In this document: in pieces, positions 1 through 64,000 of the stretch
Position numbering within the stretch: position 1 is the first letter of the stretch
How the letters are laid out: the number at the start of each line of letters is the position of its first letter
Source of the DNA: Deltaproteobacteria bacterium
GTDB lineage: Bacteria; Myxococcota_A; UBA9042; PHBI01
NCBI GenBank assembly: GCA_006226565.1
Contig: SBGO01000716.1
Location: forward strand, 307 to 64,306
DNA length: 64,000 nt
Direction: 5' to 3'
Translations under genes and position numbers: made by a program
The notes under the pieces: generated by a model
Seen by the model: only the letters and a program-made list of their open reading frames with translations
The model's database searches: none
What the model was told of the DNA's origin: nothing

Positions 1-1258
1 GGTCGACGACGCCGCCGGCGACTGGGCCGCGCTCGGGGCGCACCGCGAGGAGCCCGCCCGCTACGGTCACGTCGGCCCGGCCCGCGACCCCGAGCAGCAG
101 GCCATCGACCTCCTCGGCCCCCCGGACTATTCGGGCGCGGCGCTGGCCGCCGTCGACGCCATGGGGGCCGAAGCGCTCATCCAGGCCCTCGCCGCGAGCG
201 GGCTGCAGGGCAGGGGCGGCGCGGGCTTCCCGGCCCACGTCAAGTGGCGCTCGGTGTGCGACCAGGCCGACCCGGTGCGCTACGTCGTGCTCAACGCCGA
301 CGAGGGCGAGCCCGGGACCTTCAAGGACCGCGAGGTCCTGCTGCGCCGGCCCGACCGGGTCGTCGAGGGTCTCGCCATCGCGGCGCGCGTGGTCGGGGCG
401 AGCGACGTCTACCTCTACCTGCGGGGCGCCTTCGAGGGCCCGTGGCGCGCCGTCGAGGAGGCGATCGCGCGCTTCGCGGGTCTCCTGCCGGACCTGCGAT
501 TCCACCTCCACGCGGGTCACGGGGCGTACATCTGCGGCGAGGAGACGGCGCTGCTCGAGGCCCTCGAGGGGCGCCGCGGGATGCCGCGCCTCAAGCCGCC
601 CTATCCGACGGAGCGGGGGCTGTGGGGCCGTCCGACGCTGGTCCACAACGTCGAGACCATCGCCTGCGTACCGGCCATCGTCCTCCGCGGCGGTGACTGG
701 TTTCGCGGCCTCGGCGCGACCGAGCCCGGGAGCAAGCTCTACTGCGTCAGCGGGCACGTGCGCCGGCCCGGCGTCTACGAGCTGCCCCTCGGCGTCACGC
801 TCGACGCCCTGGTCGAGGCGGCCGGCGGCTACCTCGGCACGCCGCGCGCCTTCAGCCCGGGCGGCGCCAGCTCCGGGCTCCTCCCGATGACGCTCCGGGA
901 CGTGCCGCTGGACTACGCGACGCTCGCCGGCCACGGATCCATGCTCGGCTCGGCGGGGGTCGTCGTCCTGAACGACGCCGCCGATCTCGTCGCCGCCGTG
1001 CGCGCCCAGCTGGCCTTCTTCGAAGCCGAGAGCTGCGGTCAGTGCGCGCCCTGCCGCATTGGCACCCGCTGGCTCCGGGACCGCCTCGAACGCTGGCGCG
1101 CCGCGCGGGCGGCGGGAGAGGACGGCGTGGCCCTGCTCGCGCCGGTGCCGGACGTGGCCTGGGAGCTCGAAGAGGGCTCCATCTGCGGCCTCGGCGTGGC
1201 CGCTCCGCTGCCCCTGACGAGCCTGATGCGACACTTCCCCGAGGAGATCGCCCGATGA
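1..1258 (+). CDS. NAD-dependent formate dehydrogenase beta subunit / NuoF-like 51-kDa flavoprotein; 5' end lies outside the window (reading frame is open from base 2)
   Basis: GRGGAGFP NADH/FMN-binding motif and the C-terminal 4Fe-4S motif ESCGQCAPCR typical of NuoF/FdsB. The stop overlaps the next gene's start as ATGA. Confidence 0.85.
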   Translation, partial: VDDAAGDWAALGAHREEPARYGHVGPARDPEQQAIDLLGPPDYSGAALAAVDAMGAEALIQALAASGLQGRGGAGFPAHVKWRSVCDQADPVRYVVLNADEGEPGTFKDREVLLRRPDRVVEGLAIAARVVGASDVYLYLRGAFEGPWRAVEEAIARFAGLLPDLRFHLHAGHGAYICGEETALLEALEGRRGMPRLKPPYPTERGLWGRPTLVHNVETIACVPAIVLRGGDWFRGLGATEPGSKLYCVSGHVRRPGVYELPLGVTLDALVEAAGGYLGTPRAFSPGGASSGLLPMTLRDVPLDYATLAGHGSMLGSAGVVVLNDAADLVAAVRAQLAFFEAESCGQCAPCRIGTRWLRDRLERWRAARAAGEDGVALLAPVPDVAWELEEGSICGLGVAAPLPLTSLMRHFPEEIAR

Positions 1259-4056
1259 ACGATCCCAACCGGTCCCGCGTGCTCACCCTGACCCTCGATG
1301 GCCTCGAGGTGCCGTTCTCCGAGGGCGAGACGCTGCTGGACGTGGCCAAGCGCGTGGGCGTCACCATCCCGACCCTGTGTCACGATCCGCGCCTCGAGCC
1401 CGCCGGTGTCTGCCGGACGTGCCTCGTCGAGGTCGAGGGCTGGCGTCGCCTGGCGCCGTCCTGCGCGACGCAGGCGACGGCGGGGATGCGCGTGACGACG
1501 GACAGCGCGCGGGTCGAGCGGCACCGGAAGGGCCTGCTCGGGCTCTACGCGACCGACCACCCGGGCGACCGGGCCGCCGCCGAGCGCCGCGGGCCGGACG
1601 AGCTGCTGGCGATGATCGACCGCTACGGCGCGCGCGACGAGGCGCTCGGGGCGCTGTCGAGCCTGCGGGCGGGGCGGCCCAAGGACGCGAACCCCTACAT
1701 CGACTTCGACCCCGAGGCCTGCATCCTGTGCGAGCGCTGCGTGCGCTACTGCGACGAGGTCGAGGCCGTCAGCGCCATCACCCTGGCCGGGCGCGGCGCC
1801 CGCACGACGATCTCGACCGCCGACGGGATCGGGCTGCTCGACTCGAGCTGCGAGCTCTGCGGGGGCTGCGTCGACACCTGCCCGACCGGGGCGATGGCCG
1901 AGAAGCTGCCGCTCACGCGCGGCCTCCGAGCGGAGCGCGAGCTCGCCAAGGTCCGCACCACCTGCAACTTCTGCGGGGTCGGCTGCCAGCTCGACCTGAA
2001 CGTGGACCCCGGGGGCCGCGACGGGCGAGGGCAGGTGGTCAAGGTGACGAGCCCCGCGCCGGGGACGACGACGAACGACGGCAACCTCTGCGTGAAGGGC
2101 CGCTTCGCCTACGACTTCCTGCACCACGCCGACCGGCTGACGGCGCCGCTCGTGCGGGGGGCGGACGGGCAGCTCTACCCGACGACCTGGGACGACGCGC
2201 TCAGCCGCGCCGCCCAAGGGCTCCTCGGCGTCAAGGAGCGGCACGGGGCCGACGCCCTCGGCTTCGTGAGCTCCTCGCGCTGCACGGTCGAGGAGAACTA
2301 CCTGGTCCAGAAGCTCGCGCGGGCGGTGTTCGGCACCAACAACGTCCACCAGTGTGCCGCCACTTGACACGCTCCGACGGTGGCCGGTCTGGTCACCACC
2401 TTCGGCGCCGGCGCGATGACGAACTCCATCGGCGAGATCCGTGAGGCGGACTGCCTCTTCGTCATCGGCTCCAACACCACCGAGGCCCACCCCATCATCG
2501 CCATGGAGATGAAGCGGGCGGTCCGACGCGGGGCGACCCTCATCGTCGCCGACCCGCGCGCCATCTGGCTCTCCTCCATCGCGACGCGGCACCTGCAGCT
2601 CCGGCCCGGGACGGATGTGTGGCTCCTAAACGCGATGGCGCACGTCATCGTGACCGAGGGGCTCTGGGACCGGGCCTTCGTCGAGACCCACGTCGAGGGC
2701 TTCGAGGACGTCGCCGCGGCGGTGGCCGCGTACACGCCCGAGGAGGCCGAGCGCGTCACGGGCGTGGCCGCCGAGGACATCCGCTGGGCCGCGCGGACGT
2801 ACGCGCAGACGCCCAAAGCCGGCATCTACTACACCCTCGGGATCACCGAGCACTCGCATGGGACGGACAACGTCTACGCGCTGGCCAACCTGGTGCTCAT
2901 GACGGGGCATCTGGGGCGGGCGAGCGCGGGGATGAACCCGCTGCGCGGGCAGAACAACGTGCAGGGCGCCAACGACGCCGGCGCGAGCCCCATCTTCCTC
3001 CCGGGCTACCAGCGGGTGGACGACCCGGAGGCGCGGGCGCGCTACGAGCGGGCGTGGGGCGTGCCGCTGAGCCCGACGCCGGGGATGAACCTGAACGTGA
3101 TGATGAAGCGCGTGGGGAGCGACATCCGCGGGCTCTTCGTCATGGGCGAGGACATCGTGATGAGCGAGCCCAACGTGGCGCGCCTCGAGGAGGGGCTGAA
3201 CCGGGTGGAGTTCCTGGTGGTCCAGGACATCTTCCTGAACGAGACGGCGCGCTTCGCCGACGTCATCCTGCCGGCGGCGGCGTTCGCGGAGAAGGATGGG
3301 ACGTTCACGAACTCCGAGCGGCGCGTGCAGCTGGTGCGGAAGGCGGTCGAGCCCCCGGGAGAGGCGCGTGCGGACTGGGAGATCCTGGTCGAGCTGGCCC
3401 GTCGCAGCGGCGGGGCTTGGGCGCTGTCGAGCGCGGCCGAGGTCTACGACGAGATGGCGAAGGATGTGCCGCGGTTCGCCGGACTCAGCCACGCGCGATT
3501 GGCGCGCGAGGGCGGGCTCCAGTGGCCGTGCCCGACGCCGACGCATCCGGGGACGCGCTTTCTGCACGAGGGCCGCATCCTGCGGGGCAAGGGGCTGATG
3601 GTGCCGGTGGCCTACCGGCAATCCCTGGAGCTGGCGGACGAGCTCTACCCGCTCGTCCTGTCGACGGGGCGCACGCTGTACCACTACAACGCGGCGACCC
3701 AGACGCGGCGCGAGTCGGGGCTCGCGGCCAAGCAGCAGGAGGCGTGGGTGGAGTTGCACCCGGCGGACGCCAAGCGGCGCGGCATCGGCGACGGCGACCA
3801 GGTCGAGGTGCGAACCCGGCGTGGCGCGGTGACGGTGCGGGCGGTCTGGTCCCGCCAGGTGCGCCGGGGCGCGATTTGGATGCCCTTCCACTTCGCCGAG
3901 GCCCGCGCGAACCTCCTGACCAACGACGCCGGCGACCCCGTCACCCAGACCGCCGAGTACAAGGTCTGCGCCGCCGACGTCCGCCGCCTGGACGCGCCCC
4001 CATCGCCGTCCTTCCTCCCGGGCAGCTTCTATCGCGACCGCGATCCCGAAGGGTAG
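1255..4056 (+). CDS. Formate dehydrogenase alpha subunit (FdsA/FdhF-type molybdopterin enzyme with a NuoG-like N-terminal Fe-S region); selenoprotein with an in-frame TGA at 2365..2367
   Basis: ORFs 1042..2367 and 2380..4056 are in the same frame and are separated only by a TGA. Its context CAAT-U-HAPTVAGLVTTFGAGAMTNS matches the E. coli FdhF Sec site CARV-U-HGPSVAGL...GNGAMSNA. The N-terminus carries 2Fe-2S and 4Fe-4S Cys clusters (CHDPRLEPAGVCRTC, CILCERCVRYC, CELCGGCVDTCP). The molybdopterin region aligns with FdhF through the C-terminus (YKVCA). Confidence 0.85.
2368..2410 (+). promoter_or_regulatory. SECIS-like stem-loop immediately 3' of the Sec UGA
   Basis: A 10-bp stem with one mismatch (ccgacggtgg at 2374..2383 pairing with ccaccttcgg at 2396..2405) closes a 12-nt loop, ccggtctggtca, that contains GGUC twice. 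The position directly downstream of UGA is as expected for a bacterial SECIS. Confidence 0.5.
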
Positions 4057-4119
4057 GGCGGCCGGACCCTCAACGCCGCGCTGAAGGCGCGGTTCGGCAT
4101 CTCGTGAGGTGAGAACCCC

Positions 4120-4443
4120 ATGTGTCGAAACATCAAGCTGCTGTTCAACTTCGAGCCACCGGCGACGGAGGCGGAGATCCGGGCGTCGGCGCTCCAGTAC
4201 GTCCGCAAGGTGTCGGGACTCCAGAAGCCGTCGGCGGCGAACCAGGCGGCGTGCGACCGGGCTGTCGCGGAGATCGCCGCCATCACGCGGCGTCTCCTTC
4301 TCGATGAGCTAGAGACCCGCGCCACGCCGCGGGACAGGGCGGTCGAGCGCGAGCGCGCGAAGGCGCGTGGACAGGACCGGGAGGTGCGCCTCCGCGCCCG
4401 CATCGCGGCCGAGAGCCGTCCGAAAGCACCCTCGCCGAGCTAG
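4120..4443 (+). CDS. DUF2277-family small protein
   Basis: N-terminus MCRNIKLLFNFEPPATEAEIRASALQYVRKVSG matches the conserved DUF2277 start. It follows the formate dehydrogenase alpha gene. Confidence 0.6.
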   Translation: MCRNIKLLFNFEPPATEAEIRASALQYVRKVSGLQKPSAANQAACDRAVAEIAAITRRLLLDELETRATPRDRAVERERAKARGQDREVRLRARIAAESRPKAPSPS

Positions 4444-5969
4444 CTCCATCCCCCCGCCGCGGCCCAGTCCCGGAACACGTGGACGGGCTCGCAGACTGCG
4501 TGCAGCCCGGTTTGACCGCGCTTGCCGATCTGGACGCCGTGGAAGCGGGTGCCTGTCTCGCGGGCGAGCTCGACGGAGCGGACGAGCTGCGTCGGAGCGG
4601 GCCACTCGCCGTCGCTGACGAAGACGACGTCGGCCTTCCGCCACGCGCTCTCCTCGAGTCGGGAGAGCACCCTGGTCAGGACGCCGACTTCGTCGTTGCC
4701 GCCGCCGAACGAGAAGCCCAGGAAGGAGAGCAGCCGGCCGACGCCGTCCGGCGACAGGTCGAGCTCGTGCTCGAGCACTTGGCCTGGTCCGCTGTAGGCG
4801 TAGAGGAAGCACCGCCGCTTCTCGGCGTGCGCGGTGCGCGCCGCCTCGAGGACGATGGCCTTCGCCACCTGCTCTGGGAGCCCGTGCATCGATCCGGATG
4901 TGTCGATGATCGCGATGATTGGTCCGCGCTCGGGCCTTGGTCGCTTCCGCTCGACCTCGACGTGGTCTTCGCGCGCCACCCAGGAACGAACCACCTCGAC
5001 ACCTTCTACGCGGTATGCCAGCAGGGCGCGCTCCGCCCGTCGTGCGTGCCAGGCGAGTCGGAGCTTCTGGTGCCCGAGCATCACCGCCTCGATCGGGAGC
5101 ATCCGGGCGATCTCGCCGCTGCGCTCGATGCCTCGAGTCTCCGCGGGAACGAGGGGTGTCGGGACCTCGTGAAGTTCCTCTTCGAGGCGGCGCACCGGCT
5201 CGAGGATCGTCTCGGCGACGGATGGCCCGTCGTCCGTGGCGTGGAGACGGCCGAGCGCGCGGACGATGTCGCGGAGCTGGGGGAGCTTCTCGACGAGGTC
5301 ACGGAGGCGCAGGAGGTCGAGCCATCCCGTGTGCTTGAGGACGCCGGTCGACAGGTCCCAGCCGCGGCCGAGCATCTGTCCGAGATCTCCGAAGACATCC
5401 GCGATCTCGGTCCACGCGCGGGCGCGCTCGCCCCACGTCGCCGTCATCTTCGGGTCTGCGGCCATGGCGCGTGCGGCGATCTCCCGCTCGGCCGCCGCCC
5501 GCAGCCGTTGTATGACGTCGTCGTCGAGCTGGACTGCACGGACGGCGCGCTTCTCGCGTCGCGCTCGCGCGGCCTCTTCCTCCGCGTGTCGGACGCGCTC
5601 GACCTCCTCGAGCTCGCGCAGCCGGTCGGCGACCTGGGAGCGAAGCTCGACGTCCTGGCGTCCGAATGCCTCCAGGATGTCGGCCATCAGTGCGTCGACG
5701 AGTTCGGGTTGGTCCCTGCAGAACCGCGCCAGCCCCATGTCCGACAGCGCTTTGCGAACAGGAACGTCGAGTGGTGCGTCGGGCCAGGTCCCGGGCGTGG
5801 GGAGCCGTCCGGCGAGGAGGGCGTCGTACCACGCACGCACGCCCTCGACGCGCTGCTCCAGGGTGCCGATGGGGAGCGTGACGACCGCCGGCACGACGTG
5901 CAGAGGGCAAACGTCGAGGAAGGCGTAGCGGCGCTCCAGCGCGCCAGCTTCGAATCCGGCCGCCATCAT
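4440..5969 (-). CDS. von Willebrand factor A (VWA) domain protein, ViaA-like partner of the adjacent AAA ATPase
   Basis: C-terminal half has the MIDAS motif IIAIIDTSGSM (DxSxS). Its start ATG overlaps the stop of the upstream ATPase gene as ATGA. Confidence 0.7.
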   Translation of the reverse strand: MMAAGFEAGALERRYAFLDVCPLHVVPAVVTLPIGTLEQRVEGVRAWYDALLAGRLPTPGTWPDAPLDVPVRKALSDMGLARFCRDQPELVDALMADILEAFGRQDVELRSQVADRLRELEEVERVRHAEEEAARARREKRAVRAVQLDDDVIQRLRAAAEREIAARAMAADPKMTATWGERARAWTEIADVFGDLGQMLGRGWDLSTGVLKHTGWLDLLRLRDLVEKLPQLRDIVRALGRLHATDDGPSVAETILEPVRRLEEELHEVPTPLVPAETRGIERSGEIARMLPIEAVMLGHQKLRLAWHARRAERALLAYRVEGVEVVRSWVAREDHVEVERKRPRPERGPIIAIIDTSGSMHGLPEQVAKAIVLEAARTAHAEKRRCFLYAYSGPGQVLEHELDLSPDGVGRLLSFLGFSFGGGNDEVGVLTRVLSRLEESAWRKADVVFVSDGEWPAPTQLVRSVELARETGTRFHGVQIGKRGQTGLHAVCEPVHVFRDWAAAGGWS

Positions 5970-7651
5970 CGACCTCGCGACGGCGTCGCCTCCGGCCTGA
6001 TCTGCAGAGTCTTCGGTTCGCCGTTGGCTGAACGTGCGTCTGGATTCTGCTCACGTGGGAGGCCGTCGAAGCCCTCGCGAAGCTTGGCGACGCGCGCCAG
6101 CAGCGTGTCGACCTCTTGTCGTGTGCGCGCGAGGGTTTGCGCCGCTGGTCCAACAAACTCTGGTGTGACCCAGAGGTGCTCGCGGATCTCGGCCTCAAGT
6201 GAATAGACGTGCGCGTGCAGTCGGTCGCTGTAGCTATCCACATCGGACATGAGCCCATCCAGCTCGCGTATGCATTGGTCGATGTAGAAACCCTTGTGGC
6301 GAGTCGGTTCGAGGAGCGGCAAGAGGCCAATATCCTCCATCAGCCAGTTGCTTTGGTCCGCGAGGTAGGCATCGCGTCCGGACCAGTGCGGGAACTCCTG
6401 CAAGCCGTAGTTGCGATCGTTTACGTAGAGTGTGTCGAGTTCATTCCGAGTGAACCCACGGCCACCGTTCTTCCGGTCGGTGACCTTTGTTCGGTTGTAG
6501 CTCCGCCCGTTCTCGTAGGCTTCGGTCGGAGCGAGGAACAACGGTTTCGAGTCACGGCGGGCCTGTGCCATGCCCTTCGTTTGCGTCGTGTGCTTCCCAT
6601 CCACCGCCTTGAAGAGGGGACGACCGCTGCTGTCCCGCATCTGAGACCGACTGTCCCTGTCCGCTTGGAGTCGCGCTTCCCAGGACACGACGATAGTTGT
6701 GAGGCGCGACGGATCCATTGCGGCGGAGGCGCCGACGCGCGCGGCGTACCAGTCGTAGGCCTTCTCCCGTGCTTCGGGGGCGTCCCACACGCAGTGCTGG
6801 AGCAGCCAGCAGTCCCAGATAGAGACCCGCGTTCGGCCGTTCGTCACAGCCGAGACTTGGAGAAGCTTCACGATCTTCCGCCATCGGCGGTCCGAGACCG
6901 GGATCTGTTCCGCGGCGCACCAGTCGCGGAGGTCGCAGAGCAGGGCGACGACGTCTTCCGGAACCTCGACCGCCTCAGCCGCCCCCTGAATCGTCTCGAG
7001 CTCGTGGCGGCTGAGCAGGAGGTCGCCCGGCACGTTGAGGGTCGCCTGGCCCCTCAGGCCGAGGAGAGCAGGGAAGCCGTCCTTGGACACCGGCCCGACG
7101 TGGAGCCGGAGCAGAAAACGGTCGAAGAGGGCGTCGAGCTCCTCGCCTTCGGGAAGCTCGTTGCTGGCCCCGATGACCGCGACGAGCGGCGTCCGCTCTC
7201 GAACGGCGCCGTTGTCGAACTCACGCTCGTTCAGGAGCGTGAGCAGCGCGTTGAGGATGGCGCTGTTCGCCTTGAAGATCTCGTCGAGGAACGCGACGGA
7301 GGCCTTCGGGAGATACGCGTCCGTCAGGCGCTCGTAGCGGTCTTCCTCGAGGCCCTTGATGGACAGGGGCCCGAAGAGCTCCTCGGGGACCGTGAAGCGC
7401 GTCAGCAGTCGCTCGAAGTACGTCGACCCGTCGAAGGCCAGATGAAGCCGGCGTGCGACGAGGCTCTTCGCCGTCCCTGGCGGCCCAACCATCACGAGGT
7501 GCTCGCCGGCGAGCGCGGCGAGCAGCGCCAGGCGGACCGCGACGTCGCGCTCGACGAGGCCCTCCGTGAGCGCATCGCGCAGCGCCCGCAGCTTCTTGAC
7601 GAGGCTCTCGACCTTCACGGGGGCCCGCGTCGTGTCCCGGGTGTCGTTCAT
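5966..7651 (-). CDS. MoxR/RavA-class AAA+ ATPase
   Basis: Walker A VMVGPPGTAKS, Walker B AFLDEIFKA and sensor VIGASNELP. The roughly 250-aa C-terminal region is not recognisable. Confidence 0.75.
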   Translation of the reverse strand: MNDTRDTTRAPVKVESLVKKLRALRDALTEGLVERDVAVRLALLAALAGEHLVMVGPPGTAKSLVARRLHLAFDGSTYFERLLTRFTVPEELFGPLSIKGLEEDRYERLTDAYLPKASVAFLDEIFKANSAILNALLTLLNEREFDNGAVRERTPLVAVIGASNELPEGEELDALFDRFLLRLHVGPVSKDGFPALLGLRGQATLNVPGDLLLSRHELETIQGAAEAVEVPEDVVALLCDLRDWCAAEQIPVSDRRWRKIVKLLQVSAVTNGRTRVSIWDCWLLQHCVWDAPEAREKAYDWYAARVGASAAMDPSRLTTIVVSWEARLQADRDSRSQMRDSSGRPLFKAVDGKHTTQTKGMAQARRDSKPLFLAPTEAYENGRSYNRTKVTDRKNGGRGFTRNELDTLYVNDRNYGLQEFPHWSGRDAYLADQSNWLMEDIGLLPLLEPTRHKGFYIDQCIRELDGLMSDVDSYSDRLHAHVYSLEAEIREHLWVTPEFVGPAAQTLARTRQEVDTLLARVAKLREGFDGLPREQNPDARSANGEPKTLQIRPEATPSRGR

Positions 7652-7928
7652 CGCGTTCCTCGTAGTGCTTTCGACGGCTCGGGGCCGTTCGGCTTGTCAG
7701 GACTCCAGAGAATGCCGTGCCCTCCGTCGACTGACCAGGAGAGCACGATGTTCAACGGCCGCAACGAACAAAGGCGTGTCGTGCTCGTCACGGGGCGGCG
7801 AACTCAGGGCGAGAATCGCCGAGCGGCATCTCGTCGTCGGCCTCCGCCTTCGCCTCCAGGCCATCGAGGAGTTTCCAAGCTGCGTCTCTCGCGTCCAGCA
7901 TCGCGCGCCGGGAGCTTTGACGTCTGGG

Positions 7929-8321
7929 TCATGTCGTTTCGTCTTTGGCTAGTTCGTTGTCCATCAGCGCCAGCTCTTCATCCGACCACCGACGCAGCTC
8001 ATCGAGGAAGCGCAGTGCGGTCTCTCCTTTGGCTGTGATCTGGTAGGCGACCCCAAGCGGCCGCGTCTCGAGCACTCGCCGGTCGATCAGGCCATGGGTT
8101 TCGAGGTGCCTCAGGCGTTCCGAGATCATCTTCTTGCTCGCCCCACCGACCATCCGCGCGAGGTCATTGAACCTTACGGGCTCGTCTTTCAGGTGCCACA
8201 GGATTGACCCGGTCCACTTCCCGCCAAGCACGCGCATTCCCCTCTCGATCGCGCATGGCTCTGTGCATGCCTCAACGGCGATTTTCCGGCCGCCGTCATC
8301 ACTCTCGATTCGGGCGTCCAT
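7929..8321 (-). CDS. HxlR-family winged-helix transcriptional regulator
   Basis: CAIERGMRVLGGKWTGSILWHLKDEPVRFNDL...GLIDRRV is a typical HxlR/MarR-like wHTH. It is divergent from the quinone reductase gene. Confidence 0.8.
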   Translation of the reverse strand: MDARIESDDGGRKIAVEACTEPCAIERGMRVLGGKWTGSILWHLKDEPVRFNDLARMVGGASKKMISERLRHLETHGLIDRRVLETRPLGVAYQITAKGETALRFLDELRRWSDEELALMDNELAKDETT

Positions 8322-8427
8322 GCACCCTCCATGAAGGTTACGAAAAGTATACTGGTTGACTATTGAAACCTGTCAACTACGTTTTGCCGCGGCTGCGAAC
8401 CAACGCGCCCACGGCACCCACGAACCG
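8322..8427. promoter_or_regulatory. Divergent promoter/operator region between the HxlR and MdaB-like genes, with inverted repeat GTTGAC-N11-GTCAAC
   Basis: An AT-rich island in a GC-rich genome. GTTGAC at 8355..8360 and GTCAAC at 8372..8377, with flanking bases extending an imperfect 8-bp arm. Confidence 0.4.
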
Positions 8428-9054
8428 ATGGAGGAGAGCTTGAAGAACGTGCTGATCATCAATGGTCACCAGCCATATCCCTTCGCAAAGGGACGGCTTA
8501 GCGGGACCTTTGTCGCGCTCACGCGAGAACACCTCGAGCGCTGTGGCTACGAGGTCGAGCTCACCGAGGTGTCGAAGGGCTGGGATGTCGAGACCGAGGT
8601 CTCGCGGCACCAGTGGGCGGACGCTCTAGTGATGCAGATCCCCATCAACTGGATGGGAACGCCGTGGTCCCTCAAGAAGTACATGGATGAGGTCTACACT
8701 GCCGGGATGGACGGGCGTCTGTGCCGCGGCGACGGCCGCCGCGGCCCCGGTCAAGATCACCTCTACGGGCTTGGCGGCGCGCTCACAGACACGCGGTACA
8801 TGCTCTCGCTGACGTTCAACGCGCCTCGTGACGCGTTCGAGAACCCCGGCGCGGCGTTCTTCGGACAACGGACGGTGGATGACCTGCTCTGGCCAATGCA
8901 TCTGAATTTGAGGTTCTTCGGCATGACGGCGCTGCCGACCTTCTCGGCTCACGACGTGATGAAGAACCCTGACATCGAAGCCGACCTGGCGCGATTCCGC
9001 GCGCACCTGGAGGGCGCCTTTCCGGCGCTCTGTGCAGAGCAGGAGGTCGCATGA
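8428..9054 (+). CDS. mdaB: MdaB-like NADPH:quinone oxidoreductase (flavodoxin-like fold)
   Basis: NVLIINGHQPYPFAKGRLSGTF...ADALVMQIPINWMGTPWSLKKYMDEVYT...YMLSLTFNAPRDAF aligns along its length with E. coli MdaB. The start is taken at ATG 8428 (MEESLKNV) rather than the upstream ORF start. Confidence 0.8.
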   Translation: MEESLKNVLIINGHQPYPFAKGRLSGTFVALTREHLERCGYEVELTEVSKGWDVETEVSRHQWADALVMQIPINWMGTPWSLKKYMDEVYTAGMDGRLCRGDGRRGPGQDHLYGLGGALTDTRYMLSLTFNAPRDAFENPGAAFFGQRTVDDLLWPMHLNLRFFGMTALPTFSAHDVMKNPDIEADLARFRAHLEGAFPALCAEQEVA

Positions 9055-9587
9055 CCACGTTCAAGCTACAGGCGGGTCATCGCTTCCCCACCCTCGAGGT
9101 GTCCGGCGAGGACGGCGTGCGCGACCTTTCGAAGCCGCTCGGCAGCTGCGACTGGATGATGGTGGTCGTCTATCGCGGTCGGCATTGTCCCATGTGCACC
9201 CGGTACCTCAACAAGCTCGGCGCGTTCATCGCCGAGCTCGCCGAGATCGGGGTCGAAGTGGCCGCGGTCTCGGGCGACAGCCAGGACCAGCTGGCTCGCC
9301 ACCGGGACGCGCTCGACGTGGCGTTCCCGCTCTTCCACGGCCTGTCCGTGGCGCAGATGAAAGCGCTCGGCCTCTACGTCTCCGACCCGAGGTCGCCGCA
9401 GGAGACGGATCACCCGTTCGCCGAGCCGGGGCTTTTCGTCATCAACGAGCACGGGACACTCCAGGTCGTTGACATCTCCAACAATCCATTCGTGCGACCG
9501 GAGCTGAACACGTTGGTCTCGGGGCTACGATGGATCCGCGATCCGGAAAACAACTATCCCATCCGTGGGACGCACCCGTACGAATGA
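9051..9587 (+). CDS. Redoxin/AhpC-TSA family thiol peroxidase-like protein
   Basis: The HCPMC motif sits in a thioredoxin-fold context (VVVYRGRHCPMCTRYL...LFVINEHGTL). ATGA overlap with the upstream MdaB-like gene. Confidence 0.6.
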   Translation: MTTFKLQAGHRFPTLEVSGEDGVRDLSKPLGSCDWMMVVVYRGRHCPMCTRYLNKLGAFIAELAEIGVEVAAVSGDSQDQLARHRDALDVAFPLFHGLSVAQMKALGLYVSDPRSPQETDHPFAEPGLFVINEHGTLQVVDISNNPFVRPELNTLVSGLRWIRDPENNYPIRGTHPYE

Positions 9588-9631
9588 GCTGACGCCGGCC
9601 ACCGCGCCGCCGCACCCAGACGGACCACGCA

Positions 9632-9670
9632 GAAACGCCCAGGCATTGCTGCATGGGCGTCTCGTGGCTC
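9632..9670 (+). repeat. 39-bp direct repeat, copy 1 (gaaacgcccaggcattgctgcAtgggcgtctcgtggctc); contains a hairpin cgcccaggc-attgct-gcctgggcg
   Basis: Identical to 14814..14852 apart from one base (A versus C). It lies between convergent gene ends. Confidence 0.8.
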
Positions 9671-9959
9671 AAATAGCATCTGCCTTAGGTTCCGCCAGGT
9701 TGCGGTGATTGCGTCTCGCAACCCCGCGTTGTCGCAGGGTCTTTCGATCTGTCGACCGGCGGGTCGAGTTTCGCCTTTGCGGATGAAGGGGCAGGGCGGA
9801 ACGCCGGGACGAACCGGCGCGAGGAGCCCTTCAGCTCCAAGGTTGCCCGCTGCTCGTGATCCTGCGCTCGGCCTGCTGAAGCTCTCGCAGAAAGTTACGC
9901 TTTGCGTGCCGTTGTGCGAGAGGTTCAGCAACGAACCGGCTGCGGCGGTGCGGACCGGG

Positions 9960-10916
9960 TCACTCCACGAGCTGACGAATCCAAGCGCGAATGGTCGCGG
10001 TGGCCTCCTCCAACGGGATGCGCGGTCCCCAGAACATCGGGGCGATCTTCGCGTAGGCGCGCATCACGTGCTCGCGCTTGTCGTCGTCCTCGAGGACGAG
10101 TGACGGGGCGTCCGCCCTCGGAAGCGCTGCGATGTCGCCTTGCGCCAGCATGTCCTCGGCGAGTGCGAGCGCGCTTGTCTCGATCGCCGGAAGCTCGCCG
10201 ACGGCACGCACGATGCGGGCGGCGTCCTCGTAGTGGCGGACGAAGCTGTCGGCCTCGATCTGATCGCGCCCGTAGCGGCGCGCCATCGCGTCGAGCTTCT
10301 CGAGCAGCGTGACCAGCGGATGCACGCACCGGACGGCGCTCGGGCGATTGTCGAGATAGTCGACCAGCATCCCCTGGCGCTCGAGGTAGACGTGCACGAA
10401 GGACGTGATCGCCATCTCGACGAACGGCACGACCCGCGCACGCCCGACCTCGAAGCGCACGAACGGGCTCATCGCGCTTGGCAGGTCGCTGACGAGCGCG
10501 CCCGGGTAGTGGCCGAGGTAGTCCGCCGTTCGCGCGTACTTGTCTGGCCGCGCGGCGTCGAGCGACGCAGGCACCCCCGGGATCGCGAACGCATCGGCGA
10601 GGGCGTTGTAGAAGGCGCGGCGCTGGGCGACCCGCCCCTTGTGCGCGCTCGTCCAGCTCGCCACCTCCGGGAGGCTCACGACCGCGCCGCGCTCGATCAT
10701 CAGGTCGAGGTCCTCGGAGAAGCGCTCGATGAGGCCGAAGCCTTTCGAGAGGCTCGTCCCACCCTTGAACCAGACCTCGAGCCCGGTCTGGTGCAGCGCC
10801 CACAGGCAGTGGGTGACCCAGTAGTCCTTCTCGACCAGCGCCGCGTCGATGCCAGTCTCGCGGGCGACGAGCCGTAGCAGCTGTGCGAAGTCGCGGTCGT
10901 CGTGGACGAAGGTCAC
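9960..10916 (-). CDS. AbiEii/AbiGii-family nucleotidyltransferase toxin (DUF1814)
   Basis: VTHCLWALHQ...WFKGGTSLSKGFGLIERFSEDLDLM matches the AbiEii NTase core. The GTG start at 10916 overlaps the antitoxin stop as GTGA. The longer 490-aa ORF is an upstream extension. Confidence 0.8.
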   Translation of the reverse strand: MTFVHDDRDFAQLLRLVARETGIDAALVEKDYWVTHCLWALHQTGLEVWFKGGTSLSKGFGLIERFSEDLDLMIERGAVVSLPEVASWTSAHKGRVAQRRAFYNALADAFAIPGVPASLDAARPDKYARTADYLGHYPGALVSDLPSAMSPFVRFEVGRARVVPFVEMAITSFVHVYLERQGMLVDYLDNRPSAVRCVHPLVTLLEKLDAMARRYGRDQIEADSFVRHYEDAARIVRAVGELPAIETSALALAEDMLAQGDIAALPRADAPSLVLEDDDKREHVMRAYAKIAPMFWGPRIPLEEATATIRAWIRQLVE

Positions 10917-11497
10917 GCGGCAGCGGCCTCTGCGAGGGACGCCTCGACGAGCGCCCGCGTCTCCTTCGTGCCGTAGGCTTCGGCCATCGCCAAGAGCCGG
11001 CCTCGGTCCCAGCGTCCGGCGCGCAGCGTATCGACCAACGCCGCCCGCAGATCGCTCAGGGCAGCGCCTGCTGCCTCGTGATGCTGCAGCAGGTCGATGA
11101 CGAACCACTCCGGCTTGGGCGCGTCCGGGAAGTAGACGCGGCGCAGGATGAAGCGTCGCCCGTCGAGCGTGAACTCCCCCGTCCGCTTGGTGTTGTAGAC
11201 GAGCGTCGCGGCGAAGACGGCCGTCGAGCCGAGTCCGAGCGCGTTCCAGCGCGGTGGGCCGGTGACGAGGAACGGCGCGTCGTCGAGGAATGCCCGCAGC
11301 AGCTCCTCGTCCGCGGCGGGGGCCGGACCGAAACGGCTGGGCGTCGGCGCGTAATAGAGCCCATGCGCCGCCATGCGCAGCTTGCCCTCGTGGACCAGCC
11401 GCCGGGCGAGCCGCGTGGGGTTCTCTCCCCATCGTCGCAGGTCGCGGGTTCGGTACGCCCGTCCAGGGGCGAGGTTGGGTTCGATGGCAGCGCTCAC
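10913..11497 (-). CDS. AbiEi-family antitoxin / transcriptional regulator (type IV TA)
   Basis: About 190 aa with an N-terminal wHTH-like region. It sits immediately upstream of, and is translationally coupled to, the AbiEii gene. Confidence 0.7.
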   Translation of the reverse strand: MSAAIEPNLAPGRAYRTRDLRRWGENPTRLARRLVHEGKLRMAAHGLYYAPTPSRFGPAPAADEELLRAFLDDAPFLVTGPPRWNALGLGSTAVFAATLVYNTKRTGEFTLDGRRFILRRVYFPDAPKPEWFVIDLLQHHEAAGAALSDLRAALVDTLRAGRWDRGRLLAMAEAYGTKETRALVEASLAEAAAA

Positions 11498-11589
11498 GTC
11501 AACTCCGTATGAATTCTACCGGAGAAATCATACAGTCGTAGGTGGCCGGTGGCAAGGTGGACAACCACTGCCTCGTTCGAGCCGGGGGG

Positions 11590-12426
11590 CTACGTCCGTC
11601 GTTCCCGTGGCGGCGGCGCGCAGTGAGCGAGGATGACCTTCCAGCCGTTCCGCTTCGCCGCGGCGTCTCGAACGAGGCTGGCGATCTCGCCGGGCTCGAC
11701 TCGATCATCGCCGGTCCCGAAGCTGTCGCCGAGCTCGGCTGCGACCGCGATCCGCTCGCGCACTGTGGCCGCGCGCTCGATCACGCGGGAGTACGCTTCG
11801 CACGCGTAGGCGAAGTTCTCCCGCTGGCGGAAGTCGATGCCGAGGAGCCACTCACGGCGACGGGTCTCGGCGAGGCCGACCGAGCGCCGCTTGCAGTTGT
11901 GGAAGATGTGGGCCACCTCGTGGACCACGAAGTCGTCGAAGGGATCCTCCTCCTCGAAGTAGGCGGGGGTCACGAAGCAGGTCGTGTCCTGGCTCAGCCC
12001 GACGAGAAGTGGCGCGTCCTCGGCGAGCAGCTCAGCCCCGATTCCACCGAGATAGAGGTTGGCGAGGTTCCAGGCCGTCCGGTGCCAAGAGGTCTCGGAC
12101 AACACGTCACCGATGTTGGACGCCGTCAGGAAGACGACGGACCGCTCGACCAAGGCGAGCACGGCGTCCTGCTCTGCGCGGGGAAACAGACCGCGGATCA
12201 TCGGCTCGGTCTTCCGGCGTGTGAGGGACGTCACGTCGAGCTCACGCGTCGCATACGATTGGGGCCGGGAGCTGGCACGCCTCTGGACCTCCGCGACGAG
12301 CGCAGCCCTGAGGTCCTTGTGCGCCGCCCGCGAGCACTCGATGATGTCGCGGCCGGGCCACGCGGTGCCGAGCGTGTCGGTGTCGCCAGTCCGAAGGTAG
12401 CGTTCGATCTCGCTCGCGATGCTCAT
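11590..12426 (-). CDS. Hypothetical protein with an HExxH motif (possible ImmA/IrrE-like zinc metallopeptidase)
   Basis: The only recognisable element is HEVAHIFHN, resembling HEXXH of ImmA/IrrE. Confidence 0.35.
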   Translation of the reverse strand: MSIASEIERYLRTGDTDTLGTAWPGRDIIECSRAAHKDLRAALVAEVQRRASSRPQSYATRELDVTSLTRRKTEPMIRGLFPRAEQDAVLALVERSVVFLTASNIGDVLSETSWHRTAWNLANLYLGGIGAELLAEDAPLLVGLSQDTTCFVTPAYFEEEDPFDDFVVHEVAHIFHNCKRRSVGLAETRRREWLLGIDFRQRENFAYACEAYSRVIERAATVRERIAVAAELGDSFGTGDDRVEPGEIASLVRDAAAKRNGWKVILAHCAPPPRERRT

Positions 12427-12448
12427 CTCGGCGTCGTTCCTCGTGGGG

Positions 12449-12892
12449 TCAGAAAGGGATGTCGCCGTCGTCCAGCGTGTATGTCACCGCGGCCCCATTT
12501 TCGAGAGCGACGGGCTCGAGCTCGTCCCACGTCGTCCCGAAGGGGAAGTCGGCGGACGTGAAGTCCACGATGCAGGCGAACTCGTCGTCCCACACGGCCG
12601 CGTAGCCATCATCGTCCTGGTTCGTCGAGGTCTCCGCAGGCTTCTTCCGCGATGGACGGTTTCGGAGCGTCGTCCGGAGCCTCTCGACGTACGTCGGGTC
12701 GAGCGTGACTCCGAGCAGCTCGAGCTCCCTCAGGGCGCACCCGAGGTCGACTCCGAACCACGTCGCGTAGGTCCTGCACAGGTTCTTGCCCTGGTACTTC
12801 GGGATCCAGTGACGCGCTGACTGTAGGCGGGCGGGCCGCGCCATCCGCTTCCGCCGTGGCGGCAGGATCTGCTTCTTCTTTCGTCGCCCCAT
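12449..12892 (-). CDS. Hypothetical protein with a highly basic N-terminus
   Basis: N-terminus MGRRKKKQILPPRRKRMARPARLQ. No recognisable domain. In an operon with the HExxH gene. Confidence 0.4.
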   Translation of the reverse strand: MGRRKKKQILPPRRKRMARPARLQSARHWIPKYQGKNLCRTYATWFGVDLGCALRELELLGVTLDPTYVERLRTTLRNRPSRKKPAETSTNQDDDGYAAVWDDEFACIVDFTSADFPFGTTWDELEPVALENGAAVTYTLDDGDIPF

Positions 12893-13078
12893 CTCGGCCT
12901 CCCGAGCGTGACGGTAGCGCGCTTCGTCCCGACTTCGTCAAGCTCGGGAGCGGGCCGCAAAGCTTCGGGCCGGTGACGAGGCGTCGTCGTATCCGATATA
13001 GATGAGCAATGAGGTGCTTGGCGCCGGGAGCCGCGTCACGCGGTCGGACGACCGAGGCCCATAGAGGACCATGCAGCC

Positions 13079-14455
13079 GTGACCACCGATCCTACCGGAT
13101 CCTCCGACGGCGATGCGGTGGCTGTGACCGTCGCGGCTGACGGTCGGCCGGTGGTGCGGTGCGCGATCTACACGCGGCAGTCCGTGGCCCATGGCAACGA
13201 GGACCTCACGTCCTGCGACGTTCAGCGGGAGCGGTGCGGCTACTACGTCAGCGCCATGAAGTACGAGGGCTGGGTCCTGCTCCCCGAGCGCTTCGATGAC
13301 CTCGGCGTCTCGGGCGCTACCCTCGAGCGGCCGGCCCTCGAACGCCTGCGTTCCCTCTGTGTACAAGGGCGGCTCGATGTCGTCGTCGTCACGCGGCTCG
13401 ACCGCCTGACGAGGCGCATGGCGGACTGGGCCCGCCTCTCGGACTGGTTCAAGCGGGCCGGTGTCGACCTGGTGATTGTCGACGGGAACGCGGGCGCCAG
13501 CGGACCGCTCGCCAGCCTCGTCAACAACGTCGTCGCCAGCTTCGCCGAGTTCGAGCGCGAGCTCGTCAGCGAGCGCCAACGCGACGCACGAGGGCGGGCC
13601 CGCGCCCGCGGTCTCCGCACGGCCGGTCGCGTCCCCCTCGGCTACGCGTCCGATCCCAACACGAAGCAGCTCGTCATCAACGAGCGCGAAGCACCCATCG
13701 TCCGCGAGTTCTTTGAGCGCTCCGCTGCTGGCGAGTCGGGCGCCCAGATCGCCGCGTGGGCGAACGCCGAAGGTCACCGGACCAAGGTCCACGCAGGCAA
13801 GGGCGGCGTCCTGTGGACGGGCAGGGCGGTCCTCCAGATCCTGCGAAACCCGCTCTACCTTGGCCGCCGTTCCCACCAGGCGGCCACCGTCAAGGGCGTC
13901 CATGACGCCATCGTCGACGCCAAGCTCGCTGAGCGAGCCCTTGACGCCATCGACGCCCGCCGGACACGCAGCCCGAGCTCGCGCGGGCGGGCGCCGAACC
14001 TTGACAACGACCCCTGGATGCTTCGCGGCATCCTCCGCTGCGGCGGCTGCGGCCGCCTCATGACGACCAGCGCGTCGGCCAGGGTCACCCTCGCGAACGC
14101 CGACGACGTCCCGCGCTACTACCGCTGTCGCGGTGAAGTCGGCCGGCCGGCCTGTCGTCCCGCCGTCCAGGTCGCCGCTCATCGTGTCGAAGGCCAGGTC
14201 ATCAGCCGGCTGTGCCTTCCCCAGTCCGTGTGGACCGACAACCCGAGGGCGCGCGCCTTCCTCCGGCTGCTCGCCCCCGAGTGGCCGCGGCTCGACACCG
14301 CCACGCGGAACCGCCTGGTCCGCCGCCTCCTGTGGACCATCACCTTGCACCCGCACAGGCGCTTTGCGAGCCTGACCGTGGACGAGCTCGGCGCCGACGC
14401 CCTCATCGAGGAGAACCCCGGCCTCGCCGCCGGGTTCCCACCTCGAGGCGTCTGA
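13079..14455 (+). CDS. Large serine recombinase (resolvase catalytic domain, recombinase domain and zinc-ribbon domain)
   Basis: Catalytic motif VRCAIYTRQS with DVQRERC, and a C-terminal Cys cluster LRCGGCGRL...YRCRGEVGRPAC. Confidence 0.85.
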   Translation: MTTDPTGSSDGDAVAVTVAADGRPVVRCAIYTRQSVAHGNEDLTSCDVQRERCGYYVSAMKYEGWVLLPERFDDLGVSGATLERPALERLRSLCVQGRLDVVVVTRLDRLTRRMADWARLSDWFKRAGVDLVIVDGNAGASGPLASLVNNVVASFAEFERELVSERQRDARGRARARGLRTAGRVPLGYASDPNTKQLVINEREAPIVREFFERSAAGESGAQIAAWANAEGHRTKVHAGKGGVLWTGRAVLQILRNPLYLGRRSHQAATVKGVHDAIVDAKLAERALDAIDARRTRSPSSRGRAPNLDNDPWMLRGILRCGGCGRLMTTSASARVTLANADDVPRYYRCRGEVGRPACRPAVQVAAHRVEGQVISRLCLPQSVWTDNPRARAFLRLLAPEWPRLDTATRNRLVRRLLWTITLHPHRRFASLTVDELGADALIEENPGLAAGFPPRGV

Positions 14456-14813
14456 GCCCGCGTCTCGGGACCGCACTGGTCGGTCTCAGAGCAGAGGTGG
14501 ATACTATTCGCGCCCCGGGAGCCCAAGACGGACCGCGACGGCGAGACGAAGAAAGCGAGGGCCGGATGTCCCGTTCTGAGCTTGCTAACCTTGTGCTCTG
14601 GGGCTGCTAAACGCCTCAGAGGCGTCTCCAAGCGTCTCTCGGGCCACGAGGGACCAGAGAACCCGGTCGACCGACCGGTCAGCGTCGGTCCGGTGCTCTG
14701 ACGCTCGGACCACCAAGATCCCACGCCGCGCCCAGCCACCAGCGCAACCTCGCGAACGAACACCAGAAACACGAAACCCCTCGCCAGCGACGCTGACGAG
14801 GGGCGTGTAAAGC

Positions 14814-14852
14814 GAAACGCCCAGGCATTGCTGCCTGGGCGTCTCGTGGCTC
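14814..14852 (+). repeat. 39-bp direct repeat, copy 2 (gaaacgcccaggcattgctgcCtgggcgtctcgtggctc)
   Basis: 38 of 39 identities with 9632..9670, same orientation. Confidence 0.8.
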
Positions 14853-15085
14853 CGCAAAGGCACGGCGTGACCAACGCCTCGACGCGAGGGCAGGGGACGG
14901 GTGCAACTCGGGGGCAGCAAGGAACATAGAACGACACAGTATCTCAAAGGGAGCGCCCGACGGGCTGCAGAATGGGAGCCCACCGTCACCATGTTAGGAG
15001 CGGTTTCCGGACACGCTGTCGTGCGCCATGACGCGGGCGTGTGATATCGCTACAAGGTGCGTCGATCACGCCTGCACGGGAGCTC

Positions 15086-18000
15086 ATGGTGTCGCGACCG
15101 ACCCTTGTCATCCAGACCGTCTACTTTCACCCGAGTGATCGCCCGCTGGCTCAGGACCTCGGGGGGCTGCTTTACGAGCACCTGACGCGACCACGTGCCG
15201 ATCGCCTGGCGTTCGGCGGTGGAATCCCGGTCCTCATCGCGACTGATACAACTCACGTCGACACGGACGTCGCCTCGCACCTGCTCATCGTGCCGGTCTT
15301 GGGCGCCAGTTCCTTCAGAGACGAGGACTGCCGGCAGGTCGCGAAAGCCAGCGTCCAGACCTGGCACCAGCACCTCGGTCCTGGCCACGTCGTCCCGGTA
15401 TTCGCCTCGGCGAACTGGCGCAGCGAGGAGTCCGAATTCCCCGGGAAGTCCGTGTTGACGCGCCTCTACTCCGATCAGGACGGGACCTGGACAAACACCC
15501 TGATCGAGGTCGTCCTCGCCGCCTGCCGCTTGCTCGCCGGCCCCGCGCTGTCGCTGAGGCTCTTCATCTCTCACGCGAAGCGGGACCTGGCGGGCACAGG
15601 TGACGTCGCGGCGTTGATTCGGGACTTCGCGAAGTCGGCGACGACGGGGCTTGCCTTCTTCGATACGACGGACCTCGAACCCGGTCACGACCTGGCCCAT
15701 CAGCTTGCGACCGCCACGCAATCGGGGGTCTTCGTAGCCATTCACAGCGACACGTACGCGGCCCGCTCGTGGTGCCAGCGCGAGCTCCAGTGGGCCAAGG
15801 AGAACGCGCTCCCAACCCTCACTGTCGAGGTTATGAAGGCTGGTGAGCCGCGCAGCTATCCGTATAGCGGCAACGGACCCACGCTCACCTGGAGGGACAG
15901 TCCGCCAACGGTCGTCCTCCAAGCATTCATCGAGTGGCTCAAAGCGGCGCACTTCAAGCAAGAGGCCGAGCGCATGGCGCACGACCTTCCCCAGCACGTC
16001 GTGCTCACGCGTCCGCCGGAGTTGTTCGATCTCGCGTTCGGGAAACTCCGATCCAAGGGGCCCCGCGTCGTCCTGCACCCCGATCCTGAGCTATCCGCCA
16101 ATGAGCGGCAGGTCCTGCGTGAGGCCCGACCACGCCTTCGCCTCGTGACACCTCGCACCCTGTTTCGCCGCTTGACCCCTAGCGACACCGTGGAGCCGCA
16201 GAAGCTCCCCCTCTACAGGAGGCAGATCGCCCTCTCGTTGTCCGACAGCCCCGCGGCCAACGGCGACGCCGGCTTCACGTCCGACCACATCGATGACGCG
16301 ATCACGTACCTGGCCCGAAGCATAGTCGCTGCAGGCGGTGCAATTGCGTACGGCGGCGACTTCCGCAGTAGCGGCTTCGACGAGCTGCTTGCCGAGCTTG
16401 TCGTCGCCTATAATGAGTCTGGCGTCGACCGTGCTGACTACCTTCATAGCTACCTCGCCGCGCTGATACCCTCCGACAAGATTCCCGAAGACCTTGCGCT
16501 CACCGACTGCTCTCTGAATTGGACGCCGAGATTCGCGAAGCTGGCGCGCCTGAGCTGGCCCGACGAGAAGCCGGGCGCCCATCGCAGCGCGCTCTACTTC
16601 TCCGACATGCGCCGCGTTATGGGCGAGGCCATCTTTGCCCGCGTCGCACTGGCCGGGCAGGACCGTCCGCGGAGTTCAAGGGAACCCGGCTACGGCGGAC
16701 CATTCCCGGGAGTGGTCGAGGAGGCGTGGCGAGCCCTGGAACAGCGGAAGCCGCTCTACGTGGTGGGGGGCTTCGGTGGCGCAGCCGCGCTCGTGGCCGA
16801 GCTGCTGACCTCGGACGAAACCCCACTGCTCATGCGGCGCGAGACCTTTGGGGGCGAAGAGTACTCGGAGTTCCAGGAGCGCTGTGACCTGGTTGTGGCG
16901 GATCCGGACACTGTGAGGCTCGGGCTCCCGCCGGACATGGCCGCACTGTCGGCAGCCGTGCGCGCGTTCGGCAAGGGGCACCTCGCGTCGGACGCCGCGT
17001 CGCTCGCTTGGAACGGCCTGACCGTCGTCGAAAACGAGGAGCTGTTTCGGACCCGCGATCCAGTGGCGATCACCCAGCTCGTCATGAAGGGGCTGCTCGC
17101 CTGCGTCGCGAAGGAAGATGCGGACAAGCTCAAGATCGAGCTAGTGTGTGGCAGCATCACCCAGGCAGAAGAGGCCGACGCCATCGCTATCGCGGCGTTC
17201 GACGACGTTCGCATCGGCGGAGCGGGCGCCTCCCTCGACGCGATGCTCTCCTACCTTGTCACCAGCGCCGTCGCGCAACGCGAGCAAATCGTCGACATCG
17301 AGAGCCCTGACATCGACGCCGAGTGGCTCGTCATCCCCGATCTTGGCAGCGTCGGGGCCGGCGATCTCTCCCCCATCCCTGAGGCCATCGAACGGGCCGC
17401 AGCTGGCGTTGCGAACATCGCGACCCGCCACCAGTTTCGTCGCATCGCAGTCGTCGCCTTCGGCGGGACCGTAGTCGACCTGAGCATTGCGGCGGAGCGC
17501 ATGATCCGCGGCTTTCGCGACCTCCACACCTCGACGGTCATCCAATGGTTCGAGCTCGATCCAGGCCGATTCGATGACCTCAGACAGATGTTGGAGAGCC
17601 AGGACAACGTCGCGCTGAGCACGCGTGTCCTGCCATCGCCACCGCTCGAAGAGACGGCCACGTCGCGTGATCGCGATCTGGTCGTGACGGTGCGTTACGA
17701 GGGCGGACACCTCCATACGACGCTGCTCCCACCTGCCGGAACGGCCGCCGCGGTCGCGTGCGTCCGGCCGCTGGCGATGGACGCCTTCGCCGACCTCGCG
17801 AAGTCCGACGCGCCCCGTGCGCCAACGCTCGGCCAGCTTGATGCAATCGGTGAGAAGCTCGCTGAAGCGCTCTTCGACGAGGCCGGGCACGACCTGTTCG
17901 GACGCGGCAGGCTGGACCGCGTCCTCGTTCAGCACGACCTCGACAGCGCGCCCCTTCCATTCGAGGCGCTCCGTGTTGCAGACCATCGCTTCGCCCTCGA

Positions 18001-18697
18001 GAAGGGCCTCGTGCGCCGCCCGGCACTAACGGGGTTGAGTCTTGGGGACATCACGCGGCTCCCGCAGCACAGCGGGAGCCTCAATGTTCTCCTCGTCGTG
18101 AACCCAACGGAGGACCTCGCCGCGACTGAAGTTGAGGGCGACGCCGTGAAGCGTGCCCTTCTGGCGATGGGCGAGAGCATCGTGAGGGTCACCGAGCTGC
18201 GCGGACCGGAGGCCACGAAGGAACGCGTATTGGCCGCGCTGACGGAGCCGACTCTCGACGTCCTCCACTACAGCGGCCACGCTTTCTACGACGGCCCAGG
18301 GCCGGACGGCAGCGGGCTCTGGTGCTCGAGCCCGACAGGCCCCACGAAGCTCCTACTGGTGGATATCGCCCAGGAGCGAATCACGCCACGCATCACGTTC
18401 TTCAATGGCTGCCAGTCCGCGCGCCTCAGAAATCGAACCGCTGCCGAATCCGCGCGGGCCTTCGCCGAGTTCTTCCTCCGAAGTGGCGTCGAAGCCTACA
18501 TCGGCACCACGTGGCCCGTCGCTGACGACGCCGCAGCCTCGTTCGCAACGTCGGTGTACGCCGAACTTGCGGGAGGCGCGACGCTCGACGCTGCGGTACG
18601 CTCCGCCCGTCAGCAACTAGCTGTGAACGGCGAGCCCGACTGGGCCAACTACGTTCTCTATGGAGATGGGAGCTTTCGCCTGGTGACGTCGCGGTGA
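15086..18697 (+). CDS. Multidomain TIR plus LOG/SLOG-like plus CHAT (caspase-like protease) protein; candidate Thoeris-type sensor-effector
   Basis: (a) TIR: LFISHAKRDLAGTGDVAALIRDF...SWCQRELQWA, preceded by a second TIR-like segment VIQTVYFHPSD. (b) LOG/SLOG Rossmann glycine motifs: IAYGGDFRSSGFDELLAELVVAY and LYVVGGFGGAAALVAELL, resembling LOG VFGGG...G and PGGxGTxEEL. (c) CHAT His-Cys dyad: LDVLHYSGHAFYD and ITFFNGCQSARL. Start chosen at ATG 15086, which has a GGGAG ribosome-binding site, rather than GTG 15041. Confidence 0.75.
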   Translation: MVSRPTLVIQTVYFHPSDRPLAQDLGGLLYEHLTRPRADRLAFGGGIPVLIATDTTHVDTDVASHLLIVPVLGASSFRDEDCRQVAKASVQTWHQHLGPGHVVPVFASANWRSEESEFPGKSVLTRLYSDQDGTWTNTLIEVVLAACRLLAGPALSLRLFISHAKRDLAGTGDVAALIRDFAKSATTGLAFFDTTDLEPGHDLAHQLATATQSGVFVAIHSDTYAARSWCQRELQWAKENALPTLTVEVMKAGEPRSYPYSGNGPTLTWRDSPPTVVLQAFIEWLKAAHFKQEAERMAHDLPQHVVLTRPPELFDLAFGKLRSKGPRVVLHPDPELSANERQVLREARPRLRLVTPRTLFRRLTPSDTVEPQKLPLYRRQIALSLSDSPAANGDAGFTSDHIDDAITYLARSIVAAGGAIAYGGDFRSSGFDELLAELVVAYNESGVDRADYLHSYLAALIPSDKIPEDLALTDCSLNWTPRFAKLARLSWPDEKPGAHRSALYFSDMRRVMGEAIFARVALAGQDRPRSSREPGYGGPFPGVVEEAWRALEQRKPLYVVGGFGGAAALVAELLTSDETPLLMRRETFGGEEYSEFQERCDLVVADPDTVRLGLPPDMAALSAAVRAFGKGHLASDAASLAWNGLTVVENEELFRTRDPVAITQLVMKGLLACVAKEDADKLKIELVCGSITQAEEADAIAIAAFDDVRIGGAGASLDAMLSYLVTSAVAQREQIVDIESPDIDAEWLVIPDLGSVGAGDLSPIPEAIERAAAGVANIATRHQFRRIAVVAFGGTVVDLSIAAERMIRGFRDLHTSTVIQWFELDPGRFDDLRQMLESQDNVALSTRVLPSPPLEETATSRDRDLVVTVRYEGGHLHTTLLPPAGTAAAVACVRPLAMDAFADLAKSDAPRAPTLGQLDAIGEKLAEALFDEAGHDLFGRGRLDRVLVQHDLDSAPLPFEALRVADHRFALEKGLVRRPALTGLSLGDITRLPQHSGSLNVLLVVNPTEDLAATEVEGDAVKRALLAMGESIVRVTELRGPEATKERVLAALTEPTLDVLHYSGHAFYDGPGPDGSGLWCSSPTGPTKLLLVDIAQERITPRITFFNGCQSARLRNRTAAESARAFAEFFLRSGVEAYIGTTWPVADDAAASFATSVYAELAGGATLDAAVRSARQQLAVNGEPDWANYVLYGDGSFRLVTSR

Positions 18698-18837
18698 TGT
18701 CTCGCCAAGGCGTCGGGACTCCGCGACAGGTGGAACCTCGCCGGCTGGCGCGTTGACATGCGTACAACAGCGCTGCAATCTCAGCCTGATGTCGCGCTCC
18801 GGATGCGCGATAGCTCGCGCACGGAAGGGGAAGTACA

Positions 18838-19425
18838 ATGACCACGCGCCACAAGGTGTTCATCAGCTACCATCACGCTCTGGACCAGCAGTACAAGAAC
18901 GACTTGGTCCGTTACTACGCCGACCGGGTGGACGGATTCGTCGATCGGTCCGTCGGGATCGGGGATATCGACGATTCCGTGTCCACAGAGCGCATCGCGC
19001 AACTGATTCGCGAGAAACACCTGAGGGACTCGACGGTGACCGTTGTGCTGATCGGGGCTGGAACGTGGAGACGCAAGCACGTCGATTGGGAGATTTACAG
19101 TAGCCTCCGCGCTACAAGTGCCAGTCCTCGAAGTGGTCTTCTCGGCATCTTGCTCCCTACGTATCAGATTCCATGGGGGGCGACTGGAACCCAACAGTGG
19201 ACCCAGCCTGCTACCGCCTACTACTGGCCGAACAACATCCCTCCGCGTCTCTGGGACAATGTGGCGACGGGCTTCGCAAAGGTGCGGCCGTGGCCTTCGT
19301 CCGGCCAGCAGCTGCAGGAGTGGATTCACGAGGCGTACCTGCGACGTGACGCCAACCCGGCGCCAACACTGGCCCGTGACCGATTCCGAAACAACCGGCC
19401 CGATGTGCAGAGCGGTTGGCAGTAG
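18838..19425 (+). CDS. thsB: ThsB-like TIR-domain protein (DUF1863-type), paralog 1
   Basis: HKVFISYHHALDQQYKND...STVTVVLIGAGTWRRKHVDWEI closely matches Bacillus cereus ThsB (RVFFSFHYQD...TSVTCVLIGSQTFNRRWVRYEI). Confidence 0.75.
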   Translation: MTTRHKVFISYHHALDQQYKNDLVRYYADRVDGFVDRSVGIGDIDDSVSTERIAQLIREKHLRDSTVTVVLIGAGTWRRKHVDWEIYSSLRATSASPRSGLLGILLPTYQIPWGATGTQQWTQPATAYYWPNNIPPRLWDNVATGFAKVRPWPSSGQQLQEWIHEAYLRRDANPAPTLARDRFRNNRPDVQSGWQ

Positions 19426-19448
19426 CCTCGACAAGTCGCAGGGCTGTC

Positions 19449-19991
19449 ATGACCTACCGGCACAAGGTCTTCATCAGCTACCACCACCAGAACGACGAGG
19501 CCTATCGCCACGAGTTCGAGGAGCGATTCGCCTACGAGGGCGGTGTCATTGTCCCGAAGGCGGTCTACGACGGCCAGATAGCCTCAGGATTGAGACCCGA
19601 GACGATTCGGCGAACGATTCGGGAGCGCAACCTGCGCGACAGCACAGTGACCGTCGTCTTGGTCGGTTCGGAGACTTGGAAGCGCAAGCACGTCGACTGG
19701 GAGATCGCGTCCAGTCTACGCAACACGCCGTATAAGAAGGCTTCCGGCCTCCTCGGAATCCTGCTCCCAAGCTACCCAGGGTCCGCCACTGACTACGACC
19801 CGCATACGATTCCGCCACGCCTCTGGGACAACGTCCTATGCGAATACGCGGAGGTTCACGACTGGACGAAGGGCCGATCAATCATGACGCACCTGATTCA
19901 CGCGGCGTTCCTTCGACGCAAACGCCTATTGCCGGCGAAACCCCGGCCCCGGTTCAAAATCAATCGACACGGCGAGCGATGGTGGCCGTGA
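19449..19991 (+). CDS. thsB: ThsB-like TIR-domain protein, paralog 2
   Basis: MTYRHKVFISYHHQNDEAYRHEF...STVTVVLVGSETWKRKHVDWEI. The start is taken at ATG 19449. Confidence 0.75.
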   Translation: MTYRHKVFISYHHQNDEAYRHEFEERFAYEGGVIVPKAVYDGQIASGLRPETIRRTIRERNLRDSTVTVVLVGSETWKRKHVDWEIASSLRNTPYKKASGLLGILLPSYPGSATDYDPHTIPPRLWDNVLCEYAEVHDWTKGRSIMTHLIHAAFLRRKRLLPAKPRPRFKINRHGERWWP

Positions 19992-20164
19992 GTCCCGCTG
20001 CATCGCGTGGTCCCGACTCACAATGCGCTTGTTCGGCGTGGCGGACGATTGTGCTCAGCCGACGCCAAGTGCGCGGGCCAGGTCGAGTCGCTCAAATGCA
20101 GGGCTTGCGGAACGTCGATGGAATCACTCGTTATCCCCCCTCGCGGTTCCGACCGCTCGCCTCA

Positions 20165-20779
20165 TCAATCACTTGGCTGGTAGAGATTGCAGGCGATATG
20201 CAGGATCTCGACGGTCGCGCCCGACGAGTGTCGGTGCCGGCCAAGGAATGACCACGGTAGGCTGTGGTCCTTCGTCTCTTCTACATCGTGGCAGCCAGCG
20301 GGATCGGTGAAGTGCTGCCGTGTGTCCTTCACCCGCCCTGCGACGTCCGGCTTCTGGCAGAACCCGATGCAAAGGGCCCGCTTCTCGGCACCAGAGCAGT
20401 AGCCGAGGACCTGGGTGGTGCCGTCGCAGTGATACTTGGGCCCGCGGTCCAGCTTGCATTCGCCGAGCATCCTGAAGCGGCCGGCCACGAAGTGGCTGAT
20501 GACCAAGTCGACGTGGCCGTTGACGTGGGGTTCGGCCGTCGTCGGCACACCACCCTGGCTGAGGAGATCGGCGAGGTTGGTGGAGAGCTCCACCTCGCCG
20601 GCCTTCGCCAGCAGCTTTCGACGGTCCTCCAGCTTCTGAAGGCAGTGCCGAACCGCGAGCTCGGCGGCTTCGCAGAAGGCGTCCTCGGTCTGCGCGCACG
20701 CCACGCGGTGGAAGTCGGGCATGAAGGTTTTCACCAGGCCGATGTAGTCCTCGGCCGTCATCCCATCGGGCAGCGTCAT
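20165..20779 (-). CDS. PD-(D/E)xK-fold nuclease-like protein; last gene of the DISARM-like operon, in the position usually held by a PLD nuclease
   Basis: Putative motif GHVDLVISHF...RMLGECKL (D...ExK). Its ATG at 20779 shares one base with the TAA stop of the upstream giant helicase gene. Confidence 0.45.
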   Translation of the reverse strand: MTLPDGMTAEDYIGLVKTFMPDFHRVACAQTEDAFCEAAELAVRHCLQKLEDRRKLLAKAGEVELSTNLADLLSQGGVPTTAEPHVNGHVDLVISHFVAGRFRMLGECKLDRGPKYHCDGTTQVLGYCSGAEKRALCIGFCQKPDVAGRVKDTRQHFTDPAGCHDVEETKDHSLPWSFLGRHRHSSGATVEILHIACNLYQPSD

Positions 20780-23700
20780 TAGCGTCTCCCCTCGCCTCGG
20801 AGCCATTGAACTCCAATCGTTCGCGCTCCGTCGCGCCATCCTTCACCAGCGAGGCCCTCGGCGCCTCCGAGACGATCGAGGGCCTGCTCCCAGGACATGG
20901 GGGCCGGTGGAGTCCGCTTCAGATCCAGGAACACGCGCTTGATGGTGCCAGTCTGGGCCAGTCGTTCGATGGCCAGGAGCGCGTCTCCCTCGTCGGCGTC
21001 AAACTGACCCGCCGCTGCGATGGCGTCGCCCAACGTCAGCGGCTGACCCTCGCTGTCATCGAGGCGTTCGAGAAGCAATCTTGCGATGGCAACAGCCTTC
21101 TCGTTTCGGGTCTGGCGCTTCACCTCGTCCAGCGGCCCGCCGCCGTGTCGGACCCACTCCATCGTCCGCTCCGGCGTTCGCAGATCCCGCGCCGTCAGCT
21201 CCACCACGCGCCACGCGACGCCGCCCTCGCGCAGTGCCCTGCGGATGGCGCGATCCCGCCGCAGGCGGCTGCCGGTATGGAACGCGGCGCCGTCCACATA
21301 GACGAGTACGGTGGTGCCGGTCACGCGGAAGTCGGCCTGGCTTATGGCCGGGCCGTCGAGCTCGGGGCCCACGGGGACCTGCTTCTCGACATTGATGCCG
21401 TGCCGCTCGAACAGGCGCAGGAACTTCAGCTCCAGCGGGGAGCCGACCCCAGCGTCGTAGGCCTCGAGCCATGGCTTGGGGTCGTCGCTGTCGCCCAGCT
21501 CGCCACGAAGCACCTCGGGCGCCGCCAGCGCGAGGCCTTCGAGATCCGGCATGATGTGCGGCCACGACAAGTGCTCGTGGTGGCGCTGGTTGGCGTAGGA
21601 CTTCAGGCAGCGGTAGCAGGCGCTTTCGCACTTCGGGTGGTCGAGATGTTCTATGGTTCGGCGCGCCACCAGATGCAGCTCGTCGACACAGCGATCTAGG
21701 AAGCCGCTGCCGCCAACGGCCGCGTCGATCAGGGTCAGGGCGCCCAGCTTGCGTACACCGTCCTTGCGGCGTTCCTCCCACAGGGGTTCGAGCTCGAACT
21801 CGATCTCCGGCCCGTCGAGCATGTAGAGCTGACGCAGCCCCGTCCGCAGGGCATAGCCCAGCGAGTAGCCCCACCGCTTGTAGTCGGCCTCGTCGTAGTC
21901 GCGCGGCAGGACAACGGTCACGCGGAGAGTCGAGGCGGGCGTAGCGGTCGTGATCGCTGCCGGGATCGGAGGCTGGCCGCTGCGCTGGCAGCCCGAAGCA
22001 TGGCCGAAGGCGTCGGGTCCGCTGGACTTGCGTGCCTTCCTGCGCCCCTTCTTGCCGCTGTCGTCGTCGGGCACCGAGAGCGACCTGCCGCAGGCAGGAC
22101 ACAGGTAGAAGCCGCGCCCGGCGTCGTGCAGCATCGGCTTCCCATTGCGCAGGTCGGCCTCGCTTGGGGGCTTCCACTCGTTCACCCACCGTACGGTCTC
22201 CTCGGCCCGCAGCTCGACGTGCCAGCCGGTGGCCAACCGCCTCCGGGCGACTACACGACCGTCGCGCTGTGGGTGGCAGGTCACCAGCGAGCCTATCGAG
22301 AACCGGTCCTCCTCTTGGAGTACCGGTGTGTCGTCTCGAATTGCCAGGAACCCGCCGTACTCGTGGCCCGGGTAGCCGTGGCCGCCGCCCACCGTGTCGT
22401 CCGAGCCACAGCGTGGGCACGCCGGTGTCTGAGCGTCGTAGCGAAGGTCGCACCCCTTGCAACGCACGTAGATCCAGTCGGGGTCGGTGGACTTCGGGTT
22501 CCAAGGCGAGGCGAGATCCAGACCCACGACGCGCCAGCGGTGGCCACGGGCGTGGACCGGTGCCTCCGGCTGGTACTGCGCGATGCCGAAGCGTCGCGCC
22601 ACCGTGATGGGGTCCTCTTCGTGCTCGTCGCCCCACAGTCGCAACGTGCAGGGCGCTGAAGGGAACTCGTAGCCGGGGAGGATGCCGAACTCGGCGAACC
22701 GGCGCATGGGGTGCCCGCTGCCCCGGTCGTCCGCATCGCCGTCGAAGCGGTCGTCGCGCAAGCCCAGGATCTTCCGCTTCAGGTCCTGAGCGTGCATGGC
22801 CGAGCGGTCGCCCTTGCCCAGTTCGTTCCAGCGGTCGATTGTCTCCTGCAGCTTGAGAATCTGCCGCCGCACGCGGTCGAAGAGGTCCCGGATACGGTCC
22901 GGCAGCCCCTCGAGTACCTGGGCAAGGGCGTCGGGCTCGCCGAGCCCGGCCGGGTCGAGCACGTCGTCGCCCCACGCGTCGCGTGCCAGGTTCACAGCGT
23001 GGGGGAACTGCGCCACGATCGCGGCGATGAGCTCGTCCACTTTCGCCTGGTCGACCTCGCCGCGGATGTTGATGTACTCGGCCATCCGCCCAGCGAGGCC
23101 GGGCTCGGCGGCGCCGAACGCGAGCGCGTGCAGGTGCCGCAGCACCACGTCTCGATTGCCCAGTCCGACGCCGGGTGCTGGCACCTCGCCGGCAATCATC
23201 TCGGCCGGCTTGTCGAAGAAGTACCCATCGTGCGGTGTGCTTCGTGCGTAGCCGAGCACGATGCCAACCCGTGACCGCCGCCCAGCACGGCCCCCACGCT
23301 GCGCATAGTTGTCGGGACGGGGCGGGATGTTGCGCATGACCACTGCGTCGAGGCCCCCCACGTCGATCCCCATCTCCAGGGTGGGCGAGCAGGCCAGAAC
23401 GTTCGTCGCGGCGCGCCGGCTCGTGCCGCTCCACCCCGGCGGCGGCCGGAACCCGGGCGGTGGAGCCTTGAAGTCCTCCTCGAGCTCGATGCGGTCTTCA
23501 CCGGTGATCTGCGCCGTGTGCTCGCCCGCGGAGAGCGGCATCAGGTCGCTCCTCTGGATGCGCTGGACATAGCGATTGCGCTCGATCTCCTCCCTCGGCC
23601 ACTGCTCCAACACGCCGTGGCAGCTCGGGCACGGGCTGCCTGCGGCCGCCCATGGAATACGCACGTTGCAGACGGAGCACCGCATCCGCTCCTCGGGCTT

Positions 23701-26448
23701 GACCAGCTCCAGGCTCACGACGTCGGCGCTGACCTGGAGCAGCCGGCGGCCCTTGCGGTAGCCGTGAAGGGGTTGAGCCACGATGAGCCGCGGGCCACTG
23801 GCCAGCAGATCCAGAAGCTCAACCATCCGCTCGTCATCGGGCTCGGCTCCGCCCATCCGCTTGAGCAGATGCCGCAGCTTCGCCTCGAGGCTCGGGCTGC
23901 GCCCCCCCGCCCTGGGCCTACGCCAGGCGTTGCGCTTGGAGATGCCCTCGGGCACCTCCGAATCGTCGAGCCACCCGAGCGGGGTTCCCTGGCTGTCGCA
24001 CGCGTAGCCCGCGGGGGTCTTGATGCGCCGCTCCCAGTCGGCTGGCCCCCGGAACTCTTCGGGGCAGCTCGGGCTACCCGGATGGTAGCAGAGCATCGGC
24101 CGCGAGAGCGCGGTTCGCCGGCGCATCTCGTCCAGCAGGCAGCGTGAGACGTAGGCGAGCTGACCGGTTGTCAGACCCAGTTTCCCGGCGAGGCCCGCGC
24201 TGTTCTTCGCGATGTGGGCGTCCAGATGCTCGTAGCGCACTCCGACGAGACCCAGGTTGAGCAGCGAGGCGCGGTAGCCCGCGCTGACCGACAGGTCGTC
24301 GAGCAGCGGCGCCTCCTCCCACGCCCGCGCGCGGTCCTGCACGTGCCGCGGCAGGAAGTCGGCGTCGTCGAAGCCCCTGGTGTGGGGGTTGTCTGCTCGC
24401 TCGACTGCCATCGCGACGAGCTTCGTGAGGACCTCGGCGATGGTGGCCCGCTGGCCGGGGGCCTCTTCCAGCACTCGGATGAGCCGACGGCGCATACGGT
24501 CGTAGCGGCCAGCGTAGGTAATGAAGCGAGCCTGGTGTGCGGCGTCCTGGCGGCTGTCCGAGAAGATCAGCAACCGCTCCTTGCCGTCGTGGTCGGCCCG
24601 CTCCGCGTTCTGCACCGCCAGGCCCTCGCAGAGCCCCTCCGCGACCACACGCACGGCTGCCGAGGTGCCCAGCGATACCGGCGTGAGCACGTCATGCGCC
24701 CCGGCGGTCCCGCCGCACACGAGGCAGCGGTTGCGCGCCGGCGCGAGCACCGCCCGCATCGGATACAGAGACTCGTCGACCGAGAACGAGCAGGTGGCGG
24801 GGTCGAAGCTGCCCTCGAGCACGGGCCGTTTCCGCATCTGCTGCTCGACGCCAACCAGCCCCTCGTCGTCGCCCGTCTCGAAGCGCTCGCGGTCGTAGAG
24901 CAGCCACTCGCCGTCGTTGGACCGCGAGGCGTTCGGTCGAAGTGCCTCGCCCTCGGGCCCCGCGTCACCCTCCGCGAACCGTAGGGTGTCGGCGCCGCAC
25001 GAGCGGCAAAGGTAGAGCGGCGCGGCGCTTGCCCCGCACTCGCATTGCTCCTCTCCCATCGGGTACAGGCGCCCGCAGCTCGGATCGACGCAACGCGTGA
25101 AACGCCAGCCGCCGCGAATGAAGCGATGTGCCCGCAGTCGCAACGTGCCGGCGGTCCCGTCCGGCATTGCGGCACCCACGACGAGCGCCGCTTCGATCTC
25201 GCCGCGCAAGCGGTCATGTTCGCTGTCCGCCCGCTCGGGCACGCGCTGGCGCACCTGCTCCACGATCTGAGACACCGACATGGGCCGGCGGGCGAGCAGG
25301 TCGTTCAGCGTCCACAGGATTCCGGCCTGGCGCGCGAGCTCGTCGACCGGCCGCGCGACATCCCCGCCGGCCAGCGCAGCGAGGGCCGCGTGGACAGCCT
25401 CGGCGTCCCCGATGGCGGGCGGAGCGACCTCCGCTGGCGCGCTCGGCCACCGCGCCTCGGCCGGCACCTCGAGGTCGCGAAGGCTCTCGCCGAGCACCTT
25501 GAAGCGCCGCCCGTCGACGCCGGTGAGCTTCATCAGGAACTCGCGGACCGCCTCGTCTCGAAGCGCCCGTACCTCGTCGGGGGCCCGCCCTGTCTCATCC
25601 ACGCTCTTGATCGTGGCCGAGGTCGCCACTGGCAGGGTCTCCGGGAACCGCTGCGCGTCGGCCCGATCATCGGCCTTCCAGTCCTGTCGAGCGTGGCGCA
25701 GGTGGGCACGCAAGCGCCGGAAGAGCAGCGCGATGTTGGCCCCCAGGCTACCGCGATAGGTGTGGACCTCGTCGAGCACCACGAAGCGGCAGCGATGGTT
25801 CGCGAAGAGCGCGTCCCGATCCGCCGGTCGCACGAGCAGGTACTCGAGCATCATGTAGTTGGTCAGCAGGATGTGGGGCGGGTGCTCACGGAGCTGGCGG
25901 CGCTCGTCCTCCTTGGTCGAGCGGTCGTAGCGCGCCACCTTGACGTGGGTGTGCCCCGACGCCTGCAGGTACTGTCGGATGCGCTCCTCTTGGTCGTTGG
26001 CGAGGGCGTTCATCGGGTAGACCAGCAGCGCCGTCAGGCCCGCGTGCCGGAAGCGCACTGAGTCCTCGATTGCATTCTGGATGACCGGCAGCAGGAAGCA
26101 CTCGGTCTTGCCCGAGCCGGTGCCGGTGGTGACGACGAGGGGACCGGGCTCGTCGCCCAGCAGATGGGCGATGGCGTCGCTCTGGTGAAGGTAGGCGGTC
26201 AGGGAGCCGCTGCGCTGCTCCATCACTTTCGCGAGGGCGGCGTCGAGGCCGAGCTCACGCCAGGGCCGACCGCTCTTGAACGGACGGTGGGCCTGGAAGA
26301 ACGGTTCCTGCGCCAGGAAGCCGGCCTCGGTCAGCGCGGCCTCGAGGGCGGCCCGAAGCTGTGGGTCGCGGGCCTGGAACTCGGTCGAGAGGTAGCTCTT
26401 GTACTCGCCGATGACCTGATCGACCACGGTGATGGGGTTCAGGGGCAT
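20779..26448 (-). CDS. Giant DEXH-box helicase with Zn-ribbon/DUF1998-like elements and a C-terminal DUF559-like endonuclease-fold domain; candidate fused DrmA-DrmB (alternatively DruE-like)
   Basis: Walker A VVTTGTGSGKTECF, motif II VVLDEVHTY, motif VI NYAQRGGRAGRR. Several Cys4 clusters (CVDPSCG...CECG, RCSVCNV...CPSCHG, CKGCDLRYDAQTPACPRCG). C-terminus LVYVDGAAFHTGSRLRRDRAIRRALREGGVAWRVV is DUF559-like. The 1889-aa length matches DrmA plus DrmB or DruE. Confidence 0.7.
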   Translation of the reverse strand: MPLNPITVVDQVIGEYKSYLSTEFQARDPQLRAALEAALTEAGFLAQEPFFQAHRPFKSGRPWRELGLDAALAKVMEQRSGSLTAYLHQSDAIAHLLGDEPGPLVVTTGTGSGKTECFLLPVIQNAIEDSVRFRHAGLTALLVYPMNALANDQEERIRQYLQASGHTHVKVARYDRSTKEDERRQLREHPPHILLTNYMMLEYLLVRPADRDALFANHRCRFVVLDEVHTYRGSLGANIALLFRRLRAHLRHARQDWKADDRADAQRFPETLPVATSATIKSVDETGRAPDEVRALRDEAVREFLMKLTGVDGRRFKVLGESLRDLEVPAEARWPSAPAEVAPPAIGDAEAVHAALAALAGGDVARPVDELARQAGILWTLNDLLARRPMSVSQIVEQVRQRVPERADSEHDRLRGEIEAALVVGAAMPDGTAGTLRLRAHRFIRGGWRFTRCVDPSCGRLYPMGEEQCECGASAAPLYLCRSCGADTLRFAEGDAGPEGEALRPNASRSNDGEWLLYDRERFETGDDEGLVGVEQQMRKRPVLEGSFDPATCSFSVDESLYPMRAVLAPARNRCLVCGGTAGAHDVLTPVSLGTSAAVRVVAEGLCEGLAVQNAERADHDGKERLLIFSDSRQDAAHQARFITYAGRYDRMRRRLIRVLEEAPGQRATIAEVLTKLVAMAVERADNPHTRGFDDADFLPRHVQDRARAWEEAPLLDDLSVSAGYRASLLNLGLVGVRYEHLDAHIAKNSAGLAGKLGLTTGQLAYVSRCLLDEMRRRTALSRPMLCYHPGSPSCPEEFRGPADWERRIKTPAGYACDSQGTPLGWLDDSEVPEGISKRNAWRRPRAGGRSPSLEAKLRHLLKRMGGAEPDDERMVELLDLLASGPRLIVAQPLHGYRKGRRLLQVSADVVSLELVKPEERMRCSVCNVRIPWAAAGSPCPSCHGVLEQWPREEIERNRYVQRIQRSDLMPLSAGEHTAQITGEDRIELEEDFKAPPPGFRPPPGWSGTSRRAATNVLACSPTLEMGIDVGGLDAVVMRNIPPRPDNYAQRGGRAGRRSRVGIVLGYARSTPHDGYFFDKPAEMIAGEVPAPGVGLGNRDVVLRHLHALAFGAAEPGLAGRMAEYINIRGEVDQAKVDELIAAIVAQFPHAVNLARDAWGDDVLDPAGLGEPDALAQVLEGLPDRIRDLFDRVRRQILKLQETIDRWNELGKGDRSAMHAQDLKRKILGLRDDRFDGDADDRGSGHPMRRFAEFGILPGYEFPSAPCTLRLWGDEHEEDPITVARRFGIAQYQPEAPVHARGHRWRVVGLDLASPWNPKSTDPDWIYVRCKGCDLRYDAQTPACPRCGSDDTVGGGHGYPGHEYGGFLAIRDDTPVLQEEDRFSIGSLVTCHPQRDGRVVARRRLATGWHVELRAEETVRWVNEWKPPSEADLRNGKPMLHDAGRGFYLCPACGRSLSVPDDDSGKKGRRKARKSSGPDAFGHASGCQRSGQPPIPAAITTATPASTLRVTVVLPRDYDEADYKRWGYSLGYALRTGLRQLYMLDGPEIEFELEPLWEERRKDGVRKLGALTLIDAAVGGSGFLDRCVDELHLVARRTIEHLDHPKCESACYRCLKSYANQRHHEHLSWPHIMPDLEGLALAAPEVLRGELGDSDDPKPWLEAYDAGVGSPLELKFLRLFERHGINVEKQVPVGPELDGPAISQADFRVTGTTVLVYVDGAAFHTGSRLRRDRAIRRALREGGVAWRVVELTARDLRTPERTMEWVRHGGGPLDEVKRQTRNEKAVAIARLLLERLDDSEGQPLTLGDAIAAAGQFDADEGDALLAIERLAQTGTIKRVFLDLKRTPPAPMSWEQALDRLGGAEGLAGEGWRDGARTIGVQWLRGEGRR

Positions 26449-26482
26449 GTCCGCTCCGTGCTTCTAAAGGCCATCTGCGGGC

Positions 26483-26591
26483 TTCTATCGGACACGATCT
26501 CCGGGTGGCCGATAGAAAACCATTGGGCGTTCAGCGGGTTGTGCCCCCGGCGGGGCCTCCTATCGGCCATCGTCGTCCTCGTGGCCGATAG
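26483..26591. promoter_or_regulatory. Two related palindromes upstream of the giant helicase gene: IR1 ttctatcgg-N17-ccgatagaa (26483..26517) and IR2 ctatcggcca-N12-tggccgatag (26560..26591)
   Basis: They share the core CTATCGG(N)CA...TG(G)CCGATAG. IR1 lies 35 to 69 bp upstream of the start at 26448. IR2 begins at the stop codon of the Schlafen-like gene. Confidence 0.4.
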
Positions 26592-28251
26592 CGGAACCAG
26601 GGTGATATCGCCGCCACCGACGCTCGCCAACGGCTCGAATCTCGCCGTCGGACAGCAGCTCGTTCAAGGCCCGGCGGAAGGTGCGAACCGGGATCTCGGG
26701 GCCGACGCGGCGGTGGATCTCCGAGGACGCCGAGCCAGGATAGCGACCGACGTCCTCGACGATGAGCGCCCTGAGCCGGTACGGCTCGATGCGCGTGAGG
26801 GTCGTATGCCCCTCGAGCCCCGCTTCACGCAGCAGTACCGGCTCGACGAAGTAGCGCGTCGCCCGCGTCCGGCCGGTCGTGCGGACGAGCCCCAACTCAA
26901 TGAGGCGGGCGGTCCAGGGCCGCAGGGCACTCGGCTCGGGGAGCTCGAGTGCAGCCGTCAGCTCCACAGCGGAAAGACCCTCGGACTGGCCGAGCAAGCC
27001 CAACGCGATGCGCTCGCGCTGGGTGAGCTGGTGGCGCTGGTCAGCCTCGGCGATGAGCCGGATGACTCCTGGATGCACCACACGCCGCGGCACGGTCACG
27101 TGCACCGAGTCCGCGCCCTCGGCCACGGTCGGCGCGGCCCGCCCGCTGGTGAGCAGGCGGTCGTACATCAGGTCGAAGCCGCTGCCCTCGCGCTCCATCA
27201 GCTTCAGGTCGTGGAAGACGCGGGCGAGGCCGTCGTTGCGCCGCCGGCTGGCGTGCAGGATATTCCGGGGCGTCACGCCCAGCGGCAGCCGGCCGGCGTT
27301 CACCACCTCGAGGTGGGCGGGGTGCAGATTCAGGAAGATGTCGCCACGCTGCGTGTAGGGGCGATGGACCAGCGCGTTGACCAGCAACTCGCGGACCACT
27401 GCCTCTTCGTAGGCCGGCACCCGCATTCGCAGCAATCCATCCGGCAGCTCGTAGGCCTCGCGGAAGTCCGGGATGCCCTGCCAGACGGCGTCGACCAGCT
27501 CGACGGGGGACAGGACGTGGTCGTCCCAGACGTGCTTGTCGATCTTCACACCGCGCTCGTCGTACTTGAGCGCCTGAACGACCGGCGCGGTGCCGAGCCG
27601 GGCCCGGTCGGTGGCCGTGCCCAACAGCAGCACGCCGAGGTTCGTCAGCGTGTCGGCGCTGGCAAGAGCATAGTGGTCAAGCAGCTCGTCGTCAGTCTTC
27701 TCGCGCACAGATGGCTTCACGCGGTCGGACGCCCGCAGCCGGTCGCACAGCGCCGTGCGTTTGAGTGCATCGCATCGTTCGCGGGGGACGCCGAGCGAGG
27801 TCATCGTCTCCCAGGGCACCGAGGGGCGCTCGTTCACGAGACGCAGCACGTCGTCGCCCACCACGGGCCGGCAATCGTCGCCCACGCGCAGGAAGTAGCG
27901 GCCATCGCTGGTAGACGCGACGCCGACGGCACGGGCGACGGTGAGCACGAGGATCTCTCCGCCGCCGTCGCCCCGCTGCACCTCGGCCGCGAGGTCGACG
28001 TTGACGGTCAGCTCGCCGATCCGCTTGCGGACGCGGTCGAGCAGGTCGGCGGGGATTCGCTGGCCGGCCGGAGCCTCCGTCGCGTCGTCTTCGATGCCGA
28101 TGACGATGTGCCCGCCCGCGCCGTTGGCGAAGCACACGCAGTCCTTCGCCAGCTCGCCGAAGTCGGCGGTCTTGCCGGAGACCGTCCGCAGCGACTTGCG
28201 GTCGAACTGCTGGTCCTCTCGGCCTGTGTTCATCGTCGAAGCCTCAGCCAT
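26560..28251 (-). CDS. Schlafen-like ATP-binding protein (AlbA_2 'divergent AAA' domain plus HATPase_c_4)
   Basis: AlbA_2 core FDRKSLRTVSGKTADFGELAKDCVCFANGAGGHIVIGIEDD. HATPase_c_4 motif RELLVNALVHRPYTQRGDIFLNL. Confidence 0.7.
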   Translation of the reverse strand: MAEASTMNTGREDQQFDRKSLRTVSGKTADFGELAKDCVCFANGAGGHIVIGIEDDATEAPAGQRIPADLLDRVRKRIGELTVNVDLAAEVQRGDGGGEILVLTVARAVGVASTSDGRYFLRVGDDCRPVVGDDVLRLVNERPSVPWETMTSLGVPRERCDALKRTALCDRLRASDRVKPSVREKTDDELLDHYALASADTLTNLGVLLLGTATDRARLGTAPVVQALKYDERGVKIDKHVWDDHVLSPVELVDAVWQGIPDFREAYELPDGLLRMRVPAYEEAVVRELLVNALVHRPYTQRGDIFLNLHPAHLEVVNAGRLPLGVTPRNILHASRRRNDGLARVFHDLKLMEREGSGFDLMYDRLLTSGRAAPTVAEGADSVHVTVPRRVVHPGVIRLIAEADQRHQLTQRERIALGLLGQSEGLSAVELTAALELPEPSALRPWTARLIELGLVRTTGRTRATRYFVEPVLLREAGLEGHTTLTRIEPYRLRALIVEDVGRYPGSASSEIHRRVGPEIPVRTFRRALNELLSDGEIRAVGERRWRRYHPGSAIGHEDDDGR

Positions 28252-28270
28252 CGTTCACCCGGTTCGCACC

Positions 28271-29962
28271 TCATGCTCCCCCGAAGAGAGCGTCGAACTC
28301 CGCTGCGGGTAGATCGAAGAGCCGCAGCGCCGCCTCTCGGATGCGACTGCTGCGCTCCTCGATCAGCGTCGGAAACATCCCCTCCTGCACAAGATCCCAC
28401 GACAGGAGTCGCTCGGCCATGTCCTGCTCCGTGTAGGCCGGCGCATCCCCTCCGGGCTCAGCGAACCACTTGTGGGGCGGCTTGTCCGTCTTGTTGCGGT
28501 TGTCCTTGCCCCGGAGGAAGTGGAAGTTGGCGTAGTGGTTGATCTGCTCCTCCGAAACACCTGCGTCGCGAAGCCGCGCCTTGGGGAAGATGTGATCCCG
28601 CTCCAGCGCGTCCGGGTTCCCGTCGACCGTGATTCCGCCATGAGCAATGTTGAGCGCCAGGTCCACGTGGGCGTTGAGCAGCTGTTCCAGTGTCGTGATG
28701 GGCCGATGGTAGGCCGTCTCGCGCGCGAGCGCCTCGAGCGGGAATGGCCCCTGTCCATGACAGTGTCGCCGGGTGAAGCTGCCCATCCGGGCCTCGGCAC
28801 CGGAGAAAACGCCGCCCATCAGCGCGATGTACAAGCCGGTGACCAGCCGCTTGTTCTCCGCCTGATTCGGCTCCGGGTTGCGCGCCAGATGCACGACAAA
28901 CGGAAGCAGCGTGTTGGTCGCACGACGGAAGAAGCGCGGTGAGTAGATTCGGCAGCGGTCCCGAAGGAGCACGGCCAAGCGATTCCATGCCGGTCCGAGT
29001 AGCTCGAGCGCACCTTCGAGCCTCGGCGCGATGTCTCGGACGCGGTCGCGGTCGGAGACGAGCCGATCGAAGCGAGAGTCTTCTCCGATGAGGAGCAACG
29101 TGGACTTGAGGACCATGTCGCGGTCGATCGGGACCGGTGAGAGCGCTGATGCCTCGTGCGCGACCTTCAGCAGCGCCGGCTGCACGTCGTTCCACGACAG
29201 ATCCAGCAGGCTCATCAGCAGGTCGGACTTCTGCAGCACGAGCCCACCGGAGTTCACCCGGACGAACACCTCGAGGATCTCCTCGATAGGCGTATGGGTC
29301 TGACCGTACTCGTCGATGACGATGACCTGCAGCGGCTTCTCAGAGCGGACGACGGCCGCTGCCCGGTTGACCGTGTCCATCAGCCGCGTCCGGCGGGCCT
29401 CGTCCAGGCTCAGCTCGCTCGCGAGCGTGAAGGCGTAGTTGAGCGCGCGTGTCGGATCGATGGACGCCAGGTCCTCGAACAGGATGAACCGGTGCTTGAC
29501 CTGCCCGTGCTCGTCGACCTCGGCGTTCAGCTGGGTGACCTCGGTGCCCGCCAGAAACCGGAAGTCGTAGTACATGTCGCCGGGGTCCTTGTGGTCGGAC
29601 GACCCGCTCAGGACGTCGAGGTAGGCCCGTCGATGGTCCAGTGAACCTCGGAGCGCGATGTACATCGAGGTCAGCCGCTGCTGGCCGTCCAGGACGTACT
29701 TCAGGCGCCGCTGACCGTCCGCCGTCGGGAAGTTGATGATCGCCTTGTCGCCCGTGAAGACGTCCTTCGTGAACGGCCGGTAGCGTTGTGCCTCCTCCGT
29801 GTCCCACACGAGCAGGGAGCCCAGGGGGAACAGCCGCATCAGGCTGTCCATCAGGCGCAGGATGCGCTCCTCCTGCCACACGAACGGGCGCTGCATCGCC
29901 GGCAGGACGAGCTCGCGGTCGTCCACCATCTGGATCAGCGTGCGAATCACCATCGACTTCAT
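28271..29962 (-). CDS. GmrSD/BrxU-like type IV restriction enzyme (DUF262 ParB-like NTPase plus DUF1524 HNH-like nuclease)
   Basis: DUF262 motifs LPAMQRPFVW and DGQQRLTS. C-terminal DUF1524 motif ERDHIFPKA...HYANFHFLRGKDNRNK. Confidence 0.8.
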   Translation of the reverse strand: MKSMVIRTLIQMVDDRELVLPAMQRPFVWQEERILRLMDSLMRLFPLGSLLVWDTEEAQRYRPFTKDVFTGDKAIINFPTADGQRRLKYVLDGQQRLTSMYIALRGSLDHRRAYLDVLSGSSDHKDPGDMYYDFRFLAGTEVTQLNAEVDEHGQVKHRFILFEDLASIDPTRALNYAFTLASELSLDEARRTRLMDTVNRAAAVVRSEKPLQVIVIDEYGQTHTPIEEILEVFVRVNSGGLVLQKSDLLMSLLDLSWNDVQPALLKVAHEASALSPVPIDRDMVLKSTLLLIGEDSRFDRLVSDRDRVRDIAPRLEGALELLGPAWNRLAVLLRDRCRIYSPRFFRRATNTLLPFVVHLARNPEPNQAENKRLVTGLYIALMGGVFSGAEARMGSFTRRHCHGQGPFPLEALARETAYHRPITTLEQLLNAHVDLALNIAHGGITVDGNPDALERDHIFPKARLRDAGVSEEQINHYANFHFLRGKDNRNKTDKPPHKWFAEPGGDAPAYTEQDMAERLLSWDLVQEGMFPTLIEERSSRIREAALRLFDLPAAEFDALFGGA

Positions 29963-29995
29963 TCAGCGGCTCCTCTCCATCTTGGCGTGTTCGGC

Positions 29996-32900
29996 TCAGC
30001 CATCGGACCTCCGGTACTTCGTGCCGCGACCCTGCCCCTCGGTCACGGCGCGGCCCTCGTCGACCAAGCGCTTCAGGTGTGGGCGCACGCCGGCGGCATC
30101 GAGGCCGGTGGCCCGCTGGGCGTCGCCCGAGGTGATGAGGCCGCGGGCCTCGAGCAGGCGGGCGATGGTGTCGTAGGCGCCGTCGTCGGAGGGGGGCGCC
30201 GGCCGCGGCGTGGGGCGCGGAGCCGCCGCCGGCTTCTCGGGGGCCGGGCCGAGGCCGGCGAAAAGCGGACCGAGACTCTGGTTCGTCGGCGCGTCCGCGC
30301 CCGCGACGGGCAGGTCGATGACCGGCTTCGGCAGGCACTCGTTGAGCGGGATGTCCCAGTAGGGGTCGTGCTTCTTCGTGAAGGCCTCGAGGCCGATGGC
30401 CTTCAGCTCATCGAAGGCGGACAGACAGAGTTCCGGTGCCTTCGGGTAGCTCTTGTGACTGAACGTCGAGAGCACGTGCTCGTACTGCGCCCGGTCGAGC
30501 CCGTAGGCGTCGGCCACTACTGCGTCGATGGCCGCGCGGACGGCCCAGCGGGCGTCGTCGCCCTCGAGGACGGGCCAGGTGTGCTTCGGCGTCGGCTCGC
30601 GCCACGCGTCGCCGAACTGCTCGGTCCATAGCGGAGCATAGAGCGTATTGACCGCGGAAAGCCTGACCGCTGCGCGCGCTGCGAACGAGCCCGCCATGGC
30701 TGCCAGGTCTGGCCAAGGCAGCGTCCTCAACACGCCAAGGTTGAGGTTCGCCTGGACGACTCGCCGTGCGGCGAAGTCAAACGCGAAGGAGTTGAAACAT
30801 GCAAGAGCCACACAGACATTCGCCGTAGGACGATTGGACGGCTCGTGCTCGACCCGCAGAGAGTCGCCTGCCACCGCGCCAGGTGGAAGAAGTACCGCGC
30901 GGGCAGAGCGCTCATTCGTGGCTACCAATCCGCACGTTGCACGCCACGCGAACCGATAGTGGCAAAGTGCTCCATACAGTCGCGCAATCCTGACATGGTC
31001 GAGCAGAGCCACCTCGGCAACTGCTGGCTCCCACTTCCCCGATTTCTCCGTGGGAAGTGGGTCGTAGTCACGCATACTCTTGCCGCCGTAAAGCGGTGCG
31101 GCGCCAAGTGTCAGCAGCACCCCGATGACATCGGGTCGTCGAGCGTCATCAGCGCCAGGCACGATGTCGCGAAGTCGTCTCAACGCGTCTTTGTCGTTGG
31201 TGCGATGGATGTCGGCAGCCGCCTTGACTCCCAAGTCGCAAATGCCCTGCAACGCATCGAGCCGCGAGGCGAGTTCAAAACCCGTGTTCGCACGGTGGAA
31301 GACCTTTGTGAGATCGCCGTCATCGGAAAGCGCAAATGCAACCGCGGATGGCTCGAATGAAGAAACGCCGCCGCCAGCGAGTAGGTCCTCAAAGCGCTGG
31401 CATTCCATCCCCATGTGGACGGAAACACGCTTGCCGCCGCGAGCACCCACCAAGCATACGAACGAGACACGGGATGACGCGCCGCCGAAGAGCTGGCGCA
31501 GGTTCAAGTAGTGCACGAACCACTGGACGGCCAGGGCCTCGAACAACCAGATTCGCAGAGGCCGGTCGGCCGGGACTTTCGCCAAGCCACCACCGACCAC
31601 GAAGCCGAGGCGCCCCCCCGTTGGACTCAGCACCGCGCTAGAGCGGAGCATGAAGAGGCGGTATAGGTCGGGATCCGACGTCGCGGCCGCGACTTCTTGT
31701 GCGCGAGTCTCCGCGGACACGACGCCGAGAGCTCCGCGCTTCTCCTGCTCGACTACCTTCGCGTACTCCCTCGCCAGCGGATGCGTGTCGAACACCTCTT
31801 CGAGGACGTGATGCTCTGAGCCGACCCCCGCTGACTCCTTGCCTTCCATGTAGGCCGGGTCGATGGCAGCCAAGAAGTCTCGTCGTTCTATCCGCAGCTT
31901 GTCCCAAGGCGGGTTGCCCAGCACAGCATCGAATCCGCTGCGTCCCGGACGACCGTCGAGGAACACCTCGGGGAACGCCAGCTGAAACGCGAGCGACGCT
32001 CGGCCTGTCTCGACCATTCTGAGCAACCGCGGGCGCGGAGCCAGCGCGCGGCCCGCGTCCTCGCCCCGCGCCACCGCCTGTGCTAACGCCTGGTACCCGG
32101 CGTCGTCGCACTCGTCCCCGAGCATTACCCCGCCGCTCCACGCGGCCGCCAGCGTCTTTAGCGGGGCCAACATTGCGTCGAGCTTCTCCTTCGCTGTGCG
32201 CTTCCGCTCCAGGTCGGCCACGTCCTTGCCGACACTGGCATCCAGATCGCGCACATGGACCAACGCCGCAGTCAGTGTGGCATCGAGCAACTCGGTCAGC
32301 CCCTGGGCGAAGAGGTCGTCGAGTTTCTCGCCGCTCTTCGGGTAGGCCAGCAGGTGCTCGAAGAAGGGCCCGGTCAGCGAATCGCCCTGGATGAGCCGGT
32401 GATCCATGAAGGTCAGCGGCAGCCCCTCGGCATAGCTCTCCAGCCACAGCGAGAGCTTGGCCAGCTCGACCGCAAGCGGGTTCTTGTCCACGCCGTAGAG
32501 GCAGTGCACCGCCACCAGGCGCCGGCACAGGGCCTCGGCCTTCCGCTGCGACAGGCCGCTCTCTTCGCCTTCGGCCGCGCGACTCGGCAGGTACGCCACC
32601 AGTTCGTCCTCGGGATCGGGCAGGTCCTCGACGCGCTTGCGTAGCTCGGCGGCGTGGGCGAGCAGCGCCTCGTGCTCGGCCTCCGCGACCTTCGCGGCCT
32701 GCTCCTCGGCCTGCACGGCCAGCTCGTCGCACAAACGGCAGGCCTCGTAGAGCGCTTCGCCGAGGTAGCGGCACGCTTCGACCAGGAAGTGGCCGCTACC
32801 CATGGCAGGGTCCAACACCTTCAGCTCGAGGATGCGGCCGGGGTGCGGGTCCTCCTTGGGGCTGCGCTCGGCGAGCTGGGGCTCGAGCGTCTCCTGCACC

Positions 32901-34473
32901 AGGAAGCGCACGAACGGGTGCGGCGTGTAGTAGCTGCCGCTTGCCTTGCGCCCCAGGCCCACCCGCAGGAAGAAGCGCCCGGCCGGAATCTCCTCGATGA
33001 ACTGGACCTTGGTCTTGCTGCCCGCGGCCGCCTTGCCGCGGCGCTTGGGGGCCTCGTCCTCTTCGCCGTCGTCGGCGTCGTCCGTGTCGCTGTCTTCGTC
33101 GTCGTCCAGGTCGGTTGGCGCGAGGTCGGTGCGGTAGGGCAACCCCTGCGACACCGGCACGACCACCTCGAGTTTGGCCCGTCGCAGGCGGCACATGGCC
33201 TCGGTGGTAATGCCCGGCTCGAGCTCCAGCAGGGCCTCGTAGACGCGGCCAAGATCCTCGACGTCGAGGGCGCCGTAGTGCACGCGCTCGCGTTCTGTCC
33301 TGCCGTCGCCGGGTGTCCACAAGAGCGCGTCGAGCAGGCGGGCCACGCCGCGCTCGCCCCAGGTCAGCCGGTCGAGCAGCGGGGTGGCGTCGCGGCCGAA
33401 GAGCATGCCGCCCAGGGGCCGGATCTCGAGCTCGCTGGAGCTCATGCCATTGGCGAACATCCGCCAGAGCGCGCGCAGGCCGGACTCGAGGAAACCGCCA
33501 CTGTCGGCACCGTCGTCGAGCACCCGCCGCACCAGGCGCGCGAGCGCCGTGTTGGGCGAGTAGGTGTTTCGCCACAGGCTGGTGGCCGCGAAGCTGAAGG
33601 CGCGGGCGGGGTCGGCGGACGACTCCAGCTTGAAGACGAAGAGCAGCCGGTAGACGAGGATCAGGCCCTCGCGCCACAGCGCCCGCGCCAGCTCGCCCGC
33701 GTCGGTCCACTCGGCGCGGACGGCGGCGTTGTCGGGGTGATCCAGCAGCTCCTGCAAGAAGCCCTCGATGGCGCGGCGGGCCTGCAGCCGCAGCTTCTTG
33801 GTGACGGTGCTCTGAGCGAGCCGCGCGGCCTCGGCCAGATCGGGCACCACCGCGACGCCGTCGGGCGAGGCCAGCGCGAGCAGCAGCCGATACGAGTCGG
33901 GGACGCCGCGCGCCGCGCGCCAGCCGCCTGACCGGTCGAGGCGCACGGCGATGTGGCTGTCGGGCCGTGCCGGATCGCAGAGCAGCAGGCGCAGCTCTTC
34001 ACCGTCGGTGAGCAGGCCTACCCGCTCGCCGCTGGCCAGCAGCACGCGCTGGGCCACGCGGCTCGGGCTGAAGCGGTAGGCCCGGCCGCGACGGCTGGGC
34101 GCGTCGAGGTCGGTGCCGAGGCCCACCGACCAGGCGCGCAGCTTGCGCCCGTCCTCCGATGTAAAGAGCCAGCCACCGTCCTCGGGGCCCTCGCGGGTGA
34201 TGACCTCGGCCTGCGACTCGAAGGCGGCGTAGCCCAGGCGCTCGGCGAGGGGCTCGAGGACGTGGCTCGCCACGCGGCGGTCGCCGCCCTGCTCGCCGAG
34301 GGCCCGCAGTTTGCGACGGTAGACGTCCCAGCGGTCCTGGAGCGCGCGCCCCTCGTCGCCCGTGGTCTTCGGCAGCAGCTTGCGTTTGGTCAGCTCGGCC
34401 TCGAGCTGGAACTTGACGAACGGCTCGGGCAGCGCCGGCCCGAAGAAGGTGCAGTCGCGGAGATCGAAGGCCA

Positions 34474-34474
<1 letters not shown>
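29996..34474 (-). CDS. Large N6-adenine DNA methyltransferase (gamma-class, Eco57I/DrmMI/PglX-like), about 1490 aa
   Basis: Motif I VLDPAMGSGHFLVEA and motif IV VLGNPPW, with YYTPHPFVRFLV before motif I. Start assigned to ATG 34474 (MAFDLRDC), which overlaps the SNF2 stop as TGATG. The ORF-track start at 34690 is an Arg/Pro-rich extension. Confidence 0.75.
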
Positions 34475-37887
<3,413 letters not shown>

Positions 37888-38154
37888 AACCCGCTTACCA
37901 CGGGCAACCGCCCGCGCTCAATCCGACCTGCCTGTCACGGCTCCGTTTCAGGCAAGGGCAGTCGGCTCCAGCACGGGGCACCACATGGCTGTCAGAAGGG
38001 GTGTGCTCCAAGCACGAACCAGGACGCCCACCTCCAACGCGTCGACGTGTGCGTGGTTCCGTCAGGCTCGGTCCCTGACGCGGGTCCCGGTGGTGATTGA
38101 CGTTCGTCCGGACCGCGTGCGACCGTCCTCTGAGAAACTCCGAGGCTGACCGCG

Positions 38155-39763
<1,609 letters not shown>

Positions 39764-39774
<11 letters not shown>

Positions 39775-40735
39775 GCTCGTCGCGGCCGCCCTGGGCTGCG
39801 TGGCGCTACTCGCCGCTACGCCACCATTTGCGCGGGCGGCCGCCCCACCCGACGCACCGCCACCGGCCGCAGTCGAGCGCCCCGTCCAGGACGTCATCGA
39901 TGCCGCCAAGGCCGCGTTCGAGGACGGACGTTACGAGGAGGCCTTCGCAGGCTTCGAGGAAGCCCAGAAGCGGACCGGACAGGTAGGAATCTTCTACCCG
40001 ATCGCGCGCTGCTACGAAGAGCTCGACCGGCTCGAGGAGGCGCTGGCAGCCTACGAGCGCGTCGCCGCCGCCGAGTCCGTCCCCGCGGCAGCGCGCGGCA
40101 AGGCGGACACAGCGGCGCGCCTCCTTCGCGACCGGCTCGCCACCGGGCGCCTGGTTCTGCAGGTGTCACCGTTCGGCGCGACGGTCCTCGTCGACGGCGC
40201 GGTCGTCGGCACCGCTCCCGTCGAGCCTCTCGACGTCGCGCCGGGCAAACACACGGTCGCGGTGCGCCGCGTCGGGTTCTCAACGATGACCCGGGACGTC
40301 GATGTGCAGGGCGCCCGCACCGCCACCGTCGTCGTGGAGCTCGCGGCGGCGGTCGAGAAGCCCGTCGAGCCCCCCGACGACGGCGCGTCGTTCTGGCCCT
40401 GGGTCACGCTCGGCGTAGGCGGCGCCGTCTCCATCGGAGGCGCGATCTCGGTGTGGTCAGGTGAGCAAGACCACCTCGAGATCACGCAGGCCGAGGGCTA
40501 CTCCGAAGGGCAGCTCGTCGACATGTCTCGGGACCGCGCCCTGGCCCTCGAGGCGAGCGGCGACGACAAGAAGCTCGTCGGGTGGATCCTCGTCGGCGTC
40601 GGGAGCGCGGTCATGGTCGGCTCCGCCGTCTGGCTCGCGTTGGACGCGCCACCCGAGGGCGAAGGAACGACAGTCGTGCCGACGGCGAGCGTGACCCCGG
40701 GCGGGGCGGCGCTCGGCGCCGTGGGGAGGTTCTAG
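39764..40735 (+). CDS. Secreted TPR-like/PEGA-domain protein with a C-terminal TM segment
   Basis: Signal peptide. PEGA-like VLVDGAVVGTAPVEPLDVAPGKHTVAVRRVGF. Overlaps the kinase stop. Confidence 0.6.
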
Positions 40736-41371
40736 ATGCGGGCTCTACGCTTGGGCCTCGTGGGCGTGATGCTGGTGCTCGCCAGCTGCACGAACCCGGA
40801 CCTGAACGGAAAGGTCTACCCGTGCGGCGAAGGTGGCGCATGCGGGTCTGGATACTCGTGCGTCGACGGGCTCTGCCGCCCCGAAGGCTGGACGCCCCCC
40901 GCCGACACGACCGAGGCGGATACGACCTCGCCCGACACTTTCATTTCCGACACGACCATGGTCGACACCTCCGATGACGACACCGTCGCACCGGACACGG
41001 TCGAGCTGGACACCGTCGTGGCAACCGACACGGTTGAGGTGGACACGACCGACACGGTCGAGGCGGACACCACCGACATTGTCGAGGCGGACACCGCCGA
41101 CACGGTCGAGGCGGACACGATGGTCGCAGATACAGTCGAGTTCGACACTGTGGCGGCCGACACCGAGATCGGCGACACGACGACGGTTGAGGACACGGTG
41201 GTTGGCGACACGACAGTCGGTGGGTGGCTCGTGCGTGAGGGGACGTGGCCCACCTTCACAGGCGAGAGCGTGTCCACGAGCGGCTGGCGTCTGGTCCCGA
41301 CAGGGTCCGGCCAGCGGTTCACCGGCTCGAGCGTGTCCACGAGCGGCTGGCGACTCACACCCACGCAGTGA
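40736..41371 (+). CDS. Lipoprotein with acidic tandem repeats
   Basis: Lipobox LVLASC. About ten DT(V/I)E(A/V/L)DT repeats. Duplicated C-terminal 20-mer FTGESVSTSGWRLVPT / FTGSSVSTSGWRLTPT. Confidence 0.6.
   Translation: MRALRLGLVGVMLVLASCTNPDLNGKVYPCGEGGACGSGYSCVDGLCRPEGWTPPADTTEADTTSPDTFISDTTMVDTSDDDTVAPDTVELDTVVATDTVEVDTTDTVEADTTDIVEADTADTVEADTMVADTVEFDTVAADTEIGDTTTVEDTVVGDTTVGGWLVREGTWPTFTGESVSTSGWRLVPTGSGQRFTGSSVSTSGWRLTPTQ
40960..41220 (+). repeat. Degenerate tandem DNA repeat with an 18-bp period (gacacggtcgaggcggac-type) encoding the DTVEADT repeats
   Basis: Repeated gacac(g/c)gtcga(g/c)g(c/t)ggac units are visible in the sequence. Confidence 0.5.
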
Positions 41372-41423
41372 GGGCAGCGGCGATGAGCTACGGCAGAGGC
41401 ATCGACGTCCGGGGAGGCGAGCG

Positions 41424-44012
41424 ATGACGACATGGCGATGGGTTTTCGTGGCGCTGGTCTGCGTCGTCGGCTGGGCTCCCGGCGCGGCGCTCGCGGTCCC
41501 GCCCGGCGTCCCCTACAGCGGCTATCTCGAAGACGCCGCTGGGACACCCTACGAAGGCGCGCTCGACGTAGAGGCGACGCTCTTCGACGTCGCAGACGGG
41601 GGCGACGCGCTGTGGGGACCGGTGGTCCTCGCAGGGGTGACCGCCGTGGGCGGCCACTTCGAGGTCGTGCTCGACGACGCGGGCGCGCCGCTCGGTGAGG
41701 CTCTGGCGGGCCTGGGTGACGCGTACTTCGCGTTCCGCGTGAAGCCTGCGGGCGAGGACTGGATCGCCCTCGAAGGCATGCAGCGCCTGGGTTCCGTGGC
41801 GTTCGCCCATCACGCCGGCAACGCCGAGCGGCTGGGGGGCGTGGACGCCGCCGAGTTCCTGACCTCGGACGAGATCGCCGGGACCTACGCGAAGGCGAGC
41901 GACCTGGCCGCGGTGGCGACCAGCGGCGACTACGCGGACCTGACCAACCGGCCGGACCTGTCAGGCTACGCGCTGACCGCCGACCTCGCCGGCGTCTGCT
42001 TCTCCGGCTCGTACAATGATCTCGTCGGCGAGCCTGATCTGTCAGTCTTTGTAACGATCGACGCTCTCGCCGCGGTCGCGACGACTGGGAGCTATGCGGA
42101 TCTCACGAACCGGCCCGACCTATCGGTCTACGCGCTGACCTCGAACCTATCGGTGGTCGCCACGACCGGGCAGTACGCGGACCTGCTCGGCAAGCCCGAC
42201 CTCAGCGTCTACGCGCCCCTGTCGTCGCTCGCGACGGTCGCGATGAGCGGGAGCTACTTCGACGTCTTGGGCGCGCCGGACCCGGACGCGCTGGTCTGGC
42301 GCGACGGTAGCAAGGCACTGACCGGGGACCTCGACCTTGCCGGCCACGCGCTGAAGAACGCGGCGCTGCATCCGAGCGCGGATCCGCCTTCCGACCCCGT
42401 CGTCGGTCAGCTCTGGTTCGACACGGCGACCCAGGTCCTGCGCGTCTACACCGACGCCCGCTGGCAGGGCATCAGCGGCTCCGTCAGCCTGCCTCCCGAC
42501 GGTCTGTCGACCGTGTCGAACGGGACCCTGACCAACGTGTTCACGGCCGGCGGAACGAGCACCGACGTCCCCATTGACATCCCCGACAACTACCCGCCGG
42601 GTGTCGTCGCGAGCCTGACCATCGACGACAGCGGCACGCTGCGCTCGCTGTCCGTCCATGTCGCCATCACCCACCCCGAAGCCACCGAGCTGAGGTTGGT
42701 GCTCACCGCGCCAGGCGGCGAGGAGTTCGTCCTTCACGACAGCGGGGCAGGGACGAGCGGCGGCCTCGACGCCACCTGGCCCCCGACGGCGCTCGTCACC
42801 GGCGACTTCGCGGTTCTTGTCGGCACCTCACCTGCCGGCGCATGGACCTTGTCGGTCGCTGACGTCGTGTACTCCGGCGGCGCGCCTGGCGACATCGCCG
42901 GCCAGATGACAGACTTCTCCGTCACCTACGAGGTCCTCCGTGACGACGAGGTTGCGGTCAACGGCACCCTGACCGTGAACGGCGAGGATGTCGCTGGCGA
43001 GCTCGCCTCGCTGCAGACGGAGCTGGCTCAGCTTCAGGAGACCGTTGCGGAGTCCTGGTGCGCGGTAAACTGCGGTCCTGAGACGACGCCGAACGAATGC
43101 GTGGAGGCTCGTTGTGACGGGGCCTCAAGGGCGTGCGCCTTTGACCCAGTTCCGGATGGAACGGCCTGTAGCCTGGGGCATTGCTCAAACGGTGCGTGCG
43201 TGTGCGGCTCGCTGGGCACGGACTGCCCGCCGAGCTTTGAATGCACAAACGATGAGTTCTGTGAGAATGCGGCCACCGGCGAAATCTGGGTACCTGCAGG
43301 TGACTTCTGGATGGGCTGCAATGCGGCCACCGAGCAGTGCCAGCCTGATGCGGACTACCTGCCTCAGCACTTGGTAACTCTCGACTCGTACGCAGTCGAC
43401 CGGCACGAAATCACATCCGAAGAATACGGAGCCTGCGTTGCCGCCGGCGCGTGCCAGCCCCCCAACTCGGGCTCCCTGGCAACCTACGGCCAACCCGCGA
43501 AGGCCCAACATCCGGTCAACTATGTGAATTGGGCGCACGCAGACACCTATTGCGCATGGAGCGGGAAGCCGCAGGGGGTACAGCGGCTCTGCACGGAGGC
43601 CGAATGGGAACGCGCGGCACGCGGTGGTTGCGAGACCATCACTGGAAATTGCGTTGATGGAATGCGAGCTTTCCCGTGGGGTGAAGACGACCCGACACCA
43701 GAACTGGCAAATTACGGAGGCAATGTCGGCGAGACCACGGTTGTCGGCACCTACTCACCGGCAGGCGACTCTCCATACGGCGCCCAGGACATGGGAGGAA
43801 ACGTCTGGGAGTGGGTGAGAGACTGGTACGGCGTCTATCCAGACTACCCAGTCACGAACCCAACTGGTCCCGGGACGGGGACCTACCACATCCTCCGAGG
43901 GGGTCACTGGGGCCTGCCTGCTTCGGGAATGCGCACATCGGGGAGGGTCCACCCACCCAGCTATGCTGCGTATGACGTCGGGTTCCGGTGCTGCCGGACG
44001 ATCGTCCCATGA
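41424..44012 (+). CDS. Secreted protein: phage-tail-fibre-like repeats plus P-domain plus C-terminal formylglycine-generating-enzyme (FGE/SUMF1) domain; paralog 1
   Basis: Signal peptide MTTWRWVFVALVCVVGWAPGAALA. Repeats of the SGDYADLTNRPDLS type. P-domain DIPDNYPPGVVASLTIDDSGTLRSLSVHVAITHPEATELRLVLTAPGG...AWTLSV. FGE motifs HPVNYVNW, RLCTEAEWERAARGG, GNVWEWV, RGGHW and FRCCR. Confidence 0.75.
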   Translation: MTTWRWVFVALVCVVGWAPGAALAVPPGVPYSGYLEDAAGTPYEGALDVEATLFDVADGGDALWGPVVLAGVTAVGGHFEVVLDDAGAPLGEALAGLGDAYFAFRVKPAGEDWIALEGMQRLGSVAFAHHAGNAERLGGVDAAEFLTSDEIAGTYAKASDLAAVATSGDYADLTNRPDLSGYALTADLAGVCFSGSYNDLVGEPDLSVFVTIDALAAVATTGSYADLTNRPDLSVYALTSNLSVVATTGQYADLLGKPDLSVYAPLSSLATVAMSGSYFDVLGAPDPDALVWRDGSKALTGDLDLAGHALKNAALHPSADPPSDPVVGQLWFDTATQVLRVYTDARWQGISGSVSLPPDGLSTVSNGTLTNVFTAGGTSTDVPIDIPDNYPPGVVASLTIDDSGTLRSLSVHVAITHPEATELRLVLTAPGGEEFVLHDSGAGTSGGLDATWPPTALVTGDFAVLVGTSPAGAWTLSVADVVYSGGAPGDIAGQMTDFSVTYEVLRDDEVAVNGTLTVNGEDVAGELASLQTELAQLQETVAESWCAVNCGPETTPNECVEARCDGASRACAFDPVPDGTACSLGHCSNGACVCGSLGTDCPPSFECTNDEFCENAATGEIWVPAGDFWMGCNAATEQCQPDADYLPQHLVTLDSYAVDRHEITSEEYGACVAAGACQPPNSGSLATYGQPAKAQHPVNYVNWAHADTYCAWSGKPQGVQRLCTEAEWERAARGGCETITGNCVDGMRAFPWGEDDPTPELANYGGNVGETTVVGTYSPAGDSPYGAQDMGGNVWEWVRDWYGVYPDYPVTNPTGPGTGTYHILRGGHWGLPASGMRTSGRVHPPSYAAYDVGFRCCRTIVP

Positions 44013-46510
44013 GCCAATCAGCAAGAGCACAAATGACGAAACACGCTGTTGGGTGGTCTCTTGCACTGTGCGCGCTCGTCGCTATCCCCAGCGTTGCTGA
44101 TGCTGCACCACCCGGACTCAGGTTCGGCGGCTATCTGGAGAGTTCCGCGGGGACACCGTACGGCGGTTCGGTGGATGTCGAGACGACACTCTTTGACGTC
44201 GAACTTGGTGGCGACGCGCTCTGGGGGCCCGTGGTTTTCTTGAACGTTCCCATCGACACGGGCCGCTTCGAGGTCGTGCTCGACGCCAGTACCCCGCTGG
44301 GTGACGCATTTGCGGGACTGGGAAGCGCGTACTTCGCCTTCCGAGTTCGTCCCGAGGGACAGGACTGGATTGCGTTGGAGGGCAGGCAACGCGCGGGTTC
44401 CGTTGGATTCGCGCACCAGGTGGCCGACTCCGAGCGACTCAGAGGCATCGACGGAGCGGAGTTCCTCTCGTCGTCCGAGCTGTCTGGGACCTACATCACG
44501 TTGACTGCGCTTGCACCCGTGGCGACGAGCGGCAGCTACGACGACCTCGCGAGTCGACCGAGCCTCACGGGCTATGCATTGACCAACAACCTCGCAGGCG
44601 TCTGCTTCTCCGGCTCCTACGACGACCTCGTGGACCAGCCGGACCTCGCCGTCTTCGTGACCTCCGATGCCCTCGCGACGGTGGCGACGAGCGGCGACTA
44701 CGGCGACATCTCGAGTCGACCCGACCTCTCCGTTTACGCGCTGACCGGCGACCTCGCGCTCGTCGCGACGAGCGGACAGTACGCGAATCTGCTCGGGAAG
44801 CCCGGTCTCAGCGCGCTCGCGCCGGTATCCTCGCTGGCCGCGGTGGCGATGACCGGGAGCTACTTCGACCTCCTGGGCGCACCCGACCCGGATGCGCTGG
44901 TCTGGCGTGATGGGAGCCGCGCGATGACCGGCGACCTCAACCTGGGCGGGCACGCGGTCCGGAACGTCGCGATCCATCCGAGCGCAGCGGCACCGACATC
45001 ACCTGTTGTCGGCCAGGGCTGGTTCGACACCACCTCGCGGACCCTGGAAGTCTACACCGACGGCGGCTGGAAGGCGCTGGAGGGGACAGCAAACCTCCCG
45101 AGCGACGGCCTCTCGACCGTGTCCAACGGCACGCTGAGCAACGTCTTCACCGACGGCGGCGTGAGCGGCGACGTCCCCCTCGACATTCCTGACAACTACC
45201 CGCCCGGCGTCGCTGCGAGCCTGACCATCGACGACAGCGGCACGCTCCGGTCCCTGTCCATCCACATCGCCATCACCCACCCCGATGCCACCGAGTTGAA
45301 GCTCGTCCTGACAGCGTCGGGCGGCCAGCAGTACACGCTCCACGACGGTGGCACCGGCACGAGCGGCGGTCTCGACGCCACCTGGCCTCCCGCTCCGGTC
45401 GTCGCCGGTGACCTCGGCGCGCTCGTGGGCACCTCGCCCACGGGCATGTGGACGTTGTCCGTCGCGGACTCCGTCTACTCTGGCGGCGCCCCCGGCGACA
45501 TCTCCGGCCAACTGACCGACTTCTCCATCACGTACGAGGTTCTGCGGTACGACGAGGTCGGCGTCACCGGCACGCTGACGGTCGGCGGCAAGGACGTCGC
45601 GGCGGAGCTTGCCGCCCTACGAGCAGAGGTCGAGCTACTCCGAGCCCGAGTTGCGCCATGTGGGCTCCTCCGATCCCCGTGCGCAACCGGATTCCGATGC
45701 ACCACACTCGGAACCTGCGTGAACGAGAGCGCGTCTGAAGCGTGGATTCCCGCAGGCGTGTTCTGGATGGGCTGCAACAGCGCCCAAGACGCCAACTGCG
45801 GATCAAACGAAGCACCTCAGAATGAAGTCGTGCTCACGTCTTTCGCGATCGACCGATTCGAGGTGAGCGCTGCAGACTACGCCGCGTGTGTGTCCGCCGG
45901 AGTATGCACTCAACCAGGAGGGGGCTCGGCAGCGACGTACGGGGTCGCGGGAAAAGAACAGCACCCTGTCAACCAGGTCACATGGGATAGGGCAGTCAGC
46001 TATTGCGCCTGGACCGGCAAACCCGCGGGTGCTCAGCGACTTTGTTCCGAGGCCGAGTGGGAGAAAGCTGCCCGCGGAGGGTGCGAAACGGCGTCCGGCG
46101 AATGCGCGCAGACCATGCGCGTGCACCCGTGGGATCGTGGGGACGAAACGCCCCCAACCGCGCCGGACTGTGATCTGGCGAACTTCGCGTCCGGCTCAAT
46201 CCCAGCCAGTTGCGAGCCCGATTCCTTCACGAGCGCGGTTGGCAGCCACCCCAGCGGCGCTTCGCCATATGGGGCCGAGGACATGCTCGGCAACGTGGCC
46301 GAGTGGGTCGCTGACTGGTACTCAGACTCCTACCCTGACACCGGCCCCCTCACGGATCCCATCGGGCCGACCACGGGCACACTGCGAGTAGTCCGAGGCG
46401 GAGATTTCCAGACGGCCCCCAACGCCCTCCGGTCTTCATCCCGGTTTGGATGGGATCCGGGTTCTCCTGCTGGCGACGTAGGCTTCCGCTGCTGTCGTAC
46501 CCTTCCCTGA
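44009..46510 (+). CDS. Paralog 2 of the tail-fibre-repeat/P-domain/FGE protein
   Basis: Same architecture as paralog 1. ATGA overlap with paralog 1. An alternative start is ATG 44033 (MTKHAVGW, signal-peptide-like). Confidence 0.75.
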   Translation: MSQSARAQMTKHAVGWSLALCALVAIPSVADAAPPGLRFGGYLESSAGTPYGGSVDVETTLFDVELGGDALWGPVVFLNVPIDTGRFEVVLDASTPLGDAFAGLGSAYFAFRVRPEGQDWIALEGRQRAGSVGFAHQVADSERLRGIDGAEFLSSSELSGTYITLTALAPVATSGSYDDLASRPSLTGYALTNNLAGVCFSGSYDDLVDQPDLAVFVTSDALATVATSGDYGDISSRPDLSVYALTGDLALVATSGQYANLLGKPGLSALAPVSSLAAVAMTGSYFDLLGAPDPDALVWRDGSRAMTGDLNLGGHAVRNVAIHPSAAAPTSPVVGQGWFDTTSRTLEVYTDGGWKALEGTANLPSDGLSTVSNGTLSNVFTDGGVSGDVPLDIPDNYPPGVAASLTIDDSGTLRSLSIHIAITHPDATELKLVLTASGGQQYTLHDGGTGTSGGLDATWPPAPVVAGDLGALVGTSPTGMWTLSVADSVYSGGAPGDISGQLTDFSITYEVLRYDEVGVTGTLTVGGKDVAAELAALRAEVELLRARVAPCGLLRSPCATGFRCTTLGTCVNESASEAWIPAGVFWMGCNSAQDANCGSNEAPQNEVVLTSFAIDRFEVSAADYAACVSAGVCTQPGGGSAATYGVAGKEQHPVNQVTWDRAVSYCAWTGKPAGAQRLCSEAEWEKAARGGCETASGECAQTMRVHPWDRGDETPPTAPDCDLANFASGSIPASCEPDSFTSAVGSHPSGASPYGAEDMLGNVAEWVADWYSDSYPDTGPLTDPIGPTTGTLRVVRGGDFQTAPNALRSSSRFGWDPGSPAGDVGFRCCRTLP

Positions 46511-46525
46511 ATCGTGGGTTGAAGC

Positions 46526-49135
46526 ATGTCCCGCTGGATCTCCCTTTTCCTGCTGCTCCTCTTCTCGCTCGCACCGAGCGCCGATGCGCGCGCCGTCCCT
46601 CCCGGAGTGCCCTACACCGGCCATCTCGTGGACGGCGGCGGTGCGCCATTTAGTGGCCTCACCGACGTCGAGGCAACCGCCTTTGCCACCGCCGATTCGG
46701 GGGCGCCGATCTGGGGCCCAATCGTATTCGCTGCCGTCACGGTGGAAGGAGGACGCTTCGAAGTGGTCCTCGACGCTGTCGATGCACCGCTCGCCGATGC
46801 GCTTCAAGGCCTCGACAGTGCGTACTTCGCGTTCCGTATCCGGCCCCAGGGCCAGGACTGGATCGCCCTGGAAGGCAGGCAGCGTCTGGGTTCTGTCGGG
46901 TTTGCGTATCAGGCTGACAACGCCGAGCGACTCGGCGGCGTAGACGCGGCGGACTTTCCGACCGCGGCCGAAATGGACGGGGTCTACGCGAAGGCGAGCG
47001 GCCTCGCCTCCGTCGCCGCAAGTGGCGACTACGCCGACCTGACCGGCCGGCCGAACCTGTCTGGCTATGCGCTCACGAACGACCTCGCGGGCGTGTGCTT
47101 CTCCGGCTCCTACGACGACCTCGTGGACCAGCCGAACCTCGCAGTCTTCGTGACGACAGACGCCCTCGCGATAGTGGCGACGAGCGGGAACTACAGTGAC
47201 CTAATCAACCGCCCGGACCTCTCCGTCTACGCACTGACTGCGGACGTTGCCATGGTCGCAACGACCGGTCAGTACACCGATCTCGCCGGCAAGCCCGACC
47301 TCAGCGTCTACGCGACGACGTCGTCGCTCGCCACGGTCGCGACCACAGGAGACTACCTCGACCTCATCGGCGCGCCCGACCCCAACGCCTTCGTCCAGCG
47401 TGACGGCAGCAAGGCGCTGATCGGCGACCTGGACCTCGACCGTCACGTAGTGCTCAACGCGGCGCTCCACCCGAGCCCGACCGCCCCGGCCAATCCGTCC
47501 ATCGGCCAGGGCTGGTTCGACACCGCGAAACAGAGCCTCATGGTCTACACCGACACCGGCTGGCAGCCCGTCGGCGGCCCCGTCGCGCTCCCGGATGACG
47601 GCCTCGCGGCTGTCTCCAACGGCGTCCTGACCAATGTGTTCACCTCCACGGTCGCGAGCGACACCCTCCCTCTGGACATCCCCGACAACTATCCGCCCGG
47701 CGTCGTGGCGAGCCTGACCATCGACGACAGCGGCACGCTCCGCTCCCTGTCGGTCCACGTCGCCATCACTCACCCGGACGCCTCCGAACTCCTGGTCGTA
47801 CTTACCGTGCCCGGCGGTCAGCAGTTCGCCCTCCACGACGGCGGTCTTGGAACGACCGGCGGCCTGGACGCCGTCTGGCCGCCGACGGGGCTTGTGACTG
47901 GGGACCTCGCGTCCCTTCGGGGGATTTCGCCGAGCGGAACGTGGACGGTCTCGGTCATCGATGGCGTGTACTCTGGCGGAGCCCCAGGGAGCGTGGTGGG
48001 AACGGTCGACGCGTTCGAAATGACCTACGACATCTTGCGGGACGGCGAAGCTGAGGTCGGTGGAACGCTGACGGTCGACGGGCGAGACGTCGGCACAGAG
48101 GTCGCCACGTTGCGCGCAGCGCTCGGCGAGCTTCGCCAACGAATAGACGAGTCCTGGTGCTCCGCGAACTGTGGCCCCTTGACCTTCGGGAACGGCTGCA
48201 CAGAGCCTCTGTGCGATGGCATCGGCCACAGCTGTGGCCCGGGCAACGCCAAGCTCGACTTTGCTCCGTGCTCGGAAGGAGCCTGTATCGCAGGCGAGTG
48301 CCTCCCTCCCTGTGGCCAACTTGGTGTCCCCTGCCCGTCAAGCTTCGCATGCACCCCGGATGGCAACTGCGAGAACCCCACCACCGGTGAGGTGCGCATA
48401 CCGGCCGGGACGTTCTGGATGGGCTGCAACAGTACGCTGGACGCGGAATGCAACAGCGACGAACTCGCCCAACACGAAGTGACCCTGCCGACCTACACGA
48501 TCGACCGTCAGGAGGTCACCGCAGCGGAATACAAGGTTTGCGTCGAGGCAGGAGCCTGCTCGCTGCCCTCTACGACGGGTGGCGACTACGGCAACTATGA
48601 CGTTGCGATCAGGCAGGGGCATCCGATCAACTTCGTCACCTGGAGCCAAGCGGCCGAATACTGCGCGTGGGACGGCAAGGCGCCTGCTACCCAGCGACTC
48701 TGCACGGAGGCTGAGTGGGAGCGGGCTGCCCGCGGCGGGTGCGAGACGATCGACGGAGACTGCAAAACGGGCATGCGCAAGTACCCGTGGGGTCAAGTAG
48801 ATCCGACCTGCGACTACTCCAACTTCAGAATAGACAATGGGGGCTACTACTGTGAGCCGGGGGGACGGACGGCTCATGTTGGGAGCCACCCCGCCGGTGA
48901 TTCGCCCTATGGTGTTCAAGACATGGCAGGCAATGTAGCGGAGTGGGTTGGCGACTGGTATTCGTCATCCTACGCAGCGGACCCCGTCACCGCTCCCTTG
49001 GGCCCGGCCACTGGCACCGCTCGTTTCGCGCGCGGTGGTGGTGGTGCGAGTTTCGCCAGCAGCTTACGCTGTTCTGCGCGTCCCACCGGAGTTGGAGCGC
49101 CGTGGATAGGGTTTCGGTGCTGCAGATCTTGGTAG
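46526..49135 (+). CDS. Paralog 3 of the tail-fibre-repeat/P-domain/FGE protein
   Basis: Signal peptide MSRWISLFLLLLFSLAPSADA. Same repeats, P-domain and FGE motifs. Confidence 0.75.
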   Translation: MSRWISLFLLLLFSLAPSADARAVPPGVPYTGHLVDGGGAPFSGLTDVEATAFATADSGAPIWGPIVFAAVTVEGGRFEVVLDAVDAPLADALQGLDSAYFAFRIRPQGQDWIALEGRQRLGSVGFAYQADNAERLGGVDAADFPTAAEMDGVYAKASGLASVAASGDYADLTGRPNLSGYALTNDLAGVCFSGSYDDLVDQPNLAVFVTTDALAIVATSGNYSDLINRPDLSVYALTADVAMVATTGQYTDLAGKPDLSVYATTSSLATVATTGDYLDLIGAPDPNAFVQRDGSKALIGDLDLDRHVVLNAALHPSPTAPANPSIGQGWFDTAKQSLMVYTDTGWQPVGGPVALPDDGLAAVSNGVLTNVFTSTVASDTLPLDIPDNYPPGVVASLTIDDSGTLRSLSVHVAITHPDASELLVVLTVPGGQQFALHDGGLGTTGGLDAVWPPTGLVTGDLASLRGISPSGTWTVSVIDGVYSGGAPGSVVGTVDAFEMTYDILRDGEAEVGGTLTVDGRDVGTEVATLRAALGELRQRIDESWCSANCGPLTFGNGCTEPLCDGIGHSCGPGNAKLDFAPCSEGACIAGECLPPCGQLGVPCPSSFACTPDGNCENPTTGEVRIPAGTFWMGCNSTLDAECNSDELAQHEVTLPTYTIDRQEVTAAEYKVCVEAGACSLPSTTGGDYGNYDVAIRQGHPINFVTWSQAAEYCAWDGKAPATQRLCTEAEWERAARGGCETIDGDCKTGMRKYPWGQVDPTCDYSNFRIDNGGYYCEPGGRTAHVGSHPAGDSPYGVQDMAGNVAEWVGDWYSSSYAADPVTAPLGPATGTARFARGGGGASFASSLRCSARPTGVGAPWIGFRCCRSW

Positions 49136-49187
49136 CTTCAAATTCAGCCGCGAGGGAAATCCGAATAGGGCTATGTGGTCACCACGG

Positions 49188-50648
49188 TCACCGCTTCTTT
49201 GATCGCTTCGCGACGATCGCCGCGTTGTCGTTGAGTCGCGCCACGAGCTGCCCGGTCGTTGCCTTGCTCACAGAGGTCACGCCGGCAGCGGCCAGCGCCT
49301 CGGTGATCTCTCGCGCCCGCACCGGGCGGTTCTCCGCGTAGGCTGACGCGGCGAGGTCCGCCAGCGCCTCCGCGACGGATTCCGCGTAGTTCCCCGGGAG
49401 CTCGGAGAGAACCGAAGACGCTTTGGTCTTGAAGTGCGTGAAGAGGCCCGGGTCGGCGCGAAGCCGATCTCCGCGATGGTTGACGGCCCACTTGCCGAGC
49501 CGCGAGCGCCGCGGCGCGTTGGCGTCGACCGCCCCGGACATCATGCCGCCCGCGAGCGACGTCAGGATCTTCGTTCCGAACCGCTGCTGCGCAGCGGCGA
49601 ACTCCGCGCCTGGGTCGGCCTTCCACCGCTCCTTCGCTGCCGGGTCGAAGGCCCAGGCGTCGACCTCCTCGACCAGAGCCCTGAGCGTACCGATGACCTC
49701 GGCCTTCGCTCCCTCTTTCAGGGCCAGCTCGGCTGCGCGAAGGAGCCAGCTCTTCGAGGTCTTCGCGATCGCACCCGGGCTCAGGTGAGCGAGCTTGTTC
49801 ACACTAGGGCTCGCCCCGAGCAGCGCGAAGCCGCCCTCGATGAGCCCCTTTCGGAAGCCCTCGGCGCCCCCGGCGGCGACCTTCTTCCAGTCGACCTTGC
49901 CGTCGGACACCAGCTCTCCGAGCACGGTGCCTCCTGCCTGAACAGCCCCGGCAGCCGTGCCGGCAGCCAACGTCCCCGCGATCGCACCGCCCGCCGTGCC
50001 AAGGACCGGCGCCGCGATGGCCGCGACCGCTGGGGCGGTGAGGATCGCCAGCTCGGCGATGGCGATGTCACGGACGACGGTCGCGACGGCCTCGGCGGTA
50101 GCGAGGTTGTCCGCACGGTGGCCGAGGTAGTCGCTGAACTCCTTCCGGAACCCCTGTCCGAACTCGATGCCCTTCTGGAGCGCGCGCAGCCCCTCGGGGA
50201 TCTTCCCTGCGGCGAGCAGGTGGTTCGCCTTCGTCAGGAGGGTGAACACGTTGTTCCACCGGGAGGCCTCCGGCGCCTTGCGCGCGAACAGCGTCCCGGA
50301 CTTGTACGCGAGCTCGTCCTGGTAGGAGCTTGAGAACCCCTGGAGGACGTGCGCCAGCAGCCGCAGGTTGCGGTCACGGATGCCCTCGAGCTTCGTTGCC
50401 TCCGAAGCCGGGTCCTTGCCTGACGCGGCTGGCTTCGCAGCATTCGCATTCCCCTGCCCTGCCGCCCCGCTCGCCGGCTTCCTCGACTGGTTGGGCTGCA
50501 GGTGCTCGGAAGCCTCGGCATACGTCATCGCACGCAGCTCCGGTCGCACCGGCCCGGCCATCGACTGTTGCGGCGGGACACACATGGGCGCGGAGCTCGT
50601 CTTGCGCTTGAGGATTGACGCGGGATCAAAGAAGGAGCTCATGTTCAC
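49188..50648 (-). CDS. Hypothetical protein with a central Gly/Ala-rich hydrophobic (glycine-zipper-like) segment
   Basis: No recognisable catalytic motif. Hydrophobic stretch AIAELAILTAPAVAAIAAPVLGTAGGAIAGTLAAGTAAGAV. Confidence 0.4.
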   Translation of the reverse strand: MNMSSFFDPASILKRKTSSAPMCVPPQQSMAGPVRPELRAMTYAEASEHLQPNQSRKPASGAAGQGNANAAKPAASGKDPASEATKLEGIRDRNLRLLAHVLQGFSSSYQDELAYKSGTLFARKAPEASRWNNVFTLLTKANHLLAAGKIPEGLRALQKGIEFGQGFRKEFSDYLGHRADNLATAEAVATVVRDIAIAELAILTAPAVAAIAAPVLGTAGGAIAGTLAAGTAAGAVQAGGTVLGELVSDGKVDWKKVAAGGAEGFRKGLIEGGFALLGASPSVNKLAHLSPGAIAKTSKSWLLRAAELALKEGAKAEVIGTLRALVEEVDAWAFDPAAKERWKADPGAEFAAAQQRFGTKILTSLAGGMMSGAVDANAPRRSRLGKWAVNHRGDRLRADPGLFTHFKTKASSVLSELPGNYAESVAEALADLAASAYAENRPVRAREITEALAAAGVTSVSKATTGQLVARLNDNAAIVAKRSKKR

Positions 50649-50703
50649 CTCGCGGCGCCCGGGGCCAGGCCACTCCGCAACATAGCCCGACTCCGCGACG
50701 ATG

Positions 50704-51312
50704 TTAAGGGGCGCGCCGCTGTCTCGGTGAGGCCACGTTCGGGAGGCGCTCGCCTCCTACGATCCACGGAAGCAGCCTGGCGATGTTCCTCGCGTCGTCA
50801 AGTGCGCGATGGTGAGCGCCCTCGAGCTCAAGGCCGACGAGGCGAAGCGCCTTCGCCATGCCGTAGCGCTTGCGACGGCCCTGCGCGGCGGAGAACACGT
50901 TCTTCAGGTTCATGTGCTCCAGCATCGGGTAGTCGACGCCGTGGAAGGCACAGTCCCGCCGGAGCTGCGTGTCGTCGAAGAGCCCCCACGAGCCCCAGAC
51001 CACGCCCCACCGCCCGACGAGCATCGCCTGGCGAAGCGACTCCATCGCCTCGGGGAACGCGGGGGCGTCGGCGAGCATCTCCTGCGAGATGCCCGTCAGC
51101 TCGGTGCAGAACGCTGTCAACGTCGGGTGTCGGACCGGCCGCACGAAGGTCTGGAACTCGGCCTCGGTCGTGAGCGTGCTCGCGCGAACGAGCACGGCGC
51201 CGATCTCGATCGTCTCCATCTCGTCGCGCGGCAGGCTCCCGTCGTCGCTCGTCGTCGCCTCGAGATCGATGACCAGGTAGTGCTTGACCTCACGCAGCTC
51301 GGGGCCGGTCAC
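50704..51312 (-). CDS. DEDDh-type 3'-5' exonuclease (DnaQ-like)
   Basis: Exo I motif [10 protein letters not shown] and Exo III motif [15 protein letters not shown]. The GTG start at 51312 overlaps the upstream ORF stop as GTGA. The long Arg/Gly-rich N-terminal extension in the ORF track is rejected. Confidence 0.65.
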
Positions 51313-51560
51313 AGCTTCTCCGCCAGCCCCGACGCGAGCATCGCGCGGACGAAGGACGCGGCCTTCTCGTCGTCCGTCGCCCCGTCGACCTCGAGGTCGA
51401 CGTCGTTCATCCGCCCTGCCTGGTCCACCGCCCAGTCGATGTACTCCGACAGCGTGCGCCGCTCCTGGCCGAACGCCAGGGCGTGCATCGACTCCGCGAT
51501 CTGCTTCGCCGTCCCCTCGAGCACCCGACCGTCCGCCGTCATCCGAATCCTCATCGCCAC
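51309..51560 (-). CDS. Hypothetical small protein
   Basis: Coding-like composition. Translationally coupled to both flanking genes. Confidence 0.35.
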
Positions 51561-52009
51561 ACCTCCGTCCTGTCACCGTGGTCCAACCAGTCACCGCTCG
51601 CGATGCGCGGCCGCCCGCGCACCTGCGCCGCCGACAGCAAGTAGGCCTGGACCTCCTCGCCGTCCTCGAGCCGGATCGGCCGCCGCTCGTAGAAGCCCGG
51701 GTGCCCCTCGAGGCGGTCGAGCGCCGCGAGCGTCCTCGGCCCGACCTCATAGACCTCCCCGATCACCGCCGTCGCGCCGCCCGGCACCATCGCCGGGAAC
51801 GCGCCCAAGCTCACGAGCTCGAACACGGCCTCGCTCCGCGCGCGCCCTCCAGCGCCAGCCGGAGATCGACCGGGTCGAAGCCCCTCGAACAGCTCCCCAA
51901 AGTAAGACAGCGTTGGCGGCGCAGCGTCCGCCCCCGCCTTCACAGATACGTAGGCGGGTGACGCCGACTGCCGTCGGAAGCCGCCGAAAAGCGCCAGCGA
52001 CCGCCACAA
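51551..52009 (-). CDS. Gamma-glutamyl cyclotransferase-like (AIG2/GGCT fold) protein
   Basis: ...[21 protein letters not shown]...[31 protein letters not shown] resembles the GGCT/BtrG core. The start is uncertain. Confidence 0.55.
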
Positions 52010-52042
52010 CGAGCCGGCGCTTCGCGTCCTCGCTCGCGCCCA

Positions 52043-52483
52043 TCAGGCGCCGCGCACGCTCGCTGCGGCGTCCTCCTCACCGAGGCCGGTCAGATACGCC
52101 GCGAGCGCCTGCCGGAACAGGTCCATCCGACTCTTGAGTCCGTGCCGACGCCAGACCTCGTCAAGCGCCGCCACCGTGTCGGTCGGCAGCCGGAGGGGCA
52201 GCACCTTGTGCTCGACCGCCGCCTCACCGGACGCGCGGCGACCGACTGGCCCGACCGGCACCCGCCCGCGGCGGGCCTCGCGGATCTTCCAGACCAAGTA
52301 GCGGGCGTTGCTGGACCTGGTGGGGCGCCCGACCTCCGCGAGGTAGCGGGCCTGCAGCTCCTCGACCGAGAGCTTCGTCAGCGGGGCGGCGGTGCCGGCC
52401 TCGGCGTCGAGGACGGAGGAAGCCGGGGCGGGCTGGCCGGTGGTGTCGGCGTGGTCGGAATGGCCTGGGACGGCCAGGGTCAT
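52043..52483 (-). CDS. Protein with a DUF2924-like N-terminal segment and a C-terminal ribbon-helix-helix-like region
   Basis: [33 protein letters not shown] resembles the DUF2924 N-terminus (compare [31 protein letters not shown] at 63138+). The C-terminus [39 protein letters not shown] is RHH-like. Confidence 0.45.
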
Positions 52484-52506
52484 CGTGGGTCTCCTGGATG
52501 GTGGTT

Positions 52507-52785
52507 TCAGCGAAGGGCGGCGAAGCAGGCGAGGTCGATGGCCCGCGGGTCACTCGTGACGAAGCTGAAGCGGCCCTCGCGCTCGAGCCAGGGCTGGACC
52601 TCGACGCGGTCGTCGGCGGTGACGCCGCCCGCGCGTGCGAGATCCTCGTCGTCATCGAGGTGCTGGCAGTCGTCGGGGTCGGCGGTGCGCTTGAGGACTG
52701 CGACGATGCGGACCTTGTAGCCGCGAAGGTAGCGGTGCTCGTCGCCGTGGTAGGTAGTGGTCGTGCCGATGACGCCTGCTGGCAT
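52507..52785 (-). CDS. Hypothetical small protein
   Basis: ORF with coding-like composition. No motif. Confidence 0.3.
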
Positions 52786-52900
52786 GGTGTCCCTCGTGGT
52801 GCCCGTTGCGAGGTCACGTTCGCTCTTGTGATCGGCGGGCAGCAAGCTGTGCTTGCGGTAATTGTGTATTAAAACAAGGTGTTGTGGTGGGGCGTGGCCG

Positions 52901-54784
52901 TCACCGGAGCCGCCGCGTGCGGAAGTCGAACCCTCGCGCGGGCACCCTTGTGCGAGCTGGCTCGTGCGGCGCCTCGGGCTCGATTGGCGACAGGCGCATC
53001 CCCATCGCGAGCAGGGACTTGAGCGCCGCCGTCGCGTAGACCCTGCAGTCGAGCGCCTCGTTGCGCCGGTTGTTCGGCTTCCACCAGAAGTGCACGGCGC
53101 GGCCGTTGCGGTAGCGGGTGCGGAGACGTTCGGCCGTCAGCTGCGCGAAGTAGACGTCATCGTTGTGCGGCGTGCTGAAGTGGCAGTAGCCCGGCCCCGC
53201 CTCCTCGACCTGGAGCCGCGCGTTGAGGAGCTCTTTCGCGGTGTCGACCCCGACGGCATAGACATCGAACTTGCCGTTCATCGGCCGCCCGGGACGGTTG
53301 TTCCAGATCGGGTGCGGCGAGTGCGCGGTGTTCGGGACACCCTTCGTGGCCCAGACCCGCCGCTGCCTGCGCTCGCGCGTGAACTCGCACACGCGCTGAG
53401 TCATGAACCCAGCGTCGACACACGTCGCCATGACGCTCACACCCTCCGGCACGTTGGGATGCGGGCGCCGCTCGAGCAGAAGCGCGTCGAGCAGCTGCCA
53501 GACCTCTTGCCCGCCCGGGTCGCCCGCGATCACGCGGTAGTCGAGCGACCACGACTCCTCGTCCACGCCCCAGCCGACGATCTCGACCTCGAGTCGGTCG
53601 CCCTGGACGTCGACGCCTGCCGTGACGAGGCAGACGCCAGCGGGGCAGGTCTTGCCGTAGTCCTCTACACGCCATGCGAGCGAGCTCGGGTCGAGGCTGT
53701 GTCCATCGGCCAGGTCCCAGGTCTCCGCGAGGTCAGTGTTCACGAGCACCCGCTGGAGCGCGGTGTCCTTTGTCCGCGTGGCCTTGACCCAGTCCGCCGC
53801 GATGTCGCCCCAACTCCGCCAGCCGTGCGGGCGGTACAGACCCGAGATGACGTAGCCGGTCACCTTCGGGTTGTTGCTCTCGGTCGTCGGCCGCCACTCA
53901 CCACGCTGCAGCATCCAGTCCTTCTCGTGCTGCTCGATGACGCCCTCGCAGTGTGGGCAGACGTAGGCCGCATCATGCGGCTCGCGGCCGAGCTCGCTCC
54001 ACACGACGTGCTCCCACTCGAGCGTCTGCATCGCCTCGCAGCGCGGACACGGGACGAAGTACTTCCGCTGGTCGGTCGGCGAGAAGCCGAGCTGCTGCTG
54101 CTCGGGCGTCCCGACGAACTCCGCCTCGATGCGCGACGCCCCGCGGACTGTCGGCGTCGAGAAGATCAGGACCTTCCGGTTCGAGAACGTCGCGGTGCGC
54201 TTCAGCGCGAGCGCGACCGGGTCGCCCTCGCCATCAACGTCGGCCGGGTATCCGTCGACCTCGTCGAGCACGAGCCGGCGGATGGCCTTCGACCGCAGCT
54301 CCGCCGCGCTGTTGGCGCCCGTTATGACGAGGAAGCCACCCGGGAACTGCTTGCGCGTCGTCGTCGTGCCGCCACGTCGCGACGTCTGGTCGCCGACGAG
54401 CTCCCGCAGAGCGGGCGTCCCGGAGCAGAGCGGGTTGATGCGGTCCCGGGCGTAGTCGCGCGCCGTGGACCAGGTCGGCTGGACCAGCAGGGCAGGGCCG
54501 GGGTCGAGGTGGATGGCGTGTCCCATCCAGTTCTCCGCGACCGAGGTCAGCCCGAGCTGCGCGCCCTTCATGATCACGACGACCTCGCACGGGTCCTGTG
54601 GCGAGAGCCGGTCCATGATCTCGCGGAGGTACGGCGTCCGTTCGGTGCGCCACGGCCCGGGCTCGGCGGACGTCGTCGGAAGCAGGCGGTGCTTGTCCGC
54701 CCAAGCGCTGACGGTCATGTCCGACGGCGGCATCAGGCCGGCCGCGTATGCCTTCAGACACTCCGCGAGCGGGTCACTGGGCAT
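52901..54784 (-). CDS. Phage terminase large subunit, lambda GpA family
   Basis: N-terminal ATPase region [19 protein letters not shown]...[24 protein letters not shown] and the GpA-type C-terminal nuclease region. Start chosen at ATG 54784, because the upstream part of the ORF is Ser/Arg/Pro-rich. Confidence 0.8.
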
Positions 54785-55307
54785 TGCGGGCGAGCTCTTG
54801 GAGGGCGGTGCGGATCTCGCTGTCCAGCCGGAGGCGCACCTCATGGACGTCGTCGAGGGCGGCGAGCTCGGCCGCGAGTCGGCTCGGGATCGCCATGAAG
54901 CGGGCGCGGAGCGCCGCGGCAACGTCGTACCAGCGCTTGGCGACGTCCTCGGTCTTCAAGTAGGTGCCGGACTTGGTCTCGTACTCGAGCTGGCGCAGGC
55001 GCGCGCGGTAGACGGTGTCGGCGGTCTTGGCCTGGGCGTAGGTGCCGGGCGCCGGGCCGGGCGGGGCTTGCGCCGTGCGCACGGGCGGGGAGGGCGGGAG
55101 CGCCTGCGCTCTGGCTTCGGGAGCAGCTGGCCTCTCAACGCGGGGAGCCCCGTCGGGCTCGCGACCGGCGTTCCACTCCGCCATGACGACGTCCGGATCG
55201 AGCGTCCCGTCCGCCAGCACGCTGAGGCGTCCCGCCTTCACCCGCTTGTTCACGGCCTGAGGCGTGACGCCCATGCGACGCGCCAGCTCCTTCTGCGTGA
55301 TGCCCAC
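54774..55307 (-). CDS. Candidate terminase small subunit (HTH DNA-binding protein)
   Basis: HTH GITQKELARRMGVTPQAVNKRVKAGRL. It lies immediately upstream of the large terminase. The GTG start at 55307 shares one base with the TAG stop of the methyltransferase gene. Confidence 0.45.
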   Translation of the reverse strand: MGITQKELARRMGVTPQAVNKRVKAGRLSVLADGTLDPDVVMAEWNAGREPDGAPRVERPAAPEARAQALPPSPPVRTAQAPPGPAPGTYAQAKTADTVYRARLRQLEYETKSGTYLKTEDVAKRWYDVAAALRARFMAIPSRLAAELAALDDVHEVRLRLDSEIRTALQELARNAQ

Positions 55308-56554
55308 TACAGGACCTCGCCCATCGGGAAGACGGCGCCGTCGCTCTCTCGGACGGCCTCGACGCCGGTGAGCTGGCACCAGCGCCGCACCGCGACGTCC
55401 ACGTAGCGCGGCTCGAGCTCCATCGCGAAGCAGCGGCGCCCGAGCTGCTCAGCGGCGATGATCTGCGTGCCCGAGCCGGAGAACGGCTCGTAGCAGACGT
55501 CGCCCGGGCGGGTGTGCTGCTCCATCGGGATGGCGAACGCCTGAACCGGCTTCGGCGTCGGGTGGTCGCCATCCTCGAGGTCGCGGACGCGCTCGAGACT
55601 CCAGACCGTCCCGCGCATCTTCGTGTCCTTGTTGCGGCGCGGCTTGTGAGGCCGCACCCAGCCCATGAGGCAGGGCTCGTGCTGCCAGGTGTACCAGGAG
55701 TACGTCAGGACGCCCGATGGCTTCGCCCAGATGATCTGCTGGTGGACGAACGCGCCGACCTGCTCCCAGACCGCCTGGAGCTTCGCGTGGTGGACAGACG
55801 CGTACCAACAGTACCAGGCCGCGTCCTCTCGGATGGCGAGCTCGCGCGCCGTTCGACAGAAGCGGAGCCAGAGGTCGTCGTTCCGTTCGGCGTCTGCGTC
55901 GTCCCACTCCTGGTCGTCGTAGCCAACGAGGTACGGCGGATCCGTGGCGAAAAGGACGGCCCGCTCGCCGGCCATGAGGCGCGTGACGTCCTCGGCGGAG
56001 GTGCAGTCGCCGCACAAGAGCCGGTGGTTGCCAAGAACCCAGAGGTCACCCGGCTGCGTGAAGGCTTCCGCCGGTGGGGCAGGGGGGGCGTCCTCGACGA
56101 CCTCGCTGGCGGGCGTCGACTCGGTGGCGAGCAGGTCCCGGAGCGCGTCCTCATCGAACCCGAGGTCGTCGATGTCGAAGCCGTCGACCTGCAGCGAGCT
56201 CATGAGCGCGGCGAGGACCTCCTCGTCCCACTCGGCGAGCTCGGCCGTCCGGTTGTCGGCGATGGCGAAGCCGGTCGCGGTCGTCGCGTCGTCGTCGACG
56301 ATGACCGCGGCGAGGTGACTCCAACCCAGAGCCCGGGCGGCGGCGAGGGTGCCGTTTCCCGCCTCGACCACCATCCCGGCGCGCCGCACGACGATGGGCT
56401 TGCGCTGGCCAAAGCGGACGAGGCTCGCCTTGATGGCGTCGAGGTTGACGTCGGGGTGCTTGCGCGCGTTGGCCGGGTCTTCGTGGAGGTCCGGCAGCGG
56501 CACGGCGAGGTGACGCAGCGGCTCGACGATGAGCGCCGTGGACTCCGTCATCAC
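55307..56554 (-). CDS. ParB-like nuclease domain fused to a DNA methyltransferase (DPPY-type N6-adenine/N4-cytosine)
   Basis: ParB N-terminal domain LRHLAVPLPDLHEDPANARKHP...GNGTLAAARALGW. Methyltransferase motif IV FATDPPY and motif I YEPFSGSGTQIIAAEQLGRRCFAMEL. Confidence 0.8.
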   Translation of the reverse strand: MMTESTALIVEPLRHLAVPLPDLHEDPANARKHPDVNLDAIKASLVRFGQRKPIVVRRAGMVVEAGNGTLAAARALGWSHLAAVIVDDDATTATGFAIADNRTAELAEWDEEVLAALMSSLQVDGFDIDDLGFDEDALRDLLATESTPASEVVEDAPPAPPAEAFTQPGDLWVLGNHRLLCGDCTSAEDVTRLMAGERAVLFATDPPYLVGYDDQEWDDADAERNDDLWLRFCRTARELAIREDAAWYCWYASVHHAKLQAVWEQVGAFVHQQIIWAKPSGVLTYSWYTWQHEPCLMGWVRPHKPRRNKDTKMRGTVWSLERVRDLEDGDHPTPKPVQAFAIPMEQHTRPGDVCYEPFSGSGTQIIAAEQLGRRCFAMELEPRYVDVAVRRWCQLTGVEAVRESDGAVFPMGEVL

Positions 56555-56864
56555 GCCGGCCCCATCGAGCCCTGCCGAGCGATCAACCCGATCAACCGAG
56601 CGCGGTTGATCAACCCGGATTCGGCTCCGTCACAAACGCGGGGTCGCGCTGCCCAAGGTACCCGACCCCCACCCCCCCCAGGGAGGACCCGTGGCCACCT
56701 GGTAGGCGGCTCTGCGAGGTGTCGTCCCCGAGGTTGGGCAAGTGGCCAGGTATCCATCACGTGTGCTCCTCGAGGCGCTCATGCGCCTTCACTCGAGGAA
56801 ACGCGGACCTCAGCGGCCTACTGGGACAGGCTTTTTTTCACATCCTGCTCCTGACCTCTCGTCG

Positions 56865-57138
56865 AGGTTCGGCATAGGTTCGGCGCCAGGTTCGGCAGGT
56901 GAACTTCCATTGATATCGATGTGTTGTGGTGAGGTGCGGAACCTGCGGAACCTCCATGCCACCGATCGCACGGGGGAACTTCTTTTCTTTCGCCGCACGC
57001 ATACGCGAAAAAAAAGTACCTGCGGGGCGGGGGGGCCTGTTGGAGGTTCCGCAGGTTCGGCACGCGATCCAAACGCGTTGAAATTACAGCGAGATGGTGT
57101 GCGGGGCTTGGCTGGGAGGTTCCGCACAGGTTCGGCAC
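56865..57138. repeat. Iteron-like array: 9 copies of AGGTTC(G/C)GCA in both orientations
   Basis: Direct copies at 56865, 56876, 56888, 57044, 57053, 57118 and 57129, and inverted copies at 56935 and 56944. The array is flanked by unusual A/T runs (56830 to 56846 and 57004 to 57020). It lies between the primase 3' end and the methyltransferase 5' end. Confidence 0.7.
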
Positions 57139-57196
57139 GAACGTGCGAGGCGGCTCGCCGCCATCGCCAGGGCTCGGAGTCCAGCGGGACCACCGC

Positions 57197-60118
57197 CTAC
57201 GCGTCGTCGCCGTCACCGATGGGTTGCAGCGCGTAGATCGCACGGTTGTTGCGGTCCCGTGGCATCGCAGCGATGCGGAGAACGCCGTAGACTCGGTCAC
57301 GCGCGTCGTGGAGGGCCCTGCCAAGCCGGGTCTGCTGTGACCGCGATCCTCCCTCGCCTCGGACGCTGGCCATCATGTCGTTCGTCTCGCAGAGCGTGTT
57401 CAGGGATGACACCGTGACCGGCGTCGAGCCGTGGCTCTCCCACCAGGCGCTCGTGAACTGTCTCCACGCGTCGCCTTCGATGTCGGCGGTCGCGTACATA
57501 TCGTCGAGGTTGCCGAGGAAGCCATCGATGCCGCACACGTCGAGGAGGCCCGCCATCTGCACGGCCCACTCTTCGAATGAGCCGAGGTCCGCCGACGGCA
57601 GCCTCGGTCGCCCCGCCGCGATCCAGGCCTGGATGAGCGTCAACGCCGCGTGCACGAGCTCGCTTCGGTGTTCTTTCGCCCAGCCCGTGATGGGCTTGTG
57701 TTTGTAGGTGCGGCCCATCCATGGGCGATCGCGGGCGGCGTCGATCCGAATGGGGATCGAACGTCGCGCAACGTCGACCGCCAGGGACGGGTTGTTCCCG
57801 GTGAGCATCCACAGCGCGTGGTTCGGGTGGGTCAGCATCCGGGTCCGTCCGAGGAGCCGATCGGTCCACTTCGTGGTGGTGAGCACAGCGGCGAGCGACG
57901 GCGCGGCGATCCTCTTATGCTCACGAGCATTGTCGAGAAGGATGATCGGCTGCGCGCGACCGAGCTCTGAGGTGATCATCTTGCGGATCTCATCGTCCTC
58001 TGAGGGGAGGGTGCGAGCCGCGCAGATGGTCCCGGTGACGACGACGGAGACGAGGTTGCAGAGGAGCCCCTTGCCCGTCCCCGCGGTCGGAGACTCCACG
58101 ACGTAAAGCGGGGTCGGGCCATCGATCAGTCGTCGCATGAACGTCTGAAGCACCGCAGCGATGGCGTGGGCACGGTCAGCCTGGCTGACGAACGGGAAGT
58201 CCACGAACAAGTCGTCGACGAAGATGGCCTTGGCTGCGTCGATCTCCGCTGCCGAGGGCTTCTCAGACACCTCGGCCAACAACAGGGTGGGGTCCGTCTC
58301 AAGCCAGAGCTGGTCACTCGCATGCAGGCCTGGTGCCGAGAGAATCCCACCGGCGCGGCCAAACACGGGCGTCGTGAGCACGGTGTCGACAGTGGCGAGC
58401 CCGGCCGGTGGGTAGGCGAGTAGATCCTTCGAGACGTCCTTTGGTGGCGGGACGGCGCGTTCGCCATGCTGGTTCTGCTCGATCCAGTCGGCCTCTCTCG
58501 CCAGAACGCCGTGCATCGCGTCCTCTGTGACCGCGACGACGGTCGCGGCGCCATCGGTCGGCCGGTCGAGGCGGACGAGGGACCTGCCGTGAACGAAAAG
58601 GGGGGCGGCGACGTTCTCAAAGGGAGCGCTGGCGGCGGCGTCGATGCGGCGCGCGTTCGCTGCGGTCAGGACATCCCGGGTCTCGTTCAGGACCTCTCGC
58701 AGCTGCCGGTCGCCGACAACGATCTTGGGTCGTTGTCCCGGGGCGGATGGAGCAGGCGTCGCTTGCCCCCTTGATTGCCCCCTGACTGCCTTGAGGCTCG
58801 CGTTGAGGGCGCGCTTCTTGATTCCGAAGCGCTGCGTGATCGCGTCGAGCACAGCGCCTGTGCGAATCGCAGAGCAACGCTCGAGCGCAGCGAGGACCGG
58901 CGTGAGCTCGCTGTCGAGCTCGTGTGGTGGTGTGTCTTGCGGGATGGCGGCGAGGAGGTACTCGGGGTACGGCAGCGCGTTCGCCATGACCTCTTGGAGT
59001 GCCTCGGGGCTACCAGTCGCGACCAGCTCGTTGACGTCGATCTTCTCCCTGTCTTCGGGACGCGGAATTGTCGCGATGTAGATCTCTCGCCCGGCGTCCC
59101 AGAACGCCGCCGCAGTGGCCCTCGCACCGGCCTCCCCGGAGCCGTTCGCCTCGGAGTCGTTGCAGATGACGACCCGCCGCGCGCGCTGTGTGAGCTTCAG
59201 GAGGCGTGGCACGTCCTTGATCCGGAACTGGATCGTCACCGGTGAGATGCATCGGACACCGGCCTGGCGCGCGCTGATGCAGTCGGTGACGCCTTCCGTG
59301 ATGAGAACCTCGTCGGCCCCCCGTGCAGCATCCTCCTCGTAGAAGTACTCGTTCTGCACCGTGGGCGAGACGTAGCTGTGCTTCTCGGAGTGGGTGAGGA
59401 GCTTCTTGTACTTCGCCTGCTCCCACGACGCCTCCGACGTGCGCTCGGTCCGCCGCGCGATGAAGTAGACGACTCGCCCCCCGCGCCAGTAGGGAAACAC
59501 GAGCCGGCTCTGAAAGAGGTCCTTGATGCCGCTCCTCGTGACCACGAACAGGCCGGTCTTGAGCGCGGCCTCGCGACTCGCCCCGACGGTCGTCGTCAGG
59601 TGCTCGAAGAGGCGGCCGTCCGCCCAGCCGAGCTGCAGCTCGTCGACGGTCTCGTCGGTGAAGCCGTAGTGCTGGCGGTAGTGCGTCTCCCGGATCTCAG
59701 GCAGGAGCGCGCGGTGGTAGTACGCCGCCGCGGCGGTGTGCAGGCGCTCGACCTCGCGTCGCTCGGACAGCTGCTCGACCTCGCGCGCCCACGACTCATC
59801 GTCTTCGTTCAGCCGGCGGACCCCCGCGCGCTCAGCGAGGAGGTGCACCGCGTGCATGAAACCGACTCGCTCGCGCTGCTGGACGTAGTCGAAGACGTCG
59901 CCGCCAAGCCCGCCGCCCCGGGAGAAGTCGTGCCAGGTCCGGGTCTCGGGCCAGACGACGAACGATGGGGTCTTCTCAGGGTGAAAGGGCGAAAGGCCCT
60001 TGAGGGTCGAGCCCGACTCTCGCAAGTCAACATCTGCGCCGATGACCCCTACGATGTCCGAACGCTCACGCACGAGCTCCACGAAGTCCCTGAACTGCGT
60101 GTTGCCGAGCGCGCTCAT
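57197..60118 (-). CDS. Phage/plasmid-type DNA primase (Zn-binding-like N-terminus plus TOPRIM) fused to a C-terminal P-loop domain (DUF3987/D5-like)
   Basis: LKGLSPFHPEKTPSFVV is a CHC2-like primase N-terminus that lacks the Cys residues. TOPRIM motif VLITEGVTDCISARQAG...VVICNDSEANGSG. P-loop YVVESPTAGTGKGLL. Start at ATG 60118, in an ATGA overlap with the upstream small ORF. Confidence 0.7.
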   Translation of the reverse strand: MSALGNTQFRDFVELVRERSDIVGVIGADVDLRESGSTLKGLSPFHPEKTPSFVVWPETRTWHDFSRGGGLGGDVFDYVQQRERVGFMHAVHLLAERAGVRRLNEDDESWAREVEQLSERREVERLHTAAAAYYHRALLPEIRETHYRQHYGFTDETVDELQLGWADGRLFEHLTTTVGASREAALKTGLFVVTRSGIKDLFQSRLVFPYWRGGRVVYFIARRTERTSEASWEQAKYKKLLTHSEKHSYVSPTVQNEYFYEEDAARGADEVLITEGVTDCISARQAGVRCISPVTIQFRIKDVPRLLKLTQRARRVVICNDSEANGSGEAGARATAAAFWDAGREIYIATIPRPEDREKIDVNELVATGSPEALQEVMANALPYPEYLLAAIPQDTPPHELDSELTPVLAALERCSAIRTGAVLDAITQRFGIKKRALNASLKAVRGQSRGQATPAPSAPGQRPKIVVGDRQLREVLNETRDVLTAANARRIDAAASAPFENVAAPLFVHGRSLVRLDRPTDGAATVVAVTEDAMHGVLAREADWIEQNQHGERAVPPPKDVSKDLLAYPPAGLATVDTVLTTPVFGRAGGILSAPGLHASDQLWLETDPTLLLAEVSEKPSAAEIDAAKAIFVDDLFVDFPFVSQADRAHAIAAVLQTFMRRLIDGPTPLYVVESPTAGTGKGLLCNLVSVVVTGTICAARTLPSEDDEIRKMITSELGRAQPIILLDNAREHKRIAAPSLAAVLTTTKWTDRLLGRTRMLTHPNHALWMLTGNNPSLAVDVARRSIPIRIDAARDRPWMGRTYKHKPITGWAKEHRSELVHAALTLIQAWIAAGRPRLPSADLGSFEEWAVQMAGLLDVCGIDGFLGNLDDMYATADIEGDAWRQFTSAWWESHGSTPVTVSSLNTLCETNDMMASVRGEGGSRSQQTRLGRALHDARDRVYGVLRIAAMPRDRNNRAIYALQPIGDGDDA

Positions 60119-60360
60119 CCTGCGTCCTCGTACTGCGTCGCGAGGTCCAGGAGGGACACGATCGCGGGGTGCCGCTGTACTCCAGCCGCTGTCGCGAGGG
60201 GGACGCCTCGGGCTCGCCGGTATGCGCGCTCGAGCCCCGCAGCGACACGGCGGATGGTCTCGTCGTCGGTGCCCTGGACGGCGAAGACGCCGCCCAGCAC
60301 GAGGACGACCTCGCGGAACATCGACGCGAGAGGGTCTCGGGACATGGTAGGGTCGTTCAT
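60115..60360 (-). CDS. Hypothetical small protein
   Basis: Coding-like ORF translationally coupled to the primase gene. Confidence 0.3.
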   Translation of the reverse strand: MNDPTMSRDPLASMFREVVLVLGGVFAVQGTDDETIRRVAAGLERAYRRARGVPLATAAGVQRHPAIVSLLDLATQYEDAG

Positions 60361-60432
60361 GAGCGTGCTCCTCAGGGGTGTGCCCTCGTCTGGGGAGGAA
60401 ACGCGACCTCCAAGGGGCTGAGTGGGACACGT

Positions 60433-61167
60433 TCACGAGGTCCGCCGATACCGTTGCTGGACCTTCCGCTTGGCGCGCTGAAGACGCTTCCGGGCCGCCT
60501 CGTGGGAGACGCCCAGCCGCTCGGCCATGCTGCGCTGGCTCTCGTCATAGATGAGGCAGCCGATGACGAGGTCCGCGTCGTCACCGACCACGTCGGCGAG
60601 TCTCCCGCGGAGCGCCCGCACGTCCTCGTCGGGCTCGAGGCGAATGATGCCGGTCGTATCCTCGGTCGCGACCTCAATGTCAGGCATGTCGGCGCGACGC
60701 TTGTCCTCGTCCCACCGGCGTTTGAGGCCGTCACACAGGTCGCGGGAGACGTTGCGGACGAGCGTGGCGGCGACCCGGTTGACCCGCGTGAGGTCCATCC
60801 TGTGGACCGCTTCGAGGAAGCGGGTGCTGAGCTCGGAGACGAGGGCCTCGGGCTCGCCGGGGAAGTCTCGTCGGCGACGCCGGTGGATGGCGTCGAGTCC
60901 GGGCCAGAGCCCGAGCCAGAGCAGCGTGCGGGCTTGCTCAGCCCGAGGACGGTCGCGGCTCTGCGCCACCTCGATGAGGGAGGCGTAGATGGCGTCCTTC
61001 TCGTCGCGGTCGCCCGTCGGGTCGTTGAGGTACGTGACGAGCGCGGTCGCGCATTGGAACCGCGATAGGTGGTCGTGTCTCTGCAGCTCATCGAACCGCG
61101 ACTTGGATCTCGACGGATCGACCGAACGCTCGAGGCTCTCCTTCAGAGCCTCCCAGGAAGCGCGCAT
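60433..61167 (-). CDS. Sigma-70 family (ECF-like) RNA polymerase sigma factor
   Basis: C-terminal region 4 HTH SQRSMAERLGVSHEAARKRLQRAKRKV and a region-2-like segment. Confidence 0.55.
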   Translation of the reverse strand: MRASWEALKESLERSVDPSRSKSRFDELQRHDHLSRFQCATALVTYLNDPTGDRDEKDAIYASLIEVAQSRDRPRAEQARTLLWLGLWPGLDAIHRRRRRDFPGEPEALVSELSTRFLEAVHRMDLTRVNRVAATLVRNVSRDLCDGLKRRWDEDKRRADMPDIEVATEDTTGIIRLEPDEDVRALRGRLADVVGDDADLVIGCLIYDESQRSMAERLGVSHEAARKRLQRAKRKVQQRYRRTS

Positions 61168-61271
61168 GACTTTCCGGCCTTGGGGCCGGGCGTCATGCGC
61201 CTCTCAGGGGCCTCGTCAGGGCGTCTCGCGCCTCTGGTGAGTTGTGTGTCGGCGCCGATGGGGCGCCGCGC

Positions 61272-61514
61272 TCAGCTGCGGCGTGCGGGCTCCGCGGCGG
61301 GCGCCGGGTACTCGTTCAGCGTCTGGCAGAAGCGACACCGGGTCGTCGCCGGCAGCCCGACGATGTACTCGTGGCCGCGCGCGAACCGGACGTGGAGTCG
61401 GCTGCCGCGCTTGCGAGCGAGCAGCGCGTGGCAGCGCGTGCAGCGCCACGGGGCTTCGTCCGCTCGGACCTTGTTGATGCGGACGCTCGGTGGAGCCTGT
61501 GGGATCCTTCTCAT
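61272..61514 (-). CDS. Small zinc-ribbon protein (CxxC...CxxC), Com/Ogr-like
   Basis: CTRCHALL...CRFC pairs. It sits in a phage-like regulatory position. Confidence 0.45.
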   Translation of the reverse strand: MRRIPQAPPSVRINKVRADEAPWRCTRCHALLARKRGSRLHVRFARGHEYIVGLPATTRCRFCQTLNEYPAPAAEPARRS

Positions 61515-61604
61515 GGGGCCTCCAAGCCGCCATGGAAGGCGGCGTTGTTAACTACCCCCGCAGCATCCGCACGGGTGGGACCCCACGAAATTCCTCATCG
61601 AGCA

Positions 61605-61679
61605 CCGGTGACTAGTCACCGCTGTGTGGTGAGTAGTCTGGCAGCGAAGCTGGTCGGGACAACAATGCTGTAATTACAG
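61605..61679. promoter_or_regulatory. Two perfect palindromes in the intergenic region: CGGTGACTAGTCACCG (61605..61620) and GCTGTAATTACAGC (61666..61679)
   Basis: Exact palindromes of 16 bp and 14 bp upstream of the Zn-ribbon/sigma/primase leftward operon. Confidence 0.35.
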
Positions 61680-61789
61680 CGCATTGCAATGATGGGCGTG
61701 ACGGCGTTCGAGTTCTGTTCACCTGACACGGGTACATCGCTACGCACCAGCGAGCGGTCCCGTAGGACGCGTTCAGGATGCCCCCAGGA

Positions 61790-62656
61790 TCAGAACCGCT
61801 TCGGCGCGCGGTACTCCTTGAGCTTCGCCAGCGCGGCGTCCGAGAGCGGGCCAGGCTCCCATGCCATGAGCGGCCACGGTCCCGGCGCCGGCAGCAAGTG
61901 GATTCGCTCAGGAGGCAGCAAGGGCTGCTTCGTGTGTCGCTGTCTGAACTCAAGCATGAAGCGCTGCCAGTTGGCTGCCGCGGAAAGAAAGGTGAACAGT
62001 CGGATGGGACTCAGTGGACCCGGTCCCGGCAGCGCCTGCAATCGAGCCTGCATGGCGGCGAAGATGTCCGCATGGAGCATGTAGCTGAGCGTGGCCGCCA
62101 GGTGAGCGACCGGCGCATGCGAACTCCACGCCTTTCGAATGTCCTTTTCGTTCTTGTGCAGGTCGCTGTGGGACTTGGCGAGCCACTCGACGAGGTGCAC
62201 AGCCTTGTTGACGCTCGCCTCTCCTCGGTCGGCGTGGTGCAACGCCATCCGCCGGATCATGTCCAGGATCGTGCCAGCGGTGGCCCAGTCGCGGGACCGC
62301 TTTTCCGCGAACGCGAGCATCGTTGGCAAGCTGTCCGCGAAGGCCACAGCGACGGGGCCTCCATGGGCCTCAAACCGTGCCTGAGCCGATGCACGAGCCT
62401 CTGCTAGCTCCTCACGGAGGCGCTCGGCTGCGGCTCTGTCACCGTTCGCCTCGAGCTTCGCAAGAACGGAGGCGACGATCTCTGCCGAGAAGTCCAAATC
62501 TCGGTGGAGGGCGCGAACGTCCAATGCAGCTTGCGCCGCCAAGAAGGCGTGGCGTGTCACGTCGTCATCTGGCCACGTCAAGTAGGCGCCGATGATGTTG
62601 CCGGCCGCTGAACGGCCAGTGTCTGTGGTGAGGTCGCCGAGTTCGATTGCCGCCAT
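61790..62656 (-). CDS. Hypothetical protein
   Basis: Coding-like 288-aa ORF. No motif recognised. Confidence 0.4.
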   Translation of the reverse strand: MAAIELGDLTTDTGRSAAGNIIGAYLTWPDDDVTRHAFLAAQAALDVRALHRDLDFSAEIVASVLAKLEANGDRAAAERLREELAEARASAQARFEAHGGPVAVAFADSLPTMLAFAEKRSRDWATAGTILDMIRRMALHHADRGEASVNKAVHLVEWLAKSHSDLHKNEKDIRKAWSSHAPVAHLAATLSYMLHADIFAAMQARLQALPGPGPLSPIRLFTFLSAAANWQRFMLEFRQRHTKQPLLPPERIHLLPAPGPWPLMAWEPGPLSDAALAKLKEYRAPKRF

Positions 62657-63137
62657 GGTGTCCGTCCGTCCTTGATGCTGCAGTCGGATGTACCGTAGCG
62701 CGTCGCCATCGTTCAGGCAGTAGCCGGGAAACGCTCTTGTTTTTTCGCGCGACGGCGCGCTGTCCCATTCTCGGGCCCGGCCCTGCGTTTCCTCGGCAGT
62801 TCGTCAACGCCGGAGGATGGCATGGTCCCGATTCAACCTGGGCAGCAGAGCTCGAACGGTCCTTCGCCACGAAACCCCGATTCCGTCCGCTCCGCCCGCG
62901 ACGAAGTCGCCGACGTCCTCGCCGAGGCCCTCTGGAGCTTGATCTGCAGCCGCCGCGGTCTCGAAGGGCAGGGCGGAAGCCGCCGGAAGACCCGGACGAC
63001 CACGACGCGCCACGTCTCGGCCTCACCGCAACCTGTTGAAACACATGCGCTCTGAGACTTGCCTCCGCGCGGAGACGACGCGTCCATGCGCCCACGACGA
63101 GGCGCACGGTGCGCCCCGGGACACCAGGGAGCACCCC

Positions 63138-63683
63138 ATGACAGGGAAGCAGAGCGAGGGCGCGAAGACGCGCCGCGAGATCGCCGACCTCACGCAGCAG
63201 CTGGCGGCGCTGCGCGAGATGACCGTGAACGAGCTCCGTGAGAAGTACCGCGACGTCTTCGGTGAGCCGAGCCGCTCGCGCAACAAGGACTACCTCCGGA
63301 AGAAGGTGGGCTGGCGGATCCAGGAGCTGGCCGAGGGGGGACTCTCCGACCGCGCCAGCAGCAAGATCGAAGCGCTCACGGCGGACGAGCCGCTGCGGTG
63401 GAGGAAGCGGCGCCGCCTGACCGAGCCCACCGCCCACGCCACCGCATCCGACGCGACCGCAGCTACGACGCGTGATCCCCGCCTCCCGGAGCCCGGTACC
63501 GTCCTCACACGCGAGCACGACGGCGTCGAGCACACCGTCACCGTCCTCGACGGCGGCTTCGAGTACGAGGGGCAGCGCTTCAAGAGCCTCTCGAAGGTCG
63601 CCCGCGTCATTACAGGCACGAACTGGAATGGGTTCCTGTTCTTCGGCCTCAAGCGCCGGACGCCGGGCGGGGGCACCACGTGA
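63138..63683 (+). CDS. DUF2924-family protein (the usual partner of large serine recombinases)
   Basis: [32 protein letters not shown] and the C-terminal ...[21 protein letters not shown] match DUF2924 conserved regions. The start is taken at ATG 63138. Confidence 0.7.
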
Positions 63684-64000
63684 GGGGCTTCGGCACAGCG
63701 CTCACGCAGCCGAAGCGGTGCGCGATCTACACGCGCAAGTCGACCGCGATCGGCCTCGAGCAGGAGTTCAACACGCTCGATGCCCAACGGGAGGCGTGCC
63801 TGGCGTACATCCAGCGCCAGGAGCACTGGACGACGACGGACGTCCGCTACGACGACGGTGGCTTCACCGGAGCCAACATCGAGCGGCCCGCCTTCCAGCG
63901 GTTGCTCGAGGACATCGACGCGGGGAAGGTCGACATCGTGGTGGTCTACAAGGTCGACCGCCTCTCCCGCTCGCTCCTCGACTTCGCCCGTGTGATGGAC
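63680..64000 (+). CDS. Large serine recombinase, N-terminal catalytic domain (3' end outside the window)
   Basis: [10 protein letters not shown]...LDAQREAC...[20 protein letters not shown] resolvase motifs. The GTG start overlaps the DUF2924 stop as GTGA. Confidence 0.8.

Follow-up and report, generated by a model that had tools for sequence, protein, structure and literature searches.

The junction between the Schlafen-like gene pSlfn and the helicase gene that follows it carries an array of five half-sites, and the sequence comparisons described below indicate that this array is most likely the DNA docking site of the pSlfn protein itself. We propose that pSlfn, through its C-terminal winged helix, recognises these half-sites as its cognate sites on double-stranded DNA and that the resulting complex may set the level of the helicase, a reading to which we assign a probability of about 0.62. 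We regard the element as a cognate binding-site array with three unusual features: it overlaps the 3' end of its presumed binder's own gene, belongs to a defence nuclease and moves with the domain that would read it.

The pSlfn gene and the half-site array

The array region lies on the minus strand of the window, by which we mean the whole 64-kb stretch of DNA analysed (68% G+C). The pSlfn gene (26560..28251, minus strand) encodes a protein of 563 aa with an AlbA_2 nuclease core, a HATPase_c_4 domain and tandem winged helices; the Pfam matches are SLFN_AlbA_2 (PF04326, 5e-12) and HATPase_c_4 (PF13749, 1.6e-13). The database copy of the protein, P0001, has 557 aa, is 100% identical and begins at Met7. 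The catalytic motif E12-x4-D17-x-K19 is intact, and E12, D17 and K19 are invariant or nearly so among homologues. In a fold search the Schlafen core matched SLFN13, SLFN11, SLFN5 and SLFN14, and the C-terminal part matched the tandem winged helices of SelB and ScpB. The core motif together with a GHKL/HisKinase-like ATPase and HTH domains places pSlfn in the Schlafen HisKinase-HTH family. An NCBIfam search returned no name for the protein, and its sole relative with a solved structure, 3LMM, is uncharacterised.

The AlphaFold2 model of pSlfn (mean pLDDT 73.7) places the tandem winged helices at residues 394-476 and 490-551. Block-mean pLDDT is 71-90 across residues 491-550 and falls below 50 in the tail (555-563), which is predicted to be disordered. 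The last winged helix, residues 490-551, is encoded at 26599..26784 on the minus strand. According to the model, its recognition helix spans residues 522-535 (VRTFRRALNELLSD, encoded at 26647-26688), the other helices span 490-503 and 509-516, and the wing strands 538-541 and 548-551 lie around RRWRR, so that the predicted wing carries RRWRRY.

The gene belongs to an operon on the minus strand that also encodes a DrmD-like SNF2 helicase (34474-37887), a DrmMI-like methyltransferase (29996-34690) and a GmrSD_N/HEC-05 protein (28271-29962). Past pSlfn, an intergenic gap of 111 nt (26449-26559) leads to the gene for a DEAD/Helicase_C/MZB (DUF1998) helicase of 1889 aa (20779..26448, minus strand). 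This helicase scores best with DruE models and also resembles a DrmA-DrmB fusion. Of the components of DISARM, the window has a DrmD-like protein, a DrmMI-like protein and the helicase+MZB fusion. The ORF in the position after the helicase (20165-20839, 224 aa) has no PLD match.

An earlier note on this DNA had described two palindromes, IR1 and IR2, sharing a half-site and 75 nt apart, and all of this is borne out by the letters of the sequence. IR1 consists of ttctatcgg (26483-26491) and ccgatagaa (26509-26517) around 17 nt, and its arms can be extended to 13 nt with one mismatch, which leaves a loop of 9 nt. The arms of IR2, ctatcggcca (26560-26569) and tggccgatag (26582-26591), are perfect over 10 nt and enclose 12 nt. 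The entire hairpins are direct repeats of one another. The note was mistaken in placing IR2 within the 111-nt gap, abutting the stop codon: IR2 lies inside the Schlafen-like ORF, of which it makes up the final 32 nt, and the TAG forms the end of its right arm.

As the note had suggested, the half-site was sought elsewhere, across the whole window: four of the seven copies of CTATCGG in the 64 kb fall inside 107 nt. Exact matches to the family half-site TCTAWNGGMCA number three in the 64 kb and all fall within 26463-26516, and both IR2 arms match it with one mismatch. In the pattern scan of the 64 kb, half-sites were confined to 26463-26592.

The five half-sites of the array cover the final 32 nt of pSlfn and reach to within 14 nt of the helicase ATG. 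Because the genes are on the minus strand, the mRNA carries IR2, IR1, the lone half-site and the helicase start in that order; on this strand L1 and L2 are forward half-sites, R1, which lies between them, is reverse, and so are R2 and R3, which follow L2. L1 (26582..26592, minus strand; GCTATCGGCCA on the mRNA strand) lies within the 3' end of pSlfn and encodes ..A-I-G-H. R1 (26559..26569, plus strand; CCTATCGGCCA on the plus strand and TGGCCGATAGG on the mRNA strand) includes the Gly-Arg codons GGC CGA and the stop TAG (26560-26562). The spacer that follows contains an IHF-like motif (26530..26542, minus strand; CAACCCGCTGAAC), which agrees with YAANNNNTTGATW at six of nine specified positions. 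L2 (26506..26516, minus strand; TCTATCGGCCA on the mRNA strand) is the distal arm of IR1, and R2 (26484..26494, plus strand; TCTATCGGACA on the plus strand) is the proximal arm, with A for C relative to the other arms. The lone fifth half-site, R3 (26463..26473, plus strand; TCTAAAGGCCA on the plus strand), is 21 nt from R2; it ends 14 nt from the helicase ATG and adjoins the GGAG ribosome-binding site.

Conservation of the array and co-variation with the recognition helix

A protein search found thousands of pSlfn homologues, of which we compared 80 genome loci whose proteins are 60-86% identical, together with several metagenome loci; the phyla sampled include Myxococcota, Acidobacteriota, Planctomycetota, Cyanobacteria, Beta- and Gammaproteobacteria and others. 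The earlier note had named homologous loci as the place where its reading of the motifs could fail, and there the layout proved to be conserved. The stop codon has a first site on it or close by, which is followed by a spacer containing an IHF-like motif and then by a palindrome, often with an extra half-site some 21 nt further on. A perfect 9/9 palindrome is present 20-135 nt past the stop in 42 of 83 non-redundant loci, compared with 10 of 415 internal coding controls. In 43 of 83 loci the arm of the palindrome reappears (at least 8/9) within the final 45 nt of the gene that it follows; the rate was 0/83 for an internal control stretch and 15% when non-cognate arms, from other loci, were used.

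Site spacings, measured in the 41 loci with registrable sites, are similarly constrained. Inverted pairs are 20-21 nt apart, centre to centre, in 44 of 52 cases, the distance from R1 to L2 is 54-57 nt and that from L1 to L2 is either 74-77 or 87-90 nt. Past R2, an extra half-site of the same orientation follows at 21-23 nt in 10 loci and at 13-14 nt in five. In homologous loci the L1 position, about 24 nt ahead of the stop, is occupied by a half-site. Of the 41 registered loci, 21 have a single unpaired half-site as their first site, and in some loci the first half-site is placed after, not before, the stop.

The half-site itself is CTATCGGCCA in the window's relatives and CTATCGACCA, TTCTGGCCA, CTCTCGGCCA, TAAAGGACA, TATCTGCCA or others elsewhere; it varies between loci, and the copies inside any one locus agree. 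Within flanks of up to 8 kb on each side of 42 loci, the locus's own 9-mer has six further exact matches vs 4.3 expected, and a palindrome upstream of the pSlfn gene's own start was found in one of 42 loci (L030). A dispersed repeat of the REP or MITE kind would be scattered in many copies; the 64 kb and these flanks showed no further copies beyond the number expected. One close relative departs from the layout: at L005, which has the same operon type and a protein 84% identical, the gap is different and the canonical array is absent. The palindrome there is TGTCACTT-N7-AAGTGACA, and the recognition helix is different as well.

The spacer motif has the form YAAC-N4-YTGAW, and YAANNNNTTGATW is the reverse complement of the IHF consensus. 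Matches to it at at least 7/9 positions occur in 26 of 40 loci compared with 18% of shuffles, and in 24 of these 26 loci the motif starts 30-31 nt before the L2 centre. The motif may be the site of an IHF-type bend between the two palindromes.

Comparison of the genes that follow shows what the array is attached to. A counterpart of the window's helicase lies downstream of pSlfn in only a few homologous loci. The recognisable next gene is most often hsdR of a type I R-M system, for example in hsdM-hsdS-x-pSlfn-[array]-hsdR (L055); others are hsdM (on an Aeromonas IncU plasmid), DISARM drmA-drmB-drmC (L016) and a PLD-helicase. In several systems the pSlfn cassette sits between the modification genes and the helicase or nuclease genes. 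The array is also intact where pSlfn stands alone and a convergent gene lies at a distance of 866 nt (L086) and where it is the last gene of a type I R-M operon (L087). With hsdR, hsdM or drmA behind it in some loci and no defence gene at all behind it in others, the array goes with the Schlafen gene and not with the helicase. A plasmid collection held no close relative of the window; the only hit was the Aeromonas IncU plasmid, on which a distant homologue has its own array.

Where the array overlaps the coding sequence, selection acts on the DNA and not on the peptide. The C-terminal tail encoded by IR2 reads ..AIGHEDDDGR and is followed by the stop TAG. The pattern x(I/V/L)(G/D)(H/Q/Y/R)-xxxx-G(R/Q)-stop is present in 62 of the best 120 homologues, and these 62 contain 30 different loop tetrapeptides. 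In the 15 non-redundant loci with ..GR-stop tails, the Arg codon is CGA in all 15 as opposed to 9.6% elsewhere in these genes, and the stop is TAG in 14, as opposed to 24% in homologues with other tails. The forced CGA and TAG, the variable loop, the disordered tail and the shift of the first site relative to the stop together show that the peptide tail is a by-product of the DNA element. DNA-level selection thus explains the conserved, odd C-terminal peptide ..IG[HQ]xxxxGR-stop.

The array is further linked to pSlfn by the co-variation of its half-sites with the recognition helix. Among the 40 loci with well-defined sites, residue 523 is Arg wherever half-site base 7 is C (18/18) and Lys wherever it is A (22/22). 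Arg with G:C and Lys with A:T are in keeping with common protein-DNA contacts. The sequences are related; on a simple neighbour-joining tree restricted to residues 20-480, six changes are needed for residue 523 and six for base 7, and the two stay perfectly linked. Six linked switches indicate that the last winged helix and the downstream sites either switch together or are swapped as a unit, and such joint switching is what is expected if the last winged helix reads these sites. Two further changes run in parallel: the three loci with a GACC-for-GGCC core all have Lys at residue 526, and a wing change from RWRRY to RARRF goes along with TTCTGG-type sites. In the predicted reading code, half-site C goes with R523 and A with K523, and the outer bases go with changes in the wing. 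On these comparisons, the proposal that the last winged helix of pSlfn reads the array, and hence that the adjacent protein would bind it, is well supported. Of the candidate regulators, the AlbA_2/Schlafen-like protein named in the earlier note is the best, with the half-site tracking the recognition helix in 40 of 40 loci.

Function of the array and competing explanations

How the docking of pSlfn might act on the helicase can be sketched as follows. Dimers of pSlfn would occupy the inverted pairs, in which the half-site centres are two helical turns apart, and both palindromes would be brought together by bending of the 44-nt spacer at its IHF-like motif. With the extra half-site, the bound complex would reach as far as the ribosome-binding site that serves the next gene. 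In this operon the complex would sit between the half that encodes the methylase, GmrSD and pSlfn and the half that encodes the helicase, where it would most likely act as a protein roadblock or occlude a weak promoter and so tune the amount of helicase. The position of the final half-site, which abuts the next gene's ribosome-binding site both here (helicase) and in beta-proteobacteria, where the extra half-site of the clade abuts the hsdR start, favours gating of the next gene, as does the position of the cassette in several systems between modification genes and helicase or nuclease genes.

Control of helicase expression by the array is accordingly plausible from its position. The promoter scan detected no sigma-70-like promoter in the 111-nt gap, and the terminator scan found neither a U-tract nor an intrinsic terminator there, with no T-run after either palindrome; the AT-richer gaps of two homologous loci (L048 and L072) likewise contain no sigma-70-like promoter or intrinsic terminator. 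A sigma-70 fit made by eye in the beta-proteobacterial clade (TTGATT + TATAAA) was rejected for its wrong spacing of 12-14 nt, and a sigma-54 assignment was rejected as the half-site arms do not match the -24/-12 consensus. The earlier note had taken the palindromes for paired operators that control the lower half of the defence operon. Its idea of operators agrees with conserved sites of one specificity, whereas its idea of what they control does not sit well with an array that travels with the Schlafen gene and in whose gap no sigma-70-like promoter was detected. On these grounds we can only infer control of the lower half of the operon. Furthermore, since the array is intact in L086 and L087, which lack a co-directional defence gene downstream, control of the downstream gene cannot be its sole role.

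The missing promoter-like site, the intact arrays of L086 and L087 and the divergence of L005 make a tethering or loading role a serious rival. In this alternative the pSlfn-bound array would mainly control the nuclease itself, as a cis docking or loading site that tethers or silences the tRNase, or from which the GHKL-type ATPase loads onto DNA. It would account for an array kept where no defence gene follows, for sites overlapping the gene's own 3' end, so that gene and site are inseparable, and for a winged helix and sites that are swapped jointly from one protein backbone to another. The arrangement of two blocks of repeats on either side of an IHF-like motif directly behind the gene also recalls P1 parS, and the intact E-x4-D-x-K motif fits the view of pSlfn proteins as toxic tRNase effectors with sensor domains (PMC13056530, PMC13462974). 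Nevertheless, five half-sites could hold only a few molecules, and a final half-site placed tightly on the next ribosome-binding site in several contexts fits regulation better; we regard nuclease control as the main role as unlikely. A more specific version, that the array is a DNA ligand welded to the gene of a toxic tRNase, seems to us an improbable conjecture. The protein would stay silent while on its own cassette and would be released or re-assembled into an active nuclease by loss of the locus, degradation of host DNA or competing incoming half-sites; phage-like contigs that carry iteron arrays of the identical 10-mer do exist. If so, the winged helix would be the long-sought sensor of the second commonest bacterial Schlafen class, with its cassette serving as a reference site or DNA 'antitoxin'.

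Three other explanations do without pSlfn as the reader of the array. The palindromes might be RNA hairpins in the polycistronic transcript, that is, a U-tract-less attenuator or terminator, a site of processing or an element that stabilises the upstream mRNA at its 3' end. Both do fold as predicted minus-strand hairpins, shuffled versions of the 171-nt region fold somewhat less well than the region itself (z = -1.97), and arms change in a compensatory manner between loci. Yet no U-tract or terminator-like site is present and no Rfam match is better than E = 4.9; the first site stands alone in 21 of the 41 registered loci, and many have a lone extra half-site at a fixed 21-23 nt. Moreover, one arm sequence serves both hairpins of a locus, although simple hairpins would not require this, the 90 non-Watson-Crick arm positions divide in random proportion (13 sense G·U, 20 antisense and 57 other), and the half-site bases follow a protein recognition helix. 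An RNA role thus appears highly improbable. The attenuator or terminator that the earlier note had offered as an alternative for IR2 is disfavoured on the same grounds: the U-tract is missing, about half of the 41 loci have lone first half-sites and G·U pairs are not enriched. Very unlikely, too, is another factor or a mobile-element remnant, such as replicon or centromere iterons, cassette recombination sites or the sites of an unlinked host regulator. The same 10-mer does occur without a pSlfn gene in phage-contig arrays and in a 17-copy array, and pSlfn with its array is inserted in many different operons, in L002 and L088 after an HTH_17 gene. Those iteron arrays, however, are direct repeats spaced 11-12 nt with no winged-helix homologue nearby, no recombinase, Rep or Par gene accompanies the pSlfn cassette within the window, and six switches shared with the adjacent protein are unexpected for an unlinked factor. 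Finally, chance palindromes or a functionless recent local duplication might be considered in high-GC DNA, which is rich in short inverted repeats and of which the window has many weak examples; the clustering in the window, the layout conserved across many phyla and the forced rare codons refute this reading.

Two further identities were considered and rejected. For an integron attC site, the spacer CAAC is incompatible with RYYYAAC and the same gene is always attached. For programmed inversion, the arms are too short and a recombinase is absent.

Relation to known systems and occurrence of the palindrome elsewhere

Docking of pSlfn on its own array would give the HisKinase-HTH Schlafens a concrete candidate DNA target, namely a half-site array at the 3' end of their own gene. 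This architecture makes up 19.2% of 5,930 prokaryotic Schlafens, the second most frequent, and the domains fused to prokaryotic Schlafens have been proposed as sensors (PMC13056530; 10.1101/2025.07.24.666596). Other sources describe HisKinase-HTH Schlafens as widely linked to BREX-related and R-M systems (PMC12839542, PMC13462974) and ATPase/DNA-binding Schlafens as linked to R-M, with activation given as unknown (PMC13462974). In the parts available, tRNA cleavage and anti-phage activity are shown for other Schlafen architectures only (PMC13056530, PMC13462974). A full-text literature search, which included the accessible parts of PMC13056530, PMC13462974 and PMC12839542, returned no description of a DNA target of Schlafen HTH domains or of an array such as this one. 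Our protein shares the core motif, HATPase_c_4 domain and C-terminal winged helices of the HisKinase-HTH pSlfn proteins, and the site array is the addition made here. These Schlafens sit within type I R-M, BREX-related and DISARM-like systems, and one may ask why so many different operons contain a nuclease gene with a docking site of its own.

Several known systems resemble the arrangement in part. The C proteins of R-M systems are small Xre-type HTH proteins, and their C-boxes are paired palindromic operators upstream of their own gene. By analogy, the defence operon here encodes a candidate DNA-binding protein that, together with paired palindromes, may time or limit a destructive component. 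Unlike a C protein, pSlfn fuses a nuclease to an ATPase in 563 aa and gave no Pfam match to an Xre-type HTH family, its sites are at or after the 3' end of the gene and its half-sites are 21 nt apart. The WYL regulators BrxR and CapW accompany many defence systems and bind inverted repeats beside their own gene (10.1101/2022.01.04.474952; PMC13622015). In contrast, pSlfn has no WYL match, and the operators of WYL regulators sit in the promoter upstream of the regulator gene.

At P1 parS, the repeats recognised by ParB lie just past parB in two blocks around an IHF-type bend. The window may be likened to it, with repeats right after the gene of the presumed binder and an IHF-like motif between two blocks. 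The likeness ends there, as pSlfn has no ParA/ParB domains and no replicon context, and nothing suggests partition. With Rho-independent terminators the array shares a GC-rich inverted repeat at the gene end, but it differs from them in having no U-tract, in having lone half-sites and in the absence of a G·U signal.

The palindrome of the window is also found apart from pSlfn. On three viral contigs its 10-mer occurs as three direct copies and one inverted copy with 12-nt spacing and no pSlfn homologue. Two metagenome loci, again with no pSlfn homologue, carry 17 half-sites in 126-bp tandem repeats and eight half-sites spaced by about 21 nt, respectively. A search for the last winged helix alone near the iteron arrays did not find it. 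Iteron-like arrays without pSlfn suggest that either another protein shares the specificity or the Schlafen winged helix targets mobile DNA.

In a scan of viral sequences with the TAAAGGACA palindrome, most of the 29 matches extend to longer perfect hairpins, several of which are then followed by T-runs, and look like chance terminator hairpins; none of the 29 has a pSlfn homologue. The metagenome scan with the window palindrome gave 54 matches, 41 of them without a pSlfn homologue: about 10 are terminators of a small-RNA-like element, about 7 are decayed or remote pSlfn C-termini, about 12 are iteron-like arrays and the rest are single hairpins. In the family of small-RNA-like elements, which is unrelated, the same palindrome is a true terminator stem with a T-run, and its use there is a coincidence.

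Two half-site types in one array

Between the genes for the Schlafen-type nuclease with tandem winged helices (pSlfn) and HsdR, the beta-proteobacterial loci L048-L083 carry a palindrome of the TAAAGGACA type and a third half-site, TTGTCC(A/G)ATAGAA, which is the sequence type of the window. The window shows the reverse arrangement, with palindromes of the CTATCGG type and a third site of the TAAAGG type. Hence a single array holds two half-site flavours, which may be recognised by the two winged helices of pSlfn.

Variant and decayed pSlfn loci

An additional cognate palindrome, of the sort proposed to be bound by the last winged helix of pSlfn, lies in front of the pSlfn gene at only one of 42 loci. 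At this locus (L030), TAAAGGACA occurs 50-90 nt ahead of the pSlfn start (about 1741 and 1707 nt, counted back from the stop codon), which hints at autoregulation in that lineage.

The comparison locus L002 encodes an 86% identical pSlfn (L002:9509-12007; also L003 and L004) and retains both palindromes, and the helicase downstream is reduced to its first 67 codons. The system has decayed here and survives as a remnant. Upstream of the pSlfn gene are a gene of the HTH_17 type and an ORF of 78 aa, and the insertion point is flanked by a microcompartment gene cluster on one side and by the division and cell wall genes ftsZ, ftsA and murB on the other. A comparable HTH_17/78-aa neighbourhood occurs at a further locus, L088, where the HTH_17 gene lies on the other strand.

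Related motifs in other sequence contexts

The 10-mer CT(A/C)TCGGCCA of the window recurs in viral and metagenome arrays as three direct copies and one inverted copy at 11-12-nt spacing. Such arrays are found on three viral contigs (L090:265-298, L091:8364-8410 and L092:1123-1176) and in metagenome sequence (L125, L163, L171, L174, L136 and L161). One of them is located directly 3' of a 130-aa ORF and adjoins DNA polymerase A genes; another has a phage portal gene about 450 nt downstream. No pSlfn or winged-helix homologue was found near these arrays.

A metagenome contig, L128, carries at its start a 126-bp unit repeated in tandem about three times (L128:200-560). The repeats contain 17 half-sites in total, both of the TATCGGCCA and of the TAACGGCCA type and pointing in both directions, and this block adjoins a DsbA-like gene. 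About 200 nt are conserved between L133:5150-5450 and five relatives (alignment A2); this element begins with a promoter-like TTGACC...TAGTA followed by two hairpins. Its final stem, CCCCTATCGGCCA-N9-TGGCCGATAGGGG, is identical to the pSlfn-array palindrome and is followed by a T-run. The element resembles a gene for a small RNA with an intrinsic terminator; the sequence it shares with the array is a coincidence.

Other genes in the window

Convergent with the helicase operon, window positions 15041-19991 (+) encode a 1218-aa TIR-SLOG(LD_cluster2)-CHAT protein and, after it, two TIR proteins of the ThsB type, in what looks like a second defence system within the same island. After the helicase gene, a 224-aa ORF (20165-20839, -) without Pfam or NCBIfam matches occupies the place that the PLD protein DrmC would have in DISARM; the called gene at the equivalent place in locus L001 is 204 aa. 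True drmA-drmB-drmC genes lie downstream of the pSlfn array in L016.

Genes for a Ser/Thr kinase and a TPR/PEGA protein are followed by three consecutive paralogous genes (40833-49135, +; 1059, 840 and 869 aa), whose products each combine a proprotein-convertase P domain with an FGE-sulfatase domain at the C-terminus. Two direct CTATCGG copies, at 42120 and 42147, fall within the first paralogue and look like chance occurrences.

Follow-up and report, generated by a model that had tools for sequence, protein, structure and literature searches.

What does a protein do in which repeats of phage tail-fibre type, a P-domain and an FGE-sulfatase domain all follow a signal peptide? The question is raised by three consecutive genes on a 79.8-kb contig from a 'Deltaproteobacteria bacterium' MAG, whose products (TNF24078.1, TNF24079.1 and TNF24080.1) are annotated by NCBI as 'hypothetical protein' in all three cases. 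We analysed a stretch of 64,000 nucleotides of this contig, referred to below as the window. A preliminary description of the window had called the combination of domains unusual, which is fair since the three genes bear a hypothetical-protein annotation only.

The best points of comparison are the mosaic adhesive trimer (MAT) fibres of Bdellovibrio bacteriovorus and the variable proteins of diversity-generating retroelements (DGRs). Among cellular (non-phage) DGR targets, few have been studied by experiment; those named are from Legionella, in which diversification was confirmed, and Treponema, in which the structure of TvpA was solved (PMC10907252). The fibre family described here unites a MAT-like exported fibre with a lectin tip of the DGR type. 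In this paper we argue that the three genes probably encode exported surface fibre adhesins that are built like phage tail fibres and MAT fibres and are likely to be trimeric and to carry three fixed tip specificities.

Organization of the locus

ORF calling in the window placed the three genes one after another on the same strand (Table 1), and the tandem triplication that had been claimed at 41424-49135 is borne out. An alternative start of paralog 2 at 44009 gives a protein of 833 aa. Pairwise amino-acid identity among the paralogs is 59-63%, and they have a common layout that consists of a Sec signal peptide, a beta-sandwich N-domain of ~125 aa, five 27-aa repeats, a 'knob', a P-domain, a coiled-coil helix, a Cys-rich linker (shortened in paralog 2) and an FGE-sulfatase domain. 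Upstream lie, as had been described, the genes of a Ser/Thr kinase, of a membrane protein with TPR and PEGA and of a repeat lipoprotein. The earlier account did not mention the relation to DGR variable proteins, the likeness of the N-domain to that of MAT fibres or the conservation of the upstream lipoprotein partner.

Table 1. Coordinates of the fibre genes, their domains and the upstream genes in the window
Feature	Position	Strand	Basis or remark
Membrane Ser/Thr kinase	38155..39774	+	Pfam Pkinase E 6e-52
Signal peptide, TPR, PEGA and C-terminal TM segments; kinase partner	39764..40735	+	PEGA E 3e-10, TPR_19
Conserved partner lipoprotein	40736..41371	+	translation, tandem repeats D8, D12
Fibre paralog 1	41424..44012	+	862 aa, TNF24078.1
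Paralog 1 Sec-type signal peptide (MTTWRWVFVALVCVVGWAPGAALA)	41424..41495	+	read from sequence
Paralog 1 N-terminal beta-sandwich domain, probable MAT type	41496..41873	+	AlphaFold model, pLDDT 83.6
Paralog 1 five 27-aa (81-nt) tail-fibre-type repeats	41904..42308	+	repeat search, PHROG, tblastn
Paralog 1 'knob' motif (GDLDLAGHALKN...P..P..GQLWFDT...LRVYTD..W)	42309..42488	+	PHROG 8309, 38707
Paralog 1 P-domain, residues 372-505	42537..42938	+	PF01483; model pLDDT 75-93
Paralog 1 long helix and Cys-rich beta-hairpin linker	42990..43259	+	model DSSP, alignment
Paralog 1 FGE-sulfatase / C-type-lectin-fold tip	43260..44009	+	Pfam E 6e-43
Paralog 1 DGR variable-region equivalent, last 46 residues	43872..44009	+	alignment with VR/TR peptides
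Fibre paralog 2	44033..46510	+	825 aa, TNF24079.1; NCBI start 44033
Paralog 2 FGE domain	about 45734-46498	+	Pfam
Paralog 2 VR-equivalent	46370-46507	+	alignment with VR/TR peptides
Fibre paralog 3	46526..49135	+	869 aa, TNF24080.1
Paralog 3 FGE domain	about 48380-49126	+	Pfam
Paralog 3 VR-equivalent	49007-49132	+	alignment with VR/TR peptides

The C-terminal FGE-sulfatase domain

The FGE domain of the preliminary description was recovered in all three paralogs by PF03781 (E = 6e-43, 2e-44 and 1e-40). The model of the tip, which is of low confidence in its C-terminal half (pLDDT <50 at residues ~755-850), matched the FGE structures 1z70, 2q17 and 5nxl by Foldseek (E 1e-9 to 1e-8), and matches of the tip to PDB sequences include FGE, EgtB, ToxD, CalU17, PvdO and TvpA (2y3c, E 1e-10). 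The tips have the same fold as SUMF1/FGE (Pfam E 1e-40 to 1e-44, Foldseek E ~1e-9); however, both catalytic copper-binding cysteines are gone, and variability is greatest in the segment where the active site would be. In a HMMER alignment to 6muj, 2q17 and human FGE, the site reads LCHDSYC in S. coelicolor FGE and MCHRSYC in human FGE; in copy 1, Leu takes the place of the first Cys and the alignment is gapped at the second. The last 75 residues of the three paralogs, like those of 13 relatives, contain no CxxxxC.

Because the catalytic Cys pair is missing, the tips are, judged by their sequences, binding modules and not formylglycine-generating enzymes. The earlier reading of an active FGE fails on this point, since the loss of the pair, seen here in 3/3 copies, is what its authors had themselves named as evidence against it. 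Other catalysis by the tip is still conceivable, as PvdO, CalU17 and ToxD also do without the Cys pair. EgtB and OvoA require a DinB/iron-binding domain, however, and the Pfam scan of the fibre proteins gave two domains only, neither of this type. We therefore weighed the reading that the tip is a secreted FGE-superfamily enzyme which oxidises an extracellular substrate, the fibre merely targeting it. The strong FGE-sulfatase match and the presence of EgtB, ToxD, CalU17 and PvdO, all likewise without the FGE Cys pair, among the best PDB matches speak for an enzyme, but CxxxxC is missing in the three copies and in 13 relatives, no sulfatase domain was found among the neighbouring genes scanned in the window and there are no sulfatase or biosynthetic genes nearby. 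In relatives the would-be active-site segment is the hypervariable target of a DGR, which is incompatible with a conserved active site, and TvpA, a protein of the same type, is described as lacking FGE activity (PMC5758913). We regard an enzymatic tip as extremely unlikely. An 'FGE-sulfatase' match in these proteins is an annotation trap and does not denote a sulfatase-maturing enzyme.

The stalk

The 27-aa repeat has the consensus VATSGxYxDLxxxPDLSxYAxxxxLxx and was returned by the repeat search of the window as families D1 and D5, with 5 copies per gene and not the six or so reported before. The likeness to tail fibres, on the other hand, stands: the repeat matches PHROG families 17509 and 30808, and by tblastn it was found in proteins annotated as tail fibres, in Ralstonia phage phiRSL1 (44.7% identity, E 7e-17) and in PA5oct-like Pseudomonas jumbo phages. 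The 27-aa repeat of these phage proteins, SGxYxDLxxKPDL, is ~44% identical along ~125 residues, but they have no N-domain, P-domain or FGE tip, so that the repeat region alone is common to both. No Pfam model matched the repeat at E<=0.1 in the three paralogs, and this includes Phage_fiber_2, the model that had been put forward for it. The knob motif that follows is present 2-3 times in longer relatives, for example P0006.

The P-domain was called correctly from the start. P_proprotein (PF01483) scored 34.2, 25.1 and 25.0 bits in the three paralogs against a gathering score of 21, and the model superimposes on the P-domains of furin, over ~145 residues at rmsd ~3 A, and of Aeromonas ASP (Foldseek E ~1e-6, rmsd 3.0-3.4 A for the two). 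HMM domain scans found no peptidase domain in any paralog, and no subtilisin-like catalytic domain is attached; the P-domain is here a stand-alone unit that serves as stalk or binding module. In paralog 1 it is followed by a helix (residues 523-549, model slice residues 168-194) with a heptad pattern of Leu, which in the model is compatible with oligomerisation, and by a Cys-rich beta-hairpin linker (residues 550-612; hairpin pLDDT 70-79). Paralogs 1 and 3 have the linker, whereas most of it has been lost from paralog 2, where the alignment has a gap. It is Cys-rich, as had been noted, but no model matched that would make it 'EGF-like'.

Mtd consists of a beta-prism, a beta-sandwich and a CLec domain, an order that parallels the knob, the P-domain and the FGE/CLec tip. 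There is no detectable sequence match between Mtd and the window fibres, however, and Mtd is part of the virion and has no signal peptide, whereas the window fibres have one; the window CLec is of the larger FGE subtype, and a coiled coil and Cys knots are inserted. In Bordetella phage BPP-1, Mtd is located at the tips of the tail fibres and its binding surface is diversified by a DGR (PMC5758913).

The phage-like repeats, which are common to annotated tail fibres and PHROG families, raise the possibility that the genes are receptor-binding fibres of a prophage or tailocin, like Mtd. We considered this reading because genes for a terminase (gpA) and a primase lie downstream, with a ParB-methylase in the same region 4-11 kb away; at the locus of P0018 a serine recombinase, DUF669 and DUF2924 are found upstream, and a DGR together with a CLec tip is what is classically seen in phages (PMC5758913). 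The phage-like genes, however, are on the opposite strand and remnant-like, and a search between and around the fibre genes found no capsid, portal, tail tube, sheath or baseplate gene. Virion fibres would need neither the Sec signal peptides nor the lipoprotein partner that occur in the family, and two homologous loci (L003 and L007) lie among housekeeping genes. That the genes encode fibres of a prophage or tailocin is very unlikely in our view.

The N-terminal domain and its probable relationship to MAT fibres

Secretion had been claimed before, and a hydrophobic Sec-type leader can indeed be read from the sequences of the fibre proteins. A leader of this kind ending in A-x-A is present in 20/20 family members, with the N-domain start VPxxVPYxG directly after it. 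In Foldseek searches against the PDB the model of the N-domain had no neighbour at E<0.02, with generic Ig-like matches only, at E>0.02. MAT fibres are similar in this respect, as they have a signal peptide followed directly by a beta-rich N-domain of ~130 aa, for which Caulton et al. 2024 likewise report no PDB homologues (PMC10769870).

The sole match for 14/16 family N-domains was NF053851 (Bdello_MAT_N), at 24-28 bits, which is below its cut-off of 60 and covers its last ~45 positions only. A profile of the N-domain found 52,974 cluster representatives, almost always at residues ~20-155, and 68/89 of the top hits matched Bdello_MAT_N (best E 5e-20). The N-domain is thus, on sequence evidence, tied transitively to the N-domain of Bdellovibrio MAT fibres as a member of a very large superfamily; the link is transitive because the direct match stays below the cut-off (28 vs 60 bits) and within those last positions. 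We presume that the domain is the cell-proximal anchor. The profile hits carry fibrinogen-like, collagen-like, FGE-like, TafC and NosD tips, and the same stalk and P-domain bear Fibrinogen_C/COLFI tips in other proteins. The design is a mosaic, in which a constant N-terminal end and stalk are combined with exchanged C-terminal binding domains among relatives.

As described by Caulton et al., MAT fibres are long and phage-like with an interchangeable C-terminal binding domain, and there are several paralogs per genome in which stalks are conserved and tips have diverged (PMC10769870); both features recur in the window. The differences are also clear. The window stalk is made of the 27-aa repeat, P-domain and coiled coil, none of which is mentioned for MAT fibres in the passages drawn on here (PMC10769870). 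The tip is an FGE-type CLec, and there is no S74 chaperone-protease domain. The host is a Myxococcota-type MAG rather than Bdellovibrio, and a partner lipoprotein is present.

DGRs in homologous loci

Three direct homologues of the fibre proteins (P0007, P0012 and P0018) are genuine targets of a DGR. We verified pairs of template (TR) and variable (VR) repeats with adenine-specific mismatches, each beside a gene for a reverse transcriptase (RT), in the homologous loci L001, L008 and L009. The mismatches fell at TR adenines in 13/14 cases in L001, 12/12 in L009 and 16/20 in L008; the pair of L001 surfaced by whole-locus blastn, having been missed by a simple ungapped repeat search. Accessory genes (HRDC and/or bAvd) were called in 2/3 of these loci, and HRDC genes are found in 2/3, as in the HRDC-type ('architecture C') cassettes (PMC5758913). 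In all three loci the DGR acts on the same last ~45 residues of the tip. The corresponding residues of the window tips align to the scaffold shared by the verified VR and TR peptides, xGSxRVxRGGxFxxxAxxxRxAxR....P......GxRCxR, and follow in this the VR scaffold of CLec1 VR proteins (PMC5758913). Like the DGR variable proteins of category 'b' (CLec1 VR; Wu et al. 2018, PMC5758913), the window proteins have an FGE-sulfatase domain that lacks FGE catalysis. Treponema denticola TvpA (PDB 2y3c) is a short lipoprotein, however, whereas the window encodes fibres of ~860 aa and a separate lipoprotein.

Unlike the genes of DGR variable proteins, those of the window have no RT, accessory gene, template repeat or NNC trace. 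A repeat search of the 64-kb window (the other 15.8 kb of the contig lie outside it) found no second copy of the 3' end of any paralog, and tblastn with three RTs, HRDC and bAvd found no DGR RT, HRDC or bAvd in the window at E<0.1. There was no trace of adenine mutagenesis in the form of NNC/NNT codons at template-Asn positions, with 9/32 codons ending in C vs a background of 49%, and the three tips differ by indels and substitutions. On these three grounds, namely the 3'-end repeat, the DGR genes and the codon trace, a DGR in the window was rejected.

The decayed HRDC gene carried by L003 completes a natural comparison set, in which the DGR is active, decayed or replaced by three fixed paralogs. 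The set bears on the purpose of hypervariable tips in free-living, possibly predatory Myxococcota, and on how fibres are mounted. Scans with the knob and P-domain alignments added 2 loci from genome contigs and 1 from metagenome contigs; as they used one or two peptide patterns, these counts are no estimate of abundance.

Divergence among the paralogs

The tip has diverged more than the stalk. The dN of the last ~47 residues is 0.52-0.65 vs 0.13-0.26 in the P-domain, and that of the VR-equivalent is among the highest of any region, along with the Cys-rich linker. Diversifying selection between the paralogs had been suggested, but the Nei-Gojobori dN/dS is 0.22-0.26 gene-wide, with dS near or past saturation, and <0.5 in each region that allowed its calculation. 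Gene-wide positive selection is unsupported at a ratio of about 0.2. The dS of the stalk is 0.7-1.0 vs saturation in the tip, and for this reason site-level selection in the tip cannot be judged.

The partner lipoprotein and a model of the fibre

The lipoprotein has a lipobox (LASC), a short Cys knot, an acidic linker of 8-aa repeats (about 41000-41118) and a C-terminus formed by a twin 21-aa motif (FTGESVSTSGWRLVPTG / FTGSSVSTSGWRLTPTQ); it had no Pfam or PHROG match. It is directly upstream of the fibre gene in 6/7 N-domain loci, with homologues immediately 5' of the fibre gene in L003, L007, L008, L009 and L011. An HMM of the twin motif found exactly one ORF per lipoprotein-bearing locus, always immediately upstream of the fibre gene. 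The twin-motif lipoprotein is absent upstream in L001 and in the more distant relatives L005, L006 and L010, and L012 is uninformative because its sequence ends upstream of the fibre gene.

In the model that we favour, the Sec signal peptide read from the sequence would export the fibre from the cytoplasm, and the beta-sandwich N-domain would form the cell-proximal end, by homology to the MAT N-domain. It would probably be held by the lipoprotein with the twin hairpin motif that is encoded immediately upstream, as the conservation of the gene pair suggests. The stalk would consist of the five 27-aa repeats together with knob, P-domain and coiled coil, and the distal tip of the Cys-rich knots and the FGE-type C-type-lectin domain. 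The tip domain is of the type that DGRs hypermutate to alter ligand specificity. In place of a DGR, the window has three tandem copies with conserved stalks and diverged tips, the VR-equivalent surface above all, and these would give three fixed binding specificities from one operon. By analogy, the tips may bind glycans or proteins that belong to other cells or to surfaces. The fibre models are single-chain predictions, and surface display and the trimeric state are likewise predicted. There is a precedent in the MAT fibre Bd2740, whose C-type-lectin tip is trimeric; it shares its CLec trimer mode with Mtd, the sole trimer that matches it (PMC10769870).

The cell-surface element that holds MAT fibres is described there as still unidentified (PMC10769870), and the conserved lipoprotein partner is an obvious candidate anchor. 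A wider reading is that the lipoprotein anchors MAT-type fibres in this lineage as part of a cellular recognition module, possibly with the Ser/Thr kinase and PEGA pair, whose tip is diversified by two interchangeable routes. L001, L008 and L009 would represent the DGR route, the window tandem gene multiplication after loss of the DGR, and L003, with its decayed HRDC, a middle stage. We consider this wider reading doubtful.

The upstream kinase

The same-strand run opens with the kinase gene, which shares 11 nt with the gene that follows. Its product combines a Hanks kinase domain with an N-terminal Zn-ribbon-like CxxC...CPH, a single TM segment and a tail of low complexity. From the kinase through the PEGA protein and the lipoprotein to the three fibres, the genes are packed on the same strand and overlap or are at most ~50 nt apart, and no terminator-like site was found inside the run. 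This arrangement suggests that the fibres could be extracellular sensors of ligands or 'antigens', read by the co-transcribed kinase and TPR-PEGA protein in a signalling or conflict system. Kinase homologues near fibre genes in L001, L009, L006 and L012 agree with such a role, and in L001 and L009 the neighbours of the kinase weakly resemble the TPR-PEGA protein (E 7e-9 to 2e-12). The identity of these kinases, 33-39%, is ordinary for the family, however, and L003, L007 and L008 have no kinase nearby. Myxococcota have hundreds of Hanks kinases. To find a kinase no more than ~10 kb away in roughly half of the loci is near chance expectation. A defence island borders the locus and the kinase matches PADLOC PD-T4-6 models, but these are generic kinase models. 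CLec domains diversified by DGRs are often joined to kinases or conflict systems (PMC5758913; PMC10907252); here, no domain physically joins fibre to kinase. A functional link between kinase and fibre is suggestive only, and a sensory system is unlikely on this evidence. As regards the fibre itself, a sensor would be compatible with the adhesin model.

Fibre genes and their domains

The three paralogs most likely encode fibre adhesins that are exported and probably trimeric, with non-catalytic tips, of the formylglycine-generating enzyme (FGE)/C-type-lectin kind, that recognise different ligands. They are relatives of fibres diversified by diversity-generating retroelements (DGRs), fixed here as tandem paralogs. 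They would combine a fibre like the mosaic adhesive trimer (MAT) fibres of Bdellovibrio with a tip of the DGR type. The window has a G+C content of approximately 68% and is part of a 79.8-kb contig, the one with EP329_25820-25830; NCBI labels the MAG to which it belongs 'Deltaproteobacteria bacterium'. The tandem triplication recognized in the preliminary description is real, its architecture had been read correctly, and the three consecutive genes form the end of a tightly packed same-strand run in which no terminator-like site was found. The proteins are 59-63% identical and colinear, save for a deletion of about 45 residues in the Cys-rich linker of copy 2, and no extra copies of any fibre domain were found elsewhere in the 64-kb window.

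The N-domain model has no neighbour in the PDB better than E 0.02. The 'knob' motif matches PHROG 8309 and 38707 and is present in two or three copies in longer relatives. The P-domain scores above the Pfam gathering score in all three copies and Foldseek agrees, matching its model to the P-domains of furin and Aeromonas ASP (E ~1e-6, rmsd ~3 A); the FGE-sulfatase domain matches FGE structures at E ~1e-9.

Features of the window, of fibre paralog 1 (residues) and of two related loci, with Nei-Gojobori divergence among the three paralogs
Feature	Position	Strand	Remarks	dN	dS
AbiEii	9960-11432	-
SLOG+TIR+CHAT protein	15041-18697	+
Two adjacent ThsB-like TIR genes	18838-19425 and 19416-19991
DruE-like DEAD/MZB helicase	20779-26448	-	PADLOC DruE E 2e-114
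Schlafen/AlbA	26560-28251	-
GmrSD/HEC-05	28271-29962	-
DrmMI-like Eco57I-type methylase	29996-34690	-
DrmD-like SNF2 helicase	34474-37887	-
Ser/Thr kinase	38155-39774	+	first gene of run
TPR-PEGA membrane protein	39764-40735	+	second gene of run
Lipoprotein	40736-41371	+	third gene, ahead of three fibre genes
Acidic repeat in lipoprotein gene	41000-41118		four tandem 24-nt units, DT(V/T)E(A/V)DT-type
Twin-motif units	41255-41380		two 63-nt units encoding the lipoprotein's C-terminal motif
Fibre paralog 1	41424-44012	+	862 aa, TNF24078.1, NCBI 'hypothetical protein'
Fibre paralog 2	44033-46510	+	825 aa, TNF24079.1, NCBI 'hypothetical protein'; NCBI start, alternative ATG at 44009
Fibre paralog 3	46526-49135	+	869 aa, TNF24080.1, NCBI 'hypothetical protein'
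Putative ORF	49188-50648	-	486 aa, Ala/Gly-rich, converges on end of paralog 3; no Pfam/PHROG match
DnaQ-like exonuclease	50704-51750	-
gpA-type large terminase	52901-54922	-
ParB-N6/N4 methylase fusion	55307-56554	-
Large primase	57197-60436	-
Sigma-70 region-4 protein	60433-61167	-
Sec-type leader	residues 1-24		ends in ALA
N-domain	residues 25-150		beta-sandwich, confident model, pLDDT 83.6
Repeats	residues 161-295		five units, 27 residues (81 nt) each, VATSGxYxDLxxxPDLSxYA	0.18-0.22	0.75-0.97
'Knob' motif	residues 296-355		GDLDxxGHxxxN...P..P..GQxWFDT...L.VYTD..W
P-domain	residues 372-505		model pLDDT 75-93	0.13-0.26	0.73-0.89
Helix, heptad Leu pattern	residues 523-549		structure model
Cys-rich beta-hairpins	residues 550-612		structure model
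Cys-rich linker				0.45-0.65	mostly saturated
FGE-sulfatase domain	residues 613-862		Pfam E 1e-40 to 1e-44
FGE domain, N-terminal and middle parts				0.36-0.40	mostly saturated
VR-equivalent end	last ~47 aa			0.52-0.65	saturated
L003, HRDC fragment	13205-13312		36 residues
L001, second fibre paralog	21143-23534		DUF1554 end
L001, tandem repeats	15894-16151		seven 27-nt units

Loss of catalytic residues in the tip

In HMMER alignments to the FGEs of S. coelicolor (...RGGSYLCHDSYCNRYR...) and human (...GGSYMCHRSYCYRYR...), the first catalytic Cys is aligned with a Leu and the second with a gap, and a direct scan of the last 75 residues found no CxxxxC in the three paralogs or in 13 relatives. 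With the catalytic pair missing from all three copies, an outcome fixed beforehand as refuting it, the suggestion of an FGE enzyme is abandoned. [quoted passage not shown] The same fold occurs in Treponema TvpA, to which there is a direct sequence match (PDB 2y3c, E 1e-10), and FGE activity is absent from TvpA according to a survey of DGRs (PMC5758913).

Relationship to diversity-generating retroelements

The whole architecture is common to about 16 database proteins, and the DNA surrounding six fibre loci was inspected. In locus L001 (protein P0007, from a Myxococcales MAG) the fibre gene is followed by HRDC, bAvd and reverse transcriptase (RT) genes, and its last 133 nt match a repeat 3.7 kb downstream, with 13 of 14 mismatches at adenines of the downstream copy. 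L009 (P0018) has HRDC and RT genes downstream, and all 12 of its mismatches fall at template adenines; L008 (P0012) has an RT gene, with 16 of 20 mismatches at such adenines. These signatures of an active DGR, present in three relatives, are absent from the window. No DGR genes were called downstream in L003 (P0009) or found in L007 (P0006), and neither locus yielded a pair of variable and template repeats (VR and TR). Just past the L003 fibre gene, in an otherwise gene-free 1.3-kb gap, there is a fragment that shares 67% identity with the HRDC accessory protein encoded by the L009 DGR, marking a decayed DGR cassette. L011 (P0014, with N-domain and P-domain but lacking the FGE tip) has no DGR genes on a 3.7-kb contig that stops just after the fibre gene.

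A single scaffold, xGSxRVxRGGxFxxxAxxxRxAxR....P..R....GxRCxR, is found in the TR-encoded peptides, the verified VRs and the C-termini of all relatives, and in alignment the C-termini of the three window proteins, encoded at 43872-44009, 46370-46507 and 49007-49132, fit it. In the window no RT, Avd or HRDC gene and no second copy of any fibre-gene 3' end were found, the three tips differ by indels, and NNC codons are not enriched at template-Asn positions (9/32 versus a background of 49%). The window genes are therefore homologues of DGR targets and, as far as the 64 kb of the window go, not DGR targets themselves.

L001 also carries a second fibre paralog downstream of its DGR, with N-domain and repeats as in P0007 (61-71% nucleotide identity); its 3' end falls outside the locus, and the TR matched the 3' end of the first gene only. 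The tandem repeats of L001 lie inside an opposite-strand gene after the RT. In the P0018 locus (a 30.8-kb JGI contig) DUF669, DUF2924 and serine recombinase genes precede the DGR-linked fibre gene, while after it come genes for a kinase and a 342-aa protein and two additional FGE-sulfatase genes; these neighbours hint at a module able to reside on a mobile element and at more than one possible target for the DGR there.

Divergence among the paralogs

Overall dN/dS is 0.22-0.26 (dS ~1.3) and dS is saturated in the tip, so positive selection is not demonstrated and the diversifying selection suggested in the preliminary description is not upheld. Of the 12 template-Asn columns only 2 are identical in the three paralogs, against 15 of the 33 other columns. 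On these values the stalk is conserved, perhaps homogenised, and the tip either old or fast-evolving; this contrast between stalk and tip matches the style in which MAT fibres and phage tail fibres evolve.

Phage-like repeats and a MAT-like N-domain

The repeats had been described as tail-fibre-like and as numbering about six; their presence and character hold, and there are five per gene. No Pfam model, Phage_fiber_2 included, matches them at E<=0.1, so the HMM check proposed for that family fails. They are matched by PHROG families 17509 and 30808 (function unknown) and, by tblastn against phage genomes, occur in annotated proteins of Ralstonia phage phiRSL1 ('tail fiber protein', 44.7% identity, E 7e-17) and of PA5oct-like Pseudomonas jumbo phages ('tail protein', 'long tail fiber protein', 'minor tail protein'). 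Most low-coverage matches of the first homology search have only the repeat region in common with the paralogs.

The sole NCBIfam match of the N-domain, NF053851 'Bdello_MAT_N', covers the last ~45 profile positions, and it is likewise the only NCBIfam match, below cut-off, of 14 of 16 family N-domains. The scores, 24-28 bits where the model demands 60, do not support membership in the curated Bdellovibrio MAT subfamily. A profile built from the N-domains of 16 family members matched, among 1.84 billion representatives, 52,974 proteins at E<=1e-3 and 15,497 at E<=1e-10, nearly always at residues ~20-155, right after the leader. Bdello_MAT_N matches 68 of the best 89 of these (top E 5e-20), whose C-termini include fibrinogen-like (17), collagen-like (10), FGE-like (3), TafC, NosD and other domains; proteins sharing the repeats and the P-domain also bear Fibrinogen_C/COLFI tips. 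The Bdellovibrio study describes a signal peptide, an invariant beta-rich N-domain of ~130 aa without PDB homologues, and a trimeric phage-like fibre whose tip is swapped among proteins (PMC10769870). For Bd2740 it gives a trimeric C-type-lectin tip for which the DGR target Mtd was the only matching trimer (PMC10769870). The mosaic design, an N-domain after the leader with swapped tips, is shared with the window family; together with the sub-threshold match and the profile hits that match Bdello_MAT_N, it would place the window proteins, by transitive homology, in a wider MAT-like superfamily.

A conserved upstream lipoprotein and the kinase

In the window, L003, L007, L008, L009 and L011 the fibre gene is preceded, 40-90 nt away, by a gene of 130-210 aa whose product has, in all six, a lipoprotein signal with a lipobox Cys, a low-complexity acidic linker and a C-terminal twin motif of ~20 residues (FTGESVSTSGWRLVPTG / FTGSSVSTSGWRLTPTQ in the window). 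An HMM of the twin motif found exactly one ORF in each of these, always directly upstream of the fibre gene; one lipoprotein accompanies three fibres in the window. It had no match in L001, where an opposite-strand ORF lies just upstream of the fibre gene, or in the more distant L005, L006, L010 and L012 (the L012 sequence ends upstream of the fibre gene). From this synteny we infer that the lipoprotein anchors the N-domain or helps in its export; the fibres are presumably displayed at the cell surface.

The kinase and PEGA pair also recurs near fibre genes, in L001, L009, L006 and L012. Since Hanks kinases are numerous in Myxococcota, a functional tie to the fibres is suggestive only. The window kinase also matches, over almost its full length, the PADLOC models for PD-T4-6, a single-gene kinase defence (E 2.5e-97); as such models pick up Hanks kinases in general, the match is a lead and no assignment.

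Genomic surroundings

Upstream of the fibre run lies a dense anti-phage defence island (9960-37887), a mix of Druantia-like and DISARM-like parts that forms no single canonical system. Its ThsB-like TIR genes, immediately downstream of the SLOG-TIR-CHAT gene, are paralogs (~73% nucleotide identity over matched segments), and no adjoining ThsA-type partner was identified. Downstream, on the opposite strand, is a phage-like remnant (50704-61167) in which no capsid or tail genes were found and which may be a satellite element or a prophage in decay. That the paralogs are virion tail fibres is opposed by this context, a defence island and a remnant without virion genes, and by their signal peptides and lipoprotein partner. 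The surroundings are consistent with a variable, horizontally shuffled region of the genome.

Follow-up and report, generated by a model that had tools for sequence, protein, structure and literature searches.

A bounded, capsid-less mobile element with its own terminase in a myxobacterial genome, a candidate PICI-like phage satellite

Gene content and boundaries

The window (the whole stretch of DNA analyzed, 64,000 nucleotides) contains part of a bounded mobile element of 13.7–18.5 kb, integrated in a myxobacterial genome; outside this block it consists of a defense island and host genes. The element was followed rightward beyond 64 kb on L001, a public contig that matches the window without a single difference across 10,863 nt. 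The features are as follows, with positions past 64,000 given as window equivalents.

49188–50642, minus: orf484, 484 aa, last co-oriented gene, at the variable cargo end (gene call, identical contig)
50704–51312, minus: DEDDh 3'–5' exonuclease (KapD-like), 202 aa, accessory (gene call)
51309–51554, minus: 81-aa gene with a 4-bp overlap with each neighbor (gene call; GC3 0.93)
51551–52009, minus: GGACT (gamma-glutamyl cyclotransferase-like) accessory gene (Pfam GGACT 1e-18; PHROG 2520)
52043–52483, minus: RHH protein with DUF2924-N-like motif and CopG-type C-terminus (Pfam RHH_1 3e-5)
52507–52785, minus: p92, conserved 92-aa protein after TerL, where gpW-like and portal genes normally sit
52901–54784, minus: large terminase TerL, lambda GpA type, 627 aa, intact
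54774–55379, minus: small terminase TerS, N-terminal HTH (PHROG 57 terminase small subunit, 1.8e-35)
55307–56554, minus: DNA methyltransferase, N6/N4 type, weak ParB-like N-terminal domain
56570–56700, minus: candidate cos region, in the primase–methylase gap upstream of the packaging genes
56865–57136, no strand: candidate replication origin, in the primase–methylase gap, nine GCSGAACCT iterons in both orientations
57197–60118, minus: primase-helicase-like fusion, 973 aa (Zn-ribbon, DnaG core, Toprim, C-terminal P-loop half)
60115–60360, minus: p81, conserved small protein overlapping the primase start (gene call)
60433–61167, minus: sigma-70/ECF-like regulator, 244 aa
61272–61514, minus: four-cysteine zinc-ribbon protein, 80 aa (Cys25, 28, 60, 63)
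61790–62656, minus: p288, 288 aa, first gene of the long leftward operon
62822–63055, plus: p77, small ORF upstream of DUF2924 (tblastn ortholog)
63138–63683, plus: DUF2924 protein, 181 aa (Pfam DUF2924 8e-47; exact-sequence gene call)
63680–64000, plus: large serine recombinase, N-terminal part (Pfam Resolvase 9e-20)
Ending at 65751: p157, 157-aa recombinase partner, after the recombinase
Between p157 and tRNA-Asn, minus: p352 and p88, small genes with no assigned function
67642–67717: tRNA-Asn
From 67866: RNase J, then GTPase, ThiE, and PrmC

The complete serine recombinase has 533 residues, ends at window-equivalent position 65281, and matches Resolvase, Recombinase, and Zn_ribbon_recom. 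It shares an operon with the DUF2924 gene and the 157-aa partner. The DUF2924 stop codon overlaps the recombinase GTG start (GTGA, 63680–63683), and the two genes are predicted to be translationally coupled, as proposed in a preliminary description of this DNA. Right of 64 kb, the remainder of the recombinase is followed by p157, two small genes, tRNA-Asn, and housekeeping genes. Leftward, the block abuts a host FGE-sulfatase gene (paralogs are present), with the defense island farther left. The bounded locus is free of portal, capsid, tail, and lysis genes, and tblastn searches of L001 (window-equivalent 53,138–73,683) found no portal, capsid, sheath, or tube homologs; the earlier statement that the window holds no capsid or tail genes was confirmed. 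Since TerL lies on the minus strand, head genes would be expected to its left, where accessory and then FGE-sulfatase genes are found.

p77 is 72% identical to a 78-aa gene of the metagenomic relative L002, has another ortholog in L255, and matches no family. p288 is a near-orphan with only three homologs in 5.8 billion proteins (itself, L002 at 85%, and L255 at 50%); its dN/dS is 0.24 and its AF2 model (pLDDT 45) is uninformative. The 80-aa protein has orthologs in L002, L255, and L010-type loci and matches no curated family; only its CxxC...CxxC pattern is seen, and the label "Com-like" finds no database support. The ECF-like sigma assignment was upheld by TIGR02937 (5e-8, under the curated cut-off), PHROG 1740 sigma factor (4e-8), and Sigma70_r4_2 (4e-4). 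This gene has the highest evolutionary rate among the core genes (dN/dS 0.61).

At the opposite end, the RHH gene is the last one common to related elements (orthologs in L002, L252, L253, and Corallococcus L089; 456 clusters family-wide). DNA similarity to L002 ends at about 52070, and beyond the RHH gene lies a slot whose cargo varies. For the GGACT gene, correctly recognized before, the gene call gives 91 aa; a start at the TTG codon at 52009, which would yield 152 aa, is plausible. GGACT also adjoins the RHH module in Corallococcus element L089. The 81-aa gene has no family match. The exonuclease domain is secure (Pfam RNase_T 1e-24; NCBIfam KapD 6e-25; PADLOC DEDDh 3e-17), but its length is 202 aa and not the 348 aa first given; the 348-aa ORF overlaps GGACT and crosses the frame with GC3 0.93, which belongs to the separate 81-aa gene preceding it. 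The block is co-oriented as described and continues farther left, to orf484, and the 92-aa, RHH, 81-aa, and 288-aa genes must be added to its original list. orf484 could fall inside or outside the element. It is missing from L002, and searches of Pfam, PHROG, NCBIfam, and PADLOC gave no match to it. Its AF2 model (pLDDT 54) is all-helical with a disordered N-terminus, and a capsid or portal fold is absent.

Packaging and replication modules

TerL contains both lambda GpA domains, as first proposed (Pfam GpA_ATPase 1e-86, 1–247 of 247; GpA_nuclease 8e-84), and the motifs KGAQLGLTS73, LVLDEVD171, and GVDVQGD390; the 673 aa previously reported is replaced by 627 aa. The PHROG 57 match bears out the suggested HTH small subunit, for which a 201-aa start is preferred over a 177-aa call, as the shorter version truncates the HTH. 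In the proposed ParB–methyltransferase fusion, the methylase is well matched (Pfam N6_N4_Mtase 1e-19; PADLOC MTase_II 7e-86), whereas the ParB-like N-terminus gives only weak hits (Pfam ParB_N 0.0078; TIGR00180 1.4e-4).

The candidate cos region comprises, in order, a G-run, GGTACC (first base 56662), a conserved segment of ~50 nt, the palindrome GGTTGATCAACC, and four GGTTGATC repeats (56581–56615). The segment is conserved in L002, L252, and L253 and with phage relatives, and an nhmmer profile of it matches 56604–56662. Contigs L253, L091, L254, L006-8, and L003/4/92 start within ~1 nt of the GGTACC column, representing at least four lineages and at least eight assemblies, the capsid-less L253 among them. 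A contig start lies just upstream of TerS in 43 of 136 family contigs. Such coincident starts could be assembly breaks at the G-run or a mosaic junction and not physical ends.

The primase fusion matches Zn_ribbon_DnaG (Pfam, 1e-18), DNAG_N, Toprim, and TIGR01391 (5e-46). Its C-terminal half bears GTGKG680, ILLDNA726, and LTGNN772, in agreement with the TOPRIM primase/P-loop fusion described previously; the columns holding G680/G682/K683 and D729/N730 are invariant in an alignment of 29 homologs. Orthologs of the overlapping p81 occur in L002, L255, and L009-type loci. The window contains 14 matches to GCSGAACCT against 1.9 expected (0 of 100 shuffles reached 14), nine of them in the candidate origin, where they flank an A/T-rich tract (56975–57020, GC 0.46). 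The equivalent place in L002 has the same iteron layout with a different iteron sequence. The iterons thus co-vary with the primase between the two elements, implying continued replication function.

Related elements and phages

Four further metagenomic elements (L002, L252, L253, and L335; TerL 71–90% identical) have the same capsid-less junction, in which TerL is followed by small ORFs, a p92 ortholog, and the RHH gene; in phages it is followed by a gpW-like gene and the portal. The p92 orthologs are 50–64% identical (52% in Corallococcus L089), and RHH follows p92 wherever the contig reaches, that of L335 stopping within p92. Because the contigs of L252, L253, and L335 are short, it is the conserved junction and not full boundaries that defines these three as capsid-less. 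Flanking cargo differs among the window, L002, and L252. Pairwise TerL identity among the five elements falls to 62%, and retention of the junction across such diverged elements in different contexts indicates that the capsid-less state is old. The NJ tree does not resolve the capsid-less TerLs as monophyletic (bootstrap 33–42%, with a portal-bearing pair nested).

Portal follows TerL in 91 of 99 loci of this terminase family. The nearest phages (L003, L006, L091, and L254) also have this order, and relatives with TerL at or below 68% identity are ordinary phages, those at 61–68% being of the kind with a lambda-type portal. Outside these lineages, about 8% of GpA terminases have no downstream portal, one through an IS91 insertion, so some capsid-less cases may be remnants.

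All ten genes shared with L002 are intact (dS 0.34–0.86), and TerL (dN/dS 0.14) and TerS (0.17) have the lowest ratios among them. The five capsid-less TerLs are all intact, with dN/dS of 0.14–0.38, matching phage TerLs. This is the opposite of the terminase pseudogene in a fixed, syntenic module that the preliminary description had named as evidence against its reading.

The backbone of primase, DUF2924, serine recombinase, p157, p92, and RHH occurs terminase-free in Corallococcus and Myxococcus, and the same slot carries other terminases elsewhere (Terminase_6 in L009; two Terminase_3 genes in L256), suggesting that packaging cassettes are gained, lost, and replaced. There are also full phages of the type that runs recombinase, primase, methylase, TerS, TerL, portal, with backbone and gene order as in the element (Acidobacteriota L029, L031, and L082; IMG/VR contigs of ~25–61 kb). 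Defense-like cargo is found nearby in two relatives: TIR and NACHT genes in L252 and AbiEii in L255.

Comparison with known satellites and interpretation

The PICI core consists of an integrase, regulators, a primase-replicase, TerS, and accessory genes (PMC10085698), and the layout of the element matches it. Like PICIs (SaPI type, SatelliteFinder, PMC10085698), the element is small (<20 kb) and integrated, lacks structural and lysis genes, and runs from integrase through divergent regulators, primase-replicase with iteron origin, and TerS to accessory genes. Unlike PICIs, it adds a large terminase and a methylase, replaces the tyrosine integrase by a large serine recombinase accompanied by DUF2924 and p157, lacks an AlpA, MerR, or Stl regulator and any recognizable capsid-morphogenesis gene, and resides in Myxococcota. 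To our knowledge, cfPICIs are the sole described satellite family encoding TerL together with TerS, as the element does; however, they also encode capsid, head–tail adaptor, and connector proteins, none of which the element has, and steal only tails.

With satellite P4 and cos-type SaPIs (e.g., SaPIbov5) the element shares a primase-helicase fusion adjoining the origin, the proposed cos packaging into helper capsids, and a unit much shorter than the genome of the putative helper. Those satellites carry only the helper's cos and use its terminase, whereas TerS and TerL are both encoded by the element, in which no homolog of sid, psu, delta, or ccm was found. Lambda-type packaging (cos, Nu1, and gpA) resembles the element in its two GpA domains, HTH TerS, and candidate cos upstream, and TerL is 47% identical to that of AcaML1 and 44% to that of Wolbachia WO. 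In WO, too, a recombinase is paired with DUF2924 (PMC10299305). Lambda-type phages, AcaML1, and WO are complete phages with gpW and portal after TerL, where the element has p92, RHH, and cargo. Vibrio PLE, unrelated to the element in sequence, likewise integrates by a serine recombinase. Its origin, packaging site, and packaging genes are in the same order, and it has no TerL of its own (PMC11417361).

On balance, the locus is probably an integrated phage-derived element that acts as a PICI-like phage satellite, with TerS, TerL, and cos and without capsid genes. An unlikely alternative is an immobile remnant of a temperate phage of the recombinase, primase, methylase, TerS, TerL, portal type, from which the genes for head, tail, and lysis have disappeared; the surviving genes would be intact through recent loss or host co-option of some of them. 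The complete phages with the same gene order and the portal-less GpA loci elsewhere are in its favor, and att sites, an excised form, and a circular form were looked for without being found. However, in five elements with TerLs up to 38% different, p92 and RHH take the place of the portal, and the capsid-less state is old while every TerL remains under purifying selection. The co-varying iterons, the kept cos-like site, and cargo that varies among members, as in active mobile elements, likewise disfavor the degraded prophage that was one of the three options first offered.

It is quite unlikely that an integrative element captured a methylase–TerS–TerL–cos cassette for uses other than its own transfer, which could include blocking the packaging of invading phages (defense) or cos-dependent transduction of adjacent host DNA. 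The terminase-free backbones, the exchange of terminases in the same slot, and the defense-like neighbors in L252 and L255 would fit such a capture. Yet self-packaging requires just such a full TerS, TerL, and cos set beside the element's own origin, no known defense system was recognized in the element, and interference and self-transfer can coexist in known satellites (PMC11417361). The remaining option, an intact prophage whose replication-packaging arm is this block and whose structural genes lie just past 64 kb, had only the phage-like gene content in its favor and is refuted by the flanking sequence. On one side, the end of the recombinase is followed by three small genes, tRNA-Asn, and host genes; on the other are accessory genes, FGE-sulfatase paralogs, and the defense island, with no structural genes between.

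The satellite/PICI-like reading is therefore the best supported of the three first offered, although the element departs in part from the PICI definition and from that of cfPICIs. From its sequence, we infer that the element is packaged and depends on a helper. Induction, for which a helper phage is the probable trigger, would lead the recombinase to excise the element; the primase-helicase would start replication at the iterons, and the DNA of the element would be modified by the methylase. The element-encoded TerS and TerL would then recognize and cut its cos and pump the DNA into procapsids of a putative helper with a lambda-type portal, which would also supply tails and lysis. No capsid-size-redirecting gene is recognizable in the element, and the two AF2 models are uninformative in this respect. 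The unit is about one-quarter to one-third of the related 57–61 kb phage genomes, pointing to packaging as multimers or in capsids of altered size. Having no virus-shell genes, the element most likely spreads by stealing shells from its putative helper phage.

Boundaries and gene content of the element

The locus was extended to the right by an exact-sequence look-up of the DUF2924 protein, which retrieved the Logan contig SRR8389942_197 (L001). Over 10,863 nt this contig matches the window exactly, and it reaches 9.7 kb beyond it. A search with the primase traced the source to an NCBI MAG labelled Deltaproteobacteria bacterium (locus tags EP329_...). The preliminary description had raised the possibility of structural genes past 64 kb. 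The sequence there holds the remainder of the serine recombinase, an overlapping 157-aa gene (p157), two small minus-strand unknowns and tRNA-Asn, followed by host genes for RNase J, a GTPase, an acetyltransferase, ThiE and PrmC, and no head genes. Because the large terminase (TerL) gene is read from the minus strand, any head genes should lie on its left. That side is occupied by tightly packed genes for p92 (proteins are named by length), a ribbon-helix-helix (RHH) protein, GGACT, an 81-aa protein, the exonuclease and a 484-aa ORF (orf484), to which the co-oriented block continues and which ends at 49188. The block is convergent on an intact FGE-sulfatase gene, and no structural phage gene occurs at window positions 1–44 kb, which are taken up by the defence island and host genes. 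The features referred to here are:

13013–14455, plus strand: second large serine recombinase (Resolvase, Recombinase, Zn_ribbon_recom), at the edge of the defence island
43988–49135, plus strand: two tandem paralogs of 840 and 869 aa, with proprotein-convertase P-domain and C-terminal FGE-sulfatase, forming the left host flank of the element
67642–67717, window-equivalent (L001 14505–14580): tRNA-Asn(GTT), lying between RNase J and the right end of the element, towards which its 3′ end points

Host genes flank the element at either end, and it encodes no portal, capsid, tail or lysis proteins; this refutes the reading of the locus as one arm of a larger prophage. Pfam and PHROG yielded no match to capsid, head-tail adaptor or connector genes among its ORFs. 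When the portal, capsid, cement, sheath and tube proteins of two portal-bearing phage relatives (L003 and L006) served as tblastn queries, no match was obtained on L001, which overlaps the window from 53,138 to its right edge; for the genes left of TerL (49,188–52,900), coverage came from the Pfam, PHROG and NCBIfam scans. The element measures at least 13.7 kb (RHH gene to p157) and at most 18.5 kb. Between the boundary zones there are no direct or inverted repeats above chance matches of ~13–16 bp, and no duplicate of the tRNA-Asn 3′ end was found at the opposite end of the element. This is usual for serine integrases. The recurrence of GGACT beside the RHH gene in terminase-less elements, together with the tight operon spacing, suggests that the stretch from GGACT to orf484 is cargo rather than host DNA.

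Genes were chosen by third-position GC (window GC ~68%) and checked against gene calls on the identical public contig. Domain searches confirmed the RNase_T/DEDDh exonuclease, GGACT, TerL, methylase, primase fusion and sigma-70/ECF-like protein listed in the preliminary description. The exonuclease had been given as 348 aa and is in fact 202 aa, with a separate 81-aa gene upstream (third-position GC and gene calls). The proposed ParB–methyltransferase fusion is an N6/N4 methylase with a weak ParB-like N-terminus, and the Zn-ribbon is an 80-aa, four-cysteine protein for which the databases do not support the label Com-like. Conserved genes absent from that list are those for p92, RHH, p81, p288 and p77.

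TerL, whose corrected length is 627 aa, is of the lambda GpA type, as had been proposed, with both domains present at full length (Pfam; GpA_ATPase 1–247 of 247, GpA_nuclease 2–286 of 294). The ATPase and nuclease motif columns are invariant in a 10-sequence alignment, and all are present in the window protein. The candidate small subunit is a TerS with an N-terminal HTH (PHROG 57, 1.8e-35). At the right end, the integrase is a large serine recombinase of 533 aa with its N-terminus inside the window, carrying Resolvase, Recombinase and Zn_ribbon_recom over its full length (precomputed Pfam); the stop codon of DUF2924 overlaps its GTG start at 63680–63683 on the plus strand, in agreement with the GTGA coupling described earlier. 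The primase is of the DnaG type and is joined to a P-loop half; a candidate iteron origin lies immediately downstream. Its motifs are EGVTD275, GTGKG680, ILLDNA726 and LTGNN772, and columns G680/G682/K683 and D729/N730 are invariant across 29 homologs. Sequence searches of solved structures with TerL and the C-terminal half of the primase returned no matches.

No Pfam or PHROG match to an AlpA, MerR or Stl-type regulator adjoins the integrase; in place of these are the sigma-like protein, the Zn-ribbon protein and the orphan p288. PADLOC matches in the element were limited to generic DEDDh and methylase hits, with no known defence system among them, and Rfam gave no RNA families in 48–64 kb. 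AlphaFold2 models of orf484 (pLDDT 54) and p288 (pLDDT 45, three-sequence alignment) were too poor for fold searches. From its size orf484 had been suspected of being a portal. That reading was rejected because the protein has no family match and is predicted to be helical and of low complexity, including a hydrophobic stretch rich in Gly and Ala.

Elsewhere in the window, a large defence island spans 5966–37917. It encodes a bpMoxR AAA protein (MoxR–vWA–beta-propeller system), a 1221-aa TIR-SLOG-CHAT protein, a 1894-aa DEAD+MZB(DUF1998) helicase, a Schlafen/AlbA_2 protein, GmrSD, a 1581-aa Eco57I/MmeI-type methylase and a SNF2 helicase, and its last four large genes look DISARM-like. The position of the second serine recombinase at the island edge suggests another integrative island in the window; no DUF2924 partner was detected for this recombinase.

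Recurrence of the capsid-less junction and selection on the shared genes

The missing head module is unusual for this TerL family: among relatives of the window TerL with at least 2.5 kb of downstream sequence, a portal is recognisable after TerL in 91 of 99 loci. The nearest portal-bearing relatives (L003, L006, L091 and L254) have TerLs 61–68% identical to that of the window, and share the order TerS, TerL, gpW-like gene, Phage_portal_2, capsid and cement protein; sheath and/or tube genes follow in L003, L006 and L091, where the contig is long enough. Among deposited phages, those nearest by TerL are AcaML1 (47%) and Wolbachia WO (44%).

The contig L002 derives from another sample. Its TerL is 90% identical, and between recombinase and TerL it aligns colinearly with the window (79% DNA identity). 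As in the window, TerL is followed by small ORFs and the RHH gene instead of a portal; beyond RHH the two differ, L002 carrying a radical SAM protein and a 1250-aa protein. The same junction is found in L252, L253 and L335 (TerL 71%, 72% and 77% identical). An ortholog of p92 is present in all five capsid-less elements and RHH in all except L335, whose contig stops within p92; none of the five keeps the gpW-like gene. A further copy of the left arm, L255, has p157, the recombinase and DUF2924 on one strand and p288, Zn-ribbon, sigma, p81 and primase on the opposite one; AbiEii lies beyond this arm. Of the relatives characterised, the five with TerL identities of at least 71% are all capsid-less, and those at 68% or below are all phages. 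In a neighbor-joining tree the capsid-less TerLs received bootstrap values of 33–42%, and a single origin was not resolved.

A remnant prophage would also lack head genes, and this is considered an unlikely explanation here. All ten genes shared with L002 are intact at dS values of 0.34–0.86, the most constrained being TerL (dN/dS 0.14) and TerS (0.17). Across the five capsid-less elements TerL dN/dS is 0.14–0.38 with no internal stops, the same range as for phage–phage and phage–element TerL pairs (0.22–0.38). Such selection is hard to square with a decaying remnant.

Candidate replication origin and candidate cos site

The primase and methylase genes are separated by a 646-bp gap that contains nine copies of GCSGAACCT within 272 bp. 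The motif occurs 14 times in the whole window against 1.9 expected, a count reached in none of 100 shuffles. These iterons lie in both orientations, flanking an A/T-rich tract (GC 0.46). The corresponding position in L002 shows this arrangement too, with GCGGGAC(C/G)T or GCCGGACCT as iterons instead, and the two primases are only 68% identical. Differing iterons within a common layout are the pattern expected if an origin co-evolves with its initiator. A called 231-aa ORF in L002 (7447–8142), between primase and methylase, overlaps both the iteron and A/T-rich origin and the cos-like segment, and is probably a spurious gene call.

Nearer the methylase lies a conserved segment comprising a G-run, GGTACC, ~50 conserved nucleotides, and the palindrome GGTTGATCAACC with GGTTGATC repeats. 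Contigs from different samples and assemblers (L253, L091, L254, L006/L007/L008 and L003/L004/L092) all start within ~1 nt of the GGTACC column; one of these, L253, is of the capsid-less type. Among family contigs with a left end, 43 of 136 begin just far enough upstream of TerL to accommodate TerS, resembling the lambda order cos, Nu1, A. The GGTACC-containing segment is a candidate cos, at window position 56,662 on the minus strand. The coincident contig starts could instead reflect assembly breaks caused by the G-run or by a mosaic junction. Matches to a profile of the segment are confined to the close TerL clade: neither the profile search of the collected loci nor an exact scan of IMG/VR with the cos core gave matches outside it, and the terminase-less relatives are therefore without this cos.

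The contig L005 begins with an Illumina adapter remnant (CAGACGTGTGCTCTTCCGATCT; positions 1–22) fused directly to phage sequence. It starts just past the palindrome GGGTTGACACGTCAACCC, at a point 64 nt into L003, to which it is otherwise identical; this may represent a second fixed DNA end or a palindrome-induced artefact.

The wider family and its relation to known satellites

Full-length relatives of the primase fusion, ~60% identical, occur in Corallococcus, Myxococcus and many Myxococcota MAGs, and travel with DUF2924, the serine recombinase and p157. This backbone is found in four forms. The first comprises complete Acidobacteriota phages and IMG/VR contigs of ~25–61 kb, several of them 57–61 kb, with the order primase, methylase(s), TerS and GpA-TerL; a portal comes next wherever the contig passes TerL, and a capsid gene also in L031 and L265. 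In the second, larger phage-like loci of Myxococcota have other terminases: Terminase_6 occurs in L009, an S78 protease in L090, and the IMG/VR contig L256 (11683–14848) has two tandem Terminase_3 genes (567 and 451 aa) in the slot of the GpA TerL. The third form consists of the capsid-less GpA TerL carriers (the window element, L002, L252, L253 and L335). The fourth lacks a terminase, as in Corallococcus L088 and L089, and keeps the p92 and RHH module and the GGACT/Amidoligase_2 accessory block.

Positions 1–2200 of L088 and L089 show the same terminase-less element in two Corallococcus strains; the L088 copy has a truncated Amidoligase_2 gene with two tyrosine-integrase genes after it, suggesting that a second element has inserted into the first. 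A primase fragment near RNase J in L079 was dropped as most likely host dnaG. Among other GpA loci, the IMG/VR contig L211 (2396–6522) has TerL directly followed by DUF2924 and a serine recombinase in place of a portal, and further portal-less loci continue with DUF4325 and DUF900 (L099), DUF932 (L236) or an IS91 transposase (L120). The 4.72-Mb genome of Magnetococcus marinus MC-1 encodes at least eight distinct GpA TerL paralogs, 47–49% identical to that of the window, and M. massalia several more, indicating a multi-copy prophage or element family.

The published PICI core consists of an integrase, regulators, a primase-replicase, TerS and accessory genes, with no structural genes (PMC10085698). 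The layout of the window element matches this core in its integrase, primase-replicase, TerS and accessory genes, and in its absence of capsid, tail and lysis genes. It differs in adding an intact GpA TerL to a core that has no other packaging genes, in having a serine recombinase where PICIs usually have a tyrosine integrase, and in lacking AlpA/MerR/Stl regulators and capsid-morphogenesis genes. Like the window element, cfPICIs encode both TerL and TerS; to our knowledge they are the only described satellites with a TerL. However, cfPICIs carry capsid and head-tail joining genes, which the element lacks. With P4 the element has only the logic of primase-helicase plus origin in common: psu, sid, delta, alpA and a tyrosine integrase were not detected by Pfam or PHROG, and the element has its own terminase, whereas P4 and cos-SaPIs carry cos and no terminase. 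The order of ori, pac and packaging genes is shared with PLE, which has no TerL (PMC11417361). An intact tailed prophage would have portal, major capsid, tail and lysis genes adjoining its terminase, and the locus has none of them. A DUF2924 gene beside a recombinase has been noted in passing in Wolbachia WO (PMC10299305); literature searches found mentions of DUF2924 only in three Wolbachia papers and no functional study of it, and no Myxococcus elements of this kind.

With modest confidence, the window element is interpreted as a phage satellite. The serine recombinase would excise it, DUF2924 and p157 being candidates for accessory or directionality factors; the primase-helicase-like protein would replicate it from the iterons, and its own methylase would methylate it. 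Its TerS and TerL would then recognise and cut cos and package the DNA into helper procapsids, with tails and lysis supplied by the helper. At 14–18 kb, the unit has roughly one quarter to one third the length of the related phage genomes (57–61 kb), so multimer packaging or capsid-size redirection would be needed; no capsid-size redirection gene is recognisable in the element. That the locus is instead a captured terminase cassette used for interference or transduction seems improbable.

Described satellites borrow the terminase of a helper (P4, PLE and cos-SaPIs), redirect it via their own TerS (SaPIs), or encode a whole head (cfPICIs), and we know of none described from Myxococcota. An element that brought TerS, TerL and cos yet no genes for a capsid would hijack its helper in a way different from these. 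It is tentatively suggested that the window element is the first recognised member of an undescribed Myxococcota satellite family placed between PICIs (TerS only) and cfPICIs (TerS, TerL and capsid), with a full terminase holoenzyme and its own cos, commandeering the empty procapsids of a helper. This family would be part of a wider DUF2924/serine-recombinase/primase set that swaps packaging cassettes (GpA, Terminase_3, Terminase_6 or none). Automated tools would call such loci “incomplete prophage,” masking mobile carriers of variable cargo, which in the relatives includes TIR, NACHT and AbiE genes. The relatives found span full 57–61 kb phages, capsid-less terminase carriers and terminase-less elements, so that two questions become directly testable: how satellites originate from temperate phages, and what part is played by DUF2924, the uncharacterised partner of serine integrases. 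If the interpretation is true, they would form a natural series of satellites arising from, and exchanging modules with, temperate phages.

Follow-up and report, generated by a model that had tools for sequence, protein, structure and literature searches.

The 64,000-nucleotide stretch of DNA analysed here (hereafter the window) carries a group of phage-like genes in which a compact array of short repeats, or iterons, lies between a primase-helicase gene and the genes for a DNA methyltransferase and a large terminase. Gene calls and strands were obtained by codon-position GC analysis in combination with domain searches. The genes and domains that surround the array are the following:

52901-54922, minus strand: gpA-type large terminase, after the methyltransferase (domain searches)
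55307-56554, minus strand: ParB_N-N6/N4 DNA methyltransferase, downstream of the array (domain searches)
57197-60118, minus strand: primase-helicase gene, 973 aa (Pfam and PHROG matches, translation)
57200-58729, minus strand: C-terminal 510-aa SF3/D5-like AAA+ helicase module of the primase (AlphaFold2, Foldseek, motifs)
57215-57418, minus strand: C-terminal winged-helix domain of three helices and a beta hairpin (about residues 1007-1079 of the ORF), the proposed iteron reader
60433-61167: sigma-like/HTH protein, preceding the primase

The primase product starts at Met107 of a 1079-codon ORF (57197-60436), and an independent assembly also calls a protein of 973 aa. According to Pfam, its N-terminal part consists of a CHC2 zinc ribbon, a DnaG core and a Toprim domain; the gene ends with a TAG stop (57197-57199). 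A DUF2924 protein is encoded near the end of the window. No portal or capsid genes were found after the terminase, and host-like genes (three FGE-sulfatase paralogues and a Ser/Thr kinase) start at about 49 kb, so that the element is a small, probably defective prophage-like island.

Organization of the iteron array

In the window, the array marks the end of the replication module and the start of the late module. It is composed of the following elements:

56731-56740, plus strand: AGGTTGGGCA, perhaps a degenerate tenth iteron (weak evidence from one mismatched copy)
56757-56833, minus strand: promoter/leader-like element of about 75 nt, conserved at the DNA level, with no iterons within it
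56865-56897, plus strand: distal iteron triple AGGTTCGGCA, AGGTTCGGCG, AGGTTCGGCA, direct copies at 56865, 56876 and 56888
56935-56953, minus strand: inner inverted pair with a 9-bp period and a shared base, copies at 56935 and 56944, facing the spacer
56954-57043: central 90-bp spacer, GC 0.60 against 0.69 locally, the proposed melting and helicase-loading zone
57044-57062, plus strand: inner pair AGGTTCCGC-AGGTTCGGCA with a 9-bp period, copies at 57044 and 57053, facing the central spacer
57117-57137, plus strand: outer pair on the side of the primase stop, AGGTTCCGCA (57117-26) and AGGTTCGGCA (57128-37)

A pattern search for AGGTTCSGCA returned eight exact copies in the 64-kb window, every one inside 56865-57137, against a chance expectation of 0.21 and a maximum of two across 100 dinucleotide-preserving shuffles of the window. 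The ninth iteron, AGGTTCGGCG at 56876-56885, was found by a 9-mer search and matches at nine of its ten positions; the consensus of the nine copies is AGGTTC(G/C)GC(A/G). A segment of 273 bp holds all copies found across the 64 kb. The preliminary description of this DNA had reported a nine-copy array between the primase and the methyltransferase-terminase genes, with direct and inverted copies, adjacent pairs and a 9-bp period. This is borne out: eight copies are exact and one is a 9/10 match, the flanking genes were confirmed, two pairs have the 9-bp period, and the search for the 10-mer elsewhere gave no exact copy beyond the array within the window.

Read in the direction of the primase, the array has the layout (- -)(- -) | spacer | (+ +)(- - -). 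The inner inverted pair reads TGCGGAACC-TGCGGAACCT on the plus strand. The array begins 59 nt past the primase TAG stop and ends 310 nt short of the methyltransferase start. Nine short iterons are thus found immediately 3' of the putative initiator ORF, with two opposed sets around a centre (56935/56944 on the minus and 57044/57053 on the plus strand, 90 bp apart). Only one array was seen in the window. A different repeat, GATCAACC (56581-56615), adjoins the methyltransferase start. The only Rfam match in 55000-58500 is a sub-threshold riboswitch within the primase gene, and the intergenic region has no blastn match among 50,697 phage records. For an element of about 15 kb, GC skew is not informative.

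The central spacer comprises a T/C run (ttcttttctttc, 56980-56991), a 14-nt alternating purine-pyrimidine tract (CGCACGCATACGCG, 56994-57007), an A-run (57008-15, within gaaaaaaaag at 57007-57016) and a G-run (57024-35). A further run, ctttttttc, lies at 56831-56839. The A/T runs and G/C homopolymers described earlier are present (56831-56839, 56980-56991, 57007-57016 and 57024-35), yet as a signature the A/T runs form only part of the centre, where the conserved element combines an alternating tract with a pyrimidine run and a purine run. The alternating run of the window was exceeded by none of 300 random windows. In 60 distinct spacers of related loci, the longest alternating purine-pyrimidine run has a median of 19 nt compared to 6.4 in controls (random windows from the same loci) and reaches p ≤ 0.05 in 80% of the spacers. 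The tract is framed by pyrimidine and purine runs, which in the window include the C/G homopolymers, ttcttttctttc and aaaaaaaa, and in the related loci the GC content of the spacer lies a median of 9.5 points below that of its own locus. With regard to an AT-rich centre, the window thus offers a lowered GC content with T- and A-runs, while the most conserved feature is the alternating CG/CA tract. In terms of nearest-neighbour free energy, the array region belongs to the 0.1-0.2% least stable 30-, 50- and 100-bp windows of the 64 kb. The least stable 30-mer (56897-56927) is located outside the central spacer, in an unusually AT-rich patch between the distal triple and the inner inverted pair.

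The element at 56757-56833 is built from GCCTGTCCCAGT-N11-GTCCGCGTTTCCTC, a hairpin GGCGC-N4-GCGCC, GAGGAG and a start codon, in this order. It has 48 invariant columns across five relatives with helicase modules that are only 53-59% identical. Its sequence resembles a promoter with a leader for the first gene beyond the array, which encodes a Cys-rich small protein in relatives; the corresponding ORF of the window has 69 codons with a GC3 of only 0.66 and is probably decayed. This element, rather than the iterons, is the better candidate for a late promoter that depends on a sigma factor. A promoter scan around the array gave no sigma-70-like promoter; one terminator-like hairpin is present on the plus strand, where no genes lie.

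The C-terminal module of the primase

The C-terminal module has no match in Pfam, and phmmer against the PDB returned nothing at E-values up to 10. Its AlphaFold2 model (pLDDT 91, pTM 0.84) has as its top Foldseek matches in the PDB (E 1e-7 to 1e-5) SF3/D5-like primase-helicases: ASFV PrimPol, SaPI5 Pri-Rep (7OLA), PriRep1 (7PDS, with dsDNA), MPXV E5/VACV D5 and the NrS-1 CTR. The sequence contains a Walker A (AGTGKG), a Walker B (ILLDNA), a sensor (TGNN) and a twin-arginine motif (ARRS), of which Walker A, Walker B, the sensor Asn and the twin Arg are invariant among 32 homologues. Pfam and the model together thus give an SF3 (D5-like) AAA+ helicase joined to a primase, with a winged-helix domain C-terminal to the helicase. 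Judged from the model, the module resembles self-loading primase-helicases of the SF3/D5-like type and has a winged helix at its end. Homologues are numerous and are fused to DnaG-type, PrimPol, NrS-1-type or DUF3854 primases.

Arrays in related loci

The set of related loci comprises 80 loci from viral contigs, 80 from metagenomes and a few obtained via exact-protein look-ups. The viral-contig loci came from an alignment query (a single-protein query of the viral contigs gave no loci) and the metagenome loci from a query of six close relatives. Neither group contains a relative closer than 59% identity. Arrays were called as the densest cluster of a repeated 8-mer in each locus, without a prior motif and with at least five copies in both orientations. 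Of 160 loci with 700 nt or more of downstream sequence, 141 have a top cluster that starts between -200 and +1500 nt from the end of homology, at a median of +65 nt; about 42 such loci would be expected if placement were uniform. The clusters usually extend over 250-330 bp and have 7-14 copies, some direct and some inverted. The loci share ancestry and are not phylogenetically independent, and the alignment of iteron registers is approximate.

The scheme conserved among these relatives consists of two or three iterons with a 9-bp period, opposed across a spacer of 56-112 bp. The layouts (- - +)(- - -)|(+ + +)(- -)(+ +) in L152 and (- - - +)(- -)|(+ +)(- - - +) in L182 illustrate it. The distance from the array to the methyltransferase/terminase genes varies between 0.3 and 3.5 kb, and arrays are kept in relatives that have no methyltransferase/terminase or sigma-like gene nearby. 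The array was not seen in relatives L091 (including the L091/P0002 context), L100, L132, L139, L155, L185 and L188, nor next to the homologues of the cultured phages phiCbK and RpAliso (27-31% identity).

The 10-mer of the window itself recurs. Viral contigs were scanned for the exact 19-nt pattern of a double iteron, and only those of the 38 matches with a primase homologue as neighbour were used; most of the 38 were single chance matches or coding repeats with a 9-bp period, e.g., in L060 and L067. Arrays of the same 10-mer, direct and inverted, are present in viral contigs L087 (nine copies), L068, L053 and L090. In these four and in locus L029 of a Dehalococcoidia MAG, the array directly follows a homologue of the C-terminal module (tblastn, 24-37% identity). 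Arrays of the AGGTTCCGCA type directly after homologous genes were likewise found in the unrelated contigs L029, L053, L087, L090, L182, L184 and L194.

Other lineages have iterons of their own, including AGGTTCAC, ACGTTCCC, GGTCCCCA, GTCCCGCA, GATCCCGA, AGGTACCC, ACATTCAC, AGGTATGC and GCCCGGCA. The closest relative (L096/L177, 59% identity) carries TGCCGGGCA, L094 carries AGGTATGCG, and L182, L184 and L194 (53% identity) have TGCGGAACA arranged as the iterons of the window are. Among 43 dereplicated loci, the similarity of the iterons is correlated with the identity of the winged helix when helicase-core identity is controlled for (partial r 0.34, permutation p about 0.0005), while the reverse partial correlation with the helicase core is -0.14, in a set with shared ancestry. 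Specificity of the iteron for its cognate initiator is thus indicated by correlation only. The identical 10-mer of the window also adjoins helicases with a winged helix that is only 15-39% identical to that of the window, indicating that specificity is not simply mapped by overall domain identity.

The primase ORF of most relatives continues across the entire array and stops 290-430 nt past the first iteron, ending in a conserved acidic-aromatic peptide (e.g., ..VDLADF.., ..PDWLRELDP or ..AWLEDVP). In a minority that includes the clade of the window, the ORF stops before the array and an acidic tail (..GGVDPW) directly follows the winged helix. The primase frame of the window remains open for 128 codons past the TAG, across the array, with a tail-like LDSEPW motif eight codons past the stop; the chance of the open frame alone is about 5%. 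The TAG could represent a recent nonsense mutation, readthrough or chance.

Proposed function and alternative explanations

In this study, we propose that the array is very probably the replication origin of an integrated phage-like element, in which the iterons serve as sites for the winged helix at the end of the primase-helicase. If SaPI Pri-Rep and P4 alpha are taken as the analogy, monomers of the primase-helicase would bind the 10-bp iterons via this domain. The inward-facing pairs with a 9-bp period (56935-56953 and 57044-57062) would nucleate two helicase hexamers flanking the 90-bp spacer, and the outer copies would raise local occupancy. The spacer with its T/C run, alternating CG/CA tract and A-run would then be distorted and melted. 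Following the same analogy, the helicases would be self-loading, with no need of a dedicated loader, and bidirectional theta replication would be primed by the fused DnaG-type primase. We infer binding, melting, origin activity and any present activity of the copy in the window. Among the steps of the model, recognition of the 10-mer by the winged helix and nucleation of two hexamers at the inward-facing pairs have indirect support, and the opening of the spacer, the loading and the priming follow from the analogy. An origin bound by an initiator or primase was also one of the two readings in the preliminary description. The origin itself is supported by comparative and structural evidence, whereas the predicted binder is now the C-terminal winged helix instead of the N-terminal zinc-ribbon/primase part. 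Given the lack of portal and capsid genes, the low GC3 of the post-origin gene and the in-frame TAG before a conserved tail motif, the element looks decayed, and the copy in the window may be a relic.

The array is located where the replication module meets the packaging module, upstream of the methyltransferase-terminase genes, and this location would also suit a packaging site, with cosB- or pac-like small-terminase sites and cleavage within the spacer, for the gpA-type terminase 2 kb downstream. Viral contig L068 starts within a homologous array, and the spacer is partly dyad-symmetric, as lambda cosN is in part. Nearly all contigs, however, continue through the array, no small-terminase gene was identified next to it, and the locus does not have the make-up of a lambda-type cos site. 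It is the 3' end of the primase that the array tracks (median +65 nt), with the distance to the terminase block ranging over 0.3-3.5 kb; in most relatives the array lies inside the primase frame, in L094 its neighbours are recombination genes and a terminase is absent for at least 2.5 kb around, and its motifs co-vary with the primase winged helix. Packaging is therefore quite improbable as the explanation of the array, although it could be a second role alongside the origin. Part of the same evidence bears on transcriptional control, the other reading offered in the preliminary description, in which the iterons would be operators or promoter elements for a regulator, e.g., the sigma-like protein encoded at 60433-61167, that activates a late methyltransferase-terminase operon. 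The array is indeed upstream of the late genes, with which it shares its strand, and the clade of the window has kept the sigma-like gene. Read in the direction of the genes, the 10-mer moreover includes GGAAC, which we take to resemble ECF-type -35 elements. The conserved promoter-like element immediately downstream might be counted in its favour as well, but it is separate from the array and contains no iterons. Nine copies in both orientations with dyad symmetry do not constitute a promoter architecture, no sigma-70-like promoter was found, and arrays are maintained where a sigma-like gene or methyltransferase is missing and mostly within the primase coding frame. A multi-operator promoter is thus very unlikely as the function of the iterons.

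That a ParB_N-domain protein is encoded 310 bp away raises the question of a partition site bound by the ParB_N domain, as the centromeres of plasmids and phages often consist of short repeats, both direct and inverted, in an array. Yet the position of the array follows the primase and not the methyltransferase, L094, L097 and L106 have arrays without an adjacent ParB-methyltransferase, and the repeat at the methyltransferase start of the window is a different one (GATCAACC). ParB_N-methyltransferase fusions are, moreover, widespread phage methylases for which we know of no centromere role, and a centromere-like function has scarcely any likelihood. The repeats may alternatively be regarded as the relic of a C-terminal primase linker that they once encoded, with no function at the DNA level. 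The primase ORF of most relatives crosses the array to a conserved acidic tail, and the frame of the window is still open for 128 codons past its TAG. Lineages use different frames, however (AEP and CEP versus GNL), and copies in both orientations encode unrelated peptides. Non-coding arrays are equally well kept in the window, L087, L182, L121, L123 and L125, and there is no protein-level rationale for the dyad geometry and the spacer composition, which makes a mere coding relic extremely improbable.

The origin reading also has a more far-reaching form, which we consider rather doubtful: a widespread, hitherto undescribed variant of the SF3 self-loading origin in high-GC uncultivated phages, in which the alternating tract opens and the origin is translated as a linker of the initiator. 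Here, a tract prone to Z-DNA or cruciform formation may open instead of an AT-rich unwinding element, and the origin may normally be translated as the disordered linker of the initiator that precedes the acidic-aromatic tail. Such an arrangement would physically couple replication to expression of the initiator. The TAG of the window could then be a site of programmed readthrough that yields two isoforms, rather than a sign of decay.

If the origin reading is correct, a function (an initiator and its origin) would be assigned to a large module without a sequence match in Pfam or the PDB. Contigs with this module number in the hundreds and derive from uncultivated phages and prophages of Planctomycetota, Chloroflexota and other phyla, and the two-set organization of iterons 3' of pri-rep is widespread in these viruses. 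The putative cognate pairs of iteron and winged helix provide material for the study of specificity, and the loci are candidate minimal replicons for genetically intractable high-GC bacteria.

Comparison with known systems

SaPI Rep recognises its iterons via a C-terminal winged helix (PMC9371898). The SaPI ori holds 6-12 iterons immediately downstream of the rep ORF, with at least two iterons per side in opposite directions and a central AT-rich region between the halves; Rep is a self-loading helicase, probably with one hexamer per side (PMC9371898, which summarises the origin work on SaPIs and PICIs by Ubeda et al., 2007, 2012, as used here). Gram-negative PICIs have the same ori organization, and the function of their pri-rep-ori has been demonstrated (Fillol-Salom et al., 2018, PMC6092414). 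This two-set organization is described as common to PICIs and as found in no other known bacterial replicon (PMC6092414). The system proposed here resembles that of SaPIs and PICIs in several respects. The initiator combines a primase, either fused or as a neighbour, with an SF3-like helicase that ends in a winged helix, 6-12 iterons follow just 3' of rep in opposed sets around a centre, sequence specificity varies among elements, and the gene order runs from regulators via pri-rep and ori to packaging genes. The differences are nevertheless clear. Iterons are 9-10 bp long here compared to 5-6 bp in SaPIs and PICIs, and the centre, about 9 GC points below its surroundings, is dominated by an alternating tract where they have an AT-rich block. 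There is no similarity to SaPI Rep at the sequence level, and structural alignments give 8-12% identity with a TM-score of about 0.4. Furthermore, the host is a high-GC uncultivated bacterium, the large terminase is encoded on the element, and most relatives of the primase have the origin within the initiator ORF.

In P4 alpha, the DnaG-type primase, SF3 helicase and winged helix likewise form one polypeptide (PMC2777425), an organization shared with the primase-helicase of the window. In the annotated P4 record, crr starts 46 nt past the alpha stop; its ten 8-bp type-1 repeats (GGTGAACA/TGTTCACC) point in both directions, and neighbouring ones form pairs with a 9-bp period. The array of the window is thus similar to crr in its position just 3' of the initiator, its two orientations and its 9-bp pairs. 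The GTGAAC core of P4 also resembles the family motifs TGTGAACCT and GGTGAACGT, which may be a coincidence. In contrast to the single array here, P4 depends on ori and crr as two cis sites at a distance from each other, and crr consists of two 120-bp direct repeats whereas the window has a single dyad. No sequence homology with P4 alpha is detectable beyond the Toprim region of the primase.

More distant parallels concern single aspects of the model. Beside the proposed pair of SF3 hexamers on inverted sites next to a distortable element stand the core origins of SV40 and papillomaviruses, in which inverted initiator sites flank or adjoin an easily distorted element and two SF3 hexamers unwind bidirectionally. 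These systems are eukaryotic, however, and their origin-binding domain has another fold without a winged helix and is N-terminal to the helicase. The lambda ori lies inside gene O, and in most relatives the putative origin is similarly embedded in the initiator coding sequence, in a low-complexity linker. Unlike lambda, the array of the window is downstream of the stop codon, and O is not a helicase but needs P and DnaB.

In summary, the array of the window appears, as far as its sequence goes, to possess every sequence-level feature of SaPI, PICI and P4 origins except a clearly AT-rich centre. The kind of origin, with iterons for a self-loading primase-helicase, is already known from SaPIs, PICIs and P4. 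What is new is a widespread putative initiator family without a Pfam family or a relative of solved structure detectable by sequence, a GC-rich centre with an alternating tract, and a putative origin that often lies within the initiator ORF.

Elements between the probable origin and the ParB-methyltransferase gene

The interval that separates the putative replication origin, an array of nine iterons, from the ParB-methyltransferase gene holds the following features:

56757-56833, minus strand: promoter/leader-like element of ~75 nt, conserved at the DNA level in relatives
56551-56760, minus strand: 69-codon ORF of the origin-to-methyltransferase interval
56581-56615: GATCAACC repeats and palindrome, 5' of the ParB-methyltransferase GTG start

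The DNA of the promoter/leader-like element is kept in the related loci L182, L184, L096 and L180, and its GCCTGTCCCAGT-N11-GTCCGCGTTTCCTC part is followed by a GGCGC-N4-GCGCC hairpin, after which an SD-like motif, GAGGAG, precedes a start codon. We propose that it is probably a late promoter with its leader, situated past the origin, and that the sigma-like protein (60433-61167) is a candidate to recognize it.

The 69-codon ORF overlaps the methyltransferase start at GTGA, contains a poly-G/poly-C run (56666-56679) and has a GC3 of only 0.66, compared to 0.85-0.9 in real genes of the region. Since relatives encode a Cys-rich small protein at the same position, this ORF is probably a decayed gene. 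Directly past the homologous origin of two phage contigs, a 65-aa CxxC...CxxC zinc-ribbon protein is encoded (L087, 2725-2922; L068, ~195-400), which may be similar to the late activators of the Ogr/Delta family in P2 and P4.

Just before the methyltransferase GTG start, three direct copies of GATCAACC are accompanied by the perfect 12-bp palindrome GGTTGATCAACC. Together they account for four of the window's five copies (1.3 expected), and they could represent an operator, a GATC site sensitive to methylation, or a packaging signal.

The probable origin and its surroundings

The primase gene terminates with a TAG codon (57197-57199, minus strand), past which its frame stays open for 128 further codons across the array (56810-57196, minus strand). 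Eight codons past the TAG the frame reads LDSEPW, similar to the (V)DPW tail that close relatives conserve at the C terminus, and in the majority of distant relatives the primase ORF runs through the origin to end in a conserved acidic tail. The stop and the open frame behind it could reflect a nonsense mutation, readthrough or chance.

In related loci, the central spacers between the inward-facing iteron pairs carry long alternating purine-pyrimidine tracts of up to 40 nt (e.g., TACGCGCACGCGCGCGCACGCGCGCACGCGCGCACGTGTA in L125), to which L094 (7966-8090) adds a palindromic A7T5/A6T5 pair. Such sequences may serve as a Z-DNA- or cruciform-prone melting element.

Away from the array, the 9-mer AGGTTCGGC occurs as two exact copies spaced by 81 bp within an FGE-sulfatase gene (47050-47058 and 47131-47139, minus strand) and as single copies at 9687, 13993 and 44120. 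At these outlying sites the tenth base of the origin iteron is missing, and the copies are probably chance or coding repeats.

Nature of the element and other regions of the window

The stretches considered here are:

49188-54922: terminase and the genes past it
61790-64000: further stretch of the element
62943-63683: DUF2924 protein

A gpA-type large terminase is present, yet portal, protease and capsid genes are absent after it (49188-54922); the genes found there encode an RHH protein, a GGACT enzyme, an RNase T-like exonuclease and a 522-aa protein without assigned function. The usual partner of DUF2924 proteins is a serine recombinase. Altogether, the element has the appearance of a truncated prophage or of a satellite-like island.

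Three tandem paralogues, each combining a proprotein-convertase P domain with an FGE-sulfatase domain, occupy 40806-49135 and adjoin a Ser/Thr kinase and a PEGA/TPR protein. The genes of this region are host-like, with a GC3 (0.77-0.79) below that of their neighbors. A defence-island-like cluster spans 15032-37917:

15032-18697: TIR-SLOG-CHAT protein
20779-26463: DEAD helicase fused to an MZB/DUF1998 domain
26560-28254: Schlafen/AlbA_2 protein
28271-29962: GmrSD_N protein
29996-34741: Eco57I/MmeI-type N6 methylase
34474-37917: SNF2 helicase

In its composition, this cluster resembles the DISARM system.
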